This document shows positions 1 to 64,000 of a DNA stretch of 64,000 bases, one piece after another. The translations under genes and the position numbers were made by a program. The DNA comes from an uncultured bacterium (lineage in GTDB: Bacteria > Verrucomicrobiota > Kiritimatiellia > CAIKKV01 > CALHGX01). The stretch covers positions 106,837 through 170,836 of the forward strand of contig CALHGX010000009.1 in assembly GCA_938031185.1 (NCBI GenBank), read 5' to 3'. The notes beneath the pieces are model-generated. The model saw nothing but the letters and a program-made list of their open reading frames with translations, had not been told where the DNA came from and searched no databases. How positions within the stretch are numbered: the stretch's first letter is position 1; each line of letters begins with the position of its first letter.

Positions 1-569
1 GGCACCCGCTGCACACGGTGAACACCCGATTCGTACCGAAGCACACCATAGGCGCCTTCGCCTTCCACCAAGCAAACAACCTCCTTGTACCCGCCGGTCG
101 CCGAGGGACTGGCGTCTATCATGCCAACGCGCCACCCGCGACCCTCGCAGTACCGCGAGTACATACGGAAGAGATCGGCGGCAAAAAGGGCCGCCTCTTC
201 TCCTCCCGTGCCCGCGCGAATCTCCAGAATCGTGTTCCGCTCCTCTTCGGGATCCGACGGCAGCATCTCCATGAGCAGCTGACGCTCAAGCCGGGGAACA
301 GTCTCCTCCAAACCGCGCAAATCCTCTGTCGCCAACGCCTTGAGATCAGGATCGGTATCCGGCGCGGCGGCCAGCGCCCGACTCTCCTCCAGCGCTCGGC
401 GCTGTTGCTCATATTCCGCTGCCCGATCAAGCAGGCGGCGCAAACGGGCATGCTCCCGCCCCAACTCTCCATAGCGTCGCGGATTGCCCGCAAGGCCAGG
501 ATCGCCGATCTGCCGTTCCACCTCGGCGAGGCGATCTTGGAGTCGCTTGAAATATGCCGGGTCCAGCAT
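1..569 (-). CDS. prfA: Peptide chain release factor 1, N-terminal part (runs off the window start)
   Basis: Reverse-strand translation from the ATG at 569 reads [20 protein letters not shown]...[48 protein letters not shown]...VHRVQRV, which is typical of RF1. The frame is not in the ORF table because it has no in-window stop. Confidence 0.8.
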
Positions 570-626
570 GGAAACGCAAAAAAGGGCCGACCCACCACAG
601 GAGCCGGCCCTTCCGTACAATCCGTT

Positions 627-827
627 CTACTTGCGCGCGTAGCGCTTGCGGAACTGCTCGACGCGTCCGCGGCTGTCCACCAGCGTGGAGCGTCCGGTAT
701 AAAAAGGATGACAAACCGAACACGCGTTCACATGCATGTTCCGGCCGGTGGAACGAACCTTGACCACCGAGCCGCAGGCGCACGTGATCGTCGTCTCGCC
801 ATATGCGGGATGAATGTCTTTTTTCAT
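627..827 (-). CDS. rpmE: 50S ribosomal protein L31
   Basis: The internal Met of ORF 627..983 gives MKKDIHPAYGETTITCACGSVVKVRSTGRNMHVNACSVCHPFYTG (L31 zinc-ribbon motif). Length is about 66 aa. Confidence 0.85.
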   Translation of the reverse strand: MKKDIHPAYGETTITCACGSVVKVRSTGRNMHVNACSVCHPFYTGRSTLVDSRGRVEQFRKRYARK

Positions 828-1070
828 GTGCCTCTGCCTCTCTCTGTGTCCTGTCTTATACATCATGACGGAAATCCCGTGCAAGCACGCTCTTCGGTCT
901 CTCCAACGCGGGATCAGGAGCGTGGAACATCCCGCCAACTCTATGGCCACGCGGAACGCTTCTGACCGCAGAAATAAGGTCAACCGTTGCAGAGACTATT
1001 CCCCTATGAGATCATCGTCTCGGTGAATCAGTGTCGTTCTCAGGAAGTGCTTCGCGAGCTACAGCCGCGA

Positions 1071-1730
1071 ATGGAGTCCCCATCAATGGTCAGCTTGGTC
1101 CTCGCGTCCGCCTCCCAAGGACGCGCCAATCTCCTCCGCGCAGCCGGCTATGACTTTGTGCAGCAACCGTCCAACGCCCCAGAACCGTCTCTTCCTCAGG
1201 GAGTCTCCGTTCGAAACCACCTTCTGAATCTGGCTCGCATGAAGGCGCTCGCGGTTGCGAGACAACACCCAAGCGCCTTTGTGATCGGTGCCGACACTTC
1301 CGTTCATGTCGGCCGCCGCCTTTTCGGCAAACCCGGCACGTTGCGCGCCGCCCGGCAGATGCTGTCATTCCTGGCCGGTCGCAGTCACGAAATCACCACC
1401 GCGCTTTGCGTCGTTGGGCCCGGCCGGCCCGGTTGCCGCCGCCGCGTGGCCTGTGCCACGGAAACCGCCCGCGTGACCCTCCGCCGATGCTCCCACGAAG
1501 AGATCCGCCGGCATGTCGCAGTCGTGAAGCCAACCGAATGTGCGGGCGCCTATGCGTTGCAGGGGCCAGGCGCCGCCATCGTGCGCCGTGTGGAAGGCGA
1601 TCCTTCCACGGTGATTGGGTTGCCCTTGGAGTCGCTGGCCCGCCTCTTGAAGCGGCTCGGCTATCGGCCTGCCCAGCGCTTCAGCTCTCGCGAATCTCGG
1701 CCGCCAATTCGTCGCGCAAAACCTTTTTGA
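1071..1730 (+). CDS. maf: Maf-like nucleoside triphosphate pyrophosphatase (septum formation protein Maf)
   Basis: LVLASASQGRANLLRAAGYDF...VIGADTSV...ECAGAYALQGPGAAIVRRVEGDPSTVIGLP matches the Maf family. The start (1071 or 1086) is uncertain. Confidence 0.7.
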   Translation: MESPSMVSLVLASASQGRANLLRAAGYDFVQQPSNAPEPSLPQGVSVRNHLLNLARMKALAVARQHPSAFVIGADTSVHVGRRLFGKPGTLRAARQMLSFLAGRSHEITTALCVVGPGRPGCRRRVACATETARVTLRRCSHEEIRRHVAVVKPTECAGAYALQGPGAAIVRRVEGDPSTVIGLPLESLARLLKRLGYRPAQRFSSRESRPPIRRAKPF

Positions 1731-4116
1731 TCGCCTCGTGAAGCCGGTTGACCGCCTCATCGGTCAAGGTCTTCTCCCGCGAACGATATGTCATGGAGTA
1801 AGCCATGCTCTTGCGCCCCGGACCAAGACGCTCATGCTCGAACACATCGAACAGCCGAACATCAGCCAATTCCGGCGGCGCCGCGCGCTGGATTACTCGC
1901 AGCACCGCTTCATGGGTCACGGTCTGGTTGACCACCATGGCCACGTCACGATCCACGGCCGGATACACGCTCGGGGTCCGCCCCACCGGAATATCGAATA
2001 CGCGCTGCGAGACCATATCGGTCAACAGCTCCATCACGCTCACGGGATCGGCTAGCCGCCACTCTTCGCGCACCCGCCCCGCCACCAGGCCCAGCCGGCC
2101 GCAGGGCTTGTCCCCCAGCCACACGCGGGCGCCAAATCCAGGCTCAAAGAAGAGATCGTCCGCCGGTTCGAGGCGTAAACCGTCCGCTTTGTACGGCCAT
2201 GCTCCCGGCACGCCAATTCCCAACGCATCGGTCACCGCCGCCAACAGCCCTTTGATCCAAAGAAACATCTCCACGGGACTCGGCGCAGCACGCCGAATTG
2301 GGTCGGAGCTGCCAATTGGCCCCATTAAGCCGACGCACAAACGTTCCTCTTCTGTCGGACGGCCCTCCTCGTTAAGAAAGAACGCGCGCCCCATCTCGAA
2401 TAAGGCCGCCCGATCCGCCTGCCGCGCCCGGTTTCGTCCAAGCGTTTCCACCACCTGCGGAATCAGTGAATCGCGAAGCAGGGCATGGTCTGCCGTCAAC
2501 GGGTTCGGCAGACGCACCCTCTTTTCCGCCGGCCCCACACTTATCAGGTCCGCCAGTCGATCGGATATGAAGCTGTAGTTGACGATCTCTGTAAGGCCCA
2601 ATCCGCGAAGCCGTTCGCGGCACACCTGACGGCGGCGAATGACCGTGTCATCCGCGTCGGTCACCAAACGAGCCTGTGGATCGGCGGCTGGAACCGCATC
2701 CAAGCCGTGCACGCGGGCCACTTCCTCGATCAGGTCTGCCTCCTGCTCCAAGTCCACTCGAAATGTGGGCGCTTGCACGACACATTGTTCGTTGTCCCGC
2801 TCCACAACAGGCAACTGAAGGCGTTCGAAGATGGCCGTCATTTCTTCGTTCGGCAGCTCCACACCCAGCAGTTGTCTTGCCCGCGCAAACCGCATCCGAA
2901 CCCGCCGTGGAACGGGCGGCTTTCTGAACACATCAATCACACCGCGCGCCAGAATGCCACCGGAGCAGGCGGCCATCAGCGATGCCGCCCGCCGGCTGGC
3001 CCACTCGATACCGCCAATATCCACCCCGCGTTCAAAGCGATATGACGATTCGCTTGACAGGCCCATCCGTTTCGCCGTTCGGCGTATGTCCGACGCCGAA
3101 AAGCATGCGCTTTCCAACAGCACATTTTGCGTGCTTTCCGTGATGCCGCTGCTCTCGCCGCCCATGATACCCGCCACCGCCACGGGATGCGCGGCATCAC
3201 TAATCACCAGCATCTCCGGTGCCAGTTTGTGCTCCCTGCCATCCAGCGTCATCAGGCGCTCTGCGGCACGCGCCCGCCGCACCACAATCCGTCGCTCCGC
3301 CAGACAATCCAGGTCGAACGCATGCAGAGGCTGCCCGCACTCCAGCATGACGTAGTTGGTGACATCCACAATGTTGTTGATCGGCCGCACGCCAGCCCAC
3401 GTCAGCCGCTGGCGCATCCAGCGCGGAGCCGGTCCCACCGTGGCCCCTTCCAGCAATCGCGCGGTGTATCGCGGACATCCTTCCGGATCCTCGACGTCCA
3501 CTCGGGTCTTTTCGCCAATCGGCCCGCCGCGTTCCTCGAGCGGTATTTCCGGCCACCGCAATGAGCCGCCCAGCAGCGCCGCCACCTCCCGCGCCACCCC
3601 GATCATCGAGAGACAATCCGGCCGATTCGGGGTGACCTCGATTTCCAACACCGTTTCCTGGGGGCCCGCAATGTCGGCAAACGGCGTGCCCGGCTGTACA
3701 TCGCGCGGCAGCACCAAAATGCCGTCATGTCGGTCGCCCAAACCGAGCTCGTCCTCGGCACAGAGCATTCCGTCCGACCGCTCTCCGCGAATGACGGCCG
3801 ACTTGATTTTCATGCCGTTTGCCAGAATGGCGCCCGGCTCGGCCAGCGGCACGCGATCGCCCGGCCCGAAGTTCGTCGCGCCGCAAACCACGCGCCGCTC
3901 TTCCCGTCCGTTGTGCACACGACAAACCACTAGCCGGTCCGCCTGCGGGTGGCGTTCCACCGCCAGGACCTCGGCGACCACAACGCCCGTATAGTCGACG
4001 CCAACGTGAGCAATCCCCTCGACTTCAAGACCGGAAAAGGTCAGCCGGTCGGCCAGTTCGGCCGCCGAAACCGGCACGTCCACGTATTCCTTCAACCAGC
4101 TTAATGGGACTTTCAT
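1681..4116 (-). CDS. pheT: Phenylalanine--tRNA ligase beta subunit
   Basis: 811 aa. MKVPLSWLKEYVDV... N-terminus, tRNA-binding and B3/4 domains, and position directly downstream of pheS. Confidence 0.95.
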   Translation of the reverse strand: MKVPLSWLKEYVDVPVSAAELADRLTFSGLEVEGIAHVGVDYTGVVVAEVLAVERHPQADRLVVCRVHNGREERRVVCGATNFGPGDRVPLAEPGAILANGMKIKSAVIRGERSDGMLCAEDELGLGDRHDGILVLPRDVQPGTPFADIAGPQETVLEIEVTPNRPDCLSMIGVAREVAALLGGSLRWPEIPLEERGGPIGEKTRVDVEDPEGCPRYTARLLEGATVGPAPRWMRQRLTWAGVRPINNIVDVTNYVMLECGQPLHAFDLDCLAERRIVVRRARAAERLMTLDGREHKLAPEMLVISDAAHPVAVAGIMGGESSGITESTQNVLLESACFSASDIRRTAKRMGLSSESSYRFERGVDIGGIEWASRRAASLMAACSGGILARGVIDVFRKPPVPRRVRMRFARARQLLGVELPNEEMTAIFERLQLPVVERDNEQCVVQAPTFRVDLEQEADLIEEVARVHGLDAVPAADPQARLVTDADDTVIRRRQVCRERLRGLGLTEIVNYSFISDRLADLISVGPAEKRVRLPNPLTADHALLRDSLIPQVVETLGRNRARQADRAALFEMGRAFFLNEEGRPTEEERLCVGLMGPIGSSDPIRRAAPSPVEMFLWIKGLLAAVTDALGIGVPGAWPYKADGLRLEPADDLFFEPGFGARVWLGDKPCGRLGLVAGRVREEWRLADPVSVMELLTDMVSQRVFDIPVGRTPSVYPAVDRDVAMVVNQTVTHEAVLRVIQRAAPPELADVRLFDVFEHERLGPGRKSMAYSMTYRSREKTLTDEAVNRLHEAIKKVLRDELAAEIRES

Positions 4117-5132
4117 GCGCCGAACTGCTCCAGAAAGCGGATGTCGTTATCGTAGAGCAAACGAATATCCTCGATGCCGAACTTGATCATGGCAATGCGC
4201 TCGACGCCCATACCGAAGGCATAGCCCGTCACGGTTTCCGGATCGTAGCCCACCTGCCTGAGCACCTTGGGATTGACCATCCCTGCGCCCGAAATCTCAA
4301 TCCAGCCGCTTTGCTTGCAAACGCGACACCCTTTCCCGCCGCAGACATGGCAGGAGAAGTCATACTCCAAACTCGGCTCAGTGAAGGGGAAATAGTGCGG
4401 CCGAAACCGCACGCGAACGTCCGGCCCCATCAGATGACGGGCAAAGTATGTGAGGTCGCCCTTCAGTTGCGCCAGCGACACCGCGCGATCCACGTATAGG
4501 CCTTCAATTTGATGAAAATTAGCACTATGGGTCGCATCCACCGTGTCGCGCCGATAACAGCGCCCGGGGGCGATGATCCGGATCGGCGGCCGTCGGCTTT
4601 CCATGACGCGAATTTGAACTGGCGAGGTTTGCGTCCGAAGCAGCGAGCCGTCTTCGAGCCAAAAAGTGTCCTGAATGTCCCGCGAGGGATGATCCGCTGG
4701 CGTATTCAACGCATCGAAGTTGTGATACTCCGTTTCGATGTCCGGACCGTCGGCAACTGTGAACCCCATCCGGAAAAAAATATCCGTTACCTCTTCAATG
4801 ATGCGGCTGATGGGGTGCCGCCGACCATAGCCACGCCACGCTCCCGGGCGACTCACGTCGAATCCCGTTTGGCCGGCGACTGTTCGGTTTGCCAGCACTT
4901 GCTTGCGCTCTTGAATGAGCGCCGTGAGGGCTTCTTTCAGATCGTTGGCGTACCGGCCGGCCTCGGGCCGTTCGGTGGGGGGCAGATCCTTCAGCCCCTG
5001 CATGACTTCCGGCAAAAGCCCCCTGCGCCCCAGATAGCGAACCCGCACAGCCTCGAGCGCTTCAATGGTCGCCGCCTGCCGGGCCTCGGCCAACGCCGCC
5101 TCTTGAAGCAACTGGATATCCCTGGGTTTCAT
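4113..5132 (-). CDS. pheS: Phenylalanine--tRNA ligase alpha subunit
   Basis: 339 aa with class II aaRS motifs (FRPHYFPFTEPS, GMGVERIAM). There is a 4-nt overlap with pheT. Confidence 0.95.
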   Translation of the reverse strand: MKPRDIQLLQEAALAEARQAATIEALEAVRVRYLGRRGLLPEVMQGLKDLPPTERPEAGRYANDLKEALTALIQERKQVLANRTVAGQTGFDVSRPGAWRGYGRRHPISRIIEEVTDIFFRMGFTVADGPDIETEYHNFDALNTPADHPSRDIQDTFWLEDGSLLRTQTSPVQIRVMESRRPPIRIIAPGRCYRRDTVDATHSANFHQIEGLYVDRAVSLAQLKGDLTYFARHLMGPDVRVRFRPHYFPFTEPSLEYDFSCHVCGGKGCRVCKQSGWIEISGAGMVNPKVLRQVGYDPETVTGYAFGMGVERIAMIKFGIEDIRLLYDNDIRFLEQFGA

Positions 5133-5184
5133 GGGCCGGCGCCGAGCACGCCGTCACGCTCCCCCGCATCGGCCGGCGCAGCGA

Positions 5185-5541
5185 TCAGGCTAAAGCAGCC
5201 TTTGCCTGCTCCACCACGCGTGTAAACCCGTCGGGATCACGCACGGCAATTTCCGCCAACATCTTGCGGTTCAATTTGATGCCGGCTTTACGCAGCCCCT
5301 CGGAAAAACGGCTATAGCTGAGATTCCGCATGCGGCATGCGGCCGACACTCTCAAAATCCACAATCCGCGGAATTCCTGCTTTCGCAACTTGCGGTGCTT
5401 GTACGCTAGGACCATGGCCCGGTCCACGGCTTCCGTCGCCTGACGGAACAACTTGCTCCGCGATCCGCGAAATCCTTTGGCCAGTTGCAGCCGGCGTTTC
5501 CGACGCTTGCGTGAAGCCGGCGCATTGGTTGCTCTGGGCAT
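5185..5541 (-). CDS. rplT: 50S ribosomal protein L20
   Basis: MPRATNAPASRKRRKRRLQLAKGFRGSRSKLFRQA...AYKHRKLRKQEFR is typical of L20. Confidence 0.95.
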   Translation of the reverse strand: MPRATNAPASRKRRKRRLQLAKGFRGSRSKLFRQATEAVDRAMVLAYKHRKLRKQEFRGLWILRVSAACRMRNLSYSRFSEGLRKAGIKLNRKMLAEIAVRDPDGFTRVVEQAKAALA

Positions 5542-5561
5542 ATCCCCTACCCCTTTCCGTT

Positions 5562-5750
5562 CTACAATAGGGCCTTCAATCTTTTCTGATCAGCATGGCC
5601 GACGGTGGCCCCCCGCCGCAGCCGCCGCTTGCGCTTGGCCGATTTGCAGCTCAAAAGATGCCCCTTGCCCGGGCGCGCAAACACCAGCTTGCCGCCCGCG
5701 GTCACTTTGACCCGCTTGCTGAACGACTTCCTTGTTTTCTTTTTCGGCAT
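5562..5750 (-). CDS. rpmI: 50S ribosomal protein L35
   Basis: Internal start MPKKKTRKSFSKRVKVTAGGKLVFARPGKGHLL. The ORF-table start 5783 is probably too far upstream. Confidence 0.9.
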   Translation of the reverse strand: MPKKKTRKSFSKRVKVTAGGKLVFARPGKGHLLSCKSAKRKRRLRRGATVGHADQKRLKALL

Positions 5751-5909
5751 CGTGCCAACCTCCCGCGATTCCGCGGCCTCCAACGGATCCCGGCGCGAAA
5801 AAAGGGGGAACCTTACACCGCCGCCCTTAGTCCGTCCAGCGCTTTCTTACATTGCGCCCGATCGGCCCCCGCCGATTCCTCCGCGGGACTGTGGAAGCCG
5901 GATGTCCCT

Positions 5910-6521
5910 TCAGGCCGTCACCGGCGGCGACGGACTAGCGGGTACGGGTGCCGGCGCCGCCGTGGCGGCGACCGGCTTTGGCGCGGTCGGCGCCTGTGCG
6001 GCACTGCTGGCCCCGTGCCCACCGCTGCGACCCGAACGGGGCGTTAGCACCATCACAATGCTGTTGCCAATCAACTTAGGCAACATGTCGGGAGCGCCAA
6101 CATCGGACGCATCCTTGAGCACCCGGTTCATCACTTCGAACCCGATCTCGCGGTGCGCGTTCTCCCGTCCCCGGAAGTACAGGGACGCTTTCACCTTCAA
6201 TCCGTCCGCCAAAAACTCCCGAATGTGTCGCACCTTGGTTTGATAGTCATGGTCCCCCACGTTCGCATGGAACTTGATTTCCTTCATCGCGGCAGATTGC
6301 TGCTTCTTGCGCGCCTCACGTTCCTTGCGGCTGATCTCGTACTTGTACTTGCCGTAATCCATGATCCGGCAAACCGGCGGATCGGCGTTGGGGGAAATCT
6401 CTACCAAATCCAGATTCTGCTGGCGGGCCCTGTTCAACGCCTCGCTGATCGAAATGACCCCCAGCATGTTGCCCGCCGCATCAATGCAACGGACCTGCGG
6501 TACGCGAATCTTGTGGTTCAC
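5910..6521 (-). CDS. infC: Translation initiation factor IF-3, with an Ala/Pro-rich C-terminal tail of about 40 aa
   Basis: KIRVPQVRCIDAAGNMLGV...CRIMDYGKYKYE...KEIKFHANVGDHDYQTKV is the IF3 core. The tail reads SGRSGGHGASSAAQAPTAPKPVAATAAPAPVPASPSPPVTA. Confidence 0.9.
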   Translation of the reverse strand: MNHKIRVPQVRCIDAAGNMLGVISISEALNRARQQNLDLVEISPNADPPVCRIMDYGKYKYEISRKEREARKKQQSAAMKEIKFHANVGDHDYQTKVRHIREFLADGLKVKASLYFRGRENAHREIGFEVMNRVLKDASDVGAPDMLPKLIGNSIVMVLTPRSGRSGGHGASSAAQAPTAPKPVAATAAPAPVPASPSPPVTA

Positions 6522-6590
6522 ACGGATGAACGTACGAATGCTGATAATGCACCTCCTTGTTGCGGACCCCTGCGGGGCCCTTGGGTCCTT

Positions 6591-8309
6591 CTATATCCTG
6601 CCCGCGACCTCTTCTTGGAGTCGCCGCAAGAAGTCCTCCACCCCCATCGCGCCCAGGTCGCCCTTCGAGCGACATCGAACCGACACGTTGCCTGCCTCGG
6701 CTTCCCGCGCTCCCACAATAGCCATGTAGGGTACCTTTTCCAACTGCGCGTCGCGAATCTTGGCGCCCACTTTCTCCGAACGCCGGTCGACATTCACCCG
6801 CACATCCGCGGCGCGCAAACGCTCCGCCAGCGCCTCCGCCGGAGCCGCCTGCTTGTCCGTAAGGGGCAGCACCCGCACTTGCTCGGGCGCCAGCCATAAC
6901 GGGAACGCGCCTGCGTAATGCTCGACGAGCACGCCGAAAAACCGCTCCAAGCTGCCCAGCAACGCCCGATGCACCATGTAAGGGCGGTGCTCGCGCCCGT
7001 CCTCTCCCACGAACGTGAGGTCAAATCGCTCCGGCATGTTGAAGTCGAACTGCATGGTGCTCATCTGCCATTCGCGCCCAATGGCATCCCGCACGCGAAT
7101 GTCGATCTTCGGCCCGTAGAAGGCCCCGCCGCCCGCATCGGTCTTGTAAGGGATGGCCTCAGCCTGCAAGGCGCGTTCCAACGAGGCGGTGGCCTGTTCC
7201 CATCGCGCCGTCTCCCCCACCGCTTTGTCCGGACGCGTGGCCAAATACGCGCTGATCTCCGTGAAACCGAAGGCCCGCCACATGGCAAGGGCAAACCGCA
7301 CGGCCCGCTGCACTTCGGTCTCCATCTGTTCCGGCGTGCAGAAAATATGCGCGTCATCCTGCGTGAAACCACGCACCCGCAGCAGGCCATGCAGCACCCC
7401 CGCCTTCTCGTACCGATACACCGTCCCCAGCTCGGCCCATCGCAGCGGCAGGTCGCGGTACGACCTTTTCCGCGACTTGTACACCTGAATGTGGAACGGG
7501 CAGTTCATCGGCTTGACGTAGTACGAGACTTCATCAATCGCCATGGGCGCATACATGTTCTCGCGGTAGAAGCCAAGGTGCCCCGATGTCTCCCATAAGC
7601 CCGACCGTCCGATGTGCGGGGTGTAGAGCAGTTCATACCCTCCGCGAAAATGCTCGCGGCGCCAGAATTCCTCGACAATGGCCCGGATGCGCGCGCCCTT
7701 CGGATGCCAGTGAATGAGGCCGGGGCCCACATCGTCCTGCGTGCTGAACAAATCCAATTCCCGGCCCAGCTTGCGATGGTCGCGCTTTTGGGCCTCTTCG
7801 AGCTGACGAAGATGAGCGTCCAGTTCTTCCTGACTCAAGGCCGCGACGCCGTAGAGCCGCTGCAACATCGGATTGGTTTCAACGCCCCGGTAGTAGGATC
7901 CTGCCACGCTCACTAGCTTGAACGCCCGCAGATCGCTCGTTCTGGCCACGTGGGGGCCGCGGCACAAATCGGCAAAATCGCCGCAGCGGTAGATTGTAAT
8001 CGGCTCGCCCGGCCGGATGTCCGCCAGCCGTTCCAATTTGTACCGCTGTCCCCGCTCCCGGAAGAAAGCGTCCGCCTCCTCGCGGCTGACCTCAAGGCGC
8101 TCGAAAGGCAGATCCTCGGCCACGATGCGCCGCATCTCCTTCTCGATCGCTTCGAAATCCTCCGGCGCCAACCGGTGGGGCAGGTCAAAGTCGTAATAGA
8201 AACCGGTTTCGGTCGCAGGTCCTATATCGAGGAGAACCCGGTCGAAAAGCCGACTGACGGCCGCGGCCATGACGTGCGCCGTGCTATGGCGCAGGATGTC
8301 CAAATCCAA
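6591..8309 (-). CDS. thrS: Threonine--tRNA ligase (lacks the N-terminal TGS domain)
   Basis: 572 aa. It begins at the editing (N2) domain (RHSTAHVMAAAV...GFYYDFDL) and carries class II catalytic and anticodon-binding domains. It sits at the head of the thrS-infC-rpmI-rplT-pheST cluster. Confidence 0.9.
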   Translation of the reverse strand: MDLDILRHSTAHVMAAAVSRLFDRVLLDIGPATETGFYYDFDLPHRLAPEDFEAIEKEMRRIVAEDLPFERLEVSREEADAFFRERGQRYKLERLADIRPGEPITIYRCGDFADLCRGPHVARTSDLRAFKLVSVAGSYYRGVETNPMLQRLYGVAALSQEELDAHLRQLEEAQKRDHRKLGRELDLFSTQDDVGPGLIHWHPKGARIRAIVEEFWRREHFRGGYELLYTPHIGRSGLWETSGHLGFYRENMYAPMAIDEVSYYVKPMNCPFHIQVYKSRKRSYRDLPLRWAELGTVYRYEKAGVLHGLLRVRGFTQDDAHIFCTPEQMETEVQRAVRFALAMWRAFGFTEISAYLATRPDKAVGETARWEQATASLERALQAEAIPYKTDAGGGAFYGPKIDIRVRDAIGREWQMSTMQFDFNMPERFDLTFVGEDGREHRPYMVHRALLGSLERFFGVLVEHYAGAFPLWLAPEQVRVLPLTDKQAAPAEALAERLRAADVRVNVDRRSEKVGAKIRDAQLEKVPYMAIVGAREAEAGNVSVRCRSKGDLGAMGVEDFLRRLQEEVAGRI

Positions 8310-8474
8310 ACTAGCCTTCCTCCCGGGGATGAATATGCCGTTACCCTACTGGCGATGCTTCGATCCGTCAACGCCAAAATCGGCGCCGACAACTTTTTCC
8401 TGTAACCAAGCACAGCAGGATCCAGCACGGAAAAGCCGTTGCGAAAGCCTGGCCTCCCGGCATAGAATGATCGA

Positions 8475-9236
8475 GTGAGCGACACCCCCCATGAGGGCTT
8501 GAACGCGGGAACAGCCCTGATTGTGGGCGCAAGCGGAGCTATCGGTTGCGCCGTGAGCGTGACCCTTCACGCAGCGGGCTTCCGCGTAGCCCTCCTTGGT
8601 CGGAATTCCGAACGATTGGCGCACGCCGCGCGGCAGGTGAATCTGTCGGCAACGCCGCCGCTCTGCACCATCTGCGACGTGACAGACCGGCCACGGATTG
8701 CCCGGGCCATCCACCCCATCCTGCAGGCCCTTGGAACCTTGGATGTGCTGGTCTTGGCGGCCGGCATCAACGTGACGGATCGAAGCATGCGCTCCCTGGA
8801 TCCGACTGACTGGGACCGCGTTCTGGCCGTCAATCTGACCGGTTCCTTCAATGTTGTGCAGGCCGTCCTGCCCCACATGCGGGAAAAGGGATCGGGAACA
8901 ATTATTCAAATCTCCTCCCTGGCGGCCATTCGCCCCAGCGCCATCGCTGGGGCGGCATACTCGGTATCGAAGGCCGGCCAGGGCGTCCTCAGTGCCTGTA
9001 TCGGCCGAGAAGAACGCGGCCGCTGCATTCGCGCGACCACGCTGTATGTCGGTGAAACGGATACCCCCCTGCTGCAAGGGCGAGCCGACCGCCCAGGGGC
9101 CCCGAATGAGGGACGCCGCCAAATGATCCTGAAGCCCGAAGACGTCGCCGCCGCGGTCCGCTACATCGCTACCCAGCCTCCGCGGCTCCGCATCCCGGAA
9201 ATGGTTCTGATCCCTTCCGTGGACGATTACGCGTAG
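8475..9236 (+). CDS. Short-chain dehydrogenase/reductase (SDR) family oxidoreductase
   Basis: TALIVGASGAIGCAV Rossmann motif, YSVSKAG catalytic motif, 253 aa. Confidence 0.8.
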   Translation: MSDTPHEGLNAGTALIVGASGAIGCAVSVTLHAAGFRVALLGRNSERLAHAARQVNLSATPPLCTICDVTDRPRIARAIHPILQALGTLDVLVLAAGINVTDRSMRSLDPTDWDRVLAVNLTGSFNVVQAVLPHMREKGSGTIIQISSLAAIRPSAIAGAAYSVSKAGQGVLSACIGREERGRCIRATTLYVGETDTPLLQGRADRPGAPNEGRRQMILKPEDVAAAVRYIATQPPRLRIPEMVLIPSVDDYA

Positions 9237-9274
9237 CAAGCGAGCGCGCCTGTTGCCATGCAAGGAAAGGCCCC

Positions 9275-11005
9275 ATGACCAACGGCGGCGAAATCATCGT
9301 CTGCGCGCTGCAGGAACAGGGAGCCGATACGGTTTTCACACTCCCCGGATCGGGCATTCTGTCCATCCTTCAAGAAGCAGCGCGGCGGCTGCGCGTCATT
9401 TCCGGACGCCACGAAACGTCGGTTGTGCAAATGGCCGAAGGATGGGCACGAATACGGCGCGCGCCGGGTGTGGCCATTCTTCCCGAAGGCCCCGGCCTCG
9501 CCAACGGCATCGGTGGGCTGGCCTCGGCCTTCGCCGAGAGAACGCCGCTGGTCGTCCTGAGCGCGCTCCCCCCCCAAGCGGAACTGGGTCGGGGCGCGCG
9601 GCAGGAATTGCCACAAGTGGAGCTCTGTGCTCCCATCTGCAAGTCCTCAATTATGGTGACCCGGCCCAGCCAAATCGCCCAGGCTCTGGCCGATGCTTTT
9701 ACACAAGCTCGAGTCGGCGTACCGGGTCCCGTCCATCTGGCGCTCCCCCTGGATGTGATCGAAGCACGCGGACCAACATCACCCCAGGCGATGAAGCCCG
9801 CATCGCCCGCAGAGCAAGAAAACATCGCTTCCCCAGACGCTATTGCCGAGGTCGTACGCCTGCTCGCCGGCGCCCGGCGGCCAGTGGTCGTCGCAGGCAG
9901 CCTGGCCTACTGGCATCGTGCCGACCATCTCCTACGCGCCTTCATCGAACAAACCGGTTTGCCGCTTTTCACTGTGGAACGGGCAAGAGGACTTCTGCCC
10001 GATGCGCATCCGCTCTGCTTCGGGGATGCCTACGCCACCGTTAACCACGCGGCGGCCCTGCTCCAGCACGCCGATGTGGTGCTGCTTCTGGGCGAACCGC
10101 TCGACTGCCGATTCGCCTACGGCCGCGCCTTTGGCCGGTCTCGCATCCTCCATCTCTGGGCCAAATCACGTCCGTCCGCCATGAGCGGCGAGAACGAAAT
10201 CCTGCGCGTTGCCGGCCGGTGTGATGCCGCGCTGGAAAGCCTCCTGCTTCAGGCGGCATCATTCGCTTGGCCCCCGCGCACGGACTGGCTTGCCGCTCTG
10301 CAAGCCGCGCGCGAGGCTCATCATCAGATGGTCCATCGCTCGCCAACCTTCACGCGAAGCGATGCCGTGGACTACGGCCTGCACCCCGTCGAAATGACCC
10401 GGATGGTGGCCGCCGTCCTCCCGGAAAATGCTTTGCTGGCATTTGACGGCGGCAACGTGTCTGGCTGGGCGCGTACCGTCCTCTCCGCTCGACGCCCAGG
10501 CGATTGGCAACTCAATACGGTCTTCGGACAGATGGGACCGGGCCTGTCCTACGCGCTTGGCGCCCGCGTGGCGGAGCCCCAAACTCCCGTGTTCCTGATC
10601 ACCGGCGACGGGGCCTTCGGGATGAGCATCGGCGAAATCGAAACGGCGGTCCGCCACGATCTGCCCGTGGTCGTCATCGTTGGAAATGATGCGGCATGGG
10701 GTATTGAGCATCATTTCGAAAGGGTGCTCTACCCGCACACCCCCTCCTCAATCATGACGCTGAACCGGACGCGTTGGGACCTTGTAGCCGAAGCCCTCGG
10801 CGCGCATGGCGAGTTCGTTGACCATGTCGAACAATTACCGCCAGCATTGGAACGGGCGGTCTCAAGCGGACGCCCGGCGTGCGTCAACGTGCAGTTGCGA
10901 TGGGCCCCCAGCCCGCTCGCGCGAATGTTCACCGGCATTCTTCGGCGCGAGCGACGTCAAGTCGCGTCCCCCGGCGCCGCCAGCAATAGGGAGGAGTCTG
11001 CCTGA
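9275..11005 (+). CDS. Thiamine-diphosphate-dependent enzyme, acetolactate-synthase-like (three-domain Pyr/central/PP)
   Basis: 576 aa. Has the N-terminal TPP pyrimidine-binding region and the C-terminal GDGAFGMSIGEIETAVRHDLPVVVIVGNDAAWG TPP-binding motif. Confidence 0.85.
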   Translation: MTNGGEIIVCALQEQGADTVFTLPGSGILSILQEAARRLRVISGRHETSVVQMAEGWARIRRAPGVAILPEGPGLANGIGGLASAFAERTPLVVLSALPPQAELGRGARQELPQVELCAPICKSSIMVTRPSQIAQALADAFTQARVGVPGPVHLALPLDVIEARGPTSPQAMKPASPAEQENIASPDAIAEVVRLLAGARRPVVVAGSLAYWHRADHLLRAFIEQTGLPLFTVERARGLLPDAHPLCFGDAYATVNHAAALLQHADVVLLLGEPLDCRFAYGRAFGRSRILHLWAKSRPSAMSGENEILRVAGRCDAALESLLLQAASFAWPPRTDWLAALQAAREAHHQMVHRSPTFTRSDAVDYGLHPVEMTRMVAAVLPENALLAFDGGNVSGWARTVLSARRPGDWQLNTVFGQMGPGLSYALGARVAEPQTPVFLITGDGAFGMSIGEIETAVRHDLPVVVIVGNDAAWGIEHHFERVLYPHTPSSIMTLNRTRWDLVAEALGAHGEFVDHVEQLPPALERAVSSGRPACVNVQLRWAPSPLARMFTGILRRERRQVASPGAASNREESA

Positions 11006-12684
11006 TGTCCCCCCCGCCCCGTACGGACGACCGGCCGGACGCCGTGATCATCGGGTTCCACGAGCCTGATCTCGATCGCCTCATGGAAGTGCGCCGACGA
11101 ATGGCAGATTCCTCCGGCGCATTCCGCCAAATGGCCGGCAGTGTTTTTCGCGTCAAAGGCCACTGGCTCCATCACAGCGAGCTGCTGAATGCCGCGGCAA
11201 GCGAAGCCGTCGGCCGCCATCCGAACCTAAGCCCCATGACTCTGCCCTCCCTCGCCGCATGCTATCTCTTCTCGTACCTCGCCCGGCGCGCTTTTCGAGT
11301 GGAACTCGTGAACTCCTTCGATCGGGACCGCGAACGCCTGGAAGAAATCCTTCGCCAAAGGCCGCGGGCCGCCGTGGTGACCACGACATTCTACTTGGAG
11401 CCGGAGCCGATTCAGGACGTCATCCGGCATCTGAAGGCGCATTCGCCGGACACGCTCGTGATTGTTGGCGGCCCTTTCATTCATGCGCTGTGCTCAAGCG
11501 GTCCCGCCGAAGCGCAGGATCGCGTGCTTCAATCCATCGGTGCTGATATCTACATTCACAGTGCACAGGGAGAAGCCACGCTCGCCCGCGTCATCCGTGA
11601 ACTGGCCGCGGGGGCCCTCCCTTCGGCTGGATCCTCGGCATGGCTTCAGATTCCAAATCTCGTTCTTCCGCCCGCTGCTCGAGGCCGCGACGCCTTTATC
11701 CGGACGCCGTTGGCTGTCGAGGACAATGACATGGACAGCGACGTCGTGGATTGGGACGGCATTCCTGCGCGCGTCGTCGCGCCCACCGCCCTTCTTTTTT
11801 CCACCCGCAGTTGTCCGTTCCGATGCTCCTTCTGCCGCTATCCAAGCTTGGCGGGATCTGTGCGAATGACCAGCATACCCGTCATCGAACACCAGATGAG
11901 CCGGCTTCATGCCAAAGGGGTCCGAACGTTGATCTTCCCCGACGACACTCCCAATGTGCCCCGCAATCGGTTCAAGGACCTGTTGCGCATGATGATACGC
12001 CGGGGCTTTGGCTTTTCCTGGTTCTCCAACCTCCGCTGCGCCGAGGCGGATGTCGAGACGTATGATCTGCTGGCCGCCGCCGGTTGCCGCGGCGTTTTTC
12101 TTGGAATCGAATCCGCGTCCCAGACTCTATTGGACAACATGAACAAGCATTCCACCGTGGAGGCCTATCGCCGAGGCATTCACGAATTGCGCCGACGCGG
12201 CATTCTCTCCTACGCGTCCTTCATCGTGGGCTTCCCGGGCGAAACAGACGACACGGTTCGCGAGACCATTGCTTTCGTAAACGAGGTTCAGCCGGACTAC
12301 TATCAGGTGCATCTCTACTACCACAGCCGTCTTGCCCCCATTCACGCCCATGCTCGGGAATTCGGCTTGCGCGGCGGCGACTATAGTTGGACACACCGCA
12401 CTATGGACTGGCGGCGCGCCGCCGACTGGGTGGACGCGTTTCGCGAAGACATTCGCGGGCCCGTGTTGGGTACCAGTTATCTCTCAACCCTGTGGTTTAT
12501 CGCCTACCTTCACGGCCTCGGCGCCCCCTTGCCGATAGTCCGCAAGTTCATGGCTGCCAGCGCGGACATGATTCGGCGCCAGCGTGCCCTCTGGACCGGC
12601 GGTCACCTCTCCGAAGAGATCCCGCCAGCCGTCGTCTCCGCCGCCGGCCAACTGGTTTCTGCCATCACGGAGGCGCAACGATGA
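11005..12684 (+). CDS. Cobalamin (B12)-binding domain radical SAM enzyme (class B rSAM), copy 1
   Basis: An N-terminal B12-binding-like domain is followed by the CPFRCSFC radical SAM cysteine motif and GIESAS/GFPGET elements. The ATG overlaps the upstream stop (TGATG at 11003-11007). Confidence 0.85.
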   Translation: MSPPPRTDDRPDAVIIGFHEPDLDRLMEVRRRMADSSGAFRQMAGSVFRVKGHWLHHSELLNAAASEAVGRHPNLSPMTLPSLAACYLFSYLARRAFRVELVNSFDRDRERLEEILRQRPRAAVVTTTFYLEPEPIQDVIRHLKAHSPDTLVIVGGPFIHALCSSGPAEAQDRVLQSIGADIYIHSAQGEATLARVIRELAAGALPSAGSSAWLQIPNLVLPPAARGRDAFIRTPLAVEDNDMDSDVVDWDGIPARVVAPTALLFSTRSCPFRCSFCRYPSLAGSVRMTSIPVIEHQMSRLHAKGVRTLIFPDDTPNVPRNRFKDLLRMMIRRGFGFSWFSNLRCAEADVETYDLLAAAGCRGVFLGIESASQTLLDNMNKHSTVEAYRRGIHELRRRGILSYASFIVGFPGETDDTVRETIAFVNEVQPDYYQVHLYYHSRLAPIHAHAREFGLRGGDYSWTHRTMDWRRAADWVDAFREDIRGPVLGTSYLSTLWFIAYLHGLGAPLPIVRKFMAASADMIRRQRALWTGGHLSEEIPPAVVSAAGQLVSAITEAQR

Positions 12685-14084
12685 AGCTAGCCCTGGTGCA
12701 TCTGGCTCCGGATAGCACCGAGCCGCCGTTGGGGCTGGCCTCGATGGCGGCCTATCTGCGCAGCTATGCCGACTTCCATGGCGCCGTCATTGTGGATGCC
12801 GACCACCCGCTCGACACTCTGCTCAAAACCAAGCCGGACCTCGTTGGCATATCCGCCCTTACCTACCAGTACCCCGCCGCGCGCGCCCTGGCCGCCGAAC
12901 TGCGAGCCGCAATGCCACGCGTTCCCTTGATCCTCGGCGGCTACCATATCTCCGTCTTCCCCGACCACTTGGCCGCCACAGCATTCGACGTGGGCGTCAT
13001 CGGAGAAGGGGAGCAGACGCTGTGCGAACTGGTGAAGCTCTTTCAACGGGACGGCTCGCTGGCCCCGGCCGGGCTTCGCCAAATCCACGGTCTTGTTTTT
13101 CGCAATGAACAAAGGGCCATGGAGCTGACGCCGCCCCGGCCTCTGATTGAGCCGCTCGATCAGATTCCCATGCCCGCCTGGGATCTGTTCCAGCGCCGAA
13201 GCGACTACCTCGCCCCACGCCGAGGCTTGTTCCACCGACTGGGCGTTTATCCGGCCATGCTAACTTCTCGCGGCTGTCCCTATCAATGCGCCTTCTGTTC
13301 GCCCACTCGTTTTTGGGGTCATTTTCGCCTCTTCTCCGCCGAACGGGTTGTGGAAGAAATGGAATGGCTTGCCCGAACATGCCAAGCTGATGGACTGTTC
13401 ATCTGGGACGATCTCTTCACCGTAAATCGCACTCGTCTGCGGCGCATCGCCGATCTGTTCGAAGCGAACGGCCTGCATCGCCGTCTTCGTCTCTGTATTT
13501 TCGGGCGCACCAACCTGCTCGACGAGGAAATGGCTGACTTGCTCCAACGTCTGCGCGTCGAAGGCATCTTCTTCGGCCTCGAGTCGGGTTCTCAACGCGT
13601 TCTCGACTATCTGAAGAAGGGCACCGTCCGTGTAGAGAACAACTACCGCGCCCTGCGACTTTGCAAGGCGCGCGGCATGCGCACCGTCGGCACCCTGATC
13701 ATCGGCGCCCCCGTTGAAACAGAGGAGGATTTGGAGGACACGCGTCGGCTCGCCACGTCGCCAGACCTTGACTATGCGATGATCTGCCACCTCACCCCGC
13801 TGCCCGGCACGGAGGTCTGGGAAGAGGCTAGGCACGACGGCCTCGTGTCCAACAAGCCAGATTTTGACTTTGCCTCGCTGGACGGATGGCACTTCCGCGA
13901 ACGATTCGTCATGACGCGCCATGTCTCGCCGGCCGCGCTTCGCGCGTGGTATGAGCGGCTCCGCCGGGAAGCCAACCACCGGACGGATCGCCCGAAACTG
14001 GGCTGGCGAGAACTACGCCATCTTTTGAATCGCCGCCTGTGGAACACGGCGGCACGGCAGTTCCTGCAGCGGGCCCGCCGCTAG
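12681..14084 (+). CDS. Cobalamin (B12)-binding domain radical SAM enzyme (class B rSAM), copy 2
   Basis: Taken from the internal start MKLALVHLAPD.... ATGA overlap with the copy-1 stop (12681-12684). B12-binding-like N-terminal domain, CPYQCAFC motif, GLESGS. Confidence 0.85.
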   Translation: MKLALVHLAPDSTEPPLGLASMAAYLRSYADFHGAVIVDADHPLDTLLKTKPDLVGISALTYQYPAARALAAELRAAMPRVPLILGGYHISVFPDHLAATAFDVGVIGEGEQTLCELVKLFQRDGSLAPAGLRQIHGLVFRNEQRAMELTPPRPLIEPLDQIPMPAWDLFQRRSDYLAPRRGLFHRLGVYPAMLTSRGCPYQCAFCSPTRFWGHFRLFSAERVVEEMEWLARTCQADGLFIWDDLFTVNRTRLRRIADLFEANGLHRRLRLCIFGRTNLLDEEMADLLQRLRVEGIFFGLESGSQRVLDYLKKGTVRVENNYRALRLCKARGMRTVGTLIIGAPVETEEDLEDTRRLATSPDLDYAMICHLTPLPGTEVWEEARHDGLVSNKPDFDFASLDGWHFRERFVMTRHVSPAALRAWYERLRREANHRTDRPKLGWRELRHLLNRRLWNTAARQFLQRARR

Positions 14085-14090
14085 CTGTTC

Positions 14091-14906
14091 CTACCACCAG
14101 CGACGAACGGAATCGCACGGCTCCTCCGCGCCCGGCGGCGGCACGCGAAAAATCACGCGCGCCGGATTCCCCGCCACCACCGCATAGGGCGGCACATGGT
14201 GCCGCACAATGGAGCCGGCGGAAACGGTCGCACCGCGCCCTACATGCACCCCGGGAAAGATCATGCATCGCATGCCGATCCAGACATCGTCGTCAATACG
14301 GACTTCCCGCACCTCCTCGTCCGCGGGCGGCGCGCCGCGACGGCGAGCCATCGGGTCGGTGACGTGGCCGCTGGAATCGAACACCACCACTTCGCCGGAT
14401 AGCATACAGTTGCGCCCGATCGTGATCCGGCGGCCGGCGATGAACACACACCCGTGCCCGATGCCTGTGCCATCCCCGATTTCAATCACCGGACGGACCG
14501 CGAACCGGGCCCCAAAGGTAAAAGTGCATTTGCCGTCCACCCACACCCGATCCCCAACAATCAAATCCCCGCGTCCCTGGATCCAGTGGACGAAGACGCC
14601 CGTGTGCACATCCCGTCCGCACTGTTTGCAGTAGGCCTTGAAGATGGGCTCGCAAATCAGCGCGCGCTTGAGGAAATGCCAGACAGCCCGCCCCGCAACG
14701 AGAAGCGTTCTGAAAGTCCGTCCCACCCAGCGAGGCACGGGAAGGGAGATAAATTCCCGCGCATGATAGAGCCGCCGCGCGCGGCGGGCCAAAGGCCGGT
14801 CCGACCGCGCCAGACGCTGAAGCCATCCACGCCTTATCGGCATGCCTTGGGGCGCCGAAGAACAACTGCCATTTGACTCGGAGGCGCCTCGTGTATCGTC
14901 CGCCAT
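14091..14906 (-). CDS. Hexapeptide-repeat (left-handed beta-helix) acyl/acetyltransferase
   Basis: Tandem hexapeptide motifs (IGDGTGIGHGCVFIAGRRITIGRNCMLSGEVVVFD...VWIGMRCMIFPGVHVGRGATVSAGSIV). 271 aa. Confidence 0.75.
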   Translation of the reverse strand: MADDTRGASESNGSCSSAPQGMPIRRGWLQRLARSDRPLARRARRLYHAREFISLPVPRWVGRTFRTLLVAGRAVWHFLKRALICEPIFKAYCKQCGRDVHTGVFVHWIQGRGDLIVGDRVWVDGKCTFTFGARFAVRPVIEIGDGTGIGHGCVFIAGRRITIGRNCMLSGEVVVFDSSGHVTDPMARRRGAPPADEEVREVRIDDDVWIGMRCMIFPGVHVGRGATVSAGSIVRHHVPPYAVVAGNPARVIFRVPPPGAEEPCDSVRRWW

Positions 14907-14917
14907 TCGGACTACCT

Positions 14918-15646
14918 CTATGACGAAAGCAGATGTTGCCCCCCATCCACAAACAGCGTCTGTCCGGTCACGCCGTCAAGGCGCAATAGCGCCACCACGC
15001 CCTCCGCCACGGCGGCGGCCGACAGGGTCCCGGGCAAGGGCATCCGCCCTGCAACCTCTCGAAGGCATTTCGCGCCGCGGCCCGGCGGCGCCAGAACGGG
15101 CCCCGGCGCCACGGCGTTCATCGTGAACGCCGGAGCCAGCTCTAAAGCGGCGATCCGCGTGAACTCGGCCAGCCCCTTTTTCGAAAGCAGATAGGGCAGA
15201 CACCCCGCCTCCACGCCCGCCACACGGCGATCGAGCAAATTGATGATGCGCCCCCCTTCTGCGAGTTCGGTGAACCGCCGGGTCAGATAGACCGGCACGT
15301 AGAGATTCACCCGCATTTCTTCTTCCAATCGTCGCGCCGTGGTGGTCCGGAGGCCGTCCTTGTGAAAGACAGCCGCGTTGTTCACAAGCACATCCAGCCG
15401 GCCCGCCGCGGCCCAGGCACGCTCCACCAATCGGCGGCAATCCGGTTCGCTGTCCAAACGGCCACAAAGGGGCCATGCTTCCACACCCCGGGATCGAATC
15501 GCTCGCGCCAAATTGCCGGCTTCCTTCCGAGATTGCCTGTAGTGAATGACGACGGCACAACGCTCTCGCGCAAGCGCTTCGCATATCGCGCGCCCAATGC
15601 GAACCGCGCCTCCTGTCACCAGCGCTACGCGTCCGGCCAGCTCCAT
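14918..15646 (-). CDS. SDR family oxidoreductase (pteridine-reductase/FolM-like)
   Basis: Internal start MELAGRVALVTGGAVRIGRAI, NNAAVF motif, YLLSKKG catalytic motif. Confidence 0.8.
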   Translation of the reverse strand: MELAGRVALVTGGAVRIGRAICEALARERCAVVIHYRQSRKEAGNLARAIRSRGVEAWPLCGRLDSEPDCRRLVERAWAAAGRLDVLVNNAAVFHKDGLRTTTARRLEEEMRVNLYVPVYLTRRFTELAEGGRIINLLDRRVAGVEAGCLPYLLSKKGLAEFTRIAALELAPAFTMNAVAPGPVLAPPGRGAKCLREVAGRMPLPGTLSAAAVAEGVVALLRLDGVTGQTLFVDGGQHLLSS

Positions 15647-15677
15647 ATCCGCCCCTCGTTCTTCCTCAGAACCTCGG

Positions 15678-16964
15678 TCAATCAAGCCGCGCCATTCCAG
15701 TAATGAGCCGATGCTCCTCCAACCCCGACTCGGCCGGCGCCACAACCGCCAGACTGGCCTTGCAGCTTCGAAAGACGTCCCCGGCCACCCGCATCACATC
15801 CTGGGACGTCACGGCTTCCACCTGCGCGATGATTTCTTCCGGCGGAATGAAGCGGCCGTATGAAAGAATGTTGTCGCCGACCCACAACATCTGATTCGCG
15901 GTGCCTTCCAAACTGAGCCGCAACTGGCCTACGGCGTAATCCTTCGCCCGCCGCAGTTCGGCCCCGCTCATCGGCGCCATCTTCATTTTGTTCAATTCGC
16001 CGACGATCAGATCCAACGCCCGCATCGTCCGTTTCCGATCCAACCCCGCGGACACGCTCAGAACGCCTGTCTCATCGAACAACTGCGCGCCAGAGTGGAT
16101 CGAATAAGCCAGCCCGTGGCGCTCGCGGACGGTGTGAAAGAGCCGCGAGCTCATGTTTTCTCCCAGCGCCACGCTCAACACCCGCAATGCGTACCGATCG
16201 GGATGACGCCGGCCGAACAAACGAAAGCCCATCGCCACATGCGTCTGTTCGATGGCCTTTCCAATCAACGCCACGGGTTTCTGCTTCACCGCGGCGGTCA
16301 CCTTCTTCCACGCTGGCGCCGCCCCCGCTGGCCGCGCGCCCAACAGCCGTTCCACTCGCTTCACGCATGCCTCATGATCCACGGCCCCCGCAAAAACCGC
16401 CACCGTGCGGGCCGGAACATAGTGCGTGCGAAGATACCGGCGCATGACTCCGCGGCCGACTCTGCCCAGGTTCTCCGGCGTGCCCGTCAAGGGCCGCCCG
16501 AGCGCGTGATCCGCCCATAACAATTCGCCAAGCGTTTCCTCCGCCACATGCTGCGGCTGGTCTCGATACATCATGATTTCTTCCAGAATCACGCCTCGTT
16601 CCTTAGCTATGTCCTCTTCGGCCAGCTTCGGATCCAAGTACATGTCCGTCAACACGTCCAGCGCCGTCCAGGCATGCTCAGATGCCACGCGAGCGTAGTA
16701 GCAGGTGCTTTCCTCCTGCGTGAAGGCATTCAGATACCCCCCCCGCCCCTCAATCTCCCGGGATATCTCCTGCGCCGTGCGACGCCTCGTCCCTTTGAAC
16801 AGCAGGTGCTCGAGAAAATGGCTGACACCCGACTCCTCGGGAGATTCATGCCGTCCGCCCGCACCCACCCATAGACCGATCGCGACGCTGGACACCTGAG
16901 GCATGCGCGCGGTGATCACACAAAGTCCGTTGGACAGGTCCGTGCGCCGCACATCCATCATCAT
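15678..16964 (-). CDS. M16 family zinc peptidase (pitrilysin-like)
   Basis: HFLEHLLFKG inverted zinc-binding HxxEH motif. 428 aa. Confidence 0.85.
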   Translation of the reverse strand: MMMDVRRTDLSNGLCVITARMPQVSSVAIGLWVGAGGRHESPEESGVSHFLEHLLFKGTRRRTAQEISREIEGRGGYLNAFTQEESTCYYARVASEHAWTALDVLTDMYLDPKLAEEDIAKERGVILEEIMMYRDQPQHVAEETLGELLWADHALGRPLTGTPENLGRVGRGVMRRYLRTHYVPARTVAVFAGAVDHEACVKRVERLLGARPAGAAPAWKKVTAAVKQKPVALIGKAIEQTHVAMGFRLFGRRHPDRYALRVLSVALGENMSSRLFHTVRERHGLAYSIHSGAQLFDETGVLSVSAGLDRKRTMRALDLIVGELNKMKMAPMSGAELRRAKDYAVGQLRLSLEGTANQMLWVGDNILSYGRFIPPEEIIAQVEAVTSQDVMRVAGDVFRSCKASLAVVAPAESGLEEHRLITGMARLD

Positions 16965-16965
16965 C

Positions 16966-17706
16966 TCAATCCCCCTCCCCTTCGGCGACCGCTTGCAGAG
17001 CGCGCACCGAGGTCAGCCCTTCATACAAAGCCTTGCCGACGATCGCTCCCGCCAAGTTGGGCAGCCTCAATGCCATCAAACGCCGCACATCCTCCACAGA
17101 AGAAACGCCACCGGAGGCGATCACAGCGCAGGACAGCCCCCCGGCCACTCGCTGTATGAGTTCCACAGCCGGACCCTGCAACATGCCGTCCCGTCCTGTT
17201 TCCGTATAAATCACAGTATGCACCCCTGCCGCGGCCACATCGCGACCGAGCTCCCATGGCGCCACATCAGTCTCCTCACGCCATCCGGCGGTTTGCACAC
17301 GCCCGCCGCGGGCATCAATGCCCACCACAAGGCGCGCTCCAAAGCGTTCCACCAATGCCCTCAGACCCGCCAAATCCCGCACTGCCCTCGTCCCGAGAAT
17401 CACCCTGTCAACGCCGGCGGCAAGAAGGCTCGAGATGTCTTCATCCGTACGCAGCCCCCCTCCCGCCTGAATCGGCACCGGCACCCCAGCGGCAATGGTC
17501 GCCACCACCTCTCGATGAACCGGCCAGCCCTCGAAAGCGCCATCGAGATCCACCACATGCAGTCGCGTGGCTCCCTCCGCCACCCAGTGGCGCGCCATGC
17601 TCAGCGGGTCGTCCGAGTAAACAGTGGCATCTTCCGCCCGCCCCTGCCTCAACCGGACACAGCGGCCGTCTTTCAAATCAATCGCCGGTATGATCTCAAA
17701 TCTCAT
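16966..17706 (-). CDS. hisA: ProFAR isomerase of histidine biosynthesis (1-(5-phosphoribosyl)-5-[(5-phosphoribosylamino)methylideneamino]imidazole-4-carboxamide isomerase)
   Basis: MRFEIIPAIDLKDGRCVRL... and a C-terminal GGVSSVEDV (beta/alpha)8-barrel signature. 246 aa. Confidence 0.85.
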   Translation of the reverse strand: MRFEIIPAIDLKDGRCVRLRQGRAEDATVYSDDPLSMARHWVAEGATRLHVVDLDGAFEGWPVHREVVATIAAGVPVPIQAGGGLRTDEDISSLLAAGVDRVILGTRAVRDLAGLRALVERFGARLVVGIDARGGRVQTAGWREETDVAPWELGRDVAAAGVHTVIYTETGRDGMLQGPAVELIQRVAGGLSCAVIASGGVSSVEDVRRLMALRLPNLAGAIVGKALYEGLTSVRALQAVAEGEGD

Positions 17707-19934
17707 GCCATGTTATTCTGGCCGCGCGCCCAGGCGCGAATCTCGTCGGAAAGCCCCTCCACCCGCCGCACGCGACACTTTCGCTCGCCCGCCTCTCCCG
17801 GCAGGATCACTTCATCCCCCTGCCGCCGTCCGGTCAGTCGCCGTCCCACTTCACTCTCACAGGAAACAATATGCCGCTCGGGATCCTGATCCCAAACGCC
17901 GAGAATCACGTACACTTCTGACTGGCCGTCGGCCCCCTCCACCGTTACGGTCGTTCCCATGCCGGCCGTTTCGGTGTGGTCCCGCTCGAAATCCGTGCCG
18001 CGAACCGTTTTGAGCGCCTCCTCCAACTCTTCCTGGCGGCGCATCAGAATCCGCTGCATGTCCTTCGCCGCCTTGTATTCGAAATTTTCGCTCAAATCCC
18101 CATAGCTGCGGGCATGCGCGATGTCACGACTGTTCTGCGGAATTTCCTCATTCACCAGCCGCTCCAGTTGGCGCTGTTTTTCCCGATACGTTCGCCATGA
18201 CGTAAATCGTACCGCCGCCGCATCGTCCGCCCCCGACGCGTCCTCGAGCAAACGGCTCAGTTCCGGGCATAGCGCCACCATTCTACCCGTGAGCGTCTGG
18301 GCGTCGAGTGCGAGACGTCCCGCCTTCTGCCGAACCCGCCGCAGCATTTCCTCGCGCTGCAATGGCGTCAGCAACGGCAACACCGCCTGAAGCCAGTCGC
18401 GCTGCACGCACAGCTCCGCCAACTGGTTGGCCGCGCGGAGCCGGTCGCCCGAAAAACTGCCTTCCAGACAGTCCAAGACGAGAAAAGGCAAGTCGGCGGG
18501 AGTACCCACCCCCTGTTCCGTGATCGCCGCAGGCCGCCGCGCCAGACTGTAAAGCATTTCCACCGTCGGCCGACGCGCCGCCCAGTGCTCCCGAATCACC
18601 TTCCAGCAACGCTCGCCCTGCCCGGCGCGTTCCGCAAACTCCATGAGTTCGTTGTAAAGCGTCATGTTCGCCAGTGGCAGCGTGCCGGCCACCGCGGACA
18701 TGGCCGCCTCAGCATCCGAGCGGAACAATAGTTCCAAGAATCTCCGAAATCGCCGTGGGGCCAGCTCGCGGCCCGCTGCGGCTAGCGTACCCGGGTCGAA
18801 AAAACGCCGGAGCCGCTCGCTCCCGGCGGAAACATCGTCCGCCACGCCCCATTGATAGACCTGCAGCAGCCCCCGAGCCGTCCACCCCAGGTCACGCTCG
18901 CTTGCCGAGAGCACATATGTCAGCCGCCGTGCGATGGTCGCCCGCTCCGCGTCGCCGAGGGCGTCCGGGGCCACCGCCGCCTCCAGCGTCTCCAGCCGTT
19001 CAAGGACCCGCTCCGGCAGCCGTTCCGCCGCCAGGGCCGAAAACCATTCGGCGTCAAACCCCGGTGCCTTTGCGAGCAATTCCACGGCATCGGAGCGCCG
19101 GGCCGGAATCCGTACCAGAGGATCGTTTTTCAGCGCCTTCCGCGCTGCATCCCAGAAACGCTTCCACTCGTCCGGCTTGACGATGCCCTCGCACAACAAC
19201 TCCTGCAACCGGGGCACGGACATTGCGCCAAAACTGCGCAACGCGAGTTTGACGATTTCGTCCGGACGGTCCCTGACCAGCGCGGTTAGGGACTCCGGAT
19301 CCTTGTGCCAGCGAACGCAAAAGTGATCCTCGCTCACGGGGTGGAGCGACTCCAACGCATACGCGAAGGCCATCTCATGCCCCTTCTTCCGGCTGAAATC
19401 CACCGTCACGCGCTCATAGTAGTGGTCCACCTCGCGAACCACTCCAAAACCCCACGTCTTCTCCAGGAAAAACATACCCGGCGCCAGCCTCCGCAAGAAC
19501 ATCAGTCGATGCAGGCATTCCTTCAAGGGACGCCCCGTCTCAAAGCCGGCGTGCCCCAGATGTTTCCGGCCAACGACATCCTTCCGGAAAGCCGCTTGCA
19601 ACACCGTCTCACAATGGGCTCGAAATGCTCGATCGTCCGCCAAGCGGTCGGCCCGACGCAGGAGCAGGCGCAACAAATCGTCACCCCGGCCTCGCTCCGC
19701 CAATGCATCCTCCACCAACGCAGAAAGGCTGTCCGCCTCCTCCGGCTTTCCGGCCTCCGCCAATGCCGCCAAGTCCTCTTCAACCGCCTCAATGGGAAGC
19801 GTTCCCTGCTCCATCCGTTCCAACAGGCGCTGTTCAATATCCTGGATTGATGGGGTTTCCATATCCTCCTCGCCGCCAATCTCGCCCACACACCTTCCCT
19901 TGCGATCTTTCGACTCGACACAGCAATCTGCCAT
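17703..19934 (-). CDS. Large protein with a C-terminal GreA/GreB-like transcript-cleavage-factor domain (GreA/GreB family fusion)
   Basis: The C-terminal ~150 aa (ARSYGDLSENFEYKAAKDMQRILMRRQEELEEAL...VYVILGVWDQDPE...) resemble the GreA coiled-coil tip plus FKBP-like domain. The N-terminal ~590 aa are helical with no recognised domain. Confidence 0.65.
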   Translation of the reverse strand: MADCCVESKDRKGRCVGEIGGEEDMETPSIQDIEQRLLERMEQGTLPIEAVEEDLAALAEAGKPEEADSLSALVEDALAERGRGDDLLRLLLRRADRLADDRAFRAHCETVLQAAFRKDVVGRKHLGHAGFETGRPLKECLHRLMFLRRLAPGMFFLEKTWGFGVVREVDHYYERVTVDFSRKKGHEMAFAYALESLHPVSEDHFCVRWHKDPESLTALVRDRPDEIVKLALRSFGAMSVPRLQELLCEGIVKPDEWKRFWDAARKALKNDPLVRIPARRSDAVELLAKAPGFDAEWFSALAAERLPERVLERLETLEAAVAPDALGDAERATIARRLTYVLSASERDLGWTARGLLQVYQWGVADDVSAGSERLRRFFDPGTLAAAGRELAPRRFRRFLELLFRSDAEAAMSAVAGTLPLANMTLYNELMEFAERAGQGERCWKVIREHWAARRPTVEMLYSLARRPAAITEQGVGTPADLPFLVLDCLEGSFSGDRLRAANQLAELCVQRDWLQAVLPLLTPLQREEMLRRVRQKAGRLALDAQTLTGRMVALCPELSRLLEDASGADDAAAVRFTSWRTYREKQRQLERLVNEEIPQNSRDIAHARSYGDLSENFEYKAAKDMQRILMRRQEELEEALKTVRGTDFERDHTETAGMGTTVTVEGADGQSEVYVILGVWDQDPERHIVSCESEVGRRLTGRRQGDEVILPGEAGERKCRVRRVEGLSDEIRAWARGQNNMA

Positions 19935-19969
19935 AAAGGATAATCATCGCAAAACAAAAAGGAGATGGC

Positions 19970-20551
19970 ATGAAAACGAATTTGACCGTGCTCTATTTCT
20001 CCGGCACCGGCCACACGGCCAAGATGGCAGAGGCAGTACACAGAGGCGCAGCCGCGGTGCAGGACGTGGCGGCAGCCCTCATTGGACTTCGCAATGAAGA
20101 CATCGTAGCCGGCCGATGGAAAAACGACGAAACCTTGGCCCGACTCGATGCGTCGGATGCCGTCATTTTCGGCACCCCCACCTACATGGGCGGACCGGCA
20201 TCACAATTCAAAGCTTTCGCCGACGCCACCAGCGAGCGATGGTTTCAACGGGCCTGGCTCAACAAACTGGCCGCCGGTTTCACGGTCTCGGGCGGACCCA
20301 GCGGAGACAAGTTCAACACGCTGGTCTATCTGTTCACTTTTGCCATGCAACATGGCATGGTTTGGGTCGGGCTCGGTGAAACGCCTTTCAATGACCAGGG
20401 CATCAACCGCCTCGGCGCCTACGGCGGCGCCATGGGGCAGGCTTTGATGGAGCCGCCGGAGGAAGCGCCCAACGCCGCCGACAAATTGACGGGCGAAATG
20501 CTGGGAAAGCGTGTGGCCGAGGTCGCGGTGCGATGGCGCCGCGGGGCGTAA
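19970..20551 (+). CDS. Flavodoxin-like NAD(P)H:quinone oxidoreductase (WrbA family)
   Basis: LYFSGTGHTAKMAEAV...DAVIFGTPTYMGGPASQFKAF is the flavodoxin-like fold. An AAGGAGA RBS lies upstream. Confidence 0.8.
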   Translation: MKTNLTVLYFSGTGHTAKMAEAVHRGAAAVQDVAAALIGLRNEDIVAGRWKNDETLARLDASDAVIFGTPTYMGGPASQFKAFADATSERWFQRAWLNKLAAGFTVSGGPSGDKFNTLVYLFTFAMQHGMVWVGLGETPFNDQGINRLGAYGGAMGQALMEPPEEAPNAADKLTGEMLGKRVAEVAVRWRRGA

Positions 20552-20589
20552 TTCCCTAAACCGCAAGACGAGCTAGTCGGCGTCGCCTC

Positions 20590-21525
20590 ATGTTCGCATC
20601 CACGCAGGCGCTATTGGTCCTTTTCCTGCTGTGCACCCTCGGGTGGTTCTTGCGAAGGCGCGGCGTTCTAACCCCCGCCGCGCTGCCGGCATTGAGCCTG
20701 ATCGCGCTGGACGTTGCCCTGCCCGCCCTCGTCTTCGTCACGATGTTGGATCAGTTTCGTGGCGCCGATGCCCGCGGGTGGTATTTCTTTCCCGCGGCAT
20801 GGGCTGGTTTCATGGTGATATCGTTCGCCTTGAGTTGGGCTTTCGCCCCGCTCGCTCGTCCTCCCGTGCGCAGGGAGTTCCGGTTCTGTCTTTTCTATCA
20901 CAACGCCATCTTTTTCCCCCTTGCCGTCCTGAGCGAGATGTTCGGCGCAGGGGCAAGGCCGGTCGCGGAACTCTTCCTGATGACGTTTCTCTTTCCAGCA
21001 TTCTTCTTCAACACATACAGCGCCTTCCTGCGAGCCGAATGGCGTGTGGACTGGCGCCGCACGGCGCACCCCGTGCTGTTCACCACGCTGGCCGCTGTGG
21101 CGCTGGCCGTCACGGATTCCCACGCGGCCATTCCCCGCGTTATCCTGAATGCAGCCCGGCAGCTCGGGGCGGTATCCGTGCCGCTCCTCATGTTGCTCGT
21201 CGGCGCCCGATTGCGGGAGGATTTCGAGCACCGCGGACCCGTCTACTGGCGCGAGATCGCTCGCTTTGTGCTGCTCAAGAATCTCCTTATCCCTCTGTTC
21301 TTCTTCATTCTTCTGCCCCGCCTGCCGCTGTGGCCCTCACTGCGTTTTCTTCTCCTCCTTCAGGCGGCCATGCCGCCGGTGACCGCCGCGCCGATTGTGA
21401 TCGAACGCGAGGGCGGCCAGGCCTCGTTTGCAGGTCAGTTGCTTGTGAGCAGCTACGTGGTCTCCGTGGCGACGATTCCACTTTTCATCTGGGCGCACAG
21501 CGCTTTCTGGACGCCATGCGGGTGA
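20590..21525 (+). CDS. AEC (auxin efflux carrier) family membrane transporter
   Basis: About 10 predicted TM helices in a 311 aa hydrophobic profile, typical of AEC/malate permease proteins. Confidence 0.75.
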   Translation: MFASTQALLVLFLLCTLGWFLRRRGVLTPAALPALSLIALDVALPALVFVTMLDQFRGADARGWYFFPAAWAGFMVISFALSWAFAPLARPPVRREFRFCLFYHNAIFFPLAVLSEMFGAGARPVAELFLMTFLFPAFFFNTYSAFLRAEWRVDWRRTAHPVLFTTLAAVALAVTDSHAAIPRVILNAARQLGAVSVPLLMLLVGARLREDFEHRGPVYWREIARFVLLKNLLIPLFFFILLPRLPLWPSLRFLLLLQAAMPPVTAAPIVIEREGGQASFAGQLLVSSYVVSVATIPLFIWAHSAFWTPCG

Positions 21526-21635
21526 CCTTCCAACAGCCGGCCGTCCTTTCGGCCCGCCGGCCCGCAGGGTGGCGTCTGGGGCTTTGCTGCGTGTTTGTCT
21601 CCGCCCCCATTCGCTTTCGCGTAACAACGGCCGCC

Positions 21636-22514
21636 ATGTTGGCCCGATTGCCCCGGCGTCAACGGCTCCAGCGCCTTTCCGACCTTTGCCTCGCAAACGC
21701 CCATGCGCTGGCCGAAGCCTTGCAGTTCTGTTCCGTGCACGGCATCGGGGCTTTTCGCATCAACAGCCGAATTCTGCCCCTCAAGACGCATCCCGTCATG
21801 GGTTACGAGATCGCCGCTCTGCCGAAAGCCGACGAAATACTCGCTGCATTCAAAGCGTGCGGCCAATGGCGCGCTCGCCACCAACTGCGGTTGCTGTTTC
21901 ATCCGGATCAGTTCATCGTGCTGGGCGCGCCTGATGAAGTCGTGGCGCAGTCGGCTTTGCGCGAACTGGTTTATCAAGCCGAAGTGGCCTCCTGGGTAGG
22001 CGCGGATGTCGTCAATCTCCATGCCGGTGGCCTCTATGGAGATAAAACCGCCACACTGGCCCGATTGGCTCGCCGTATCGAACGGCTTCCCGCATCCGTG
22101 CGCCGCTTGCTCACGCTTGAGAATGACGACCGCTGTTATGCGCCCTCAGACCTCTTGCCCCTCTGTCAACAGACCGGCGTCCCCTTGGTCTATGATGTCC
22201 ATCACCATCGCTGCCGGCCCGACGGCTGTTCGGTTGAGGATGTCACCGAAGCCGCCCTCCGGACGTGGAATCGCGAACCCGTTTTTCATCTGTCAAGTCC
22301 ACGCGAGGGCTGGCAAGGCCCCAATCCAAGACCGCACGCCGACTACATTGATCCCGACGATATCCCCGCCTGCTGGCGCGGCCGTTCCGTCACGGTGGAA
22401 ATTGAGGCCAAGGCCAAAGAATTGGCGTTGGAGCGCTTGCGGCACGATCTTGAGGCGCTCGCGCCGGCAGCCGCTCCGAGTCATAAAATCAGCATGCAGT
22501 CGCCGAAGCTGTAG
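21636..22514 (+). CDS. uvsE: UV damage endonuclease (UVDE/UvsE)
   Basis: In-frame ATG at 21636 inside the long read-through ORF 20631..22514. Sequence ...HGIGAFRINSRILPLKTHP...LRLLFHPDQFIVL...VVNLHAGG...TLENDDRCY matches UvsE. Confidence 0.8.
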   Translation: MLARLPRRQRLQRLSDLCLANAHALAEALQFCSVHGIGAFRINSRILPLKTHPVMGYEIAALPKADEILAAFKACGQWRARHQLRLLFHPDQFIVLGAPDEVVAQSALRELVYQAEVASWVGADVVNLHAGGLYGDKTATLARLARRIERLPASVRRLLTLENDDRCYAPSDLLPLCQQTGVPLVYDVHHHRCRPDGCSVEDVTEAALRTWNREPVFHLSSPREGWQGPNPRPHADYIDPDDIPACWRGRSVTVEIEAKAKELALERLRHDLEALAPAAAPSHKISMQSPKL

Positions 22515-23530
22515 AAACGATACCGCTCCCGAATCGCTTCGGCATAGCATCGCCGCACCAATTCATGCCCCGCCATCGCGCTGATCATCATCAGCAGCGT
22601 CGAGCGAGGCAGATGAAAATTGGTGAGCATCGCATCCACGGCACGAAAACGAAACGGCGGACGAATAAACAACGCGCTGCGTCCGGTTTCGGCCCGCACC
22701 ATGCCGTTTTCATCCACAGCGGTCTCCAGAGCCCGGACCACGGTGCTGCCCACGGCCACGATCCGCCCCCCGGCTGCCCGGGTTTCCCGGATCGCACGCG
22801 CGGTTGCTTCCGGCACCACGTATCGCTCCGATTCCATGATGTGCTGTTCAATGTCGTCCGCCTTGACAGGCTTGAACGTCCCCGGCCCGACGTGCAAAGT
22901 GATAGCCACGCACCCTATGCCACGGCCCTCCAAGCTGCTCAACAACTCGCGGGTAAAATGGAGACCCGCCGTCGGCGCGGCTACCGCGCCCGGCTCCCGA
23001 GCGTATACCGTCTGATAGCGTGCCCGATCCTCGGCTTCGACCCGCGCTTGTTTACCCTTGCCCCGGCGAATATAGGGCGGCAGTGGCGTTGACCCCCGCG
23101 CTTCCAGGAAATCCAGCACCGATTGATTCAGCGGCCATTCCAGCAGTAGGCGTCCTCCTGAAACCCATTCGGCCACGCGAACACGAAGGCGGCCTTCCGC
23201 CAGAATCAGTACGCTTCCCGGCTTGGGGCGGCGCGCTCCGCCATACATCGCCTCCCACAGCCCGGGACGTCGTTCCTCCAGCATAAGTAGCTCGACCCGT
23301 CCCCCTGTGGCCTCCTTGCGGCCTTCCAAGCGAGCCGGTATCACCCGAGTGTCATTCACCACCAGCAAATCGGGCGCCCGCAACACTTCAGACAGGTCGG
23401 CCACGCGCCCGTGCCGCCACACGCCCGTTGCCCGGTCCACGATCATCATCCGGGCCTGGCTGCGCTCCTGCAGCGGATGCTGGGCAATCAATTCGGGCGG
23501 CAGATCATAGTCGAAATCGCTGGTCTTCAA
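22481..23530 (-). CDS. queA: S-adenosylmethionine:tRNA ribosyltransferase-isomerase
   Basis: Probable TTG start giving LKTSDFDYDLPPELIAQHP, plus GTFKPV and HFTRELL motifs. The first upstream ATG in this frame is at 23611. Confidence 0.9.
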   Translation of the reverse strand: MKTSDFDYDLPPELIAQHPLQERSQARMMIVDRATGVWRHGRVADLSEVLRAPDLLVVNDTRVIPARLEGRKEATGGRVELLMLEERRPGLWEAMYGGARRPKPGSVLILAEGRLRVRVAEWVSGGRLLLEWPLNQSVLDFLEARGSTPLPPYIRRGKGKQARVEAEDRARYQTVYAREPGAVAAPTAGLHFTRELLSSLEGRGIGCVAITLHVGPGTFKPVKADDIEQHIMESERYVVPEATARAIRETRAAGGRIVAVGSTVVRALETAVDENGMVRAETGRSALFIRPPFRFRAVDAMLTNFHLPRSTLLMMISAMAGHELVRRCYAEAIRERYRFYSFGDCMLIL

Positions 23531-23535
23531 TCCGC

Positions 23536-23952
23536 CTACTCCCCGATAATCTTGACCAGCACCCGCTTGCGCCGCATGCCGTCGAATTCTCCGTAAAAAA
23601 TTTGCTCCCACGGTCCGAAATCCAGTTGGCCGTGGGTGACCGCCACCACCACCTCCCGCCCCATGACGCTGCGTTTCAAGTGCGCGTCCGCATTATCCTC
23701 GCCCTGATTGTGGGCGTACTGCGAATGGGGATGTTCGGGCGCCAGCCGTTCCAGCCACTGTTCGAGGTCGGCGTGCAACCCATCCTCGTCGTCGTTGATG
23801 AACACGCTGGCCGTGATGTGCATGGCGTTGACCAGCGCCAACCCCTCCCGTATGCCGCTCTCGCGGAGACACGCTTCCACCTGCGGCGTAATGTTGAGGA
23901 ACCCCCGCCTTGTCGGCAACTGAAACCACAGTTCTTTGCGATAGTGTTTCAT
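23536..23952 (-). CDS. YjbQ/UPF0047 family protein (secondary thiamine-phosphate synthase-like)
   Basis: 138 aa. [27 protein letters not shown]...[18 protein letters not shown]. Confidence 0.8.
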
Positions 23953-23997
23953 CCGCTCCTCGACACCGGCCAGCTCTGCTGGTAGACTCCCAACATC

Positions 23998-24675
23998 ATG
24001 TCATCCCGCATGGTGCTGCCCTCGCTGGCTATTATAATTGCCCTCGCCACACTGGCAACGCTGGCGATGACGACCATATCATGGCTCTTGCCTGAACTGC
24101 TATATCAGCGTCATCGGGGCATGATCGAACCGATCGCCGCCCGTTACGACGTGCCGTCTCGGCTCGTGGGTGCCTTGATCTGGCAGGAAAGCCGCTACCG
24201 CGCCGATTCCGTCGGCCATTCGGGAGAAATCGGTCTGATGCAAGTGACGGTCGGCGCCGCCGACGAGTGGGCCCGACATGAGCGGATCCATTCGTCACTT
24301 TCGCCGGCTCTGCTGGATCCCGTCACCAACCTGATGGCCGGAACATGGTACCTGTCCCGCGCCCTCCGCTATTGGTCTGGTCATCCGGAGGCGCCGGCTA
24401 TTGCCCTGGCTGAGTACAATGCCGGCCGCGCCAACGCCCGCCGCTGGGCGGAGGCGGCCGACACCAAGCCCGATGCTTTCGTCCGCGCCATCACGTACCC
24501 CGCAACGCGCCAGTATGTCCGCGAGGTGCTGCAGAGATATCGCGCCCCGCTCCAAACGCGCCGGCCGTTTCGCCTCAGACGAACGCTGGCCCCGCCATCT
24601 CCATCCGTCCCCGCGAACAGCGCAGCAATCACTCCAACCGCTTTTCTCCGTGCAAACACGCTCAACTGTTGCTAA
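23998..24675 (+). CDS. Lytic transglycosylase (SLT domain) with an N-terminal signal/TM
   Basis: [25 protein letters not shown]...[13 protein letters not shown] are SLT catalytic motifs. Confidence 0.75.
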
Positions 24676-24692
24676 CAATCTTCGGGCCAACC

Positions 24693-25697
24693 ATGAAGAC
24701 GCATTCTGCCACACCGCCGTTCTTGTCCGTCGTTGCCCCGGTTTTCAACGAGGGTGAGTCCGTTGCGCCGCTGGTGGCCCGCCTGCACGAAACGCTCTCG
24801 ACCCTCAACCGCCCTTATGAGGTTGTGCTCGTGGATGACGGCAGCACGGACGGCACGTGGGAGCAGATGAAGCGGGCCGCCGAGATGTATCCCGCGATCC
24901 GATTGATCAGGCTGCGTCGAAATTTCGGTCAAACCGCCGCCATGAGCGCGGGCTTCCATGAAGCGCGCGGAGAGATTATCGTCACGCTCGACGCCGACCT
25001 GCAGAATGATCCGGCGGACATTCCCATCCTGCTGGCGGAAATGGAGCGCGGATACGATGTGGTCAGCGGATGGCGGCAGGATCGGCAGGATCCGTTCTTC
25101 TCCCGCCGTCTGCCTTCGATCATCGCTAACGCCTTGATCAGTCGCTTCACGGGCGTCTCGCTGCACGACTACGGCTGTACCCTCAAGGCCTATCGCAGCG
25201 AGATCGTGCGCGACATACACCTGTATGGGGAAATGCACCGCTTCATCCCGGCCCTTGCGAGCTGGGTCGGTGGCCGGATCAGCGAAGTGCCCGTGCGGCA
25301 TGCGCCCCGCCGGTTCGGCGTCTCCAAGTACGGCATGGGGCGCACCATCCGGGTCGTGCTCGACTTGATGACTGTCAAATTTCTGCTGCGTTACAGTACC
25401 CGACCTATTCATGTTTTTGGCCGCTGGGGCCTTTTCTGCGGCACGCTGGGGCTGGGTTTGTTGGTCTTTATGACGGCGGCTAACCTCTCCTACCGGATCT
25501 GGGGCACACGACTGGCAGCCGAGCTGATCAAACGCCCGTTCTGGGTCATGACGGCCTTCATGCTGGTTTTTTTCGGCATGCAGTTCATTTCCATGGGCCT
25601 GCTGGCTGAACTCCAAATTCGCACGTACCATGAGGCCCAGCGAAAGCCCATTTATGTGATTCGCGAAGTCTTTGAGTCCCCCTCGACTGCCATCTGA
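24693..25697 (+). CDS. GT2 family glycosyltransferase (polyprenyl-phosphate sugar transferase, ArnC/DPM1-like) with C-terminal TM helices
   Basis: LSVVAPVFNEGESV...VVLVDDGSTDGT...TLDADLQNDP (DxD) followed by two C-terminal TM segments. Confidence 0.85.
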   Translation: MKTHSATPPFLSVVAPVFNEGESVAPLVARLHETLSTLNRPYEVVLVDDGSTDGTWEQMKRAAEMYPAIRLIRLRRNFGQTAAMSAGFHEARGEIIVTLDADLQNDPADIPILLAEMERGYDVVSGWRQDRQDPFFSRRLPSIIANALISRFTGVSLHDYGCTLKAYRSEIVRDIHLYGEMHRFIPALASWVGGRISEVPVRHAPRRFGVSKYGMGRTIRVVLDLMTVKFLLRYSTRPIHVFGRWGLFCGTLGLGLLVFMTAANLSYRIWGTRLAAELIKRPFWVMTAFMLVFFGMQFISMGLLAELQIRTYHEAQRKPIYVIREVFESPSTAI

Positions 25698-25709
25698 TTT
25701 CTCTGGAAC

Positions 25710-26588
25710 ATGCTTGGCCTCGGATTCATCCTTCCCCCCGATCAGGCCGGCCGCGTCATGTTGGTCGGCGTTCTATATGCCATCCTGTTGGTCCTCGGCG
25801 TATGGGCCGCTTGGCAGCTGGGTTGGCGCCTGCTGAGCAACCCCGCGGCCTGGCACACCGCCGTGGAACGTTTGCGCGCCCGCCCATGGAATGGGCCGCG
25901 TGCCGGCGCCGTGCTTCTGATTCTGCTCACTACGCAAGGCCTTTTTCTCCTTGTCGGCCGCAAGCTCGCGCCGGCCGGCGGGCCGGAGGCCGGCGCGCCA
26001 GGCCTCCACCTCCTCGTCATGGAAAGCCTCGTGGTGCATCTGGGTGGATTGTTCCTGCTCGGGATGCTGCTGAGGCGCCTTCGCCTTGGATGGTCCGCTG
26101 CCTTCGGGATGGAGCGCAACGGCCTCGTGCGGCGGCTGGGCGGCGGCTCGCTCGCCTACCTCGCTTCGCTGCCAATGGTGTTTGCCGCCGCGCTGGTCTA
26201 CCAAGCCATTCTCCTTGCCCATGGGCATGAACCGGCCCTGCAGGACGTCGCCCGGCTGATGGCTTCCACCCAAAACCTCTGGTTTCGCCTCTACATGTTC
26301 TTTCTAGCCGCCTTCCTCGCGCCGCTTTTTGAAGAATGTGTTTTCCGCGGCGTGCTCCTTCCCGCGCTGGCTCGCGGCCTCGGCACGGGACCGGCCGTAT
26401 TCCTGACATCGGCGCTCTTCGCCGCCCTCCACTTTCACCTGCCCGCCTTCGCGCCCCTCGCCACCGTCGCTGTCGTCTTCTCTCTCGCCTACGTGTATAC
26501 GGGGTCCCTTTGGGTGCCCGTCGCAATGCACGGCCTTTTCAACGGCGTAAATCTGCTCTTCCTGTTCCTGGTCGGCCCGTTGCCATGA
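25710..26588 (+). CDS. CPBP family intramembrane glutamic endopeptidase (CAAX protease-like)
   Basis: Polytopic membrane protein with EECVFRG, FAALHF and HGLFN motifs. Confidence 0.75.
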   Translation: MLGLGFILPPDQAGRVMLVGVLYAILLVLGVWAAWQLGWRLLSNPAAWHTAVERLRARPWNGPRAGAVLLILLTTQGLFLLVGRKLAPAGGPEAGAPGLHLLVMESLVVHLGGLFLLGMLLRRLRLGWSAAFGMERNGLVRRLGGGSLAYLASLPMVFAAALVYQAILLAHGHEPALQDVARLMASTQNLWFRLYMFFLAAFLAPLFEECVFRGVLLPALARGLGTGPAVFLTSALFAALHFHLPAFAPLATVAVVFSLAYVYTGSLWVPVAMHGLFNGVNLLFLFLVGPLP

Positions 26589-26609
26589 ACGAACGATGGA
26601 ACCGTTCCC

Positions 26610-27791
26610 ATGCTTCACATCCGAACCATAAGATGGGTGCCGCAAAGCAACGAGGGCCTCATCCCCGGACAGATTGAATTCATTGACCAGACCCGCTTGC
26701 CGCTTGCGCTGCGCAAGGTGCGCACAGCCGATCCGGACGTGATCTTCAGGGCCATACGCGCCCTTCAAGTGCGCGGGGCGCCCGCCATCGGCGTGGCAGC
26801 CGCCATGGGGGTCGCCGCCGCTGCGCAGCGGGTCCGATCGAAGAGCGGTAACGCGGTGGCCGAAGCGGCCTGTCAAGCCGCCCGTCGTCTGGCGACCGCC
26901 CGCCCTACGGCCGTCAATCTGTTTCAGGCGCTCGACCGCATGCGGCGCACAGCCCGACGTTATCGGCGCCTGCCACCAGACCAGTTGAAGGAACTTCTCG
27001 CCAGTGAAGCCGTGGCTATTTGGCAGGAAGACCGTGATATGTGCCGCAGAATCGGCGAGAGCGGTTTCCCGTTGATTCGCAACGCGCGCCGGGTGCTGAC
27101 GCACTGCAATGCCGGCGCCTTGGCCACGGCCGGGCTTGGCACCGCCTTGTCGCCGCTTTACGTCGCCCGAGAGCAAGGGTGCCGAATCCATGTTTACGTG
27201 GACGAGACGAGGCCCCTGCTCCAAGGCGCCCGTCTGACGGCATGGGAACTGACTCGAGCCGACATTGAGGTTACGGTGATTTGCGACAATATGGCCGCAT
27301 GGCTCATGCAACGGGGGCAGATTGATGCGGTCCTGGTCGGAGCGGATCGCATCGCCCGTAACGGAGACACCGCCAACAAAATCGGAACCTACGGGCTGGC
27401 CGTGTTGGCCCACTTCCATGGAATTCCCTTCTACGTGCTGGCACCAAGCACCACCGTGGATTTTTCGGCAAGGGCGGGACGTGACATCCCCATCGAAGAG
27501 CGCGGATCGGAAGAGGTTTCCATGATGGCCGGTCGCCGATTGATCCCCCGTGCGGCCACAGCCATCTCCCCGGCCTTCGACGTGACGCCCGCCCGTCTTA
27601 TTACGGCCGTTGTCTGCGAACGCGGCGTTCTCAAACCGCCATATACGCGTTCCTTGAGCCGTGCGCTGGAAAAACGGGAGCGACAGCAAAAAAACTGTAG
27701 TCCTTCTTTGGCGGGCGGCCCCCTCCCGAGAGACAGGCCCAAAGCGCCCGATCAACGGCCGGGCCACCAGGTCATGCCGTTGCAGGACTGA
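26610..27791 (+). CDS. mtnA: S-methyl-5-thioribose-1-phosphate isomerase (eIF-2B alpha/beta/delta family)
   Basis: LQVRGAPAIGVAAAMGVA...TVNLFQAL...THCNAGALAT...VGADRIARNGDTANKIGTY. Confidence 0.8.
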   Translation: MLHIRTIRWVPQSNEGLIPGQIEFIDQTRLPLALRKVRTADPDVIFRAIRALQVRGAPAIGVAAAMGVAAAAQRVRSKSGNAVAEAACQAARRLATARPTAVNLFQALDRMRRTARRYRRLPPDQLKELLASEAVAIWQEDRDMCRRIGESGFPLIRNARRVLTHCNAGALATAGLGTALSPLYVAREQGCRIHVYVDETRPLLQGARLTAWELTRADIEVTVICDNMAAWLMQRGQIDAVLVGADRIARNGDTANKIGTYGLAVLAHFHGIPFYVLAPSTTVDFSARAGRDIPIEERGSEEVSMMAGRRLIPRAATAISPAFDVTPARLITAVVCERGVLKPPYTRSLSRALEKRERQQKNCSPSLAGGPLPRDRPKAPDQRPGHQVMPLQD

Positions 27792-30700
27792 AGCGAGCGC
27801 ATCGTTCGCAGCGCTTGCGCGTGTTGTTCAGGTTCGCCGGTAATTGTCAACTGGCGAATGCCCATTCCAAGCAGCGGCGTCAAATCTCGCACCGGGGCCC
27901 CTCTCATGAGCAACACCCGCAGGGGCATCCCCTTCAAAGGCCGCACATCCGATACCTGGGTGTTCTCGATGTCCAAATGCCACAGGGGCATTCCTTCCAA
28001 CACTGATATATCCCGCACGGGTATGTGCGCCAGAGAAAGCTTCTCGATCGCCATCCCTTTCAATACCTTCACACTGTCGAAACTCACCTTCGTTCCCGAC
28101 AGGTCCAGCGTCTTGAGCGGCATGCCTGCCAGCACCGAAATATCCCGCACCGCCGTGCCGTTGAGGTCAAGATGCTCCAAGGGCATGCCCCGCAACGGCG
28201 ACAAATCAACCACGGGGGTGCGAGCCAAGTTCAACGACGTCATCGGTTTGCCGGCCAGCACAGACAGATCTTTGAACTGCGTGTCGCTCAAGTCAGCCCG
28301 CCGCAGAGGCATTCGGCGCAGCATCTGAAAATCATGCGTCTTGCATCCCGCCAGATACAACCCCTCCAATGGCATATCCCGAAGCACATTCAAATCGCGA
28401 AACGCCGTCTGCCGCGCGCTGAACTCGCGCAGTTTCATCCCCGCCAGAAAAGTGAAATCTGTGACTTTCAAGCCGTCCAGTTGAAGTTTGGCCAAGTCCT
28501 TCCCGCGCAACACACTCAAATCCCGCAACGCCGTCCGCCCCACATTGAGCTCACGCGCCGAAACAGGGGCCAGCAGGCTGGCATCTCGGACATCGCTGCC
28601 TTCCAGCGAAAGCATTTCGAGCTTGAGTCCCTGCAGCGCGTTCCAATCATCTGCCGTGCAACCGTTCAACGAGAAATGCGTCAGCGACGGAAACTGGCGG
28701 GCCGCCGCCAGATTGCGAATGGAGCAGTTCGAAAGGTGAAGGTGGCGAAGATCAAGTCCCGCCAAGTGGCTCAGGTCTATGCGGGCCGGATCACGGCCCG
28801 GCACGGAAATGTGCAGCCTTTTCAACGTGGCGGCCTTGGCCAGAGGGGTCAGCTTCCCAATGACGGCCGATTGAATGGTCAATGCATGCACACGACCGTC
28901 AGGCGTCGCCTCGCCCCATACGTCGCTTGGCGTCAGCCCCGGATTCTCGGCACAAAGCGCTTCTACCAGCCGCTCCGCGACCGTCGCCTCGCCGTCCGCT
29001 CCGTCGCCCTGCAGTTGAACGTGCGCGGAGTTTGGCGCAAGAGACGCAATCCGCCCCGCCGCCGCTTCCAAGGCCTGCAACACAAGTTCCGCTTCCTCGG
29101 CAAACCGGCTGTGGCTGTATGTCTTCCGATACCGCGCGACCGCCGCCTTGATTTCCCGGGCTGTGGCCGCGTCCATCTCCGCCAGGGATGCCGCTCGAAC
29201 CCATTCGCGCAAGTCGGCCGACATGGTCTCCACCCGGGCCATTCGCGCAAGCTCCTCCAAAGCGGTCCGGGCTTTTTCGTCTAAATCTTTACTGGATCTT
29301 CGTGCCATTTCTTCCTGCAGCGCCCCAGCCAGCATAGTGCCCGCCTGCTCGAACAGCTTCGCAGCCTGATCCGTACGCCCCATGCGGGCCAGTGTCAGTC
29401 CAGCCGCCAATGCCGCTTCGGGCGCAGGGGAATCCATAAGCCGCGCCAGTTTGTCTCCTGGCGACAAATCGGCGACATCAAGCCATATTTCGGCGCTGGC
29501 ATCCGGTATTTGCCCGCACAGTTTTCGTCCCTCCACCCGCCTGATGATCAAGTTCAGCGGCGGCCCCTGCACCCGCTGCACCCTAACCATGCGGTTCGTC
29601 AACGCAAGAAACACTTCCATGATCCTGTCATCGGGATGTGATGCGCCTTCGATCAGCTTCAGAACAGCCTTCAGGTCTTCCGCCGTTTCGCCGCTCGCAT
29701 CCTGCGCCGCACTCAAGGCATTGCGAGCTGCCGCCAGATCGCCATCCAGGGCCATGGCGGCAGCCTTACGCAACGCCGATTCCCATGCGCGGTTTTGACC
29801 CTCGCGCTGACTGCTTTCCTCGCTCCGTTCCCGAAGCGCCGCCGCCCGTGTTTTCCGATCAGCCGCGCTGTCGTCCGCGCCCGGGCCCTGATATGTTTCC
29901 AGCCGAGTGGCAGCCGCAGCCCACTCACCCCGTTCGGTTAGCCGTTCAACCTCGTCATTGAGCTCTGCCAGCGCGGCCTGCCGTTTCCGGTCCGCCGCCT
30001 CCTTGAGCCGATCCGCCGCTTCCAGCAACGCCGGCGGCGCCTGCTCCGCCCGCAGGCGTGTCATCAACGACTCCAGCGCCTCAACCGCCCGGTCATGTTC
30101 CTCCGCCGCTCCATCCAGCCGCCGCCGGATTTCATCGATCTGCGCGCGTATGGAAGCGTCGCTTGAAACAAGCGCTTCCGGTTCGGTCCCGGCTGGCTCG
30201 GGCGGGGGCTGTCCTTGCGTCGCCGCTGTCGGTAAGCCAGCCGCCCCTTTCATCTCTGAAGAAGCGATCGGCGCCGCCCCATCAGCATGTCTTCCCCAGC
30301 GTTCCCACACCTGCCATGCCGCGGCGATTGCCGCCAACAAGGCGACGACCGTCGCCATGATCCGCTTGGCGGTCCGTCCCGGCTGCAGACGGCGCATCAA
30401 GGCCGCCCGGCGGCGGCACCGCGCCATGGTGCTGGCCCCTTCCGGAAGGGGCGCCTCTAGTGGCAGATGTCCTGAGCGAACTTGCTGAACGTCCACGATC
30501 ACGGCATGCCAGTCCGCCGGCCGCGCCGTCCGATCTTTGGCCAGCATCCGCTCAAGCAGGCAGGCCATGCCTAAAGACACCCCCGGCGCCGCCTCCATCA
30601 CGTCGGGCACCTGCGCCTTCACCTGCCCCTCAAGCGCCTCCGCATCCGAACGATCCTGGAACATCCGCCGGCCGGTCAGCATGTGATACAAGGTCGCGCC

Positions 30701-31357
30701 CAAGGAATAGATGTCGCTGCGCTGGTCCAAGTCTTGTGCGCCTTCGCACTGCTCCGGCGACATGTAGCTCGGCGTGCCGCAGATTTCCTCGACGCCTTCC
30801 TCCATGCCCTTGGTCTCGCCGACCCGCGAAATGCCGAGGTCGGCCACCTTGATGGTGCCGTCTTGATCCACCATGATGTTGTCCGGCTTGATATCGCAGT
30901 GAATCAAGCGCGCCGTCCGCCAGGCGTACTCAAGGGCCTGCGCCACGGATTCCGCCACGGCCAATGCGTCCGCTTCTCCAATGCGCCCCTTGCGGCGGAT
31001 CCATTCCCCCACGCTGTACCCGGCCACGTATTCCATCACAAAAAAGCACGTGCCGTCTTGCTCGCACGCGTCATAGACCTGCACCAGGCATGGGTGCTTG
31101 AGTTTGGCGGCCACCCGAGCCTCTTCAAACAGACGCCGCACCTCGTCGGGCCGCCGCGCAAACTCCGGCAGGAGCTGCTTGAGCGCCACGATCCGATCGA
31201 GCGAAAGCTGGCGGGCCTTCCACACCACAGCCATGCCGCCCTGCCCGACGCGCTCGAGGATTTCGAATCCTCGCAGCGAAATGTGCGCCTCTCCCACCGT
31301 GGGTTCTCCCGGCAAATCAATACCAATCCACCGCGGCGCTCTCGCGCGGCGCCGCAT
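27752..31357 (-). CDS. Hanks-type Ser/Thr protein kinase with a TM segment, a long Ala/Glu/Arg-rich coiled-coil and a C-terminal leucine-rich-repeat domain
   Basis: N-terminal kinase subdomains (VALK, HCDIKPDNIMV, DLGIS, GTPSYMSPE), then hydrophobic IMATVVALLAAIAAAW, then about 15 tandem ~22-aa LRRs with a recurring LxGMPLxxLDLxxTxVxD motif. 1201 aa. Confidence 0.9.
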   Translation of the reverse strand: MRRRARAPRWIGIDLPGEPTVGEAHISLRGFEILERVGQGGMAVVWKARQLSLDRIVALKQLLPEFARRPDEVRRLFEEARVAAKLKHPCLVQVYDACEQDGTCFFVMEYVAGYSVGEWIRRKGRIGEADALAVAESVAQALEYAWRTARLIHCDIKPDNIMVDQDGTIKVADLGISRVGETKGMEEGVEEICGTPSYMSPEQCEGAQDLDQRSDIYSLGATLYHMLTGRRMFQDRSDAEALEGQVKAQVPDVMEAAPGVSLGMACLLERMLAKDRTARPADWHAVIVDVQQVRSGHLPLEAPLPEGASTMARCRRRAALMRRLQPGRTAKRIMATVVALLAAIAAAWQVWERWGRHADGAAPIASSEMKGAAGLPTAATQGQPPPEPAGTEPEALVSSDASIRAQIDEIRRRLDGAAEEHDRAVEALESLMTRLRAEQAPPALLEAADRLKEAADRKRQAALAELNDEVERLTERGEWAAAATRLETYQGPGADDSAADRKTRAAALRERSEESSQREGQNRAWESALRKAAAMALDGDLAAARNALSAAQDASGETAEDLKAVLKLIEGASHPDDRIMEVFLALTNRMVRVQRVQGPPLNLIIRRVEGRKLCGQIPDASAEIWLDVADLSPGDKLARLMDSPAPEAALAAGLTLARMGRTDQAAKLFEQAGTMLAGALQEEMARRSSKDLDEKARTALEELARMARVETMSADLREWVRAASLAEMDAATAREIKAAVARYRKTYSHSRFAEEAELVLQALEAAAGRIASLAPNSAHVQLQGDGADGEATVAERLVEALCAENPGLTPSDVWGEATPDGRVHALTIQSAVIGKLTPLAKAATLKRLHISVPGRDPARIDLSHLAGLDLRHLHLSNCSIRNLAAARQFPSLTHFSLNGCTADDWNALQGLKLEMLSLEGSDVRDASLLAPVSARELNVGRTALRDLSVLRGKDLAKLQLDGLKVTDFTFLAGMKLREFSARQTAFRDLNVLRDMPLEGLYLAGCKTHDFQMLRRMPLRRADLSDTQFKDLSVLAGKPMTSLNLARTPVVDLSPLRGMPLEHLDLNGTAVRDISVLAGMPLKTLDLSGTKVSFDSVKVLKGMAIEKLSLAHIPVRDISVLEGMPLWHLDIENTQVSDVRPLKGMPLRVLLMRGAPVRDLTPLLGMGIRQLTITGEPEQHAQALRTMRSLQSCNGMTWWPGR

Positions 31358-31382
31358 TCCGCAGCAGAAACTTTCCGCTCGT

Positions 31383-31559
31383 TCAGCGCAGCAAGACGCC
31401 GATCGTAATCCCGAGCGCGATGAAAGCCAAGTAAACCAGCGATCCCATGGCGCGGAACTTGAACAGGATCAGATTCACTTCAACCGGCGCCCGGCTAAAA
31501 ATCAGCACCAGCACCGACAAGGCCATGATCAAGAGGGCATACAACACACGCTTTTGCAT
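31383..31559 (-). CDS. Small (58 aa) two-TM membrane protein, possibly LapA/DUF1049-like; absent from the ORF table (<60 aa)
   Basis: Reverse translation MQKRVLYALLIMALSVLVLIFSRAPVEVNLILFKFRAMGSLVYLAFIALGITIGVLLR. It fills the gap between coaC and the kinase gene. Confidence 0.4.
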   Translation of the reverse strand: MQKRVLYALLIMALSVLVLIFSRAPVEVNLILFKFRAMGSLVYLAFIALGITIGVLLR

Positions 31560-31577
31560 ACCGGCTCCTATTCCTCA

Positions 31578-32159
31578 TTACCGGCGACAGCCGCGCCCCA
31601 GCGCAGCACTGACCGCCCGCAAAATGTCCTCTACGTCCGCCAGGCGCCCCTTGGCTTGATAGCCGCACGCCAAATCACCCGAGCCCACATCAACAATCCT
31701 CGCGCCACGGCGACGCAGCACGGCCACATTGTCCCGCGTAGCGGCATGGGCCCACATCCGATCGTTCATGGCAGGGGCGATCACCAGCGGCGCCGTTGTC
31801 GCCAGGGCCGTCGTACTCAGCAGATCATCCGCAAACCCATGAGCCAATTTCGCGATCATGTTGGCGGTGCAGGGGGCCACCACCAACACATCGGCCATTT
31901 CAGCCCAGGAAACATGGTCCGGCCGCCAGACCGCCCCTTCGGTAAACAAATCGCGCCCCACCGGATGCCGCGACAGCGTCAGAAACGTCTGCTCGCCAAC
32001 GAAACGCGTCGCGCAGTCGGTCATGATCACATAGACCTCCCATCCGCGCTCGATCATCCGCCGGGTCAGTTCCGCAGCCTTGTACGCGGCAATGGACCCG
32101 GTTACGCCCAGCACCACTCGCGGCGGGTGCGACTTCCGCAATGCCCCGCTCTTTTTCAT
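31578..32159 (-). CDS. coaC: Phosphopantothenoylcysteine decarboxylase-type flavoprotein (HFCD family), stand-alone CoaC half
   Basis: VVLGVTGSIAAYKAAELTRRM...APAMNDRMW...PCTANMIAKLAHGFADDLL. Only 193 aa, with no CoaB ligase domain. Confidence 0.75.
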   Translation of the reverse strand: MKKSGALRKSHPPRVVLGVTGSIAAYKAAELTRRMIERGWEVYVIMTDCATRFVGEQTFLTLSRHPVGRDLFTEGAVWRPDHVSWAEMADVLVVAPCTANMIAKLAHGFADDLLSTTALATTAPLVIAPAMNDRMWAHAATRDNVAVLRRRGARIVDVGSGDLACGYQAKGRLADVEDILRAVSAALGRGCRR

Positions 32160-32848
32160 GGTCGGCCTCGTTTCCCAACCGATTGGTTTTCAACGCGGCA
32201 ATGGGCCGCCTCAACAATCGCCTTCAACTGCATAAAGGCCGTCTCCAGGCGATCATTAATCACAAGGAAAGAATACTCTTTCCACCGCCGCAACTCCCGC
32301 CGGGCGTTGCGCAGCCGGCGCGCAATCACCGCCGGACTGTCAGCCTTCCGTGCCGTCAGGCGACTTTTCAAGACGCGTAGCGACGGAGGCGCCACAAAGA
32401 TATCCACGAACCCCCGACGGAGCAAATCATTTCGCGGTGCGTGCCGTGCGGCACGTCGAATTTGAGCGGCCCCCTGCACGTCTATGTCCATTAAGACATC
32501 GCGACCCGCCCGCAGCGCCCGCCATACGGGGGCGCGCAATGTCCCATAGTGATGCCCATGCACGACGGCGTGCTCCAGGAACTCGCCCCGCCGCAACCGT
32601 CGCGCGAATTCCTCCGGTGCGAGAAAATGGTAGTCTCGGCCGTTGCGCTCGCCCGGCCGGGGCGGTCGCGTGGTGCAGGATACGGAATATGTCATCGCCG
32701 GGCACGCCTTCAAGAGGCGCTCGCACAACGTGGTCTTCCCCCCGCCAGAAGGGGCCGAGACCACCACCAGCAAGGCGCGCCGCACCGGCGGCGGTGCCAC
32801 ATTGTCGCGCCGCCGCCGTGCTCGCTCCACATTGGGTTTATTCGACAT
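32156..32848 (-). CDS. gmk: Guanylate kinase (with an N-terminal extension of ~30 aa, or a later start)
   Basis: LLVVVSAPSGGGKTT P-loop, YSVSCTTRPPRPGERNGRDYHF, and HAVVHGHHYGT. Confidence 0.9.
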   Translation of the reverse strand: MSNKPNVERARRRRDNVAPPPVRRALLVVVSAPSGGGKTTLCERLLKACPAMTYSVSCTTRPPRPGERNGRDYHFLAPEEFARRLRRGEFLEHAVVHGHHYGTLRAPVWRALRAGRDVLMDIDVQGAAQIRRAARHAPRNDLLRRGFVDIFVAPPSLRVLKSRLTARKADSPAVIARRLRNARRELRRWKEYSFLVINDRLETAFMQLKAIVEAAHCRVENQSVGKRGRP

Positions 32849-33740
32849 TTTGCGCCTGCTCCCTTACACGCTCCACTTCTGCCTTGAATTCGATCACAAG
32901 CCGGGTCATCGGCAGGTAATTGGCTTTGGCGCCCACCGTATTGATTTCCCGCATTAGTTCCTGCGAGAGGAAATCGAGCGTTCGACCCACCGGCGCTGTC
33001 TGTTCCAGAAGCGCTAACGCCTGCTGGAGATGGCTGTCCAGCCGGGTCAGCTCTTCCGAGATATCCGACCGTTCCGCCAGCAAGAGCAATTCCTTCGCGC
33101 CGTTCCTGAAAACCGCAGCGGCCGACTCGCCCAGCGCAAGCACCCTCTTTTTCAGTTGCCGGCGGGCCTCGGCTGCCGCTCGAGGCGACAGCGCCCGCAA
33201 CCGGCGCACCATCCCAGCCATTGCGGCCAGGCGGGCGCGCAGATCAGCCGCCAGCATCCGCCCCTCTTTCCGCCGCATCCGATCAAGACGCCGCAGGGCC
33301 TGATCGAGCGCGTCCTCTAGGCAAGGCCGAAACAATCGCGCATCCCATTCGAATTCCCTGGTCTGCGCCACGCCGGGCAATTGCAGCAACAGGGAAGCGC
33401 TCAAATCGTCCTTCAGGCCCAACTGGCGCGCCACCAATCGCAGCCGCCGAACCTGAGCCGCCGCCAAAACCCGATCGAGGCGCAAGTCGCCCGCCGCCGT
33501 GTTCCCCTGTTGTCCGGACGTCACCGTGCAACTTACGCACCCACGCGAAAAGTCCTGTTGTACCCTTTCGACTACCAACGACTCCATCAGGGCCAAGCCT
33601 CGCGGCAACGACACTCGAACATCCAATTGCTTGCGGTTCACGGAGCTGATTTCCACGTCCGCCCAATACGATCCCCGCCGCGCGGCCCCGTGGCCATATC
33701 CCGTCATGCTCTTCACACTCATGGCGCCTCCACTTCGCAA
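32838..33740 (-). CDS. YicC/YloC family stress-induced protein
   Basis: MTGYG... start region and a C-terminal REINTVGAKAN motif. Lies in conserved synteny with gmk. Confidence 0.8.
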   Translation of the reverse strand: MRSGGAMSVKSMTGYGHGAARRGSYWADVEISSVNRKQLDVRVSLPRGLALMESLVVERVQQDFSRGCVSCTVTSGQQGNTAAGDLRLDRVLAAAQVRRLRLVARQLGLKDDLSASLLLQLPGVAQTREFEWDARLFRPCLEDALDQALRRLDRMRRKEGRMLAADLRARLAAMAGMVRRLRALSPRAAAEARRQLKKRVLALGESAAAVFRNGAKELLLLAERSDISEELTRLDSHLQQALALLEQTAPVGRTLDFLSQELMREINTVGAKANYLPMTRLVIEFKAEVERVREQAQNVE

Positions 33741-33746
33741 ATCCGT

Positions 33747-34881
33747 CTAAGACGCTTTCGCCTTCGCGGCGGCCGCCTTCGCGTGCTTCAGGTACGCCAG
33801 AACGAAACGGTCGAGTTTGCCATCGAGTACCGCTTGCACATTGGAGGTTTCCTCGTCGGTTCGATGATCCTTGACCATTGTATAGGGTTGAAGCACATAG
33901 GAGCGAATCTGATTGCCCCAAGCAATCTCGCCTTTTTCGCCGTAAAAACGTTCCATGTCTTTCCGTTGGCGGTCGAGTTCCATTTCATACAGTCGGGCCA
34001 TCAGCAGCTTCATGGCCTTGGCGCGGTTGTTGTGCTGCGAGCGCTCGGCTTGACACGAAACCACTATGCCCGTCGGCAAATGCGTAATGCGCACCGCGGA
34101 ATCGGTCTTGTTGACGTGCTGCCCGCCCGCGCCGCTCGACCGATAGGTATCCACCCGCAAGTCGGCTTCATTAATCTCGACGCGAATATCCTCGGTGAGT
34201 TCGGCCACCACATCCAGTGACGCGAACGATGTGTGCCGTCGCTTGTTGGCGTCGAACGGGCTGATGCGCACAAGCCGGTGCACCCCCCGCTCGGACTTGA
34301 AGAGGCCAAAGGCCATCGGCCCTCGAACCGCCAGAGTGGCGCTCTTGATGCCGGCTTCATCGCCCGGCTGCACATCAAGCATCTCCACATTGAAATGACG
34401 GTCTTCGGCGTAGCGCCGAAACATCCGAAGCAGCATCGCCGCCCAATCGCAGGATTCCGTACCGCCGGCGCCGGCATGCAGGGTCAGATAGGCGTCATTC
34501 GGGTCGAGCCGCCCATCAAGCAGGGTTTGCATCTCCAGGGCTTCCCGCGCTTCCTCGGCGCGCTGAAGTTCCCGACTCGCGTCTTCCAGGGCCTGCGTCC
34601 GATGCCGGCCTTCCGGCTCCGCTTCCGCCAGCTCGATCAGCACGCCGGCCTCTTCCACGGCGCGTTCGATATCGCCGAAGGGCGCTAGCAGCCCCTTGAT
34701 CTGATTGGCCTGCTCCAGAATGGCCTTCGCCTTGTTCTGGTCGTTCCAGAAGCCCGGCAACGCGATCTGCTGTTCAAGATCATCCAAGACCTGCCGCCGC
34801 GAGGCGACGTCAAAGATAACCTCTCATTTCTTGAACCCGTTGGCGTGCCGTCTCCAAACGGGCTTTTACTTCCTCAATCAT
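33747..34881 (-). CDS. prfB: Peptide chain release factor 2, expressed by programmed +1 ribosomal frameshift
   Basis: Frame 0 from the ATG at 34881 encodes [23 protein letters not shown] and then TGA (34812-34810). The +1 frame continues DVASRRQVLDDLEQQIALPGFWNDQ... into the body of RF2 (SPFDANKRRHTSFASLDV, GAGGQHVNKTDSAVRITHLP). Confidence 0.9.
34809..34827 (-). other. prfB +1 frameshift site: SD-like AGAGGU, 3-nt spacer, CUU UGA C
   Basis: Minus-strand sequence ATG AGA GGT TAT CTT TGA C is the canonical autoregulatory RF2 recoding cassette. Confidence 0.85.
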
Positions 34882-36542
34882 GTGGAAATGTCCTCCATTG
34901 CCATTCTCCGAACCGTTGACGGAGTCTTTCGTCTGGCCTGCGCCAACGCAAGCAAAAACCCCAGCACCGCCGCCCCCGCGCAGGGACGGCCCAGCATCCA
35001 GTCCCCCCGCCGCGTGTACGGCGAGAGCCTTTGCCCGTCGGGCGGCGTCGGAATCCACCACACAGCCGCCATCGGCAAAGGAGGACGCCCTGCGCCGTTC
35101 ACCGTGGCCTCATGGATCCGACCGGCCGGGTCTATCCAGCAACTGATGCCCGTATTAGCGCAGCGCACCAAGGGAACGCGGTTTTCCACCGCCCGGAAGA
35201 CCGAATGGCTGAGGTGCTGGACCGGCGCCGCTGTTTCGTCAAACCACGCGTCATTCGTTTGATTCACCAATAGGCGAGCGCCCTCCTTCACAAACCGCCT
35301 TGCCAGCGAGGCCACGGTGTCCTCAAAACAGATCAGCACCGAAAACGACGTGCGGCTGACACGAAAAACGGTCGGCCGTTTCCCCGGCGTGCAACTCCAG
35401 CCGAGAGGGGCCAGCCGGCGAAGCCACTTGATTCTGTTGTCCAGCGGGATGTACTCGCCAAAAGGCACCAAATGCTGTTTGTCGTAACGGCCCAACGGCC
35501 CTTCGGGTCCGACCAAAAAAGAGGCATTGAAAGACTCCCATTCCTGCGGGTTGATCGAAACCATGTCCATGGTTCCGATCAGCAACGGCACCCCGTTGGC
35601 CGCCAATCGCGAAACCAGTTGCGCTGAAGGGCCCGGCGCGCGAAGACAATCCGGCGTGGCCGTCTCCGGCCACACAATGAGCTCGGGCCGGGGCCGGGCC
35701 TCCAATAGTTGCCGCGACAGCTCTTCCAAACGGGTCAAAATGAAATCCGCCTGCGACTCCGTCCACTTCTGCTCCTGCGGTATCGCGGGTTGAACGACAC
35801 CCACACCCAGCACGGCTCCAGGCTCCGGCAACGATCGCAAACGCATGATGCCGGCCTGAAGGGCGATCGCCACGGCCATCATGGCTACAAAAAGCTCGAC
35901 ATGCGGGCGATAGGGACGCCCCGGCCGCCACGGCCAGTACCGTCGGAGCGTTAGCGCCAACGCTGCATTGCCCAGCGCCACCAGAACTGACACGCCGTAG
36001 ACCCCCCATGAGTCAGCCGTCTGAATCAGCGCCGGATTGCGGAACTGGGAGACGCCAAGGGCGTTCCATGCAAAGCCCTGAAAAAGATTGGAGCGAATGT
36101 ATTCGAACCCCACCCATGCCACGGGCCATCCGCAGAGCAGGACCAGCCGCCCCGTCAAGCCTTCTTCAGTCGCCACACGGCGCAACCAGCTTGCCGTGAC
36201 GGAAAAAAGCCCCGTGTACATGGCGCAATAGGCCGACAGCGCGAACCAGCCGATCGCGACCACGACTGTTGGCGCCGGAGACGTGACCGTCAAGCGAAGC
36301 AACCACCGCAGGGTGAGCAGCCAGAAAGACAGCCCCGCCAGCAGGCCGAGCCTCCATGCGCGCCGCGGCGGCGCGGTCCCAACCGCGAGCAGCAAGGGCA
36401 CCAGCGCCACCCAAGCCAGCCCCGCCTGTTCGGCGGGGGGAAAGGCCGCCGCCATTAGTACGCCTGACAAGACGGCGCCGGCCGCGGCCCATGTCCCCGT
36501 GGAACGCCCCCCTCGGATCCAAACGCCTATTGGCCCGGCCAT
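34878..36542 (-). CDS. lnt: Apolipoprotein N-acyltransferase
   Basis: N-terminal polytopic TM region plus C-terminal CN-hydrolase domain ([18 protein letters not shown]). The ATG at 36542 overlaps the secA stop (TGATG). The ORF-table start 36590 lies inside secA. Confidence 0.85.
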
Positions 36543-39500
36543 CACGCCCCGCAACACTTCTTGTACTTCTTGCCGCTGCCGCAAGGACACGGTTCATTGC
36601 GGCCCACCTTGGGCACGTCCCTTCGCACCGGCGAGGCGGCTGCCGCCAGAGCTTCCTCCATCACCGCATCGGCGTCGGCAACCGGCTTGCGTTCTCCCGA
36701 GGCGGCGGCGCCAAAAGCCGTCACTTCCGCATGCACTGCCGTTCGGGGCAACTGGCGCATCATGCGTTGAAAAGCCAGCAGCGAGGTCGAGGCGCGGAAG
36801 ACCTTCGAGGCCACATCCTCGCGGATGTCCTCCATCAGCGTGGCGAACATCTCAAAGGCCTCGCGCTTGTATTCCACCAGCGGATCGCGCTGCCCATAAG
36901 CCCGCAGACCCACGCCTTGCCGCAGAGCGTCCATGCTGCGCAAATAGTCCTGCCAGTACGTATCAATGGCTTGCAGCAAGAGCTGCCGCTCCATCGCGGC
37001 TACCGCCGCGGGATCCTCTCGCCGCATGCGGTCCTCATAGGCCTGGCGCACCCGCTGCATCACCAAATCCACTATCGGCTCCGCGTCCTTTACTAGTGGG
37101 CCAATCTCTTCGCGCCGCAGCGGAATGGGGAAACACCCCTGCGCCCATGACACAAAGGCGGCCACGGCGTCTTCATGCCCCTTGCCCACCACCGTTTCGG
37201 CATGGGCGCGAATCACTTCCTCCAGCACGACGTAGAGTTCTTCGCGCGGGTTTTCCGCCCGCACGATCCGGCCGCGAAAACCGTAGATTACCTCCCGCTG
37301 CCGGTTCATGACGTCGTCGTACTGCAGCGTGCGCTTGCGAATGGAAAAATTCTGCTGCTCCACCCGGCGCTGCGCCGTTTCAATCGAGCGGTTGAGCCAG
37401 CGGTGCTCCAGCACCTCGCCTTCTTCCAGCCCCAGCCGTTCCATGATGCCCGCGATGCGATCCGAACCGAAAAGCCGCATCAGGTCGTCTTCGAGCGAGA
37501 CGTAGAACCGCGAGGAGCCCGGATCGCCCTGCCGGGCGCAGCGCCCGCGCAACTGGCGGTCAATGCGTCGCGCCTCGTGGCGCTCCGAACCGATGACGTG
37601 CAACCCGCAGGGGCGCTCCAGCAACTGTTCCCGAAGCGTTTTCCCATTCAGCCGATCTTCCAGCCGCAGGCCGGACTCGATCACAGCGCGATCGAGCCAG
37701 ACAACGCCGGGCCCGAGTTTGATGTCCGTTCCGCGGCCTGCCATGTTGGTGGCGATGGTAACGGCGCCGGCCTGCCCCGCGCGCGCCACAATGTCCGCCT
37801 CCTTCTCGTGGTTCTTGGCGTTGAGCACGTTGTGGGGGATGCGGGCGCGCGACAGCATCCTGCTCAGCAGTTCGGAGGTCTCCACGGACACCGTGCCGAC
37901 CAGCACGGGCTGCCCCCGCGCATGACATTCCGTGATTTCCTCAATGAGTGCCTTGTATTTCTCGCGCTGCGTCTTGAATACCAGGTCGTTCGCGTCCACC
38001 CGCCGGACCGGGCGGTTCGTCGGAATCACCACCACATCCAGCTTGTAGATCTGGTGAAACTCGTCCGCCTCGGTTTCCGCCGTGCCGGTCATGCCGGCCA
38101 GCTTCTTGTACATGCGGAAGTAGTTCTGAATCGTAATGGTGGCCAGCGTCTGCGTTTCGCGCTCGATCTTGACCCCTTCCTTGGCCTCCACGGCTTGATG
38201 CAGCCCGTCGCTCCATCGCCGTCCGGGCAGGATTCGACCCGTGAATTCGTCCACGATAAGGACCTGGTTATTCTGGACCACGTACTCGACGTCGCGCTCA
38301 TAGAGGCAATAAGCCCGAATGAGCTGATCTACATTATGGATGCGTTCGCTGCGCGTCCGGAACACCTCCTGGATGTGTTCCCGCCGCTGGCGCCGCTCTT
38401 CCTCCGGAAAGTCTTGCCCGTCCAGTTCGGCCATGGCGCCCACTAGGTCCGGCAGCACATAAGCCTCCGGATCGTTCGGGCTCATCTCCGCGCACCCCTT
38501 CTCCGTCAGGCTCGCCTCATGGCCCTTCTCGTCAATGTTGAAATACAGCTCCTCCCGCAGGGCGCGCGCATGATCCCGGTGCATTTCCGTCAACATCATG
38601 TTTTCGGTGCGTTCAAGAATCTTGCGCACCTTCGGGTCTTCGAGCAGGTGCATAAGCTGGCGGTTCTTCGGCATGCCGTGGCGCACCTGGTACAGCTTGA
38701 AGCCGGCCTCTTCCTCCTCGCCTTTGCCCAGCAGCTCGCGCGCCTCCGAGATGATCCGGTTGCAAGTCTCCGCCTGCCGGCGCACCAACCGCTCCACGCG
38801 CGGCTTCAGTTCCTGGTATTGATGCGTGGACACCGGAGCGGGCCCGGAAATAATCAGCGGGGTGCGCGCCTCGTCAATCAGAATGCTGTCAATCTCGTCA
38901 ATGATGGCGTAGTGGTGGCCGCGCTGCACCTGCTCTTCCGGGCGGTAGGCCATGCCATTGTCCCGCAGATAGTCGAAGCCGAACTCGCTGTTGGTGCCGT
39001 AGGTGATGTCCATGCCGTACTGTTCACGTCGCTCTTCCGGCCCCATCTGATTCTGTATGCACCCTACCGTGAGTCCCAGGAATCGGTACACTTGTCCCAT
39101 CCACTGCGCATCGCGCCGAGCTAGATAATCATTCACTGTCACGAGATGGACGTTCTGGCCCGTGAGCGCATTGAGGTACAGCGGCATGGTGGCCACCAGG
39201 GTCTTGCCCTCGCCCGTCGCCATTTCGGCGATCTTGCCCTCGTGAAGCGCAATGCCGCCCATGAGCTGCACATCGAACGGCACCATGTCCCACACCAGCT
39301 CATGGCCGCAAACCACGAACCGCGTTCCGGCCAGCCGCCGACAGGCGTTCTTCACGGCGGCAAACGCCTCGCAGAGCAAATCGTCCAGCGTTTCGCCGTG
39401 CGCCAGCCGATCCTTGAATTCCGCGGTCTTGTTGCGCAACGCCTCCTCCGACAGCGTCTGATACTTCGCTTCCAGCTCGTTGATCCGCGCCACAAGCGGA

Positions 39501-39562
39501 CGCATCCGCCGGATGTCGCGCTGGTTCTTCGTGCCGATGATCTTCTGCAACAACCACTGCAT
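36542..39562 (-). CDS. secA: Preprotein translocase ATPase SecA
   Basis: 1006 aa with DEAD-like motor domains and a C-terminal zinc-binding [14 protein letters not shown] tail. Confidence 0.95.
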
Positions 39563-39578
39563 GCGTCTTCCCGCCCTT

Positions 39579-40829
39579 CTAGAGGTTGTCCGCCACTGCC
39601 TGCCCGAACTCGCTGCACCGCAGCAGTCGGGCTCCGTCCATCAAGCGCTCAAAATCGTATGTCACGGTCTTGGCGGCGATGGTCTTCTCCATGCCGGCGA
39701 TGATCCGATCGGCGGCTTCGGTCCACCCCATGTACCGGAACATCATTTCCCCCGAAAGGATAAGCGATCCGGGATTGACCTTGTCCTGCCCCGCGTACTT
39801 GGGTGCCGTGCCGTGCGTCGCCTCGAACACGGCCACCCCGGTGTCGTAGTTGATGTTCGCGCCAGGCGCGATGCCGATGCCACCCACGCATGCCGCCAGC
39901 GCATCGCTCAAGTAGTCGCCGTTCAGGTTCATGGTCGCCACGACCGAGTACTCCTGCGGCCGGGTGAGAATCTGCTGGAAAAAGGCGTCGGCAATGACAT
40001 CCTTCACCAACACCTTGCCCGACGGCGCCTTCCAGTCGCAATCCTCCGCCACCGCGGCCACATCGTACAACTCACGGCGCACCAGGTCGTAGCCCCATTG
40101 CTTGAACGCCCCTTCGGTGAATTTCATGATGTTGCCCTTGTGCACAAGGGTCACGCTGGGGCGGCCGTTGGCTGCGGCATATCGCACCGCCGCGCGAATC
40201 AACCGCTCCGACCCCTCGCGCGAGATGGGTTTTACGCCAATGCCGGACGTTCCGGGAAATCGTATTTTCCGCACCCCCATTTCTTTCTCCAGAAACGCGA
40301 TGACCCGCCGGGCTTCGTCCGTTTCGGCCGCCCATTCAATCCCGGCATAGATATCCTCGGTGTTCTCCCGAAACACCACCATGTCTGTCAGTTCCGGGCG
40401 TTTGACCGGCGAGGGTACACCGGGAAACCATCGCACGGGACGCTGGCAAACATACAGGTCAAGTTCCTGCCGCAGCGCCACGTTGATGGAGCGGATGCCG
40501 CCGCCCACAGGCGTCGTCAGCGGCCCCTTGATCGCTACCAGATGATCCCGGATCGCCTCGACGGTTTCCTCGGGCAGCCAGACATCGCGCCCCCACACCG
40601 TATTGGCCTTCTCGCCGGCATACACTTCCATCCACACCACCCGCCGCCGCCCACCATAGGCCTTCATCACGGCCGCGTTCCACACCGTCATCGCCGCCCG
40701 CGTGATGTCCGGCCCGATCCCGTCGCCTTCGATGTAGGGAATGATCGGGCGATCCGGCACCACCAACCGCCCATCCGTCATGGTGATTCGCTCGCCGTCC
40801 AGCGGCGTCTGACTTCGCTTGCCTGTCAT
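39579..40829 (-). CDS. icd: Isocitrate dehydrogenase (NADP-dependent, homodimeric type)
   Basis: Internal start [43 protein letters not shown]..., plus [13 protein letters not shown] and [14 protein letters not shown]. The ORF-table start 41153 overextends into aconitase. Confidence 0.9.
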
Positions 40830-42787
40830 GTGTTGTTCGCTCCCTTTTCCCGACCGCCCGCCTTCGTGTAGTTTAACAAACCGCCTGCGAGCACAATGGC
40901 CCGTTGCCGTTCGGTCAAATCCATGCGCAAGCCGATCTCGTCGTCCCCGCATCGCAGCGTCACTCGCGCGGCGCCCGACGCCATCGCCGCCCGCAAGCCT
41001 GGCACACGGCATGGCTGCCCCTGCTGCAACCGGTTGTAGTCGCTCGCGGTTTCGAATGTCAGCGGCACAATCCCCGCATTGATGAGATTGGCGGCGTGAA
41101 TCCGCTCGATGCTCTTGGCCACCACGGCCTTGACGCCTAGGAACATAGGACAAAGCGCAGCATGTTCACGGCTCGATCCCTGTCCGTAAGATTCGCCCGC
41201 CACAATAATGTTGTGCATGCCCGCATCGCGCGCGGCAGCGGCTCGCCGGGCAAAATCCGGATCCACACGCTCAAAAACGTAGGCGGAATAGGCGGGAATG
41301 TTCGAACGATAAATCAGTCGCTTCCCCGCCGGCATGATGTGGTCGGTCGTAATCTTGTCGCCCACTTTGATCGCGATCACGCCGTTCAACTCCTCCGGCA
41401 ACGGCTCGTTGCGCGGAGGCGCGCCAATGTTCGGTCCCCGTATGACTCGTACGCCCGCCGCATCCGCCGGAGGGTAAACCAGCATCGCGTCGTCCACATC
41501 GTACTGCTTCGGCGTCTTCACCCGCGGATGCTTCAAATCGGTTCTGATCAGCGGATCCACGACGCGGCCTTCCACAGCGGCCAGCGCGGCGATTTCCGGG
41601 CTCACCAGATAGACCCGTGCCGACTGGGTGCCCGATCGCCCCTCGAAATTCCGATTCGACGTCCGCAGGGACACCGCATCGGTCGCGGGGGCTAGCGAAT
41701 TGCCGATACAGAAACCGCAGGCGGTCTCGAGCAATCGCGCGCCGGCGGCAAGCCACACCGTAAGGCTGCCGTCTTCCGCCAGCATCTTCATAACCTGCCG
41801 CGACCCGGGTGCGATCCCGAGGCTCACGCTCGGAGGCACATGGCGTCCCTCCAGTATCTTGGTCACAGCTTTCAGGTCCTGATACGAGGAATTGGTGCAT
41901 GACCCGATCAGCACCTGATCCACCTTCATCCCCGCCAGCGAGGCCACCGTCACCACCTGATCCGGCGAATGAGGCGCCGCGGCCAGCGGCTCGATTTCGT
42001 CGAGCTCGATCTCCACTTCCCGATCATAAGATGCATCCGCATCCGCGCGCATCTCTCGCCACTGGGCGCCCCGCCCCTGCGCTTCCATGAACTGCCGCGT
42101 CACCTCGTCGCTGGGAAAAACCGAGGTCGTTACCCCGCATTCGGCGCCCATGTTCGTAATCGTAGCCCGCTCGGGCACTGTCAAGGTCTTGACGCCCGGC
42201 CCGTCGTACTCCAGAACCCATCCCACATTCCCTTTGGTTTTGAACAAACGCAGGACGTGCAAAATGACGTCCTTTGCCGTCGCCCAAGGGCGCAGGCGTC
42301 CTTTGAGAACCACCCGACACACCCGCGGCGCGATCAGGTGGAAGGGGCCTCCGCCCATAGCCACGGCCACATCCAAGCCGCCGGCCCCGATCGCCAGCAT
42401 GCCGATCCCGCCGCCGGTCGGTGTGTGCGAGTCTGAACCGAGCAATGTCTTTCCCGGCACGCCAAATCGCTCCAGATGCACCTGGTGGCATATGCCGTTG
42501 CCCGGACGCGAGAAGATAATCCCGTATTTCGCGGCCACGGTTTGCAGGTACAGGTGATCGTCGGCATTCTCGAATCCCGCCTGTATCGTGTTGTGATCCA
42601 CATAGCTCACCGCCAACTCGTTGCGAACCCGATCCAGCCCCATGGCCTCAAATTGCAGGTACGCCATGGTACCCGTGGCGTCCTGCGTGAGCGTTTGATC
42701 AATACGGATTGCCACCTCCTGCCCGGGCTCCAGCGAGCCGGACACGAGATGTTCAGATAGTATCTTTCCCGTGATATGCCTGCCCAT
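40826..42787 (-). CDS. Aconitase-family hydratase (~650 aa short-form aconitate hydratase)
   Basis: [42 protein letters not shown] (Fe-S ligand cysteines) and a C-terminal swivel domain (SREHAALCP). The stop abuts the icd start. Confidence 0.85.
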
Positions 42788-42979
42788 GGACTGACTCCCT
42801 CACATCGCCAACAAATCGGCGTCGAAGTAAACCACATTTCACCTTATTGGAAAAGGAAATCGCTCTTTCCGCCGCGATATCCCGCCACCCGAAATCTCTC
42901 TCCAATGCAGGCTCTTGTTGCTCAACCACGCGTCAACGCGCACAACCGCATCGTGGTCCTGACTGCTTTATTGCCGGTT

Positions 42980-43013
42980 CTTGACATCCAGGCATACGCC
43001 TTCGGCAGTAAAA
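42980..43013 (+). promoter_or_regulatory. Candidate sigma70-like promoter elements (TTGACA ... TAAAAT) upstream of a small ORF; the spacing is non-canonical (22 nt)
   Basis: TTGACA at 42980-42985 and TAAAAT at 43008-43013, in the 246-nt divergent intergenic region. A GGAGGA RBS sits 7 nt before the ATG at 43034. Confidence 0.25.
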
Positions 43014-43033
43014 TGGGTGCAGGAGGAAAGAAC

Positions 43034-43288
43034 ATGAACCGCTGTTCTCGATCGCCCGAGTTTATCGCCCGCGAACGCGAGGCGCTGGTGGCGGTCCTGG
43101 GAATGGCCCGGCGCCGCCTTGGAAGCCGAAAAGGTCGGCCTGTCAGCCATCGGGAGGCGGAGGACTACTTCATCCGCCATTGCGCCGACCGCTATACGCG
43201 GGTTTTTCGAGCCTGGTACTGCCGGCAACACTGTCCGGCCCGCGAGGCCTGTCAGGCCGCCAAACAACAGGACGCCCGCGCTGGTTGA
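43034..43288 (+). CDS. Small Cys-rich hypothetical protein (84 aa)
   Basis: Strong GGAGGA RBS. MNRCSRSPEFIAREREALVAVLGMARRRL...HCADRYTRVFRAWYCRQHCPAREAC. No family recognised. Confidence 0.4.
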   Translation: MNRCSRSPEFIAREREALVAVLGMARRRLGSRKGRPVSHREAEDYFIRHCADRYTRVFRAWYCRQHCPAREACQAAKQQDARAG

Positions 43289-43312
43289 TGCAGGGCCCTG
43301 TGAAAGGGGGGT

Positions 43313-44998
43313 CTACGGCGGCGCAAGCCGAAAGACCGCCGAGGGGCGCCGGCTGTTAGTCCATACGAAAAGGTATGGCTCATCCAAGTCCGCCTGCCAC
43401 ATGCGCCCCGGCCTTTGCGTCGCCACCCCCTCCACCAGCTCCGCCTCTTCCGGAATACGCCCCCTCCACGGCCGCGCGCAACAGAAAGGCTCTCGCGGAC
43501 TCAGTCCCTGCCGAAGCCACTCGTATCGCACCCGCGAAACAAGCGGACTGCCAAGTTCGTTCAAGACCCGATCCAGCATTCTGAACCGCTCCTCCAGTCC
43601 GGGGCAGTCGGTCAACGCGCCCCGAGAAACCAGCCTCCCACATAACGCCGGCCAGAAACCGTCCAATTCCCTGCTGGCCCGGCTCGTGATCTCCCGCAAA
43701 GCCGGAACGTTGTAGAACCTGTCCACCGCCCGCGAGAGCGCCGCAGCCATTCTCATCTCCTCGAAACTCATGGTGGGCGTCTTCAGCACGGCATAAGGCG
43801 GATCTGGCTGAGCCACAAGCCCCAACGCCGTCGCCTGCCGCGCCAGTGGCGTTCCAGGCAGCAGCTTGACCACTTCCAGTTGTATTTCCGCCGGGCCGAG
43901 CGCCGCGAGGGTTCGCAAGTCCTCATATAACCCCTCCAGCGTGCCCTCCGGCAAACCGGCCATCAGGTCCACATGTAGTTCGACATTTCGTAGTTTCGCC
44001 AAAGCCCGCAACCCCTCCAGCGTCCGCATAGGATCACTTCTGCGGCCCACAGCCCGATACACGGCAGGCGAGAGGCTCTGGACGCCCACCTCAAGATGAA
44101 GAGCGTCTGGCCTGCTTCTCGCCAGTTGCTCCAAAACCGCCGGCGTGAGCCGCGCAGGATCTATCTCCAGATGAAACCGCATATCGGCGTACTCAGTCTC
44201 GAAAAGGCGCAGCCGTTCCACACACCGGCGGGGCGACTCATTGAACGTGCGATCCACAATGCGAACCCCATGAACTCCCAGCCGCCGGATGCCGTCAAGA
44301 TCCTGCCGAACGCGCGTCAGAGGAAACCAGCGGGTGCCGCCGGAAAGGCTGCTGGTACAGAAAGCGCACCGATTACCGCAACCGCGCGACGTCTCCAACT
44401 GCGCGAACGGCTTGCGCCAGCCGGGGCGGTCCGCCGCATAGGGCGAAGGCAGTTGCTCCGGCGGCAACCGCTCGGCCATGCCGCCATCGTGATATCGTTC
44501 GTCCAGCAGAAAGCATGCGCCCGCGATGTCCCGCCACGACTCTTCGTTCCGCCCGGCACGAAGGAGCGCCGGCAGCGCCGCTTCGCCCTCGCCCCGAACC
44601 ACCACGTCCACGCCTTGACCGCGACCAACCAACTCGCGGTTGTCTCCGAGACATTCCAGGCCGCCAATAATCACCCATCCGGTTGGATTCAGAGCTTTCC
44701 ATGCGCGCAGCACTGTCCGCACCAGTTCGCGATTGAAAAGATAAAGCGATGCCAGCAATACGTCCGGCGCCGCTGCCGTGACGCGCTCAAGAACGGCCAC
44801 CGGATCCTCGCGCGAGAGCGCCTCGATGGTCACCCAACTTCGTGCCAAGGGCCCTACGGCGGCCTGCAAACACCAATCTGCCAGGTTGGTGTGCGCGTAA
44901 GAGGCGTTTATCGCCAAGAAGGCTATCCGCCATCTCTTGCCATCAGTCGCCCTATCAATGCCCAAGGATTCCAACACCTTGACAGACTCCCTCTCCAC
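43313..44998 (-). CDS. B12-binding domain radical SAM protein with a C-terminal DUF4080-like extension
   Basis: N-terminal B12-binding-like domain (RIAFLAINASY...VIIGG), CGNRCAFC rSAM motif, then ~200 aa of C-terminal extension. Confidence 0.85.
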   Translation of the reverse strand: MERESVKVLESLGIDRATDGKRWRIAFLAINASYAHTNLADWCLQAAVGPLARSWVTIEALSREDPVAVLERVTAAAPDVLLASLYLFNRELVRTVLRAWKALNPTGWVIIGGLECLGDNRELVGRGQGVDVVVRGEGEAALPALLRAGRNEESWRDIAGACFLLDERYHDGGMAERLPPEQLPSPYAADRPGWRKPFAQLETSRGCGNRCAFCTSSLSGGTRWFPLTRVRQDLDGIRRLGVHGVRIVDRTFNESPRRCVERLRLFETEYADMRFHLEIDPARLTPAVLEQLARSRPDALHLEVGVQSLSPAVYRAVGRRSDPMRTLEGLRALAKLRNVELHVDLMAGLPEGTLEGLYEDLRTLAALGPAEIQLEVVKLLPGTPLARQATALGLVAQPDPPYAVLKTPTMSFEEMRMAAALSRAVDRFYNVPALREITSRASRELDGFWPALCGRLVSRGALTDCPGLEERFRMLDRVLNELGSPLVSRVRYEWLRQGLSPREPFCCARPWRGRIPEEAELVEGVATQRPGRMWQADLDEPYLFVWTNSRRPSAVFRLAPP

Positions 44999-45096
44999 AT
45001 TCAGTATGCCACATTAAAAACACCGCCGCCATCAAGCTCGGGCCTGACGTGGCGACAAGACGCGCTGATGTGTCCGCTCGTTCAAGGAGAGACCGT

Positions 45097-45477
45097 GTGA
45101 CCGCAATTCAACCCGTGCAGACGTCCCACGCACCCGCCGCCATGGGCCCTTATTCCCAAGCCGTGAAGGTCGGCGGCTTCCTCTTCTGCTCCGGGCAGCT
45201 TGGGATTGTTCCCGCCACCGGCCAACTGGCCGAAGGTGTAGAAGCCCAAACCCGTCAGGCTTTGGAAAATCTCTCGCGGGTGCTGAAAGCAGCTGGAACC
45301 GATATGTCCCGCGTGGTCAAGACCACAATCTTTTTACTCAATCTGGCAGATTTCCAACTCGTGAATCAGATATACGGCGCCTTCTTCGTGCAGCCCTTCC
45401 CGGCCCGCAGCACCGTGCAAGTGTCGGCACTGCCCAAGAATGCGCTGGTGGAGATCGAAGCTATCGCCATTCCATGA
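45097..45477 (+). CDS. ridA: RidA/YjgF family reactive-intermediate (enamine/imine) deaminase
   Basis: GTG start at 45097 preceded by an AAGGAGA RBS. ...APAAMGPYSQAVKVGGFLFCSGQLGI...TTIFLLNLADFQLVNQIY...VEIEAIA. Confidence 0.85.
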   Translation: MTAIQPVQTSHAPAAMGPYSQAVKVGGFLFCSGQLGIVPATGQLAEGVEAQTRQALENLSRVLKAAGTDMSRVVKTTIFLLNLADFQLVNQIYGAFFVQPFPARSTVQVSALPKNALVEIEAIAIP

Positions 45478-45484
45478 CGGCATA

Positions 45485-45880
45485 TCATCGCGTGGCCAGA
45501 GGCTGAATTACGCCACGGGATTCGAGCCAAGCGCGCCATTCCGCACAAACAGGCGCCGCGGCGTGGTTTTCCGCAAAAACCCGCCGCATGGTCTCGAAAT
45601 GCCATGCACACAGTGCCAATCCGTCATCCCGGTCATATAACGCCGTCCAAGCCGCCTGATCCTGGAGCCATCGCACTCCGCAAACTGGAACCGACCTCAG
45701 GCCTTGGCGCGAAAAACACCATAATGCCCCGCATGCCGAGCAGACGGCCAGAAGCACCTTGTTGCCCATCATGACGCGTTGAAATCCGGGCAGCTTGCCG
45801 TCGCAGAATAAAAGCCGTCGCACAGGCGTTCCGCACACGGAACAACCAGTGTTCTCCACACCTGTGCCCTCCCCAGTCAT
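45485..45880 (-). CDS. Hypothetical Cys-rich (putative zinc-ribbon) protein
   Basis: 131 aa. CSVCGTPV...FCDG...AVCSACGALWC...CGVRW...CAW contains several CxxC pairs. No family recognised. Confidence 0.45.
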   Translation of the reverse strand: MTGEGTGVENTGCSVCGTPVRRLLFCDGKLPGFQRVMMGNKVLLAVCSACGALWCFSRQGLRSVPVCGVRWLQDQAAWTALYDRDDGLALCAWHFETMRRVFAENHAAAPVCAEWRAWLESRGVIQPLATR

Positions 45881-45981
45881 GCCTTCTGATTATGAGAACG
45901 TTCGCAGGAAGAACAAGAGCAAACCGGCCGTGACACGCCTTCGACCTGCCCGCTCAAGCGTCTTCGGAACCCCGCACCGCT

Positions 45982-47295
45982 TCAGAAGCGCAGCCGCAGC
46001 ACGCCGAACATCTCCAGCCGGTGAAAGTTTTCTGCTTCCGTCGGCGACCATGCGTACAGGTTTCGGCGCCGCTGGTTGTCGAAATCTATGCGAAACAGAT
46101 TCAAGCCAATGGGGCGTCCACTCAACAGCGCGCCGTCCTTGACCAGACTCTTCAAGGGCACTTCAAACTCCACTTCCCATGTGCCGCCAAAAAGAGATCG
46201 ACGCACCCGCGGCGATGTTGGCATGTCCCACGCCGTATCTGACCGGTATGCGCCTCCCTGATACCGCAGACGGTTGTCAAAAATCACACCCCTGGAGTTG
46301 ACCTCAAACTCGTAGTACAGATCATCGTCTAGAGAGGGCTGCAGGTACAACGCCACCACGTCGCCCTGATAAATGGCATCATCCCGAACCTGCCCCGAAG
46401 GCATGTCCCGACGATCCCACACACGGAACTTCACGACCAAATTAGTTTCCTGATTCACCGACAGTTCGGCCCAGGTCCGTTGAGGGGGATGTTGCGTGGC
46501 CGAATTAGGGATCAACTCGAGGCGCACCGGCGCTTCAGCCAGCCCCAGCTCGATTTCTGGCGGATCACGATCCGCCGGCCCAAGCGGAACCCGCGACAGC
46601 GCCGACGTGATCGCCTCGTGAAAAGTCTCGGCAATCACCGCCTGCCCCATCGCGTTCGGATGAACGCCGTCAGGGAACAGATGCGCCTTGTCCTTCAACG
46701 CAGCGTTGACATCCACCACGGGCAGGTCAAAGTCAGTGGCAATCTTCCGCATCATAGGTATGAGCTGGTCTTGCAGCACCTCGGGTTGCAGCCCCCAAGG
46801 GGCCTGAAACATCGGCGGGGGCAGGCCGATGAATATCCGCGGCGGAAGCCTCAGACGACCGAACTGACGGATAAGATCACGATAGTCATCAGCAAAGGCC
46901 GCCCCGTGGGCGATCCAATTCTGCTCCTTCGTATCATTGGTGCCGAGAAGGATGGTCACAAGATGCGGGCGGAAGGCCAAAGCGTTGGTGAAAAGGTCCA
47001 GCTTCCAATACGGATGATCTCCGCCCTTGAGCACTCCGGAATTGCTGCGACCGAAGTTCCGCACCTCATAGGACGATCCAAGCGCCTCTTGGAGCCGCGT
47101 CGGGTAGGCCGTCGGCTGCCGGCTGTGTTCGGTAATGCTGTCCCCCACACAGGCCACCCGAATCCGCGGTCTGTCGCCGGCAGGTTCCGCCGCCTTTGCA
47201 AGGCTGCTCATATACAGGACAAGCCCGACCACTCCGCGCCACACCACCATCGACGCCGGCGTTCGGAGGACACGTCTTTCAAGCCGCCTTCTCAC
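45982..47295 (-). CDS. Secreted SGNH/GDSL hydrolase with a C-terminal CBM9/DOMON-like domain (carbohydrate esterase-like)
   Basis: Signal peptide, GDSIT block I, GTND, DGVHPN block V, and a C-terminal beta-rich ~180-aa domain. Confidence 0.7.
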   Translation of the reverse strand: MRRRLERRVLRTPASMVVWRGVVGLVLYMSSLAKAAEPAGDRPRIRVACVGDSITEHSRQPTAYPTRLQEALGSSYEVRNFGRSNSGVLKGGDHPYWKLDLFTNALAFRPHLVTILLGTNDTKEQNWIAHGAAFADDYRDLIRQFGRLRLPPRIFIGLPPPMFQAPWGLQPEVLQDQLIPMMRKIATDFDLPVVDVNAALKDKAHLFPDGVHPNAMGQAVIAETFHEAITSALSRVPLGPADRDPPEIELGLAEAPVRLELIPNSATQHPPQRTWAELSVNQETNLVVKFRVWDRRDMPSGQVRDDAIYQGDVVALYLQPSLDDDLYYEFEVNSRGVIFDNRLRYQGGAYRSDTAWDMPTSPRVRRSLFGGTWEVEFEVPLKSLVKDGALLSGRPIGLNLFRIDFDNQRRRNLYAWSPTEAENFHRLEMFGVLRLRF

Positions 47296-47299
47296 CGCC

Positions 47300-48352
47300 T
47301 TACGCTCCTCCGCGGCCCATCACCCGCTCACGCCACTGCAAGGCCGGCTTTTCAACCAAAATGTACATCATGCATCCGAACAGCACCGTCAACAGGAAAT
47401 AGTAAGTGTAGCCCCACCAGCCCCTCATCAACGGGTTTGTCGTAATGTACATCACATGGTTGTACAGATAAATGGAGTAGCTGGCGGCGCCGAGGATCGC
47501 CAATGGCTCAAACAGCGTGCGCCAGCCTTTGCTCCAGTTCCGATCCAACGCGATCACCATCAAACTCAGCAGGCCTCCGAGAACAATATCATACACTTTG
47601 TGGCTCCGGACATGCAGACGCGAGAAGAACGGCGACCATAGCGACAGGCCAACCACCACCGCCAGCCAGGCCATCACCACCCACCACCGTCGGAACCAGC
47701 CGCGCAGTGTGTCGCGATACCGGGCCAGCAGCATGCCCCAGATAACCAACGGCACATAGGACAGCACGCTGTAAGTCAGAATCTGTGGATGAGGCACATA
47801 TCGCCGCCCATACACGTTGACCCACCAGCTCAAAACGGCGGCCGCCAACAGCGTGAGCCACGGACGCTTTCGCGCTGCCAGGAACAGCAACGGCATTACC
47901 GCATAGAACTGCACCTGCGGCCCCATGAACCACAACACCCCCGACACGGTATAGAAAGTGGACGGATGCAGATTGTGGACAAACACCATGTGCGTCACGA
48001 CGTCCACGATACCGGCGCTGGTTCGAATCCCCCCGAGGTTCACCTTGGCCTCAAGGAAACACCATACCGCGATCGCCACATAGTAGGCCGGCAGGATGCG
48101 CCACAAACGGCTGGCGAGGTAGCGGCGATAGTCTACCCCTCCCGCGGCGGCCGCCTTAGCCAGCGAGAGCGCCATGCAGTACCCCGACAGCACAAAAAAC
48201 ACTTCCACCCCGACGTACCCAAGCCGAATCAATCGGTTGAACTCAAACCCGTGCCAGCCCCAGGAGGGCAGGCCGATGTACGTGGAGAGATGATACAGGG
48301 TCACCACCACGATGGCCCAGGCCCGCGTCAAATCAATGTGTAGCGATCGCAT
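47300..48352 (-). CDS. Acyltransferase family 3 (AT3/OafA-like) integral membrane O-acyltransferase
   Basis: Internal start MRSLHIDLTRAWAIVVVTLYHL... (the exact start is ~48350-48353; hand line-reading and frame arithmetic disagree by 1 nt). About 10 TM helices. The upstream 194 codons of ORF 47300..48934 look non-coding. Confidence 0.75.
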   Translation of the reverse strand: MRSLHIDLTRAWAIVVVTLYHLSTYIGLPSWGWHGFEFNRLIRLGYVGVEVFFVLSGYCMALSLAKAAAAGGVDYRRYLASRLWRILPAYYVAIAVWCFLEAKVNLGGIRTSAGIVDVVTHMVFVHNLHPSTFYTVSGVLWFMGPQVQFYAVMPLLFLAARKRPWLTLLAAAVLSWWVNVYGRRYVPHPQILTYSVLSYVPLVIWGMLLARYRDTLRGWFRRWWVVMAWLAVVVGLSLWSPFFSRLHVRSHKVYDIVLGGLLSLMVIALDRNWSKGWRTLFEPLAILGAASYSIYLYNHVMYITTNPLMRGWWGYTYYFLLTVLFGCMMYILVEKPALQWRERVMGRGGA

Positions 48353-48644
48353 ATGCCCTCCTGACGGCGCTGTCGGTTCGGGGATCTCAAGCGACGACCG
48401 TGCCAACTGTGGTGCTCCATCCGTATTTGCGCTCTCGGCGCAGAGTCGAGCCGCTTCAGGAAGCGTTTTCGGCCGCTCACAGAGCCTCCCACAAGAACAA
48501 GGCGTCTTGACCCGCATACTCCAGAATACACATCGCCAGCCAATTGCATTTCGCCGTATGCGCTCTCGTGGCTTCCCGCTGGTCCTCCATGTTTTGGTCT
48601 CGCCAACAACGCCGACAATCTGAAACAATCCAGGAGAGGCAGTC

Positions 48645-49949
48645 ATGCGGCGCATTCCGAATTGGCGGAACGGACGGAACATTACTCCGCAACGCGTGGG
48701 ATTTGTTTCCACACGTTTTGCGGGCACCGACGGCGTTTCCCTCGAGTCCGCCAAATGGGCGGAAGTGCTGCGCCAGGACTCCCATGATTGCTTCTGGTAC
48801 GCTGGACGCCATGATCGCGCCGATGCCGAAAGCTTCTGCGTTCCCGAGGCTTTTTTCGGGCATCCCGAAAATGTCTGGATCAACGAACGGATCTGGGGGT
48901 GTACGGCCCGGTCGCCGCTGGTGACGAGGCGCATCCTCGAAATGGCCGACTATCTCAAGCACACATTGTACGAGTTCGTTGCCTGGTTCGACCCTACCCT
49001 GTTGGTGTTCGAGAATGTCCTTTCCATCCCGATGCACGTCCCCCTGGGCATCGCCGCTACGCATTTTCTTTCCGAAACCCATCTGCCGGCTATTGCTCAC
49101 CATCACGATTTTTTCTGGGAACGCACCCGTTTTTCTGTCAACGGCGTAAACGATTTCCTCGACATGGCGTTCCCGCCCCGCGACCGCGATTTGCGCCATG
49201 TGGTCATCAACCAGACGGCGCAGGAAGATCTCGCCCACCGGCGTGGCGTCGCCTCCCATCTCATTCCAAATGTGCTCGATTTCGATCATCCGCCCGAACC
49301 CATGGACGACTATGCACGGGACGCTCGCGCGGCGATCGGCTTGGATCCGCAGGACATAATGATCCTGCAGCCGACGCGCGTGGTCCCTCGCAAGGGCATC
49401 GAATGGGCCATCCAACTCGTGCGGATGCTCGGCAATCCCCGCTACAAACTTGTGGTTTCACATGAATCCGGAGACGAAGGCGACCTGTACGCTGAAGCCC
49501 TGCTCCATATGGCCCGGCAATCCGGGGTTGACCTCCGTTTCTTTTCGGCTCGCGTGGCTGGCGCTCGAGGGATCGCCCGTGACGGCTCCAAAATCTACAG
49601 TCTGGGCGATATCTATCGCCACGCGGCCCTGGTCACCTATCCCAGTCTTTACGAGGGCTTCGGCAATGCCTTTCTCGAAGCTGTCTACTACAAAGTACCG
49701 GTGCTGGTGAACCGTTACGCCATCTTCGGGCGGGATATTGAGCCTAAAGGCTTCCGCTGCCCCATCATGGAGGGGTTTCTCACGGAACAGGTCGTGGCGG
49801 AAGTGCGTCGTGTGCTGGAAGACGAACCCTATCGCCGCCAGATGGTGGAGCACAATTATTGCGTTGCGGCCCGGCACTACGGTCACGCCGAACTTCGACG
49901 ATGTCTCCGCTCGCTGCTGCTCGAAATGGAGGGCACCCAGTCCGTATGA
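48645..49949 (+). CDS. GT4 family (retaining, group 1) glycosyltransferase
   Basis: C-terminal YPSLYEGFGNAFLEAV EX7E motif with a GT-B fold layout. 434 aa. Confidence 0.8.
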   Translation: MRRIPNWRNGRNITPQRVGFVSTRFAGTDGVSLESAKWAEVLRQDSHDCFWYAGRHDRADAESFCVPEAFFGHPENVWINERIWGCTARSPLVTRRILEMADYLKHTLYEFVAWFDPTLLVFENVLSIPMHVPLGIAATHFLSETHLPAIAHHHDFFWERTRFSVNGVNDFLDMAFPPRDRDLRHVVINQTAQEDLAHRRGVASHLIPNVLDFDHPPEPMDDYARDARAAIGLDPQDIMILQPTRVVPRKGIEWAIQLVRMLGNPRYKLVVSHESGDEGDLYAEALLHMARQSGVDLRFFSARVAGARGIARDGSKIYSLGDIYRHAALVTYPSLYEGFGNAFLEAVYYKVPVLVNRYAIFGRDIEPKGFRCPIMEGFLTEQVVAEVRRVLEDEPYRRQMVEHNYCVAARHYGHAELRRCLRSLLLEMEGTQSV

Positions 49950-51667
49950 ATCCATGGCTGCATCGGCTGTCCACCACCAATGTGCCTGCCCGGCTCGCCC
50001 GCCTGTATGGCAACCGCGCCAACTCCTGCCTGCGGCGCATGACCATGCTGGTCGGCCGTTATGGTCTGGGCGCAGAACCGCCGCCTGCGCCAGCACAACC
50101 CCGATTCAGCGAGCGGGATGCCATCCTGATCGTGTACGGCGACCACGTTCAGGCCCCCCCAGAAAAGCCGCTCGCCGTCCTCGCGCGTTTCCTGGAACAA
50201 CATGCCGCCCCCTTCAACATCCTGCACCTGCTGCCCTTCTTCCCTTATTCCTCCGACGACGGCTTCTCCGTGATTCACTTCCGAACAGTTCGACCGGACC
50301 TCGGAACGTGGTCCGATGTGCAACGGCTGGCCGCCCCCCGCCTCTTAATGGTGGACCTCGTGCTCAATCATTTGTCCTCTCGCAGCAACTGGTTTAATGA
50401 TTTCCTCGGAGATATTGCTCCGGCACGCGACTATATTCTTACGGTGCCGCCCGAGACCGACTTGCATTCCGTTTTCCGCCCCCGCACCCATCCCCTGTTG
50501 ACCCCCTTCCGGACGGCCACGGGGGCCATACGCCATGTGTGGACCACGTTCAGCCCGGATCAGGTCGACCTCGACTACCGTAATCCGGATGTTCTTTTCG
50601 AGATGCTGGACATCCTGCTTTTCTACGTTTCCATGGGCGCCCGCTGGATACGGCTGGACGCCGTGGCCTACCTTTGGAAAACCATTGGCACAGATTGTCT
50701 CCATCGCCCCCAAACGCATGAGATCGTCAAACTGATGCGCGACCTCCTTTCCCTCGTGGCGCCAGACACCCTTCTGATCACCGAAACCAACGTCCCTCAC
50801 AAGGACAACGTTTCTTACTTTGGAGAGGGGGATGAGGCCCATCTGGTCTATCAGTTCCCGTTGCCGCCCTTGCTTTTGCTGGCCTTTGCCCAAGGTGACG
50901 CGTCGCGCTTGAGTCAGTGGGTCGCCGCGCTGCAACCGCCGCCCGCGGGTTGCACCTTTCTCAACTTTACGGCCTCGCATGACGGCATCGGCTTGCAGCC
51001 TCTTCGCGGTCTGGCCGGCGACGCCGAACGCACGGCCCTCCTTGATCATGTGCGCGCCGCCGGGGGATGCATCTCGCTCACGCGCGAACCCGATGGGATC
51101 GAAACGCCTTATGAGGCCAACATCACATGGTTCGCGGCGCTGCGAAGCCATGGCCACGGCTCCGAAGAGGCCTCTCTCAAGCGGTTCCTTTGCTCACAAG
51201 CAATTTGCTTCGCCCTTCAAGGCGTACCGGCCGTGTACTTCGGCGCATGGGTGGCCGCCGACAACGATGCGAACGGCATGAAGACCTCCGGCCACGCTCG
51301 AGCCATCAACCGCCATAAGTGGCGAGAAGAGGAACTGGAAACGCTGCTGACCGATCCCGACTCCACTACGAGCGGGGCGCTCCACGGCATCAATCGCCTC
51401 CTTCTGGCACGGGCCTCTCACGACGCCTTCCATCCTGAAGCTCAACAAGAGGTGCTCCATTTGGACCGGCGCGTATTCGCCGTCGCCAGAACTTCCAAGG
51501 CCGGAGATCGCGTGCTCTGTCTGCACAACGTGACCGGCGAAACCGTGCGAATAGACCTGCCCCAAGGGCAAACGGGAGTTCGCAACCTGATTGCCGACGG
51601 CTATGCCCCCTCGCGGGAAGTGCGCCTAAATGCCTACGAGGCCGCGTGGCTCGCGCTTGGAGGCTGA
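49946..51667 (+). CDS. GH13 sucrose-phosphorylase-like glycoside phosphorylase (GH13_18-type)
   Basis: ATG at 49946 overlaps the upstream TGA (ATGA). LPFFPYSSDDGFSVIHFRTV, RLLMVDLVLNHLS, WIRLDAVAYLWK (catalytic Asp), ITETNVPH (Glu), FTASHDGIG. Confidence 0.85.
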   Translation: MNPWLHRLSTTNVPARLARLYGNRANSCLRRMTMLVGRYGLGAEPPPAPAQPRFSERDAILIVYGDHVQAPPEKPLAVLARFLEQHAAPFNILHLLPFFPYSSDDGFSVIHFRTVRPDLGTWSDVQRLAAPRLLMVDLVLNHLSSRSNWFNDFLGDIAPARDYILTVPPETDLHSVFRPRTHPLLTPFRTATGAIRHVWTTFSPDQVDLDYRNPDVLFEMLDILLFYVSMGARWIRLDAVAYLWKTIGTDCLHRPQTHEIVKLMRDLLSLVAPDTLLITETNVPHKDNVSYFGEGDEAHLVYQFPLPPLLLLAFAQGDASRLSQWVAALQPPPAGCTFLNFTASHDGIGLQPLRGLAGDAERTALLDHVRAAGGCISLTREPDGIETPYEANITWFAALRSHGHGSEEASLKRFLCSQAICFALQGVPAVYFGAWVAADNDANGMKTSGHARAINRHKWREEELETLLTDPDSTTSGALHGINRLLLARASHDAFHPEAQQEVLHLDRRVFAVARTSKAGDRVLCLHNVTGETVRIDLPQGQTGVRNLIADGYAPSREVRLNAYEAAWLALGG

Positions 51668-52770
51668 CGCCCAAACGCCATATTCTCTTTGAATCGTGCC
51701 GCTTCCAATGTCTGCAGGAACCGGGCGGCGCTCTCTGCCAGCGAATACTCCGAGGCCACGAGACGCTGGGCCGCCAATCCCATGGCCCGGCGGCGGAACG
51801 GATCATGGATCAGCGCCGCCAAAGCCTCAGCCAACGCCAAACTGTTGCCGGGCTCCGTCAGCAACGCCGTCTCGCCCTCGCGGCAATACTCGGGTATGCC
51901 GCCGACCCGCGAAGCCACCAAAGGCAGTCCGGCAGCGGCGCCCTCGAGAATCACGTATCCCGACCCTTCGCTGCGGGAAGGTAGCGCCACCAGGTCCGAG
52001 GCTCGAAGCCACGGCCTCACGTCATCCTGGAAACCCGCAAAATCCACATGACGTCTCACGCCCAAATCGGACGCCATCGCCTTGTAGTCCACCCGACTGG
52101 CGTCGCCGACCAGCAAAAGCCGCGGGCCTTCTCCGCAACGCTGGAGCACGATGCGCCAGGCTTCCAGCAAAACATCGGTCCCCTTGATGGGGGCTAGGCG
52201 CCCCACGTAAACCACTCGACAACGGCTTGAAGGCAAGCCTTGCGCTTCTGGTCCATCCGCGTAGCGTTCCACACGGATGCCATGCCGCAAGACAACCACC
52301 TGCTGCTCCCGCAAGTATCCACCCCCCGCTCGAAGCATATCTTGGCGCACGGCTTCAGACGGAACGAGAACGCCGTCGATCAGGTGACGAACGGTGAGCA
52401 GGTTGATCCGACTCGGCCGCAAATCCCCCAAGGCGCCTCGCCGTACCCACAAAGAACACCGCCGGCCGGCACGCGCCAGTGCCGCCACTCGAACTTCCTT
52501 GTAGTTCTTGGCGCAAACCGCCTGCACGCCATGCCGCCGCATCCACGCCGCAAGCCGAATTGCCGCCACAACTTCGAATCCTGCCACGATCCGAAGCGGC
52601 AACGTGGGGAAGCCCATGGCTCGTGCCTGACAAAGGAATCCGCTCTGCCTTCGCCCGCCCATGGCCGCCCAGTGTCCCGCGCGAACCAATTCGGCGCCCA
52701 TATTGAGCATCCAGCGTTCCACGCCATAGACGCCGACGGCGGCGTTCATGTTCAGGAACAAAACGCGCAT
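51634..52770 (-). CDS. GT4 family glycosyltransferase (group 1)
   Basis: Internal start MRVLFLNMNAAVG.... C-terminal PSRSEGSGYVILEGAAAGLPLVASRVGGIPE. Confidence 0.8.
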   Translation of the reverse strand: MRVLFLNMNAAVGVYGVERWMLNMGAELVRAGHWAAMGGRRQSGFLCQARAMGFPTLPLRIVAGFEVVAAIRLAAWMRRHGVQAVCAKNYKEVRVAALARAGRRCSLWVRRGALGDLRPSRINLLTVRHLIDGVLVPSEAVRQDMLRAGGGYLREQQVVVLRHGIRVERYADGPEAQGLPSSRCRVVYVGRLAPIKGTDVLLEAWRIVLQRCGEGPRLLLVGDASRVDYKAMASDLGVRRHVDFAGFQDDVRPWLRASDLVALPSRSEGSGYVILEGAAAGLPLVASRVGGIPEYCREGETALLTEPGNSLALAEALAALIHDPFRRRAMGLAAQRLVASEYSLAESAARFLQTLEAARFKENMAFGRQPPSASHAAS

Positions 52771-52850
52771 CACCCACCCCCCTTGCCGGCGATATTCGCA
52801 AGGACAACCAGGTGCGCTTCGACCGCCGTCGTCCACGGCCGTGCCGGTGC

Positions 52851-53405
52851 TCAACACGGCAAGTCGGATGAAAGGACTTCATCCAACAACGGCAGCGCCG
52901 CGTCCTTACGGGAAAGAATCGGTTGCGAGAGCGGCCACACGATGCCGATGCGCGGATCGGACCACCGCACCCCCCGCTCGCTCGCCGGGTCATAGTAGTC
53001 GGAGCACTTGTAGGCGACGTCCGCGGCGTCGCTCAACACACAAAACCCGTGAGCAAACCCCGCCGGAATGAAAAGCTGGCAGCGGTTTTCCTCCGACAAC
53101 ACTCGTCCCGTCCATCGTCCGAACGTGGGAGAATCCCGGCGCAGATCCACGGCTACATCGAAAATTTCGCCCCAGATCACTGAGACCAATTTGGCCTGTG
53201 CCCGCTGCGCCTGATAGTGCAGCCCGCGCAGCACACCTCGGCGCGAATGCGAATAATTATCCTGCACAAAGCGACAGGTGAGCCCCAGTTGCCGGTACCT
53301 TTCCTCGTGAAACGTCTCCATGAACAAGCCACGCTCATCCTCGAAAACATCAGGCCGAAACAACCACACATCCGGCAAGTCCGTCGCTTCTCGCGTAAGG
53401 GGCAT
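52851..53405 (-). CDS. rmlC: dTDP-4-dehydrorhamnose 3,5-epimerase
   Basis: FEDERGLFMETF...GVLRGLHYQ...KLVSVIWGEIFDVAVDLRRDSPTFGRW. Confidence 0.9.
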   Translation of the reverse strand: MPLTREATDLPDVWLFRPDVFEDERGLFMETFHEERYRQLGLTCRFVQDNYSHSRRGVLRGLHYQAQRAQAKLVSVIWGEIFDVAVDLRRDSPTFGRWTGRVLSEENRCQLFIPAGFAHGFCVLSDAADVAYKCSDYYDPASERGVRWSDPRIGIVWPLSQPILSRKDAALPLLDEVLSSDLPC

Positions 53406-53411
53406 GGCTAT

Positions 53412-54284
53412 TCAAATCTCCTCGCGGGCCATCCGCTGCAAATAGGCGCCGTACTCGCTCCGGGCCATGGCCGCCCCCATCCGTTCCAACTCCTCTTTGC
53501 CGACATACCCCAAACGATAGGCCAGTTCCTCCACACAGGCGATCTTCAGACCCTGCCGCTGCTCAATGGTTTGCACGAAGTTCGCCGCCTGCAACAAGGA
53601 CTCGTGTGTCCCCGTGTCAAACCACGCTATTCCCCGTCCGATCCGCTCAACCCGCAATGCGCCCCTTCTCAAATAGTCCAGGTTCAAATCCGTGATCTCC
53701 AGTTCACCCCGTGCCGAAGGCTTCAACTTGGCGGCCACATCCGCCACTCCGCTGTCGTAAAAGTAGAGGCCCGGCACTGCGTAACGCGACCGGGGTTTTT
53801 GCGGCTTCTCTTCGATGCTCACCGCGCGGCCCGACGCATCGAACTGCACCACCCCGTAACGCTCCGGGTCCGTCACCGGATAGCCGAAAATCAAACCGCC
53901 TTCTCGCAATCGGCCCGCCTCGCGCAGCAGTTCGCGCAGCCCCTGCCCATAGAAGATGTTGTCCCCCAAAATCAACCCGACGGGTTCCGAGCCAATGAAG
54001 TCGCGCCCGATAAGAAAAGCCTGCGCCAACCCCTCCGGTCGCGGCTGCTCGGCATATTGAAACCGCAAACCCCATTGTTCGCCTCCGCCCAGCAACCGCC
54101 GAAACAGCGGCAGGTCCTCCGGAGTGGAAATGACCAGGATGTCCCGTATGCCCGCCAGCATGAGCACGGACAACGGATAGTACACCATCGGCTTGTCATA
54201 AACCGGCAACAACTGCTTGCTCACCACACGTGTGATCGGATGCAAACGCGTGCCGGCGCCACCCGCCAGAATGATCCCTTTCAT
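53412..54284 (-). CDS. rmlA: Glucose-1-phosphate thymidylyltransferase
   Basis: [33 protein letters not shown]... is a near-canonical RmlA N-terminus. Confidence 0.95.
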
Positions 54285-54299
54285 CCCCCTCGCCCTTTC

Positions 54300-55349
54300 T
54301 CAACCGTAGTGCTCTTTGATCCACTGCCGGTACGCGCCCGTGCGAACCTGTTCCACCCAGTCGTTCCGCGTCCGATACCACTCCACCGTTTTCCTCAATC
54401 CGCTGGCGAACGACTCTCGCGGACGCCACCCGAGTTCCGTTTCGATCCGCGTCGTGTCGATCGCGTAACGCCGGTCATGGCCGGGTCTGTCTTTCACAAA
54501 CGTGATTAGCGCACGCCGGGGCCCGGATGGCAAAGGGGCGCACACTTCGTCCACCAAATCGCAAATCATCTCGACCACCCGCAGGTTCTCCATCTCGTTG
54601 CGGCCGCCAATATTGTATGTCCGGCCCTCCTGCCCCTTGCGCAGCACAAGCCACAGCGCTTCGCAATGATCACGCACATAAAGCCAGTCTCGAACATGCC
54701 GCCCATCCCCGTAAACCGGAAGCGATCGTCCCTCCATGGCGTTCAATATCATGAGCGGCACCAACTTCTCGGGGAACTGATACGGCCCATAATTGTTGGA
54801 GCAGTTCGAGAGCGTGACCGGCAGACCATATGTGGCGTGATAAGCTCGCACCAAATGGTCAGACGCGGCTTTCGATGCCGAATAGGGACTGTTCGGCCGA
54901 TATGGCGTGTCTTCCGTAAAAAGTCCCGTCGGCCCCAGCGAGCCGAACACTTCATCCGTGCTCACGTGATGAAAACGGCCAATGCGATCCCGGCGTTCAC
55001 GAACCAGTTCAAGCAACGTGTACGCGCCCACGATATTCGTCTGAATGAATTGCTGCGGCCGCACAATCGAACGATCCACATGCGACTCCGCGGCCAAATG
55101 GCATACGGCATCCACCTGTTGCTCATCCATCAGCGCCCCCATGGCCTCACGGTCGCTGATGTCCGCCTTCACAAACAGGTACCGGTCGCCGTGCCGGATG
55201 GCTACGTCAGACAAACTCAACGGGTTGGCCGCATAGGTCAGGCAATCGGCATTGACGATCCGCCCCGCAAAGTCGCTCTCGTCCAGCAGGTATCGAATGA
55301 AGTTCACCCCGATAAACCCGCATCCCCCCGTCACTAGAAGCGTCTTCAT
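54300..55349 (-). CDS. rmlB: dTDP-glucose 4,6-dehydratase
   Basis: MKTLLVTGGCGFIGVNF..., YSASKAASDHLVRAY, extended SDR. Confidence 0.95.
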   Translation of the reverse strand: MKTLLVTGGCGFIGVNFIRYLLDESDFAGRIVNADCLTYAANPLSLSDVAIRHGDRYLFVKADISDREAMGALMDEQQVDAVCHLAAESHVDRSIVRPQQFIQTNIVGAYTLLELVRERRDRIGRFHHVSTDEVFGSLGPTGLFTEDTPYRPNSPYSASKAASDHLVRAYHATYGLPVTLSNCSNNYGPYQFPEKLVPLMILNAMEGRSLPVYGDGRHVRDWLYVRDHCEALWLVLRKGQEGRTYNIGGRNEMENLRVVEMICDLVDEVCAPLPSGPRRALITFVKDRPGHDRRYAIDTTRIETELGWRPRESFASGLRKTVEWYRTRNDWVEQVRTGAYRQWIKEHYG

Positions 55350-55400
55350 CGCGGTCTACTTTCAGCAGCGAAATATGGCCTTGTCAACCACGCATTTGAC

Positions 55401-57245
55401 TTGGCAGAAAATGACGCTTTACCTGTCTTGCCGACTTGCGAACCGGCTCTGTATACTGGCCGCGAAATGCCCGTGGCAACATTGGCGCTCCTCGGCGGCC
55501 TCATCGGCCTTGCATGGTTTGGGGCCGGCCTCGTCCCCGGCGCGGTGGCGCCCATGGCCGCACTTTGGTGGGCTTGCGCCGGCTGGCTGCACCTGCGACA
55601 ATCACCACCCACCGAAAAGGCCCCGCCGCCCTTTCCCCGCCCATCGCTCTTCGCTACGCTATGGGTGTTCTACCTTTTCTTTATGCTGTGCCCTCTGCCG
55701 TATTTTTTCTCGGCATGGATGGGCCCCCTCCGCCATAGCCAGCATATGGCGGTGCGCGACGCCCTCGCGGATGCCGCCCGCCTGGGCTGGCTGAACGAGA
55801 GCCAACCCTGGTTCGCCCTGACAAGGAACCGCGCCGGCACTTTTCGCGTGCTATTGCTGACGCTGGCCGCCTTCGGCGCCGGCACCCTCGTTCGCGGGCT
55901 CTCCTCGTCATGGCGTCGGCGTGTGATTCGCGTGCTGCTGCTGTTGGGCGCAGCCGTCGGCATATTGGGGTACTTGGGCCAATGGGTTTTCAAGCAGGGA
56001 TTCACGCTCTGGTGGTATTTCCCCGTTCCGCCAATCCTGCCCGGCCCGGTGGGCGGATTCATCAACCGCAATCACTTCGGCGGATTTCTCGCCCTCCTGT
56101 GCCCGATGGCCATTGGCCTTATGGCGGATGACTGGGCCGCCCGTCGGCGCGGAGCGGTGCTGCTGGATGTGGCGTGCCTGGGGGCCATGGTCTACGCGCT
56201 GGCATGGTCGCTTTCCCGCGGCGCTTGGCTGGCATTTGCAGGCGGCGTCCTTGTCGCCCTTTTCCGGCTCGAGCGCCGTCGTGTCGCACCGCTTCTAGCC
56301 ATCATCAGCGTGCTCGTCTTGCTCGGGCTGACGCTGGTCCGGTTGCCCGCCTTCCCCGTACTGCGTCAGCGTATTGAGACCCTCCGAGCCCCGTTGGATT
56401 CCACCAGCGCGGAAAAGCGCCTGAACGCGTGGCGCGAGATCCCTCGCATTTGGCTCGATTATCCCGTCGTCGGCATCGGTCCCAACGCCCTGCGCATGAT
56501 ATATCCTCAATACCGCTGGACCACCTCCGGTCAGTGGCTCGTTCACGCCGAAAACCACTACATCGAATGGGCCGTGGACACGGGGCTGGTTGGTACGATC
56601 GTGCTCGCCCTCATGGGGATCAGCCTGGCTCTGACCATCCGCCATGCGGGCGGGCCGCCTCTGGCCAATCGAGGCGTTGTGGCCGGCAGCGCCGGAGCCG
56701 TGACGGTGGCCGCCTTGCATGCCGCCGTGGACTTCGCCCTGTTGGTGCCGCTTTATGCCACAGCGCTGGCCATCCTGATCGCGGTACGGCTTCCTCCGCT
56801 CAGAGCGACGACCGATCGTCCATGGACCGCGGGACGAACCAGCGCCATCCCCTCCCTGGCGGCTTTGCTGATCGCCGTGACACTCCATTTTCGGCCGGGA
56901 GGCGCGGTTCATCAGATGGATGCCCACGAATTCCTCCAGCAGGCCGATCCACCAGCCTTACGGACGGCGCTCGTTTGGGCCCCCACTTCATGGCACGCAT
57001 GGTACTACCTCGGAAGGGCCGCCTGCGAAGAGGCCGTGCGGCGAAACGATATCCGCCTTTCCGCCTTCGGCGAGGAATGCGTCACGCAAGCCGCCGCGTA
57101 CGATCCGAACAACTATCGCCTGTGGCATGAACTGGGGATCCTGCGCATGAATATGGGCCTCCGCCGTCAAGCCAGCGAAGCATTCCGCCGGGCCCAAAGC
57201 CTTCGCCCATGGATGACGCCCCCCCCGGAATGGAAGGACAACTGA
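55401..57245 (+). CDS. O-antigen ligase (Wzy_C/WaaL-like) family membrane protein with a C-terminal TPR-like region
   Basis: Polytopic protein with an O-antigen ligase-type loop (WSLSRGAWLA..., NAWRE, GIGPNA, HAENHYIEW). The C-terminal ~120 aa are soluble and helical. Confidence 0.75.
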   Translation: MAENDALPVLPTCEPALYTGREMPVATLALLGGLIGLAWFGAGLVPGAVAPMAALWWACAGWLHLRQSPPTEKAPPPFPRPSLFATLWVFYLFFMLCPLPYFFSAWMGPLRHSQHMAVRDALADAARLGWLNESQPWFALTRNRAGTFRVLLLTLAAFGAGTLVRGLSSSWRRRVIRVLLLLGAAVGILGYLGQWVFKQGFTLWWYFPVPPILPGPVGGFINRNHFGGFLALLCPMAIGLMADDWAARRRGAVLLDVACLGAMVYALAWSLSRGAWLAFAGGVLVALFRLERRRVAPLLAIISVLVLLGLTLVRLPAFPVLRQRIETLRAPLDSTSAEKRLNAWREIPRIWLDYPVVGIGPNALRMIYPQYRWTTSGQWLVHAENHYIEWAVDTGLVGTIVLALMGISLALTIRHAGGPPLANRGVVAGSAGAVTVAALHAAVDFALLVPLYATALAILIAVRLPPLRATTDRPWTAGRTSAIPSLAALLIAVTLHFRPGGAVHQMDAHEFLQQADPPALRTALVWAPTSWHAWYYLGRAACEEAVRRNDIRLSAFGEECVTQAAAYDPNNYRLWHELGILRMNMGLRRQASEAFRRAQSLRPWMTPPPEWKDN

Positions 57246-57246
57246 C

Positions 57247-57597
57247 GTGGCCGACGCCAACCACTTGTTGATCGGGGCCCTCGGGCCTTTCCTCCTGGCG
57301 CTGTTGCTCTACACGCTGCGAGGCGGCCGGGCGCCGCTCTGGCTGCTTATCGCCGCGCCGCTGTTGATGGCCCTCGGCGCACTATGGGCCGTTGCCCCCG
57401 ACCTCCCTCGTCTGTTCGGGTATCACGACCTGTACATGCGCTGGGCGTTCGACCCGCGCATGAACATCTTTTTCTGGCACTACAGCATTGATCAAAGGGA
57501 AACGGATCCCCCCTGGTATGCCGCCGGGTTGGTGCTCATGGCCGCCGCCCTGCTGGCCGCCGCATGGAATGAGCTTCGCCGGGAGGAACATGGCTGA
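57247..57597 (+). CDS. Small hypothetical membrane protein (116 aa)
   Basis: GTG start immediately after the ligase stop. Three predicted TM helices. Confidence 0.45.
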   Translation: MADANHLLIGALGPFLLALLLYTLRGGRAPLWLLIAAPLLMALGALWAVAPDLPRLFGYHDLYMRWAFDPRMNIFFWHYSIDQRETDPPWYAAGLVLMAAALLAAAWNELRREEHG

Positions 57598-57989
57598 TGG
57601 CCCACCCTTCTCTCCATGCGGCTGCCGGCATGGCCATCGGCATGGCCATCGGCGGCGTTCGCTGTTGGCAAACCCGCCGGTGCAAACGTTCTTTGGCCCA
57701 TCGCATGGGCGCCTGGTTGCTCTGGTCCTGGGCCGGCGCGTTTTTCGCGCTCATCCCCGGCCTGCTTCGGCTTCTCGGATGGCCGCAAAGCTGGGCCGAA
57801 GGCTGGTGGATGAATATCTTCGTCGGATACCCGCTGCTGAACCAAACGGTTCGGCACGGCGGCGCCCTGATCGGAGGCGCGCTGTTGGGGCTGTGCCTGA
57901 CCCTTCAGTATCTGCTGGTCTTGGCCGCGCTGTTTGGGACCCGTCGTCGCCGTCGGGCTCTCACGACAGCAGCCGGATGTATTCGCTGA
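57597..57989 (+). CDS. Small hypothetical membrane protein (130 aa)
   Basis: Start overlaps the upstream stop (TGATG). 3-4 predicted TM helices. Confidence 0.45.
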   Translation: MAHPSLHAAAGMAIGMAIGGVRCWQTRRCKRSLAHRMGAWLLWSWAGAFFALIPGLLRLLGWPQSWAEGWWMNIFVGYPLLNQTVRHGGALIGGALLGLCLTLQYLLVLAALFGTRRRRRALTTAAGCIR

Positions 57990-59262
57990 CGGTGCGCGCC
58001 AGGGCGCCCCTGCGCGAACGCACCACTTCGTGCGCGCGCGCCCCGTATTCCCAACGGCGAACAGGATCCAGCAGCAGCTCGCGAAGGGCCCCTTCGAGTT
58101 CAGCCGTTGAGCGAACCTGCACAAGCGCTTTGGCCTCAAGAAAATCGCGCTCCACATCGCGAAAATTGTCGAGATGGGGGCCTACCACGATCGGCTTCCC
58201 GAACACGGCCGGCTCGATGATGTTCTGTCCCCCTCGGCAGGTCAGGCTCTTCCCCACAAAGATCACCGTGGCCTTGGCATAGAGATTCCGTAGTTCCCCA
58301 GTGGTGTCCAGCAGCAGCGCGTCCGGAGTTTGGGATGGCGGCTCGCCGGACCGCAATGCGCTGCGCCGCACATACGCAATCCCGCTCCCGCGGAACAACG
58401 CCTCCACCTCGGCCGCTCGTTCGACGTGCCGGGGCGCCAAGACCAGTCTCAAACCGGGCGCCTCCGGCCGCAAGCGTTTAAACGCTTCCAGCAGCGCCGC
58501 CTCTTCGCCGCGCCATGTGGAACCGCCCAGCAGAATGGGATCGGTCGGAGCGAATCCCGCCCTCCTGAAGACGGCTTCCGCATGAGTGGAAGCCTCCGGC
58601 GTATAGCTCACGATGTCATACTTGGCATTGCCCGTCACACACACACGCGCCGGCGGCGCGCCGATCGCCAGCAGGCGTTCGCGGTCCGAGTCTCCCTGCA
58701 CGCAAAACGAATTCATCTCCTCCAGCACCCGTCGAATGAAAAAACGAATGCGGCGGTAGCCGCGAAAAGAGCGATCGGACACCCGCCCGTTCATGAGCCC
58801 CACCATGATGCCCCTGCGGCGCGCCTCCCGAATCAGATTCGGCCAGATCTCGCATTCGGTCAGGACAATCGCAGCCGGCTCGATCACCGACAACACCCGA
58901 CGGACCGACGGCACGAAGTCCACGGGGAAGTAGATCAGCGCATCCTCGGGATGGAGAAAGCCTTCCGCCATCCGGCGCGCGGTGGACGTGGTCACACTGA
59001 GCACAAATGTCCGTTCCGGCTGTCGCAGACGCCATTCCTCCATGAAATGTCGGGCAATCAGCGTTTCTCCCACGCTGACGGCGTGCACCCATATTCGGCT
59101 GCGGCGCCGTCGCAACCGTTCCAGCGTCTGCCGGTCATACAAACCCACGCGCTGCATGAAATGCTGCCGGTACCCGCCGCGGCGCGCCATACGCCAAAGA
59201 AACTTCGGCAGCACCAGCAAATAAGCCGCCGTAAACAGCGCGTTGTATGCCACCCAAATCAT
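57961..59262 (-). CDS. waaA: 3-deoxy-D-manno-octulosonic acid (Kdo) transferase
   Basis: WVHAVSVGETLIARHFMEEW..., LVLAPRHVER, and GGQNIIEPAVFGKPIVVGPHLDNF. Confidence 0.9.
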   Translation of the reverse strand: MIWVAYNALFTAAYLLVLPKFLWRMARRGGYRQHFMQRVGLYDRQTLERLRRRRSRIWVHAVSVGETLIARHFMEEWRLRQPERTFVLSVTTSTARRMAEGFLHPEDALIYFPVDFVPSVRRVLSVIEPAAIVLTECEIWPNLIREARRRGIMVGLMNGRVSDRSFRGYRRIRFFIRRVLEEMNSFCVQGDSDRERLLAIGAPPARVCVTGNAKYDIVSYTPEASTHAEAVFRRAGFAPTDPILLGGSTWRGEEAALLEAFKRLRPEAPGLRLVLAPRHVERAAEVEALFRGSGIAYVRRSALRSGEPPSQTPDALLLDTTGELRNLYAKATVIFVGKSLTCRGGQNIIEPAVFGKPIVVGPHLDNFRDVERDFLEAKALVQVRSTAELEGALRELLLDPVRRWEYGARAHEVVRSRRGALARTVSEYIRLLS

Positions 59263-59284
59263 GACGCCTTTTTGCCTCTCTTTC

Positions 59285-60265
59285 TCACGCCCTCGGATGC
59301 GCCTCCCGGTAAACTCGTCGCAGCTTCTCCACCGTCACATGAGTGTAAATTTGCGTGGTGGAGAGGCTGGCGTGCCCAAGAAGCTCCTGTACGCTGCGTA
59401 AATCCGCTCCGGCATCCAGAAGGTGCGTCGCGAAGGAATGCCTCAACGCATGAGGCGTCATGGCAGAATCCAGGCCCGCCGCCACCAGATAGCGCTTGAG
59501 TCCTCGTTCGATGGATCTCGTGGTCAGACGCTGACCGCGCAAGTTGAGGAAAACCGGCCGGTCCATCGCGCGGCGCCCCGCCGTCGGCCACAACGCGTCG
59601 CGCATGGCCATGGCGTGCGCCAACGCCGAGCAGGCGGGCCGCCCGAGGGGCGCCAATCGTTCCTTCTTCCCCTTGCCACGCAGCCGCGCGACGCCGCTGA
59701 GCAGGTCCACATCCCTGTCCGAAAGTCCTGCCAGCTCAGCCACGCGGGCGCCGGAACTGTATAGCGTCTCAAGTATGGCCCGATCGCGGGCCGCCACATA
59801 CGCGGCACGCTGTGCGTTCGCAGCGCCTCGTCTTTCCGCCTCGTCCCGGACCAGCTTCTCCGGCGCTTCCATGAGCCGGGCAGCCTCCTCCTTGGTCAAC
59901 ACCCGCGGGAGTTTCCGCCCCCGCTTCGGCGCCTTGATGCCGGCAAATGGGTTGACGGAAACCCGTTCTTCCCTCTCCAGGAAACGGTAGAACGAGCGCA
60001 GGCTGGAAAGCTTCCGCCCCGTAGTGGAGGCATCCGCCCCTTCCTGCTGCAACCCGGCCAGAAAACGCCGGGCGGCGTACCGATCCGCATGGCCCCAGGG
60101 AAAAGGCGGTAGCGCATCCACACCCCATGTGCGGCGGACAAACTGCGCCAGATCCGTAAGATAGGCCGCCAGCGTATGCCGGGAAACGTTCTTCTCTTCC
60201 TTCAAGTGGGCGCAAAACTGCGCCACGTCCGGATCGTCTGCCCCGTTCCAAGGCTTCACCTTCAT
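59285..60265 (-). CDS. Tyrosine site-specific recombinase XerC/XerD family
   Basis: N-terminal SAM-like core-binding domain. Catalytic RHSFATHLL, LLGHASLSTTQIYTHV (the Tyr). 326 aa. Confidence 0.9.
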   Translation of the reverse strand: MKVKPWNGADDPDVAQFCAHLKEEKNVSRHTLAAYLTDLAQFVRRTWGVDALPPFPWGHADRYAARRFLAGLQQEGADASTTGRKLSSLRSFYRFLEREERVSVNPFAGIKAPKRGRKLPRVLTKEEAARLMEAPEKLVRDEAERRGAANAQRAAYVAARDRAILETLYSSGARVAELAGLSDRDVDLLSGVARLRGKGKKERLAPLGRPACSALAHAMAMRDALWPTAGRRAMDRPVFLNLRGQRLTTRSIERGLKRYLVAAGLDSAMTPHALRHSFATHLLDAGADLRSVQELLGHASLSTTQIYTHVTVEKLRRVYREAHPRA

Positions 60266-62808
60266 GGCCGATGCTCCACCTCGTCGTGGCTTGGCTTCCC
60301 GTCGCCGTCGTTCCCGGTCTGCCCCTTTTTCGCCCCAACCCCCACCCGGTACTTTCGTGCCATGCGCGCCAATGCCGCGCGTTGACGAGGCGTCAATGAG
60401 CCTTTGCGCGCGAATTGCGATTTCAGCGACTCAAAAAACGCTTTGTCGTCCAGCGTCTTTCCGTTCTTTGAGACCGAGGGCTTCCACTCGCTCACGCCCT
60501 CCAACGCCTCCAGCAGCGGCCCACTCTCCGCATCCTGGCCCACGCTATCCTCCAGTTCCAGCTCGGGCCGTACTCGCTCAAAATCCGGAATATGTTCGGC
60601 ATATTTGAGTACGATCCGGTTGAGCGCATGCTCCTGCGCCGGTGATAAAGCCACGTTTCGCTCCGCCCTCTGCCGCAGGGACTCCACAAACGCCCGATCG
60701 TCATAGGTCCGCCCACGTCGAGTTTGCGCCGGCTCAAAAGCGATGTCCCGCAACAGTTCCAGTTTTCGCATGGTGGACGGCTTTGGGGGAGGGCTCGGCA
60801 GACGAACCGCTTCCGCCTCGAATCCCATCTCGTGCAGCGCCTGCTCCGCCCCCGGAATCTGATCCCGATATTTCCCCACCAGTCTCGCCACCGCCGCCAG
60901 TTGGCGTTCCGAGAGGGGCCGCCGTCCCTCCTCGCACTGCTTGCGAACAGACTCGATAAACCGCTTGTCGCTGTAAATCCGCCGCCCGCGACGCTGTTCC
61001 GGCCCCCACGCCTTGACGGACTCGAGCAGGCCAAGCAAGCGCTTCATCTTTTCGCCGTCCGCCGGGGTCTCGCGCGCAGCGTCCATCCAGCCTGAGAACT
61101 CTCGATAGAACTCCTCCAGCATGGCAGTCCAGTTCACCGTGCCCGTTTCGATGCGGTCGAGCTTTTCCTCCATGCCGGCCGTAAACTTGACGTCGAACAA
61201 CTTCGCCAAATGGGCTGTCAACAGGTCGTTGACCTGAAGTCCAAGATCCGTCGGTTTGAGGACTTTTTTCTCGCGCGTGACATACTCACGGTCGTAGAGG
61301 GTGGACAGAATCTGTGCGTAGGTGCTGGGCCGCCCCACCCCGTCCTCCTCGAGCGCTTTGATCAAAGAAGCTTCATTGTATCGGCTGGGCGGTTGCGTTT
61401 CTTTGCGATCTTCCGTCCATTCCACACATTCCAGCCGCTCCCCGCGTTCGAGCGGTGGCAGGCTGTCCACCACGGGTTCATCGCCTGTCTCGCCTTCTTC
61501 CGCGCTTCGTTTCTCCATGCCGCTCACCTTCATGTACCCCGAAAAAACCACCTGCGAAGCGGAGGCCCGAAAACGATATGCCGCCCCGCCCGCTTGCGCC
61601 GGTACAGCATCCACATCCACCGTTCGCTGCTCGATGCGGGCCGGCGCCATTTGACTGGCCACGAATCGCCGCCAAATCAATGTGTAGAGTTTGAGTTCTT
61701 CCGCGGACAGCGCTTTGGCCACCTCTTCAGGCGTGCGCAGGACCTCGGTCGGGCGAATGGCTTCATGCGCCTCCTGCGCTCCGCCGCGGCTTTTGAAGAC
61801 ATTGGGCTTTTCGGGCAGGTACTCCCGTCCCAACCGCTCCTCGATGAAGGCTCGGACGGCATGCACGGCGTCCTGTGAAACCGCAACGGAATCCGTTCGC
61901 ATGTAGGTGATCAGGCCAACCGGTCCTTCGCCGAAATCTACGCCTTCATACAGCTTTTGCGCGATGCGCATCGTCCGGCTGGGCGTCATTCCCAAGGCTC
62001 TCGACGCCGACTGCTGCAGCGTACTGGTAATGAAGGGCGGAAACGGCCGCCGCTGCACCTCCTTCCTTGTGACGTCCGCCACCACCAACGAACACCCCTC
62101 CAACTCCCGTCGAATTCGTGCCGCTGTTTCCGCATCCCGCACGTCGGCTTTCTCGCCATCTATTCGCGCCAGCCGCAGCAGGAAGGGATCCAGCGGCGGC
62201 GTTTGTTTGCAGGCTTTGGCGCCCAACAACCAGTACGGTTCCGGAACAAAAGCGCGAATGGCCTGTTCCCGCTCGCAAATCAACCGGAGCGCCACCGACT
62301 GCACCCGCCCGGCGCTCAAACCCCTACGGATGCGGCGCCAGAGAAGCGGACTGACCCGATAGCCCACGATCCGATCGAGCACACGTCGCGCCTGCTGGGC
62401 GTCCACCAGCCGCTGATCTATGCGGCCCGGATGGCCGAATGCTTCCCGCACGGCCCGCGGAGTGATTTCGTTGTAGGTCACACGGTGGAATCGCTCGGCG
62501 GGCACCACCTTTTCCAGCAGCTCCTTCAGATGCCACGCTATCGCTTCCCCCTCGCGATCGGGATCAGGCGCCAAATACACTTCAGCGCTGCCCCGCGCCG
62601 CTTCAGTCAATTCGCGAATCACGCGGTCGCGTCCCTTGACGATCTCGTATTTCGGCTCGAATCCGTGTTCGATATCCACGCCAAGCGTCCGCACCGGCAG
62701 GTCGCGCACATGTCCCATGGACGCCTTCACCACGTAGTCACCGCCCAGAATACGATTGATGGTCTTGGCCTTGGCTGGCGACTCGACGATTACCAGTTTC
62801 TTGGTCAT
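60262..62808 (-). CDS. topA: DNA topoisomerase I
   Basis: Internal start MTKKLVIVESPAKAKTINRILG (Toprim). About 848 aa with a C-terminal repeat region. The stop overlaps the xer start. Confidence 0.95.
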   Translation of the reverse strand: MTKKLVIVESPAKAKTINRILGGDYVVKASMGHVRDLPVRTLGVDIEHGFEPKYEIVKGRDRVIRELTEAARGSAEVYLAPDPDREGEAIAWHLKELLEKVVPAERFHRVTYNEITPRAVREAFGHPGRIDQRLVDAQQARRVLDRIVGYRVSPLLWRRIRRGLSAGRVQSVALRLICEREQAIRAFVPEPYWLLGAKACKQTPPLDPFLLRLARIDGEKADVRDAETAARIRRELEGCSLVVADVTRKEVQRRPFPPFITSTLQQSASRALGMTPSRTMRIAQKLYEGVDFGEGPVGLITYMRTDSVAVSQDAVHAVRAFIEERLGREYLPEKPNVFKSRGGAQEAHEAIRPTEVLRTPEEVAKALSAEELKLYTLIWRRFVASQMAPARIEQRTVDVDAVPAQAGGAAYRFRASASQVVFSGYMKVSGMEKRSAEEGETGDEPVVDSLPPLERGERLECVEWTEDRKETQPPSRYNEASLIKALEEDGVGRPSTYAQILSTLYDREYVTREKKVLKPTDLGLQVNDLLTAHLAKLFDVKFTAGMEEKLDRIETGTVNWTAMLEEFYREFSGWMDAARETPADGEKMKRLLGLLESVKAWGPEQRRGRRIYSDKRFIESVRKQCEEGRRPLSERQLAAVARLVGKYRDQIPGAEQALHEMGFEAEAVRLPSPPPKPSTMRKLELLRDIAFEPAQTRRGRTYDDRAFVESLRQRAERNVALSPAQEHALNRIVLKYAEHIPDFERVRPELELEDSVGQDAESGPLLEALEGVSEWKPSVSKNGKTLDDKAFFESLKSQFARKGSLTPRQRAALARMARKYRVGVGAKKGQTGNDGDGKPSHDEVEHRP

Positions 62809-62827
62809 GGTGCCTTGCTCTTCCTCT

Positions 62828-63979
62828 TCACGACTCCGCCTGTGTCGCGCCGCCTTCGGACCGTCCGGCGCGCAGCGCGACACGCCGGCCGGGCAGCATG
62901 CGAACCACTCGTTTCATCTCCAAACCAAGCAGCAGAGCGCTCACGGAGGCGGGCGACAGTCCCGTCTGTCGGATCAGGGCATCCACATCCGCCTCCATTT
63001 CCCGTTCCAAACAGCCCACTATCTTCGCTTCGTCACCGGATAAAGGCGGGCGGGAGCCCTTCGGCCCGGTTGTGCTTCGCGGCGTTGGAATCAACTGGTC
63101 GAACTCCTGCAAAATGTCCTCGACGTCCTCCACCAGACGCGCGCCATCGCGAAGCAGCCGATGCGGCCCCTTTGAGCCGGGTGCATCCACCCGGCCGGGC
63201 ACGGCAAAAACGGTTCGCCCTTCCTCCGTCGCCACCTGCGCGGTGATCATGGCGCCGCTGGTCAACCCGGCCTCCACCACCACAACCCCCATCGAAAGGC
63301 CGGCCACTATGCGATTTCTTACAGGAAAAGTCGTCTTGTCCGGCTGTCGTCCAAATGGGTACTCCGTCAGCACCGCCCCTTGGCGACTGATCGCCTCGGC
63401 CAAATCGCGGTTCTCCGGTGGAAAGAGACAGTCCAAACCACCACCCAGCACAGCGAGCGTCCGTCCCCCCGCCTTCAACGCGCCCCGGTGTGCGGCCGTG
63501 TCAATGCCGCGAGCCAGGCCGCTAACCACCGTAAATCCGCTTTGCGCCAGTTGAAATGCCAGCCGTTCAGCGGTTTCCATCCCGTAGTGAGTCGTGCGCC
63601 GGGACCCGACCACCGCCACGGCGCGGTCATCTCTGCTCTCAATCTTGCCCCAAACGTAAAGTGCCATGGGTGGATCGTGAATTCCCGCTAATCGCCGCGG
63701 ATACGCCGCGTCCACCGGCGTGAGCAGCGTAGCGCCCGCTCGTTCCGCTCTCTCGCATTCCCCAACGGGATCCGCTTGGCCCCGTAAAGCGGCGATCCGG
63801 CGGACCACATCCATCGCCAAGCCGGGCGTGGTTAGGATCTCTTCCTCCAGAGCGTCAAAAATCCGTTCCGGACAACCGAGTCGCTCCGTCAATGCACGAA
63901 CGGTCGCCGGCCCAACCCCGCGCATGGCGTTGAGCGCAATATAGGCTTCCCTGGTGTTCATGGCTTGCGGAACGAACAA
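62828..63979 (-). CDS. dprA: DNA processing protein DprA (Smf)
   Basis: Rossmann-like DprA core (AVVGSRRTTHYG...VVSGLARGIDTAAHRGAL...) and a C-terminal winged-helix. Confidence 0.85.
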   Translation of the reverse strand: MFVPQAMNTREAYIALNAMRGVGPATVRALTERLGCPERIFDALEEEILTTPGLAMDVVRRIAALRGQADPVGECERAERAGATLLTPVDAAYPRRLAGIHDPPMALYVWGKIESRDDRAVAVVGSRRTTHYGMETAERLAFQLAQSGFTVVSGLARGIDTAAHRGALKAGGRTLAVLGGGLDCLFPPENRDLAEAISRQGAVLTEYPFGRQPDKTTFPVRNRIVAGLSMGVVVVEAGLTSGAMITAQVATEEGRTVFAVPGRVDAPGSKGPHRLLRDGARLVEDVEDILQEFDQLIPTPRSTTGPKGSRPPLSGDEAKIVGCLEREMEADVDALIRQTGLSPASVSALLLGLEMKRVVRMLPGRRVALRAGRSEGGATQAES

Positions 63980-64000
63980 AAAGGAGTGCGGTTGATAACA

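Follow-up and report, generated by a model that had tools for sequence, protein, structure and literature searches.

A five-gene cassette encoding a ThDP enzyme and two class B radical SAM enzymes, with orthologues in AmcBFGH biosynthetic clusters

What might be made by closely packed genes for an SDR, a three-domain ThDP (TPP) enzyme, and two cobalamin-dependent radical SAM (rSAM) enzymes? The genes lie within a 64-kb stretch of DNA, the whole of which was analyzed and is called the window here. The original prediction described a translationally coupled operon of four genes, in which a ketol made by the ThDP enzyme would be methylated by the rSAM enzymes and reduced by the SDR, and it rightly stated that no characterized pathway matches this combination. 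Comparison with related metagenomic loci (designated by L numbers) shows that the locus is a real, non-housekeeping biosynthetic cluster and bears on what its enzymes may do.

RESULTS AND DISCUSSION

Organization of the locus

Judged by homology, the locus is a unit of five genes, not four, with a convergent hexapeptide acyltransferase gene belonging with the four + strand genes of the window's ORF listing (Table 1). The start of the SDR gene is GTG 8475, or possibly TTG 8499. As originally described, the four genes are co-directional, with 38 nt between the SDR stop and the ThDP gene start, a TGATG overlap at the ThDP gene/gene 3 junction (TGA 11003-5, ATG 11005-7), and an ATGA overlap at the gene 3/gene 4 junction (ATG 12681-3, TGA 12682-4). 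The Shine-Dalgarno-like sequences AAGGAAAGG, GGGAGGAG, and GGAGG lie upstream of the three internal starts (ThDP gene, gene 3, and gene 4). Overlaps of 1 and 4 nt are common in operons of the window (pheS/pheT, 4113-4116; hisA/GreA-like, 17703-17706), so those of the cassette are evidence of co-transcription and coupling, and to take them as a sign of fixed stoichiometry, as had been done, was to overread them.

Table 1. Features of the cassette and its upstream region
Feature	Coordinates	Strand	Properties
Divergent intergenic region, thrS vs operon	8310..8474	n/a	One sigma-70-like match
SDR, classical, FabG-like	8475..9236	+	253 aa; adh_short, GASGAIG + YSVSK
ThDP enzyme, three-domain, ALS/OXC/HACL/BAL superfamily	9275..11005	+	576 aa; TPP_enzyme_N/M/C
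PhpK-like class B radical SAM enzyme (gene 3)	11005..12684	+	559 aa; TIGR04479, CPFRCSFC
Second class B radical SAM enzyme (gene 4)	12681..14084	+	467 aa from ATG; B12-binding + Radical_SAM
Hexapeptide-repeat (left-handed beta-helix) acyltransferase	14091..14906	-	271 aa; Hexapep

The acyltransferase gene converges on the operon, with 6 nt between its stop and that of gene 4, and is co-transcribed with unrelated genes (SDR2, an M16 peptidase, hisA, and a GreA-like gene). Its product matches PF00132 (32.5 bits) and PF14602 (32.3 bits; gathering score, 27), and its best NCBIfam matches are the maltose, WbbJ, and Vat O-acetyltransferases, none of which reaches its cutoff. We count it as the fifth member because it is orthologous and positionally conserved in relatives: orthologues are present in seven loci (54 to 65% identity), with AmcH adjoining in all seven, and the convergent rSAM/hexapeptide junction is kept in L002, L161, and L165.

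Because each of the five genes has orthologues in other loci (42 to 65% identity), we regard them as real genes and not chance ORFs. All five ORFs are full length, free of frameshifts and stops, with catalytic motifs retained, and the base composition of the cassette is that of its flanks. The cassette is surrounded by thrS, pheST, and hisA. Upstream of the operon, the sigma-70-like sequence TTGCGA-18-TAGAAT (8439-8468) is a candidate promoter only, since promoter-like matches in the intergenic region show no excess over shuffle expectation. An Rfam scan found no riboswitch or other Rfam family within the window.

The SDR and the ThDP enzyme

The SDR is of the classical type, with a match to adh_short (PF00106, 143.7 bits), a cofactor motif of the TGxxxGxG type, and a catalytic YxxxK. 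Its best NCBIfam matches, PRK07454 and 3-ketoacyl-ACP reductases, are all under cutoff. Orthologues at nine other loci (49 to 56% identity) usually adjoin the gene for the carrier protein AmcB.

The ThDP enzyme has the three domains (TPP_enzyme_N/M/C at 108, 67, and 119 bits in Pfam), the catalytic Glu (in RHE), and the GDG-X-N(N/D) motif (GDG...ND, as GDGAFG...GNDAAWG) of the ThDP decarboxylase/carboligase superfamily. It reaches no NCBIfam cutoff; the best match is PRK05858 (382/587, score/cutoff), and the equivalogs for oxalyl-CoA decarboxylase (OXC) and 2-hydroxyacyl-CoA lyase (HACL) score 231 to 241 bits (cutoffs, 557 to 739) and 264 bits (cutoff, 600), respectively. Its top-scoring relatives in the PDB are OXC and HACL (~204 to 210 bits), ahead of benzaldehyde lyase (BAL; 194) and catabolic acetolactate synthase (ALS; 177). 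By these scores OXC and HACL are at least as near to it as acetolactate synthase is; of its first description as a three-domain, ALS-like protein, the architecture stands, while "ALS-like" was too specific. Orthologues in nine loci share 42 to 52% identity, and the loop at residues 482 to 494 of the window protein has been rebuilt.

One could suppose that these are housekeeping genes, namely, a branched-chain amino-acid AHAS with BchE-/MiaB-type rSAM enzymes and FabG, as the generic source annotations of homologues ("acetolactate synthase large subunit," "radical SAM protein") and the neighboring thrS, pheST, and hisA would allow. However, the proteins score far below each equivalog cutoff that would apply: 109 to 127 bits against 222 to 313 for FabG, 245 against 538 for IlvB (TIGR00118), 96 (gene 3) and 164 (gene 4) against 481 for BchE, and 56 and 27, respectively, against 251 for MiaB/RimO. 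Moreover, ilvN and ilvC were not found nearby, the ThDP gene is flanked by SDR and rSAM genes, and orthologues sit in biosynthetic clusters. A housekeeping role is thus exceedingly improbable and effectively refuted: the ThDP protein is not IlvB, and the rSAM enzymes are neither BchE nor MiaB-like.

Two class B radical SAM enzymes

Gene 3 matches Radical_SAM (PF04055) at 90 bits, carries its CxxxCxxC motif at residue 270, and matches the B12-binding domain (PF02310) at 24 bits, under the gathering score of 32.1. This weak domain is taken as genuine because the AlphaFold (AF2) model of the protein (pLDDT, 94.8) aligns full length with cobalamin-dependent rSAM enzymes, among them the structures of TsrM, CysS, TokK, and OxsB with cobalamin bound. 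The best Foldseek match is TsrM (E value, 5e-23; TM, 0.58; full length), followed by AprD4, CysS, MgmA, TokK, and OxsB, with 14 to 18% identity in these structural alignments. As modeled, gene 3 has the class B fold with an N-terminal Rossmann-type cobalamin-binding domain.

The best family match of gene 3 is TIGR04479 (PhpK/BcpD), at 500.9 bits (cutoff, 600) over profile positions 2 to 502 of 504. The Amc-linked clade as a whole scores 499 to 555 bits, and relatives linked to NRPS/PKS genes score 578 to 607. On these scores, we place gene 3 as a diverged member of the PhpK family, a neighborhood that the original prediction, correct as to class B, did not recognize. Orthologues share 48 to 59% identity, and wider members of the family (36 to 41%) adjoin NRPS/PKS megasynthases, which marks it as a natural-product tailoring family.

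It is also important to consider whether the PhpK-like enzyme could be a P-methyltransferase, as in phosphinothricin biosynthesis, and the locus part of a phosphinate or phosphonate pathway. The end-to-end TIGR04479 match is in keeping with this, and several homologues are labeled "P-methyltransferase" by JGI. Nevertheless, gene 3 and its whole Amc-linked clade are under the curated cutoff, and the neighbors of its relatives are ACP/KS/ligase or NRPS/PKS genes. Neither PEP mutase, already noted as absent, nor any other phosphonate gene was found by Pfam in the scanned ORFs of the window, and the genes called in related loci include none either. With the cutoff missed and the phosphonate gene context absent, we rejected this reading as highly unlikely. 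Gene 3 is probably a C-methyltransferase, predicted to methylate carbon rather than phosphorus.

Gene 4 matches both the B12-binding domain (66 bits; gathering score, 32.1) and Radical_SAM (77 bits), with the CxxxCxxC motif CPYQCAFC at residue 199, and it meets no NCBIfam cutoff; orthologues in L002, L006, L161, and L167 share 53 to 59% identity. The claim that both rSAM enzymes pair such a motif with a B12-binding domain was therefore sound, although for gene 3 the domain emerged through AlphaFold and Foldseek. By analogy with known enzymes, two class B rSAM enzymes in tandem suggest multiple methylations.

Orthologous loci and their Amc partners

Orthologues of the five genes occur in metagenomic loci of Lentisphaerae, Verrucomicrobiota, Planctomycetota, and Acidobacteriota. 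At six of the eight loci with adequate flanks they lie inside an AmcBFGH cluster, and they are interleaved with AmcB/F/G/H in L002, L006, L009, L161 to L163, L082, L102, and L165. The Amc proteins of relatives were called by NCBIfam equivalog cutoffs (score/cutoff: AmcH, 526/370; AmcF, 460/325; AmcG, 119/80; AmcB, 115/80). Their roles have been established in vitro (Hibi et al. 2023; PMC10698177): a 2-oxoglutaryl-ACP ligase, a carrier protein, and a KS-CYF pair build a cyclopentane ring derived from 2-oxoglutarate. Relatives also encode a class I methyltransferase whose two best matches, 2-ketoarginine C-methyltransferase and ApyS, are alpha-keto-acid beta-C-methylases (PMC11117315); its gene overlaps or abuts the TPP gene in L003/L008, L161 to L164, and L002/L006. 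The conserved family core, as read from orthology, comprises the SDR, AmcB/F/G/H, the hexapeptide acyltransferase, the ThDP enzyme, and this alpha-keto-acid-type C-methyltransferase.

In the window, L007, and L167, the TPP gene is instead followed directly by the PhpK-like rSAM gene. The order TPP-PhpK-like-B12rSAM recurs in L167, L002, and L006, and L167 repeats it with a 4-nt overlap at both junctions. The rSAM genes are missing from L162 and L163 and the TPP gene from L009 and L082, so the genes do not form an obligate unit; the rSAM enzymes are, on this distribution, optional add-ons across the cluster family. As L162/L163 and L009 show, the SDR, TPP, and both rSAM genes do not always travel together.

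A tblastn search of the 64-kb window with the Amc proteins of L002 and L006 (E value of ≤1e-3) gave no hit, and the window also lacks the class I methyltransferase of related loci, so the link to 2-oxoglutarate is by association only. A cispentacin-type five-membered-ring cluster is present in relatives and not in the window. The Amc-less version is also found in L003/L008 (a Verrucomicrobiota MAG, with 7- to 10-kb flanks), which speaks for a module that works on its own or in trans. Of the columns in which every other orthologue has the same residue, 11 to 12% are changed in the SDR, TPP, and PhpK-like proteins of the window, the highest of the members, and 4.8% in the hexapeptide protein, as conserved as any orthologue. 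The higher values may be due to a long branch, to weaker constraint, or to a change of substrate.

With Amc genes lacking in the window and L003/L008, a self-contained small-molecule pathway comes to mind, in which ThDP carboligation would give an alpha-hydroxyketone, the rSAM enzymes would methylate unactivated carbons, and the SDR would reduce the ketol. Such ketol methylation-reduction chemistry, as first proposed, would be plausible. The tightly coupled trio of L167, the shift of the SDR gene to the operon head in the window, and the many lineage-specific changes, including the rebuilt TPP loop, which are compatible with a new substrate, all point the same way. We still hold this pathway to be rather unlikely, given the AmcBFGH setting of most adequately flanked loci and the constant AmcH neighbor of the hexapeptide gene; in addition, Amc genes may lie elsewhere in the genome, outside the window.

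Alternatively, the cassette could be a drifting, nonfunctional remnant of an ancestral L002/L161-type cluster whose Amc and methyltransferase genes have been deleted. The layout is indeed that of L002/L161 minus AmcH-G-F-B and the methyltransferase, and the top fraction of changes at invariant columns in three of the proteins would fit decay. This is improbable, as the reading frames are intact and the catalytic motifs (Fe-S, ThDP, and SDR), Shine-Dalgarno sequences, and start/stop overlaps are all kept, and the hexapeptide protein shows no such excess of changes. Furthermore, the same methyltransferase-less order is found in L007 and L167 at only 42 to 59% identity, a conservation that requires long-term purifying selection.

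A proposed role for the cassette

Taken together, we tentatively favor a five-gene tailoring cassette homologous to part of a widespread biosynthetic cluster family, and from the gene content, orthology, synteny, and fold classes described above we propose a possible substrate, order of steps, and product. The substrate of the ThDP enzyme would be an alpha-keto acid, for which 2-oxoglutarate or one of its derivatives is the most plausible candidate; the enzyme would act at its C2 carbonyl and decarboxylate it, with carboligation or without. Cyanobacteria offer a precedent, an ALS-family ThDP enzyme that is specific for 2-oxoglutarate (PMC10418658). In this PVC-superphylum genome, the gene for the PhpK-like rSAM enzyme stands where relatives have the class I methyltransferase gene, immediately behind the ThDP gene and translationally coupled to it. 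The two cobalamin-dependent rSAM enzymes would place methyl groups on carbons out of reach of a nucleophilic SAM methylase. The SDR would reduce a keto group, and the hexapeptide transferase would O- or N-acylate the product or transfer it to an acceptor, possibly a glycan. Glycan genes (glycosyltransferase, epimerase, or Wzy) flank L002, L006, L007, and L162, but not L009 or the window cassette. The cassette would then belong to an undescribed, widespread pathway family that elsewhere sits beside ring-forming polyketide-like machinery missing here.

Comparison with known systems

The nearest described clusters are the minimal-type cispentacin/coronafacic-acid-like ones (PMC10698177), whose AmcB/F/G/H are interleaved with cassette orthologues in relatives but absent from the window. 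The searched text and supplements of that survey (PMC10698177) make no mention of ThDP, hexapeptide, or radical SAM partners.

The PhpK/BcpD P-methyltransferases share with gene 3 end-to-end homology, the class B fold, the CxxxCxxC motif, and a cobalamin-type Rossmann domain at the N terminus; gene 3 differs in its score under the family cutoff and in its ThDP, Amc, or SDR gene neighbors in place of phosphonate genes. The architecture of both rSAM enzymes is also that of CysS and TokK/ThnK, which carry out sequential methylation of carrier- or pantetheine-linked substrates, and of the sugar/phosphonate C-methylases GenK and Fom3. Unlike the carrier-linked setting of CysS/TokK-type enzymes, the window encodes no carrier protein.

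The ThDP enzyme has the three-domain architecture, catalytic Glu, and GDG..ND motif of OXC, HACL, BAL, and ALS, but its C-terminal 34 residues are unaligned and no family cutoff is met. At the position of GDYEE in OXC, which holds the active-site Tyr-Glu, and of GAFQE in HACS, it has GARQE. A ThDP carboligase and a reductase, YerE/YerF, lead to the branched sugar yersiniose. Although the window operon, unlike that setting, has no adjoining nucleotide-sugar genes, it resembles YerE/YerF in that an ALS-like ThDP enzyme and a reductase are paired.

Operon organization and surroundings

The four plus-strand reading frames of the cassette occupy exactly the positions of the original prediction, and the 38-nt spacing between the SDR and ThDP enzyme (TPP) genes and both claimed stop/start overlaps were found as well. 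Pfam upheld the domain calls: SDR for the first gene, all three ThDP-enzyme domains for the second, and Radical_SAM with B12-binding domains for the last two (rSAMs). A Shine-Dalgarno-like, purine-rich element lies upstream of every internal start. The fixed stoichiometry that had been read from this layout does not follow, as 4-nt overlaps also join pheS/pheT and hisA to the GreA-like gene. Such overlaps are common in the window and point to an operon without implying any given stoichiometry. Immediately downstream of the second rSAM gene (B12rSAM), and convergent to it, lies the hexapeptide acyltransferase gene (Hex), with 6 nt between the stop codons. This gap has no terminator hairpin, so the transcripts of the two operons must overlap or end within the opposite gene.

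A tight minus-strand operon runs from the GreA-like gene through hisA, an M16 peptidase gene, and a second, unrelated SDR gene to Hex as its final member. Divergent from the cassette operon is thrS, which heads the block thrS-rpmI-rplT-pheST. The remaining window contains housekeeping genes and a distant LPS/glycan region. Scans of the window returned zero Rfam matches for riboswitch or other RNA control, no tRNA, and promoter and terminator counts that did not exceed shuffle expectation. Horizontal transfer was considered and rejected, as the five genes do not differ from their flanks in GC or GC3. Taxonomy was read from SecA, whose named relatives (68-70% identity) belong to MAGs of Lentisphaerae, Kiritimatiellae, and Verrucomicrobia; the source is accordingly an uncultured PVC bacterium.

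Table. Cassette genes and other features of the window
Position	Strand	Feature	Observations
18-965	+	Long putative ORF	No Pfam match
8475-9236	+	SDR	
9275-11005	+	ThDP enzyme (TPP)	
11003-11007		TGATG overlap	TPP stop and next start
11005-12684	+	First rSAM (PhpK-like, PhpKl)	
12681-12684		ATGA overlap	Third and fourth genes
12681-14084	+	Second rSAM (B12rSAM)	
14082-14093		Convergent stops, second rSAM/Hex	
14091-14906	-	Hexapeptide acyltransferase (Hex)	
17703-19934	-	GreA-like gene	Unusually long, 743 aa; HTH_GRAD plus GreA/GreB N- and C-domains (Pfam tags, contig record); heads the operon ending in Hex
27752-31357	-	Ser/Thr protein kinase	1201 aa; leucine-rich repeats
31098-32465	+	Long putative ORF	No Pfam match
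39.6-42.8 kb		Aconitase and NADP-isocitrate dehydrogenase	
43313-44998	-	Third, orphan class B radical SAM gene	561 aa; CGNRCAFC at residue 207; B12-binding 35 bits; best family match KedN5, only 71/700 bits (score/cutoff); directly upstream of the bona fide aconitase and NADP-isocitrate dehydrogenase genes
45982-59262		Loose envelope/glycan region	30-45 kb from the cassette operon; GDSL esterase with CBM9, membrane Acyl_transf_3, two GT4 glycosyltransferases, alpha-amylase-family protein, GDP-mannose 4,6-dehydratase, Wzy_C/TPR protein, Kdo transferase
53217-54509	+	Long putative ORF	No Pfam match

Enzymes of the cassette

The ThDP enzyme retains the catalytic Glu and the GDG...ND motif but falls below every curated family cutoff (best PRK05858, 382/587 bits, given here as score/curated cutoff; biosynthetic AHAS, 245/538). 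Among solved structures, oxalyl-CoA decarboxylases and 2-hydroxyacyl-CoA lyases/synthases are closest (about 210 bits); benzaldehyde lyase follows at 194 bits, ahead of catabolic ALS at 177 bits. The three domains expected of an ALS-type enzyme are present, but ALS specificity is not borne out, and "ALS-like" is a statement at the superfamily level only. The SDR is FabG-like, and Hex is Maa/WbbJ/Vat-like. That the cassette serves a housekeeping role is scarcely credible, as every NCBIfam equivalog cutoff is missed.

Both predicted CxxxCxxC clusters, CPFRCSFC and CPYQCAFC, were found. The B12-binding domain of the first rSAM lies under the Pfam threshold (24 versus 32 bits). A structure model of this protein (pLDDT 94.8, built from a 55-sequence alignment) aligned along its entire length with structures of class B rSAMs that contain cobalamin (TsrM, E 5e-23; AprD4, CysS, MgmA, TokK, and OxsB), which confirms the proposal that both rSAMs carry such a domain. 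As a class B enzyme the second rSAM is generic, its best match being BchE at 164/481. Neither protein is MiaB-like, and both miss the cutoffs of the housekeeping families.

The profile of the PhpK/BcpD P-methyltransferases, TIGR04479, matches the first rSAM from end to end, at 500.9 bits against a cutoff of 600. To our knowledge, the PhpK family is known so far for P-methylation only. On the same profile, the Amc/ThDP-linked clade scores 499-555 bits, and remoter relatives score 578-607 bits. The latter, with 36-41% identity to the window protein, have NRPS or PKS megasynthases as immediate neighbors; they come from Acidobacteriota, Myxococcota, and other sources, among them soil contigs (related loci L016, L019, L020, L087, and L089, and by ORF length L092 and L099). 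No phosphonate genes lie beside any PhpK-family relative in the loci inspected. Given these neighbors, P-methylation is not transferable to the window protein, and the family is best seen as a natural-product tailoring family. The NRPS/PKS-linked members also suggest that the "P-methyltransferase" annotation is widely over-transferred. The norcoronamic-acid rSAM Orf29 (PMC7277169) was considered as a PhpK-clade member and rejected, as it lies outside the clade.

The same observations make a phosphinate pathway very improbable, since phosphonate context is lacking and the PhpK-like score is under the family cutoff. In agreement with the first reading, no PEP mutase turned up when about 50 ORFs of the window were scanned with Pfam. 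The aconitase and isocitrate dehydrogenase genes prompted the idea of phosphinothricin-like TCA steps, which was dropped because both products clear the thresholds of authentic TCA enzymes (915/612 and 710/490).

Related loci and the Amc link

Contigs of relatives were retrieved, and orthologues were scored by tblastn. Orthologues with 42-65% identity exist for each of the five cassette genes, and the closest PhpK-like homologues (48-59% identity) come without exception from metagenomes or MAGs. We regard these statements of orthology and synteny as solid. In the two fullest loci, L002 and L006, a class I methyltransferase gene (MT) is placed between TPP and the PhpK-like gene, and an additional block encodes an ACP, a KS, a 180-200-aa protein, and an adenylating enzyme. 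These pass the NCBIfam equivalog cutoffs for AmcB (115/80), AmcF (460/325), AmcG (119/80), and AmcH (526/370). AmcH loads 2-oxoglutarate onto AmcB, and AmcF-AmcG perform a single malonyl extension followed by cyclization to a five-membered ring; orphan "minimal-type" clusters with these four amc genes only have been noted (Hibi et al., PMC10698177). The two best matches of MT, 2-ketoarginine C-methyltransferase and ApyS, transfer methyl to the beta-carbon of an alpha-keto acid (PMC11117315).

Table. Gene content of related loci
Locus	Source	Gene content	Side observations
L002, L006	Metagenomes	Ten genes, full set	
L161	Metagenome	Without PhpK-like gene	Cluster otherwise complete; AmcF (KS) orthologue at 17337-18452 called as two fragments (194 + 112 aa), which may be a frameshift, pseudogene, or assembly error
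L162	Thermoguttaceae MAG	SDR, AmcBFGH, Hex, TPP, MT; rSAM absent	
L163	Metagenome	SDR, AmcBFGH, Hex, TPP, MT; rSAM absent	
L009/L104	Bryobacteraceae	Without TPP and second rSAM	
L082	Metagenome	SDR-PhpKl-AmcBFG(H)	
L102	Metagenome (peat)	TPP between AmcB and AmcF	
L165	Metagenome	Hex-AmcH-G-F, PhpKl convergent to them	
L003/L008	Verrucomicrobiota	TPP-MT-PhpKl-SDR only, within 7-10 kb flanks	URO-D-family protein (weak Pfam match) at 13036-14088, two genes downstream of the block
L007	Lentisphaerae	GT4-TPP-PhpKl, then end of contig	
L167	Metagenome	TPP-PhpKl-B12rSAM, both junctions 4-nt overlaps, like window	

The combination of ThDP enzyme, C-methylase and/or class B rSAMs, SDR, and Hex around AmcBFGH is shared by at least four phyla, namely, Lentisphaerae, Verrucomicrobiota, Planctomycetota, and Acidobacteriota. 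Judged by gene content, SDR, AmcBFGH, Hex, TPP, and MT form the conserved core of the family. SDR, TPP, and both rSAMs do not always travel together: TPP-PhpKl-B12rSAM is repeated in L167, but rSAMs are optional, with none in L162 or L163. Hex adjoins AmcH in 7/7 other loci carrying it, and the convergent rSAM/Hex junction is found again in L002, L161, and L165. The window resembles an L002/L161-type cluster that lacks AmcH-G-F-B and MT, and its SDR gene has been relocated to the operon head; tblastn detected no trace of AmcH-G-F-B or MT within the 64 kb. A fully autonomous ketol pathway, as originally proposed, overlaps our main explanation and differs only in denying the Amc link; we consider it rather unlikely.

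Two side observations concern these relatives. In three peat metagenome loci (L083, L101, and L102), the PhpK-like alignment consists of two blocks with ~300 nt unaligned between them, which suggests an insertion after about residue 190. The URO-D family, represented downstream of the L003/L008 block, includes corrinoid-dependent methyltransferases.

Intact cassette or decaying remnant

The cassette could also be a decaying remnant, and the SDR, TPP, and PhpK-like proteins do show the highest share of any member of changes at columns invariant in all other orthologues (11.8%, 12.1%, and 11.4%, respectively); the value for Hex, 4.8%, is unremarkable. The TPP changes include a rebuilt loop at residues 482-494. 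D394N in an FDGGD motif is also among the changes in the proteins encoded at 8475-12684. Against decay, all ORFs are intact, and cofactor and catalytic motifs, Shine-Dalgarno sequences, and coupling are kept. With identity as low as 42-59%, L007 and L167 still keep the MT-less TPP-PhpKl(-B12) order, which implies long-term selection, and the Amc-less form occurs independently in a Verrucomicrobiota MAG. This pattern is better explained by a shift in substrate or a long branch than by decay, with relaxed constraint also compatible, and we hold the remnant explanation to be improbable.

Proposed pathway and comparison with known systems

In the most far-reaching reading, which we hold to be clearly less likely than not, the SDR/ThDP/PhpK-like/B12-rSAM/Hex cassette would be an autonomous PVC pathway to a poly-C-methylated, alpha-keto-acid-derived ketol or acyl unit. 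In our main explanation, the substrate would be 2-oxoglutarate or a related alpha-keto acid, which the ThDP enzyme would decarboxylate, possibly with carboligation. The PhpK-like enzyme, at the usual place of MT, and the second rSAM may then add methyl groups to non-nucleophilic carbons, the SDR would reduce a carbonyl, and Hex would acylate the product or transfer it to an acceptor. As a mechanism, this general scheme has, in our estimate, somewhat less than an even chance of being right.

Several observations lead us to propose a 2-oxoglutarate-type substrate. The ThDP gene is translationally coupled to the alpha-keto-acid C-methylase gene in most relatives, AmcH is a 2-oxoglutarate ligase, and the C2 carbonyl of alpha-keto acids is the point of attack for ThDP enzymes of this superfamily. 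A 2-oxoglutarate-specific member of the ALS family is also known (PMC10418658). As for the acceptor, the flanks of L002, L006, L007, and L162 carry genes for a glycosyltransferase, Wzy, PMT, or UDP-GlcNAc 2-epimerase, whereas glycan genes are absent beside L009 and the window cassette; glycan decoration is thus only a possibility.

Taken together, the cassette is a genuine, phylum-spanning, uncharacterized biosynthetic unit with key partners missing from the window locus. If the most far-reaching reading is true, the product class of the cassette has no characterized example, and the PhpK-like clade is the first carbon-directed branch of its family. The cassette and its Amc-linked versions would then form a large, phylum-spanning, undescribed biosynthetic family that combines ThDP chemistry and radical methylation with the formation of cyclopentanes in a type II PKS-like manner and possibly decorates cell-surface glycans. 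Characterization would link the orphan minimal-type Amc clusters, flagged in 2023, to a product, supply a non-phosphorus substrate for the PhpK family, and show how class I C-methylases and radical methylases replace each other. The Amc-less version in the window offers a natural dissection of the pathway, and the defined set of about 10 genes is of practical value for heterologous expression.

In the searchable literature, follow-ups to the Amc paper included, we found no description of the ThDP/MT/rSAM/hexapeptide-containing Amc subtype or of the Amc-less form, in keeping with the earlier failure to match the combination to any characterized pathway. Even so, each component is a member of a known enzyme superfamily, and the cluster type, a minimal Amc set with tailoring genes, is already anticipated in general terms.

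What the first reader, a model, noticed from the sequence alone, without database searches (positions are those of the whole stretch)
17703..19934. 743-aa protein ending in a GreA/GreB-like domain
Canonical Gre factors are ~160 aa. Here only the C-terminal ~150 residues resemble Gre. They contain an acidic coiled-coil tip (SYGDLSENFEYKAAKDMQRILMRRQEELEEAL) and an FKBP-like domain. They are preceded by ~590 residues of helical sequence with no recognisable domain. Such a fusion could tether a secondary-channel-binding module to another activity, or act as an anti-Gre competitor. It sits at the head of an operon with hisA and an M16 peptidase.
Basis: partly seen in the sequence, partly recalled or inferred. 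Interest (0 to 1): 0.55.

Follow-up and report, generated by a model that had tools for sequence, protein, structure and literature searches.

The report
Long GreA with Tudor-like anchor domain
This gene encodes a member of a large, already catalogued family of oversized GreA transcript-cleavage factors (also present in Chlamydia and spirochaetes), whose long N-terminal extension contains a small domain resembling those that other bacterial proteins use to bind RNA polymerase.

Summary
The ORF at 17703..19934 (-) ends in a complete GreA/GreB module, and the catalytic tip GDLSEN is intact. The real start is probably M25 (ATG at 19862), giving 719 aa.

This is not a new fusion or an artefact. 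NCBIfam already curates two long Gre fusion families, the Chlamydia type (PRK06330) and the spirochaete type (PRK14720). Pfam has a family (PF27167, HTH_GRAD) for part of the extension. An exhaustive search with the conserved core of the extension finds 899 representative clusters. Full-length relatives occur in Verrucomicrobiota/Kiritimatiellae, Omnitrophota, Chlamydiae, Spirochaetes and Thermoanaerobaculia.

The extension is not featureless. A confident AlphaFold model shows five parts in order: a helical cap, a Tudor-like barrel, a winged-HTH-like bundle, a ~280-residue helical solenoid, and a flexible linker to Gre. Only the Tudor+HTH pair and the Gre module are conserved across phyla. The barrel's best match by fold, and also by sequence profile, is the RNA-polymerase-binding Tudor domain of UvrD/PcrA. 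The statistics for both matches are weak.

Best reading: an active Gre factor that holds onto RNA polymerase, or nearby nucleic acid, through a second site. The anti-Gre idea is not supported. The hisA/M16 neighbourhood is not conserved. I class it as a new member of a known kind, of modest interest.

The parts
17703..19862 (-). Probable true coding sequence of the long GreA (719 aa plus stop), starting at M25 of the ORF
   Evidence: ORF. GGAGG lies 3-7 nt upstream of the ATG at 19862. Homologues begin at or near this position in the alignment.
19863..19934 (-). 24 upstream in-frame codons (MADCCVESKDRKGRCVGEIGGEED), probably not translated; contains the Shine-Dalgarno GGAGG at 19865-19869
   Evidence: None of the 22 aligned homologues has a counterpart to this sequence. 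The ATG at 19934 has no purine-rich ribosome-binding site and lies only 35 nt from the divergent flavodoxin-like gene.
19488..19862 (-). N-terminal helical cap (residues 1-125, M25 numbering); acidic and poorly conserved
   Evidence: Seven helices in the AF2 model. Identity to other phyla is 8-30%, and the region is largely missing in the ~610-640 aa Verrucomicrobiae-type proteins. No family hit.
19329..19487 (-). Tudor-like beta-barrel (residues 126-178), with the motif KTWGFGVV...VTVDF...GHEM
   Evidence: AF2 pLDDT >90. Foldseek top hits are UvrD/PcrA C-terminal Tudor domains: 7egt_B with TM 0.90, rmsd 1.1 A, prob 1.0, E 0.02. CarD/CdnL and NusG/Spt5 KOW also appear. The profile search of PDB sequences has the same 7egt_B as top hit, E 0.027. 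Weak Pfam hits in family members: CarD_TRCF_RID 5/29 and PcrA_UvrD_tudor 3/29. G138, G140 and F156 are invariant in a 29-sequence alignment spanning the phyla.
19065..19328 (-). Helical winged-HTH-like domain (residues 179-266), probably the part that Pfam PF27167 'HTH_GRAD' describes (no coordinates for that hit were available); conserved WK.FWDAARK.LK.DP...P.KR
   Evidence: Five helices plus a beta-hairpin in the AF2 models; it forms one compact unit with the barrel (pTM 0.79). Precomputed PF27167 hit on this exact protein, without positions. W233 is kept in 50/55 and W237 in 51/55 sequences; the basic residues are conserved. It is the only net-positive region of the protein. No relative found in PDB sequences or the local Pfam.
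18228..19064 (-). Alpha-helical solenoid spacer (residues 267-545)
   Evidence: About 17 helices at high pLDDT. Only generic ARM/HEAT/TPR structural matches, E 1e-3 to 1e-2. Identity to other phyla is 10-13%. No family hit.
18213..18239 (-). Predicted flexible linker ASGADDAAA (residues 542-550) between the solenoid and the Gre module
   Evidence: The only internal segment with pLDDT <50; sequence checked.
17988..18209 (-). Gre N-terminal coiled-coil domain (residues 552-625), including the catalytic tip GDLSEN at 18084-18101
   Evidence: PF03449, E 7.5e-17. Aligned to E. coli GreA. Tip G-D-L-[RS]-E-N invariant in 55/55 sequences. Foldseek matches to GreA/GreB with TM 0.72-0.78.
17706..17987 (-). 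Gre C-terminal globular domain (residues 626-719)
   Evidence: PF01272, E 1.9e-13; alignments to 1grj and 2p4v; Foldseek.
16966..17706 (-). hisA (His_biosynth), overlapping the greA stop codon by 4 nt (ATGA); a neighbour, not part of the system
   Evidence: PF00977, E 8e-75. Junction sequence. Not found next to the long greA in 33 of 34 related loci; in L001 a hisA homologue lies upstream instead.
15678..16964 (-). M16 peptidase gene, 1 nt after hisA; a neighbour, not part of the system
   Evidence: PF00675 and PF05193. Absent from all related loci examined.

Best explanation
The gene encodes the organism's Gre transcript-cleavage factor in the 'long' form found in PVC-group bacteria, spirochaetes and some Acidobacteriota. 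The C-terminal 168 residues form a complete Gre module. By analogy with GreA/GreB, its coiled coil enters the RNA polymerase secondary channel and presents the conserved Asp and Glu (D589 and E592, equivalent to E. coli D41 and E44) to the active site, so that backtracked RNA is cleaved. The N-terminal 550 residues add a second attachment module. This is a compact Tudor-like barrel plus winged-HTH unit, of the same structural class as the RNA-polymerase-interaction domains of UvrD/PcrA, CarD and Mfd. A poorly conserved helical solenoid and a flexible linker join it to Gre. I infer that the barrel docks on the RNA polymerase beta subunit, and that the mildly basic HTH may touch nucleic acid. 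The factor would then stay resident on the enzyme, or be recruited to particular complexes, while the tethered Gre module swings in and out of the secondary channel. Shown here: the domain composition, the intact catalytic tip, the conservation pattern and the fold resemblance. Inferred: cleavage activity, RNA polymerase binding by the barrel, and any DNA or RNA contact by the HTH.
For: Gre module: Pfam E 7.5e-17 and 1.9e-13; TIGR01462 greA E 2e-29; 1grj E 1e-12; Foldseek TM 0.72-0.78 to GreA/GreB, including RNA-polymerase-bound forms. The tip GDL[RS]EN is invariant in 55/55 long forms across phyla. Architecture: AF2 mean pLDDT 89.2, with a single disordered linker at 542-550. Barrel: the domain model has pLDDT 92.8 and pTM 0.79. 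Foldseek rank 1 is the T. thermophilus UvrD C-terminal domain (7egt_B, TM 0.90, rmsd 1.1 A). Other hits are 6yi2, 7egs_B (UvrD C-terminal domain bound to the RNA polymerase lobe), 9dqs, 5dma, CarD/CdnL (4kbm_B, 2lqk, 4l5g) and NusG/Spt5 KOW. An independent sequence-profile search of 177,635 PDB sequences ranks the same 7egt_B first (E 0.027), sharing the H-x-x-[WFY]-G-x-G-x-V motif. Family members give weak Pfam hits to CarD_TRCF_RID (5/29, best 1e-3) and PcrA_UvrD_tudor (3/29, best 8.6e-4). This neighbour list overlaps the one published for the PcrA RNA-polymerase-interaction domain, which names RapA, CarD, Mfd, NusG and PHF1; that paper also reports that Mfd and CarD bind the beta1 region (PMC5397179). 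Selection: Tudor and HTH are conserved about as well as the Gre C-terminal domain (21-53% identity), whereas the solenoid is at 10-13% outside the closest clade. The Tudor+HTH crop alone matches both curated long-Gre models at E 1.8e-24 and 4.3e-22. B. burgdorferi GreA, which from my own knowledge is the ~900-aa long form, was identified among the proteins co-eluting with RNA polymerase (PMC7237435).
Against: Every link between the barrel and RNA-polymerase-binding Tudor domains is statistically weak: Foldseek E 0.02-0.3, HMM E 0.027, and no Pfam hit for the window protein itself. Eukaryotic histone-reader Tudor domains (PHF1) match nearly as well, so the fold alone does not identify the ligand. 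The UvrD C-terminal domain also binds UvrB (7egt is that complex), so RNA polymerase is not the only candidate partner. The HTH has no detectable relative, and its net charge is only about +2. The relative placement of the domains in the full model is uncertain (pTM 0.48). I could not test whether the solenoid can span the distance from a beta-subunit docking site to the secondary channel. I found no experimental study of the extension.
Confidence: 0.55

Rival explanations
1. The protein is an ordinary Gre factor, and the extension recruits or is recruited by something other than RNA polymerase. Candidates include a repair protein (the UvrD C-terminal domain also binds UvrB), a ribosomal protein (as the NusG KOW domain binds S10), or a modified lysine or arginine on a partner. 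The solenoid would then serve as a protein-protein scaffold, coupling transcript cleavage to repair, translation or another process.
For: The top structural hit, 7egt_B, is the UvrD C-terminal domain in complex with UvrB rather than RNA polymerase. NusG/Spt5 KOW and PHF1 Tudor domains are also among the hits. The solenoid resembles ARM/HEAT/TPR protein-interaction scaffolds. Tudor-like domains use one face for many different partners (PMC5397179).
Against: The solenoid is barely conserved in sequence (10-13% identity between phyla), which argues against a specific conserved partner for it. No conserved neighbouring gene points to a partner. Four bacterial Tudor-like domains of this class (Mfd, CarD, PcrA/UvrD, RapA) all contact RNA polymerase, and the protein already carries a module that binds RNA polymerase.
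Confidence: 0.2
2. The Tudor+HTH module works like CarD/CdnL at promoters. It would bind the beta subunit and the upstream edge of the transcription bubble through the conserved tryptophans and basic residues. The protein would then combine a CarD-like open-complex stabiliser with a Gre factor and act mainly in initiation and promoter escape.
For: The layout is CarD-like: a Tudor barrel followed by a helical domain with a conserved Trp and basic motif (WK.[FW]W..ARK.LK; W233 in 50/55 and W237 in 51/55 sequences). CarD_TRCF_RID is the Pfam family hit by the most members (5/29). CarD structures appear in the Foldseek list with long alignments (4kbm_B 135 columns, 4l5g_B 160 columns). Gre factors are known to affect initiation as well (Rutherford et al. 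2007, cited in PMC9126822).
Against: The long CarD alignments superpose poorly (rmsd 11.5-14.5 A, TM about 0.3, prob 0.25-0.54), so only the barrel matches. The HTH profile finds no CarD sequence. From my own knowledge, Borrelia has a separate CarD-like protein (LtpA), so the long Gre does not simply replace CarD.
Confidence: 0.12
3. The protein is a secondary-channel competitor or inhibitor (anti-Gre, Gfh1-like) rather than a cleavage factor.
For: Gfh1 structures are among the Foldseek hits (2f23, 3aoi, 2eul). A bulky N-terminal extension might conceivably hinder productive insertion.
Against: The matches to the free-Gfh1 crystal structures (2f23, 2eul, 2etn) are poor (rmsd about 13 A, TM 0.44), whereas GreA, GreB and RNA-polymerase-bound Gfh1 give TM 0.70-0.78. 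The catalytic D and E and the surrounding GDL.EN.EY motif are invariant in 55/55 sequences. No other Gre gene lies in the window for it to compete with. From my own knowledge, the long form is the only Gre homologue in the reduced genomes of Chlamydia and Borrelia. From the GreA/GreB structures (my own knowledge), the Gre N-terminus sits outside the channel, so an N-terminal fusion should not block insertion.
Confidence: 0.05

Closest known systems
NCBIfam NF004969 (PRK06330), 'transcript cleavage factor/unknown domain fusion protein', the ~715-aa GreA of Chlamydia (C. trachomatis CT636/CTL0004)
   Same: Similar length (718 vs 719 aa) and the same order of modules. The Tudor+HTH core matches model positions 117-272 at E 1.8e-24, and the Gre module sits at the C-terminus. 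A chlamydial relative (Neptunochlamydia, L029, 724 aa) aligns over both modules.
   Different: The whole-protein score of 166 bits is far below the equivalog cut-off of 697. The N-terminal cap and the solenoid are only about 8-10% identical. This protein belongs to a Kiritimatiellae/Verrucomicrobiota-like branch; its nearest relatives are 33-44% identical.
NCBIfam NF011309 (PRK14720), the ~900-aa GreA of spirochaetes (e.g. Borrelia burgdorferi BB0132)
   Same: The Tudor+HTH core matches model positions 307-440 at E 4.3e-22, and the Gre module matches 752-897. This is the best-scoring NCBIfam model overall (185.6 bits).
   Different: The spirochaete proteins carry about 180 extra N-terminal residues (891-901 aa). 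The score is far below the 714-bit cut-off.
Canonical GreA/GreB (E. coli, ~158 aa; PDB 1grj, 2p4v)
   Same: Complete coiled-coil and globular domains, the acidic tip GDL.EN, and TM 0.72-0.77.
   Different: About 550 extra N-terminal residues. Scores are below the equivalog cut-offs of all short GreA/GreB models.
Tudor-like RNA-polymerase-interaction domains of UvrD/PcrA (PF21196), CarD/CdnL and Mfd (PF02559)
   Same: The same five-stranded barrel, with TM up to 0.90 and rmsd 1.1 A. The H-x-x-[WFY]-G-x-G-x-V motif is shared with UvrD. All occur in proteins that act on RNA polymerase.
   Different: Sequence similarity is marginal (E about 0.03; no Pfam hit for the window protein). Here the barrel is N-terminal to an HTH and fused to a Gre factor, not to a helicase or translocase. 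Binding to RNA polymerase is untested.

Membership tests
GreA/GreB transcript cleavage factor family (Pfam PF03449 + PF01272) | N-terminal antiparallel coiled-coil domain | tested here: met
   PF03449, E 7.5e-17, 61.7 bits against a cut-off of 24.5. Two long helices, 556-585 and 594-619, in the AF2 model.
GreA/GreB transcript cleavage factor family (Pfam PF03449 + PF01272) | C-terminal globular (FKBP-like fold) domain that, in GreA/GreB, docks at the rim of the secondary channel | tested here: met
   PF01272, E 1.9e-13, 50.6 bits against a cut-off of 26.9. Foldseek TM 0.72-0.78 to 1grj, 2p4v and 9a7t_B. Docking itself was not tested.
GreA/GreB transcript cleavage factor family (Pfam PF03449 + PF01272) | Conserved acidic residues at the coiled-coil tip (E. 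coli D41 and E44) | tested here: met
   GDLSEN aligns to GDLKEN of 1grj. D589 and E592 are invariant in 55/55 long forms.
GreA/GreB transcript cleavage factor family (Pfam PF03449 + PF01272) | Stimulates the endonucleolytic transcript cleavage activity of RNA polymerase | not testable with these tools
   Needs an in vitro cleavage assay with backtracked elongation complexes.
NCBIfam NF004969 (chlamydial long GreA, equivalog) | Whole-protein score at or above the curated cut-off (697 bits) | tested here: not met
   166.4 bits. It shares the architecture but is not an equivalog member.
NCBIfam NF011309 (spirochaetal long GreA, equivalog) | Whole-protein score at or above the curated cut-off (714 bits) | tested here: not met
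   185.6 bits.
Long Gre fusion architecture (Tudor-like + HTH_GRAD + helical spacer + Gre) | PF27167 HTH_GRAD domain lying N-terminal to PF03449/PF01272 in one polypeptide | tested here: met
   The precomputed Pfam annotation of this exact protein (P0001) lists PF27167, PF03449 and PF01272. The model is absent from the local Pfam copy, so I could not re-run it. The Tudor+HTH crop hits both long-Gre NCBIfam models at E <= 4e-22.
Bacterial Tudor-like RNA-polymerase-interaction domains (PF02559 CarD_TRCF_RID; PF21196 PcrA_UvrD_tudor) | Five-stranded Tudor/SH3-like barrel fold | tested here: met
   AF2 pLDDT >90. Foldseek prob 1.0, TM 0.90, rmsd 1.1 A to 7egt_B; also 6yi2, 7egs_B, 9dqs, 5dma and 2lqk.
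Bacterial Tudor-like RNA-polymerase-interaction domains (PF02559 CarD_TRCF_RID; PF21196 PcrA_UvrD_tudor) | Significant sequence match to the family models | tested here: inconclusive
   The window protein has no hit. 5/29 and 3/29 relatives hit at E about 1e-3. The profile-to-PDB top hit is UvrD at E 0.027.
Bacterial Tudor-like RNA-polymerase-interaction domains (PF02559 CarD_TRCF_RID; PF21196 PcrA_UvrD_tudor) | Direct binding to the RNA polymerase beta subunit | not testable with these tools
   Needs a pull-down, two-hybrid assay, cross-linking mass spectrometry or cryo-EM.
Gfh1-type secondary-channel inhibitors (anti-Gre) | Gre fold without cleavage-stimulating function, coexisting with a true Gre factor | tested here: inconclusive
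   The tip motif is the canonical GreA one and is invariant. The model matches GreA, GreB and polymerase-bound Gfh1 better (TM 0.70-0.78) than free Gfh1 crystal structures (TM 0.44, rmsd 13 A). No second Gre gene lies in the 64-kb window, but the rest of the genome was not available. Activity was not tested.

The most novel reading that the evidence does not exclude
All long Gre factors of the PVC group, spirochaetes and Thermoanaerobaculia, including those of the pathogens Chlamydia, Borrelia and Treponema, would be two-site RNA polymerase binders. A UvrD/CarD/Mfd-type Tudor domain, rigidly paired with a family-specific winged HTH, would anchor the factor on the beta subunit or adjacent nucleic acid. 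A flexible solenoid tether would deliver the Gre module to the secondary channel. This would make Gre a resident subunit-like component. It could also compete with Mfd, UvrD or CarD for the same docking site. It would finally explain the 'unknown domain fusion' annotation that these genomes carry.
Probability: 0.4. Interest if true: 0.55.

Novelty: new member of a known kind. Interest (0 to 1): 0.3.

Why it matters
The fusion itself is catalogued, so the window adds only a divergent Kiritimatiellae-like member. What may be useful is a concrete, testable idea for what the extension does. A 2024 review still describes the 715-aa chlamydial GreA only as 'unusually large' and probably not functionally comparable to E. 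coli GreA (PMC10995303). I found no study of the extension. If the Tudor-like barrel does dock on RNA polymerase, these lineages handle backtracking with a tethered Gre factor rather than a diffusible one. That would affect how Gre competes with DksA in the secondary channel, and with Mfd, UvrD or CarD on the beta subunit. The long form occurs in several human pathogens.

Tried and rejected
1. Fusion or frameshift artefact: rejected. The same continuous architecture is present in 43 close homologues and in more than 30 genomes of other phyla.
2. Start at the first ATG (19934): rejected in favour of 19862.
3. Functional link to hisA, the M16 peptidase, the SDR or the flavodoxin-like neighbours: rejected. 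tblastn of these proteins against 34 related loci found only one hisA, and that one lies upstream.
4. A second, canonical Gre gene in the window: none found. tblastn with E. coli GreA/GreB and with the window's own Gre module gave nothing better than E 0.03. I could not check the rest of the genome.
5. Direct Pfam detection of a CarD or UvrD Tudor domain in the window protein: negative. Only relatives give weak hits.
6. Whole CarD-like module (barrel plus helical domain): the long Foldseek alignments to CarD superpose poorly (rmsd 11-15 A), so only the barrel similarity is kept.
7. Identity of the HTH: profile searches against PDB sequences and Pfam gave nothing. My impression that it resembles HARE-HTH-type winged helices rests on memory only and is untested.
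8. Solenoid and N-terminal cap: no NCBIfam hit, and only generic helical-repeat structural matches.
9. Literature: ten searches found no experimental study of the extension and no source for the name 'GRAD'. Two of them were wasted because 'grea' matched 'great/greater'.
10. Rfam and tRNA scans of the window found nothing. The promoter and terminator scan was uninformative.


Full report
OBSERVATION

The ORF at 17703..19934 on the minus strand is real and encodes 743 codons. Pfam places GreA_GreB_N at residues 581-644 (E 7.5e-17) and the GreA/GreB C-terminal domain at 655-726 (E 1.9e-13). That places the window's Asp and Glu opposite E. coli D41 and E44.

The first 24 codons are probably not translated. 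The ATG at 19862 has a GGAGG 3-7 nt upstream. In an alignment of 22 full-length homologues, they begin at or near that position, a few with longer N-termini, and none has a counterpart of the upstream peptide. From here on, residues are numbered from that Met (719 aa).

The gene is not a frameshift fusion. The same uninterrupted architecture occurs in 43 homologues at 33-44% identity over nearly the full length. It also occurs in genomes of several other phyla.

THE FUSION IS ALREADY CATALOGUED

The two best NCBIfam matches are not short Gre factors. They are two curated long ones:
- NF011309 (PRK14720, 906 aa, annotated GreA): 185.6 bits.
- NF004969 (PRK06330, 718 aa, 'transcript cleavage factor/unknown domain fusion protein'): 166.4 bits, including a match of residues 121-284 of the ORF to model positions 108-273.

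Both scores are far below the equivalog cut-offs of 714 and 697 bits. From my own knowledge, these are the spirochaete and Chlamydia GreA proteins.

The precomputed Pfam annotation of this exact protein lists a further family, PF27167 'HTH_GRAD'. That family is missing from the local Pfam copy.

A phmmer search of 1.84 billion representative proteins with residues 105-270 alone returned 899 clusters at E <= 0.001 and 436 at E <= 1e-10. Nearly all of the top 150 are 700-750 aa long, with the match at about 110-275.

A scan of species-representative genomes found the long form in these groups:
- Kiritimatiellae/Pontiellaceae: 669-742 aa
- Verrucomicrobiae, Akkermansiaceae, Chthoniobacterales, Pedosphaera: about 610-685 aa
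- Omnitrophota: 722 aa
- Chlamydiae (Neptunochlamydia): 724 aa
- Thermoanaerobaculia and relatives: 690-707 aa
- Spirochaetes: 891-901 aa

A 2024 review notes that the C. trachomatis GreA (CTL0004, 715 aa) is 'unusually large' and offers no function for the extra sequence (PMC10995303). In B. burgdorferi, GreA was identified among the proteins co-eluting with RNA polymerase (PMC7237435).

ANATOMY OF THE EXTENSION

An AlphaFold2 model built on a 23-sequence alignment is confident: mean pLDDT 89.2, and only residues 542-550 fall below 50. The relative placement of the domains is uncertain (pTM 0.48). The model shows these parts:
- Helical cap, residues 1-125.
- Small beta-barrel, 131-175.
- Five-helix bundle ending in a beta-hairpin, 181-262.
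- Solenoid of about 17 helices, 271-544.
- Linker ASGADDAAA, 542-550.
- Gre module, 552-719.

In a Foldseek search of the PDB with the whole model, GreA, GreB and polymerase-bound Gfh1 come first (TM 0.70-0.78 normalised to the target). After them come only generic ARM/HEAT/TPR proteins at E 1e-3 to 1e-2.

WHAT IS CONSERVED

tblastn of the window protein against long-form loci from other phyla aligns two pieces only: residues about 123-262 and about 520-700. In a 55-sequence alignment, identity to the window protein by region is:
- Barrel: 26-53%
- HTH: 21-49%
- Gre coiled coil: 26-62%
- Gre globular domain: 24-40%
- Solenoid: 10-13% outside the closest clade
- N-terminal cap: 8-30%; largely absent from the Verrucomicrobiae-type proteins

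The barrel+HTH crop alone matches both curated long-Gre models (E 1.8e-24 and 4.3e-22). The cap and the solenoid match nothing. The family is therefore defined by [Tudor-like barrel + HTH], then a variable helical spacer, then Gre. The catalytic tip G-D-L-[R/S]-E-N is invariant in all 55 sequences.

THE BARREL

A separate model of residues 105-270 is very confident (pLDDT 92.8). Its pTM of 0.79 indicates that the barrel and the HTH form one compact unit.

No Foldseek match reaches E 1e-3, which is expected for a 50-residue domain. The list is nevertheless coherent:
- Rank 1 is the C-terminal Tudor domain of T. thermophilus UvrD (7egt_B; prob 1.0, TM 0.90, rmsd 1.1 A over 51 columns).
- Next come 6yi2 (UvrD Tudor domain, RNA polymerase interaction), 7egs_B (UvrD C-terminal domain bound to the E. 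coli RNA polymerase lobe), 9dqs and 5dma (UvrD1 and PcrA Tudor domains).
- Eukaryotic PHF1/PHF19 Tudor domains, CarD/CdnL (4kbm_B, 2lqk, 4l5g) and NusG/Spt5 KOW domains also appear.

The paper that solved the PcrA RNA-polymerase-interaction domain reports an overlapping set of neighbours: RapA, CarD, Mfd, NusG and PHF1. It also notes that Mfd and CarD bind the beta1 region of RNA polymerase (PMC5397179).

There is independent sequence evidence. A profile of the barrel+HTH core from 29 diverse members ranks the same UvrD chain first among 177,635 PDB sequences (E 0.027). The alignment shares the motif H-x-x-[W/F/Y]-G-x-G-x-V, and M. smegmatis UvrD1 follows at E 0.21. When family members are scanned one by one against Pfam, 5 of 29 reach CarD_TRCF_RID (best 1e-3), 3 reach PcrA_UvrD_tudor (8.6e-4) and 4 reach DUF3553 (1.4e-4). 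The window protein itself reaches none of them.

Each signal is weak, but two independent methods point to the same small family. I therefore accept the fold assignment. I treat membership of a specific RNA-polymerase-interaction-domain family as unproven.

THE HTH AND THE SPACER

The bundle carries the most conserved motif of the extension, WK.[FW]W.(A)ARK.LK.DP...P.[KR][RK]. It is the only region with a net positive charge across the family (mean +2.0); every other region is acidic. Profile searches found no relative in PDB sequences or in the local Pfam. The long Foldseek alignments to whole CarD superpose poorly (rmsd 11-15 A). I therefore do not claim a complete CarD-like module. The solenoid behaves like a spacer or scaffold under weak sequence constraint.

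MECHANISM

Shown:
- a complete Gre module with an invariant catalytic tip;
- a rigid Tudor-like+HTH unit conserved as strongly as the Gre domain;
- a variable helical connector and one flexible hinge.

Inferred:
- The Gre module works as in GreA/GreB, stimulating cleavage of backtracked RNA through the secondary channel. From the GreA/GreB structures (my own knowledge), the N-terminus of the Gre coiled coil lies outside the channel, so an N-terminal fusion should be compatible with insertion.
- The barrel docks on the RNA polymerase beta subunit, as the structurally similar domains of Mfd, CarD and UvrD/PcrA do.
- The HTH may contact nucleic acid.

The result would be a resident or specifically recruited Gre factor (confidence 0.55). 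The rivals are:
- The extension binds a partner other than RNA polymerase (0.2).
- The module acts like CarD at promoters (0.12).
- The protein is an anti-Gre inhibitor (0.05). The invariant tip, the better fit to GreA, GreB and polymerase-bound Gfh1 than to free Gfh1 and the lack of a second Gre gene in the window all count against this.

CONTEXT

The greA stop codon overlaps the hisA start (ATGA). The M16 peptidase gene follows 1 nt after hisA, so co-transcription is likely. None of these neighbours accompanies the long greA in related loci, apart from one hisA that lies upstream in L001. The arrangement carries no functional message.

VERDICT

The protein is a divergent (Kiritimatiellae/Verrucomicrobiota-like) member of a known, widespread family of long Gre factors. 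[quoted passage not shown] That hypothesis is testable but rests on weak statistics. Interest is modest (0.3).

Noticed in passing
window 19863-19934 (-): The 743-aa ORF, and the deposited protein P0001, start at an ATG 24 codons upstream of the likely true start (19862, which has a GGAGG Shine-Dalgarno). The public gene call is probably too long at its 5' end, and it comes within 35 nt of the divergent flavodoxin-like gene at 19970.
   Followed up: yes
window about 8475-14906 (coordinates mapped from L081): Just beyond the greA-hisA-M16-SDR-hexapeptide-transferase run, and convergent with it, lies a plus-strand cluster. It encodes an SDR, a TPP-dependent enzyme, a radical SAM protein and a B12-binding radical SAM protein. 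This looks like a small biosynthetic or modification cluster of unknown product.
   Followed up: no
window 20631-22514 (+): The 627-aa ORF listed here is an artefact of a long open frame in GC-rich DNA. The called genes are a Mem_trans (auxin-efflux-carrier-like) permease at 20590-21525 and a UvdE-type UV damage endonuclease of 332 aa ending at 22514.
   Followed up: partly
window 1-64000: There are no tRNA genes and no Rfam family above gathering score anywhere in the 64 kb. GC skew is negative in every 2-kb bin, so the whole window probably lies on one replichore.
   Followed up: no
L009-L021 (Verrucomicrobiae-type loci): The long Gre proteins of Verrucomicrobiae, Akkermansiaceae and Chthoniobacterales are about 100 aa shorter (about 610-685 aa). 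They largely lack the N-terminal helical cap, so the protein begins almost directly at the Tudor-like barrel. The cap is therefore dispensable for the family's core function.
   Followed up: partly
L005, L006, L017 (record titles): Three contigs carrying long Gre genes are labelled Faecalibacterium, Muribaculaceae and Bifidobacteriaceae. Their long Gre proteins cluster with Kiritimatiellae- or Verrucomicrobia-type sequences, so these contigs are probably mis-binned in the MAGs rather than evidence for the family in those taxa.
   Followed up: no

What the first reader, a model, noticed from the sequence alone, without database searches (positions are those of the whole stretch)
27752..31357. 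1201-aa membrane Ser/Thr kinase whose sensor domain is a coiled-coil plus ~15 leucine-rich repeats
An N-terminal Hanks-type kinase with all catalytic motifs present is followed by a single hydrophobic helix and ~450 residues of Ala/Glu/Arg-rich predicted coiled-coil. The C-terminal ~330 aa form about 15 regular 22-residue LRRs (consensus LxxLxGMPLxxLDLxxTxVxDxSVL). Topologically this mirrors a PASTA kinase, with an LRR ectodomain in place of PASTA repeats. It is the bacterial inverse of plant LRR receptor kinases. The repeat regularity and length suggest a ligand- or surface-binding sensor.
Basis: seen in the sequence. Interest (0 to 1): 0.65.

Follow-up and report, generated by a model that had tools for sequence, protein, structure and literature searches.

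The report
Membrane Ser/Thr kinase with LRR ectodomain
This gene encodes a real single-pass membrane protein kinase whose outer part is a previously undescribed helical domain followed by a 16-unit leucine-rich-repeat horseshoe. It belongs to a widespread but unstudied family in Kiritimatiellia/Lentisphaerota-type bacteria, so it is an interesting variant of a known kind of bacterial receptor kinase rather than something entirely new.

Summary
The ORF (27752..31357, minus strand) is real. It has a PknB-like Hanks kinase domain (Pfam E 5.6e-50), one hydrophobic helix (333-351) and a C-terminal LRR domain (InlA E 4e-19).

Three details of the finding need correcting:
- **Repeat period:** it is 21 aa, not 22.
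- **"Coiled-coil" region:** it models confidently (pLDDT 93, pTM 0.81) as a folded helical domain with an embedded small beta-barrel. It has no significant match in PDB or Pfam.
- **Catalytic loop:** it reads HCD, a non-RD kinase. All 120 of the closest homologues share this.

More than 100 full-length homologues (31-37% identity) exist. The named ones come from Kiritimatiellia, Lentisphaerota and Verrucomicrobiota MAGs.

Synteny is conserved: CoaC-like flavoprotein, then a 58-aa two-TM ORF, then the kinase, convergent with MtnA, a Rce1-like gene and a GT2 gene. Some syntenic orthologues lack the LRR altogether. Other kinase-TM-LRR proteins occur in related bacteria.

The most likely function is an N-in/C-out receptor Ser/Thr kinase that senses a periplasmic or envelope component. 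The ligand and the substrates are unknown. I found no experimental study of the family.

Verdict: observation confirmed, interpretation partly supported, a new variant of a known kind, moderate interest.

The parts
27752..31357 (-). Whole CDS of the kinase. It is 1201 aa from the ATG at 31357. The probable true start is the GTG at 31297, giving 1181 aa.
   Evidence: ORF listing. Homologues start about 22 residues later. GGAGAA lies just upstream of the GTG at 31297.
30515..31267 (-). Hanks-type Ser/Thr kinase domain, residues 31-281. It is a non-RD kinase with an HCD catalytic loop.
   Evidence: Pfam Pkinase E 5.6e-50. NCBIfam PknB-type kinase part, 249.8 bits. PDB PknB 4.5e-38. HCD in 120 of 120 closest homologues.
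30362..30514 (-). Cytoplasmic juxtamembrane linker, residues 282-332. It is Arg-rich and carries a conserved Ser309-Thr310 within the GAST motif.
   Evidence: Sequence. S and T are at least 90% conserved across 92 sequences.
30305..30361 (-). Single predicted transmembrane helix, residues 333-351.
   Evidence: It is the only KD peak above 1.6 (1.98). An equivalent peak (1.6-3.1) is present in all 120 homologues.
30167..30304 (-). Disordered Pro/Ala/Gly-rich spacer, residues 352-397.
   Evidence: AF2 pLDDT below 50 for model residues 1-46.
29042..30166 (-). Family-specific helical domain, residues 398-772. It shows weak TPR-like hints and carries an inserted small beta-barrel.
   Evidence: AF2 pLDDT 93.1, pTM 0.81. 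No significant PDB fold match (best E 0.07). No PDB-sequence or Pfam match. Among 1.84 billion representatives it is found almost only in this kinase family (148 hits).
29477..29590 (-). Small 4-strand beta-barrel, residues about 590-627, inserted in the helical domain. The fold looks Sm/SH3-like.
   Evidence: DSSP strands in both models. Local Foldseek match to archaeal Hfq 5dy9 (50 aa, rmsd 1.3, E 0.55, not significant on its own).
27755..28987 (-). LRR domain, residues 791-1201. It has an N-cap (helix plus hairpin), 16 LRR strands/units of mostly 21 aa, and a C-cap.
   Evidence: Pfam LRR_4. InlA and Roco sequence hits. Repeat register. AF2 strands every 21 residues. Foldseek 5il7 and 1o6v at E 1.3e-13.
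31383..31559 (-). Conserved 58-aa two-TM small ORF directly upstream of the kinase (25 nt before the ATG at 31357). It is probably co-transcribed with the kinase.
   Evidence: ORF. Exactly 58 aa and 47-62% identical, at the same position, in 7 related loci. Called as a gene in L022 and L023. Sub-threshold LapA_dom match.
31578..32159 (-). CoaC-like flavoprotein gene. It is a conserved upstream neighbour and is listed as context only.
   Evidence: Pfam Flavoprotein 2.1e-33. Synteny.
26610..27791 (+). MtnA-like (IF-2B family) gene. It is a conserved convergent neighbour that overlaps the kinase 3' end by 40 nt. Listed as context only.
   Evidence: Pfam IF-2B 5.9e-82. Adjacent to the kinase in L001/2, L005, L006, L008, L012, L016, L017, L019, L022 and L023.

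Best explanation
The gene encodes a single-pass, N-in/C-out receptor-type Ser/Thr kinase of a PVC-group bacterium. By synteny the organism is most likely a Kiritimatiellia member.

**Layout.** A PknB-like but non-RD (HCD) kinase domain sits in the cytoplasm, tethered by a basic juxtamembrane segment with a conserved Ser-Thr pair. One TM helix crosses the inner membrane. On the other side there is a roughly 45-residue flexible spacer, then a family-specific helical domain with a small inserted beta-barrel, a short linker, and a 16-unit, 21-residue-period LRR horseshoe.

**Proposed mechanism (inferred).** The periplasmic module binds a periplasmic or envelope macromolecule. This changes the receptor's oligomeric state or location and so controls phosphorylation of cytoplasmic substrates. 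In this it resembles PknB/StkP, with a different sensor.

**What is shown and what is inferred.** The domain composition, the fold predictions, the family conservation and the synteny are shown. The topology, ligand gating, the envelope-related role and any partnership with the upstream 58-aa membrane protein are inferred.

**Confidence by step.** Architecture and topology about 0.85. Ligand-regulated receptor kinase about 0.55. Envelope or growth homeostasis role about 0.25.
For: **Kinase.** Kinase domain with conserved catalytic residues. Closest solved relatives are PknB, StkP and PknA.

**Membrane helix.** One strong hydrophobic segment at the same place in 120 of 120 homologues. In the window protein it has 9 K/R in the 20 residues before it (sequence).

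**Ectodomain.** It models with mean pLDDT 89.6. The LRR part exceeds 95, and the middle domain alone reaches pLDDT 93.1 and pTM 0.81. The LRR solenoid is confirmed by Foldseek.

**Divergence pattern.** More than 100 full-length homologues exist. Kinase domains are 50-60% identical, but the middle domain only 21-30% and the LRR 29-42%. This is the usual pattern for receptor ectodomains.

**Inheritance and context.**
- One copy in the window.
- Conserved housekeeping or envelope-type synteny: flavoprotein, 58-aa membrane ORF, kinase, then convergent MtnA, Rce1-like and GT2.
- Neighbour divergence is similar to that of the kinase domain, which fits vertical inheritance.
- SecA, Lnt and an SLT transglycosylase lie nearby.
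Against: - No topology predictor or experiment was available. At family level the positive-inside bias is weak (3.07 vs 2.74 K+R).
- No ligand-binding patch is conserved. The LRR concave-face positions have a top-residue frequency of only 0.25-0.39.
- Syntenic orthologues lack the LRR entirely. The LRR therefore cannot be essential to the core function.
- No FHA or PP2C partner was found in the 64-kb window.
- Gene neighbourhood differs in other lineages.
- Non-RD kinases are often not regulated through activation-loop phosphorylation, so ligand gating may not follow the PknB model.
Confidence: 0.6

Rival explanations
1. The protein is a localisation or scaffold kinase rather than a ligand-gated receptor. 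In this reading the periplasmic helical domain and LRR act as a spacer or anchor that tethers the kinase to an envelope structure such as peptidoglycan, an outer-membrane protein complex or a division or pilus machine. The non-RD kinase is constitutively active, and only its position is controlled.
For: - The HCD (non-RD) loop is invariant in the 120 closest homologues.
- The LRR is dispensable in the syntenic short forms.
- The LRR concave face is not conserved.
- The middle domain shows weak TPR-like and BamD-like hints.
- The same LRR type is combined with TPR and other periplasmic modules in many proteins of related bacteria.
Against: No binding partner has been identified. The flexible linkers and the fast-evolving ectodomain fit a sensor equally well. 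This reading and the best explanation differ only in whether binding changes kinase activity.
Confidence: 0.25
2. The protein is an anti-phage or conflict-system kinase, related to PD-T4-6, MADS or Stk2-type defence kinases. Its LRR would recognise an invader component and trigger phosphorylation-mediated growth arrest.
For: - The kinase domain hits PADLOC PD-T4-6 models (E 2.5e-73) and mad6, and NCBIfam MADS6.
- LRRs act as sensors in NLR-like immune proteins, and non-RD kinases are typical of plant pattern-recognition receptors. Both points come from general knowledge; papers on these topics are listed.
Against: - The PADLOC and NCBIfam matches cover only the generic kinase domain. They are far below the family cutoff in NCBIfam (123.9 vs 460).
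- The LRR is predicted to lie outside the cytoplasm.
- The neighbours are housekeeping genes such as SecA, Lnt, RF2, Gmk, CoaC and MtnA, not a defence island.
- Conserved synteny and vertical-looking divergence across orders are atypical for defence genes.
Confidence: 0.05
3. The protein is an internalin-like adhesin or host-interaction protein. The LRR would be displayed to bind a eukaryotic or foreign cell-surface protein, with the kinase as a secondary feature.
For: The best sequence and structure matches of the LRR include Listeria internalins A, B and H.
Against: - The scores are far below the internalin family cutoffs (43.6 vs 1600).
- No signal peptide, Ig-like inter-repeat region or wall anchor was detected.
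- The anchor is an inner-membrane helix, which in a diderm keeps the LRR under the outer membrane.
- The named family members are MAGs of Kiritimatiellia, Lentisphaerota and Verrucomicrobiota, not known pathogens.
Confidence: 0.03
4. The protein is entirely cytoplasmic. The hydrophobic segment is buried or peripheral rather than membrane-spanning, and the LRR binds cytoplasmic partners as in Roco proteins.
For: The best structural match of the LRR is the cytosolic C. tepidum Roco protein. The family-level positive-inside signal is weak.
Against: - A 19-residue hydrophobic stretch scoring KD 1.6-3.1 is conserved at the same position in 120 of 120 homologues.
- It is flanked by a basic segment and followed by a disordered Pro/Ala-rich spacer.
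- No Roc or COR domain is present.
Confidence: 0.04

Closest known systems
PASTA-domain receptor Ser/Thr kinases (PknB of M. tuberculosis, StkP of S. pneumoniae, PrkC/Stk1; NCBIfam NF033483)
   Same: It has an N-terminal cytoplasmic Hanks kinase that is closest in sequence to PknB, StkP and PknA. It also has a juxtamembrane linker, one TM helix and a repeat-built extracytoplasmic C-terminal module. The overall working logic is probably the same.
   Different: It has no PASTA repeats and scores 249.8 bits against a cutoff of 450. The ectodomain is a novel helical domain plus an LRR. The kinase is non-RD (HCD), whereas PknB-type kinases are RD kinases activated by loop phosphorylation (general knowledge). 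The host is a diderm PVC-group bacterium, not a Gram-positive or actinobacterium.
Plant LRR receptor kinases, especially the non-RD pattern-recognition receptors (FLS2, EFR, XA21)
   Same: It is a single-pass membrane protein that couples an extracytoplasmic LRR solenoid to a cytoplasmic Ser/Thr kinase. The catalytic loop lacks the Arg before the catalytic Asp, as in plant PRR kinases (papers listed).
   Different: The domain order is reversed, with the kinase N-terminal and no signal peptide. The LRR period is 21 aa and the type is internalin/SDS22-like, not the 24-aa plant-specific type. The kinase groups with bacterial PknB-like kinases, not RLK/Pelle. An extra 375-residue helical domain sits between the TM helix and the LRR. 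This is analogy, not homology of the architecture.
Internalin / SDS22-like LRR domains (InlA, InlB, InlH) and the LRR of the Chlorobium tepidum Roco protein
   Same: These are the best sequence and structure matches of the LRR domain. The repeats are short with a conserved Asp and a hydrophobic ladder.
   Different: The period is 21 aa rather than 22. There is no internalin cap plus Ig-like region plus wall anchor, and no Roc-COR GTPase module. The repeat carries its own G-M-P-L signature.
Other kinase-TM-LRR and LRR_4-containing proteins of related bacteria (Planctomycetota, Gemmataceae, Lentisphaerae, Verrucomicrobiota), and the LRR-containing kinase noted in P. aeruginosa by Krupa and Srinivasan 2005
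   Same: They carry the same LRR_4 repeat type. Several metagenomic proteins show a kinase motif, a hydrophobic peak and then an LRR. The kinase-plus-LRR combination in bacteria has been recorded since 2005 (PMC1262709).
   Different: Those proteins are shorter. Where the motif is visible they mostly have HRD or HLD loops, and they lack the family-specific helical middle domain. None was found to be experimentally characterised.

Membership tests
Hanks-type (eukaryotic-like) Ser/Thr protein kinases, Pfam PF00069 | Kinase domain profile match above the curated threshold | tested here: met
   170.6 bits against a cutoff of 31.7, covering residues 31-281.
Hanks-type (eukaryotic-like) Ser/Thr protein kinases, Pfam PF00069 | Catalytic residues: the VAxK Lys, the catalytic-loop D-x-K-x-x-N, the DFG/DLG Asp and the APE/SPE motif | tested here: met
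   VALK57-60, HCDIKPDN153-160, DLG173-175 and SPE200-202. All are at least 90% conserved in 92 sequences.
Hanks-type (eukaryotic-like) Ser/Thr protein kinases, Pfam PF00069 | Arg before the catalytic Asp (the RD subclass) | tested here: not met
   HCD in the window protein and in 120 of 120 closest homologues. It is therefore a member of the superfamily but of the non-RD type.
Hanks-type (eukaryotic-like) Ser/Thr protein kinases, Pfam PF00069 | Phosphotransfer activity | not testable with these tools
   This needs an in vitro kinase assay.
PASTA kinases (Stk1/PknB family, NCBIfam NF033483) | Whole-protein score above the equivalog cutoff | tested here: not met
   249.8 bits against a cutoff of 450. 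The match covers only the kinase part, residues 31-304.
PASTA kinases (Stk1/PknB family, NCBIfam NF033483) | Extracellular PASTA repeats | tested here: not met
   No PASTA family appears among Pfam hits up to E = 1.
PASTA kinases (Stk1/PknB family, NCBIfam NF033483) | Single TM helix between the kinase and the sensor | tested here: met
   One KD peak at 333-351, conserved in homologues. This rests on hydropathy only; no dedicated predictor was available.
Leucine-rich repeat proteins (Pfam LRR clan; SDS22/internalin-like class) | LRR profile match above threshold and a repeated LxxLxLxx(T/N)x(V/L) core | tested here: met
   LRR_4 at 53.6 bits against a cutoff of 27. Sixteen units in register.
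Leucine-rich repeat proteins (Pfam LRR clan; SDS22/internalin-like class) | Curved solenoid fold with a parallel beta-sheet | tested here: met
   In the AF2 model the 10-residue-block mean pLDDT across the repeats is mostly 93-98. Strands recur every 21 residues. Foldseek matches 5il7 and 1o6v at E 1.3e-13. This is a prediction, not a solved structure.
Leucine-rich repeat proteins (Pfam LRR clan; SDS22/internalin-like class) | 22-residue period of the SDS22/internalin class | tested here: not met
   The period is 21 in 11 consecutive units, with one unit of 23.
Class 1 internalins (NCBIfam NF033189 / NF033188) | Family score above the cutoff, with signal peptide, cap, Ig-like inter-repeat region and wall anchor | tested here: not met
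   43.6 bits against 1600, and 37.6 against 1050. The N-terminus is a kinase, not a signal peptide.
Roco proteins (LRR-Roc-COR, with or without a kinase) | Roc GTPase and COR domains | tested here: not met
   No Roc or COR family appears among Pfam or NCBIfam hits. Only the LRR resembles the Roco LRR.
Plant LRR receptor-like kinases | Signal peptide, then extracellular 24-aa plant-type LRRs, then a TM helix, then a C-terminal RLK/Pelle kinase | tested here: not met
   The order is reversed. The period is 21 aa. The kinase is nearest to bacterial PknB, StkP and PknA.
Defence kinases (PADLOC PD-T4-6, MADS mad6) | Match beyond the generic kinase domain, and a defence-island or system context | tested here: not met
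   The hits cover residues 26-318 only. NCBIfam MADS6 scores 123.9 against 460. The neighbours are housekeeping genes.
LapA / DUF1049 (Pfam PF06305), considered for the upstream 58-aa ORF | Profile match above the gathering score | tested here: inconclusive
   13.7, 17.0 and 21.2 bits in three orthologues against a cutoff of 28. The same region matches each time.

The most novel reading that the evidence does not exclude
This family could be the master envelope or growth-sensing receptor kinase of Kiritimatiellia and Lentisphaerota. It would be a functional counterpart of the PASTA kinases in a diderm PVC-group lineage. It would use a previously undescribed periplasmic helical/beta-barrel domain, extended in most lineages by an LRR horseshoe, and it would work together with the co-conserved 58-aa LapA-like membrane protein. 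A bolder version treats the invariant non-RD kinase plus LRR as a convergent bacterial pattern-recognition receptor for foreign periplasmic molecules. I rate that version at about 0.05 on its own.
Probability: 0.2. Interest if true: 0.65.

Novelty: new variant of a known kind. Interest (0 to 1): 0.4.

Why it matters
Bacterial receptor Ser/Thr kinases are understood almost entirely through PASTA kinases of Gram-positive bacteria and actinobacteria. What such kinases sense in diderm bacteria is largely unknown.

This family offers a tractable case for three reasons:
- It appears to be vertically inherited across Kiritimatiellia and Lentisphaerota-type bacteria.
- Its ectodomain is predicted with high confidence.
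- The ectodomain contains a domain with no solved or curated relative, plus an LRR module that some lineages have and others lack.

That natural presence/absence contrast, the invariant non-RD catalytic loop and a co-conserved micro-membrane protein give concrete handles for experiments. If the envelope-sensing role were shown, the PknB paradigm would extend to a new sensor chemistry and a new phylum. If not, it remains one more uncharacterised domain combination among bacterial kinases.

Tried and rejected
**Searches that returned nothing or failed.**
- The genome-contig scan with the single protein found no relatives.
- The exact-sequence contig look-up for the window protein returned nothing. 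Taxonomy therefore rests on synteny with named MAGs.

**Leads that gave no result.**
- The search for FHA or PP2C partners in the window, by tblastn with examples from related loci, found none.
- No DNA-level tandem repeat underlies the LRR.
- No promoter or terminator signal rose above chance around the gene.
- The positive-inside rule at family level was uninformative.
- A first attempt to trim the middle domain from alignment A2 failed because stray end residues were misaligned. It was redone from a full-length alignment.

**Readings rejected.** A plain coiled-coil, an internalin, a Roco protein, a PASTA kinase and a defence kinase were each considered and rejected; see the membership tests.

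**Literature.** Searches found no study of a TM Hanks kinase with an LRR ectodomain in bacteria.
Full report
**1. The observation**

A 1201-aa ORF occupies 27752..31357 on the minus strand.
- Pfam places a protein kinase domain at residues 31-281 (E 5.6e-50) and LRR_4 repeats in the C-terminal part (53.6 bits, cutoff 27).
- NCBIfam matches only the kinase portion of the PknB/Stk1 model (249.8 bits, cutoff 450). It also gives weak internalin-type LRR matches at 958-1165.
- The last 382 residues hit internalin A (4.3e-19) and the Chlorobium tepidum Roco LRR (1e-17) among PDB sequences.
- Hydropathy analysis finds one segment above 1.6, at 333-351. It is preceded by an Arg-rich stretch.
- The catalytic motifs are VALK, HCDIKPDN, DLG and SPE.

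**2. Corrections to the description**

*Repeat period.* The period is 21 residues, not 22. Units start at 913, 934, 955, 976, 997, 1018, 1039, 1060, 1104, 1125 and 1146, with one 23-residue unit at 1081.

*Ectodomain model.* An AlphaFold2 model of residues 352-1201, built on a 92-sequence alignment, has mean pLDDT 89.6. It shows:
- a disordered spacer (352-397);
- helices (400-585);
- a small four-strand beta unit (about 590-627);
- more helices (633-772);
- a short disordered linker (774-788);
- an N-capped LRR domain with 16 short strands spaced 21 residues apart, up to 1171, followed by a C-cap.

*LRR fold.* Foldseek against PDB gives the Roco LRR (5il7) and InlA (1o6v) as best matches, both at E 1.3e-13. 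The repeat region therefore does model as an LRR solenoid.

*The supposed coiled-coil.* Modelled alone (398-790), this region reaches pLDDT 93.1 and pTM 0.81. That indicates a compact folded domain rather than a simple coiled-coil.
- It has no significant structural match in PDB. The best E is 0.07, to TPR proteins at TM about 0.15. The beta unit locally resembles an Sm/Hfq barrel.
- A 12-sequence profile finds nothing significant in PDB sequences or Pfam, only sub-threshold TPR and BamD-like hints.

*Start codon.* Homologues begin about 22 residues downstream of the annotated ATG. A GTG at 31297 is preceded by GGAGAA. The protein is probably 1181 aa.

**3. The family**

A search of 5.8 billion proteins returned more than 100 full-length relatives. 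They are about 1090-1220 aa, 31-37% identical and cover about 97% of the query, with the same Pfam composition. Where named, they come from Kiritimatiellia/Kiritimatiellae, Verrucomicrobiota and Lentisphaerae MAGs and are annotated only as "protein kinase".

All 120 listed have the HCD loop and one hydrophobic peak at about 290-340.

A full-library phmmer search with the middle domain alone found only 148 representatives (46 at E of 1e-10 or better). Almost all matches lie at position about 380-750 of proteins that are either about 1000-1250 aa or about 700-800 aa.

The short class lacks the LRR.
- L017 encodes a 709-aa kinase-TM-middle-domain protein in the same gene neighbourhood.
- Sixteen such short forms were counted.
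- A few distant members carry HRD.

In the full-length alignment the following are at least 90% conserved: the kinase motifs, a juxtamembrane Ser-Thr pair (S309/T310 in a GAST motif), a few middle-domain residues (Y489, G491, R501) and the cap Asn residues (N805, N1193).

Within the LRR, the scaffold positions are conserved. The concave-face positions are not, with a top-residue frequency of 0.25-0.39.

Domain divergence is uneven. Kinase domains are 50-60% identical, the middle domain 21-30% and the LRR 29-42%.

**4. Context**

*In the window.* The gene follows SecA, Lnt, RF2, YicC, Gmk and a CoaC-like flavoprotein on the same strand. It is convergent with an MtnA-like gene, overlapping it by 40 nt. 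A Rce1-like protease, a GT2 glycosyltransferase and an SLT transglycosylase lie beyond. No second kinase, LRR, FHA or PP2C gene was detected in the 64 kb.

*Conserved block.* The arrangement is flavoprotein, kinase, then convergent MtnA, Rce1-like and GT2. It recurs in L005, L008, L016, L017, L019, L022 and L023. The kinase/MtnA convergence also appears in L001/L002, L006 (Victivallales) and L012 (Lentisphaerales). Other lineages have different neighbours.

*Small upstream ORF.* Between the flavoprotein gene and the kinase lies a 58-aa two-TM ORF (31383..31559, minus strand).
- It is exactly 58 aa and 47-62% identical in seven related loci.
- It has a reproducible but sub-threshold LapA_dom match.
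- It accompanies both long and short kinase forms.

*Other checks.*
- Neighbour identities (MtnA 56-61%, CoaC 58-64%, GT2 64-72%) resemble that of the kinase domain. This fits vertical inheritance of a single-copy gene. It also places the window organism, by inference, in or near Kiritimatiellia.
- No promoter or terminator signal exceeded chance.
- The LRRs are not recent DNA duplications.

**5. Mechanism**

*What is shown.*
- An apparently catalytically competent PknB-like non-RD kinase.
- A conserved hydrophobic helix.
- A confidently folded two-module C-terminal region joined by flexible linkers.

*What is inferred.*
- A 310-residue ATP-dependent N-terminal domain without a signal peptide stays in the cytoplasm. 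The single helix therefore puts the C-terminal 850 residues in the periplasm.
- There the helical domain and LRR bind a macromolecule and control kinase output by clustering or positioning, as in PknB/StkP.
- The fast-evolving ectodomain, the polar concave LRR face and the flexible spacers fit a receptor.
- The optional LRR and the non-conserved concave face mean that the middle domain is the core extracytoplasmic element. The LRR is a lineage-variable extension.
- Because the kinase is non-RD, regulation probably does not depend on activation-loop phosphorylation. The conserved juxtamembrane Ser-Thr is a candidate autophosphorylation or docking site.
- An envelope or growth-related role is suggested only by context and conservation.

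*Rivals.*
- A constitutive kinase positioned by a scaffold-like ectodomain (0.25).
- A defence kinase (0.05). PADLOC and NCBIfam hits cover only the generic kinase domain, and the context is housekeeping.
- An internalin-like adhesin (0.03).
- A fully cytoplasmic protein (0.04).

**6. Comparison and novelty**

The protein works like a PASTA kinase, but it fails membership because it has no PASTA repeats and scores below the cutoff.

It resembles plant non-RD LRR receptor kinases only by analogy. The domain order is reversed, the LRR class differs and the kinase lineage is bacterial.

Its LRR is internalin/SDS22-like with a 21-residue period and a GMPL signature. The same LRR_4 type is common in related bacteria, combined with TPR, kinase, FGE-sulfatase, lectin and other modules. 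Other kinase-TM-LRR proteins with HRD or HLD loops exist.

A kinase-plus-LRR combination in bacteria was already listed in 2005 (PMC1262709). A 2023 cross-kingdom survey of transmembrane kinases discusses LRR-type kinases only for plants and oomycetes (PMC10463195). I found no experimental work on such a bacterial protein.

What is new here:
- a defined, widespread, conserved family;
- an invariant non-RD loop;
- a middle domain with no solved or curated relative;
- natural LRR presence/absence;
- a co-conserved 58-aa membrane protein.

**7. Verdict**

This is a new variant of a known kind, namely transmembrane Hanks-type receptor kinases. Interest is 0.4: a solid lead for specialists in bacterial signalling, not a surprise that overturns expectations.

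Noticed in passing
window 31383..31559 (-): A conserved 58-aa ORF with two hydrophobic helices lies 25 nt upstream of the kinase ATG. It is exactly 58 aa and 47-62% identical in L005, L008, L016, L017, L019, L022 and L023. It always sits between the CoaC-like gene and the kinase, and it has a sub-threshold LapA_dom match.
   Followed up: partly
L017 8852..10981; also L016, L019: Syntenic orthologues of about 709-770 aa have the kinase, the TM helix and the helical middle domain but no LRR. Their stop codon abuts the convergent MtnA gene.
   Followed up: partly
window 27752..27791: The convergent MtnA-like ORF (26610..27791, +) overlaps the kinase 3' end by 40 nt. Its last roughly 40 residues are not shared with homologues, which end near residue 350. 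A similar 15-nt overlap occurs in L017.
   Followed up: no
window 31297..31357: The annotated ATG start gives a 22-residue Arg-rich N-terminal extension that is absent from homologues. A GTG at 31297, preceded by GGAGAA, is the more likely start.
   Followed up: partly
window 17703..19934 (-): A 743-aa ORF has GreA/GreB domains only in its last roughly 160 residues (581-726). The roughly 580-residue N-terminal part gave no Pfam hit at E of 0.001 or better.
   Followed up: no
window 20631..22514 (+): A 627-aa ORF has a UvdE UV-endonuclease domain only at 323-575. The N-terminal roughly 320 residues are unassigned and may belong to a separate upstream gene (ORF 20590..21525) or to an over-long ORF call.
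   Followed up: no
L001 1571..3283 and L023 1970..3520: FHA-domain proteins lie within 2.5-7 kb of the kinase in two related loci. One is a Tad-type T2SSE ATPase with an FHA domain and the other is a 516-aa FHA protein. L021 also has Tad pilus genes upstream of the kinase. None was found in the window.
   Followed up: partly
L003/L004 17481..21748: About 4 kb from the LRR kinase in this lineage there is an 813-aa protein with two kinase domains, next to a 606-aa PP2C phosphatase.
   Followed up: no
window 1..64000: GC skew is negative in every 2-kb bin across the whole window (cumulative -4.04), and most of the genes examined between 15 and 45 kb lie on the minus strand. This is consistent with the window lying on one replichore.
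   Followed up: no
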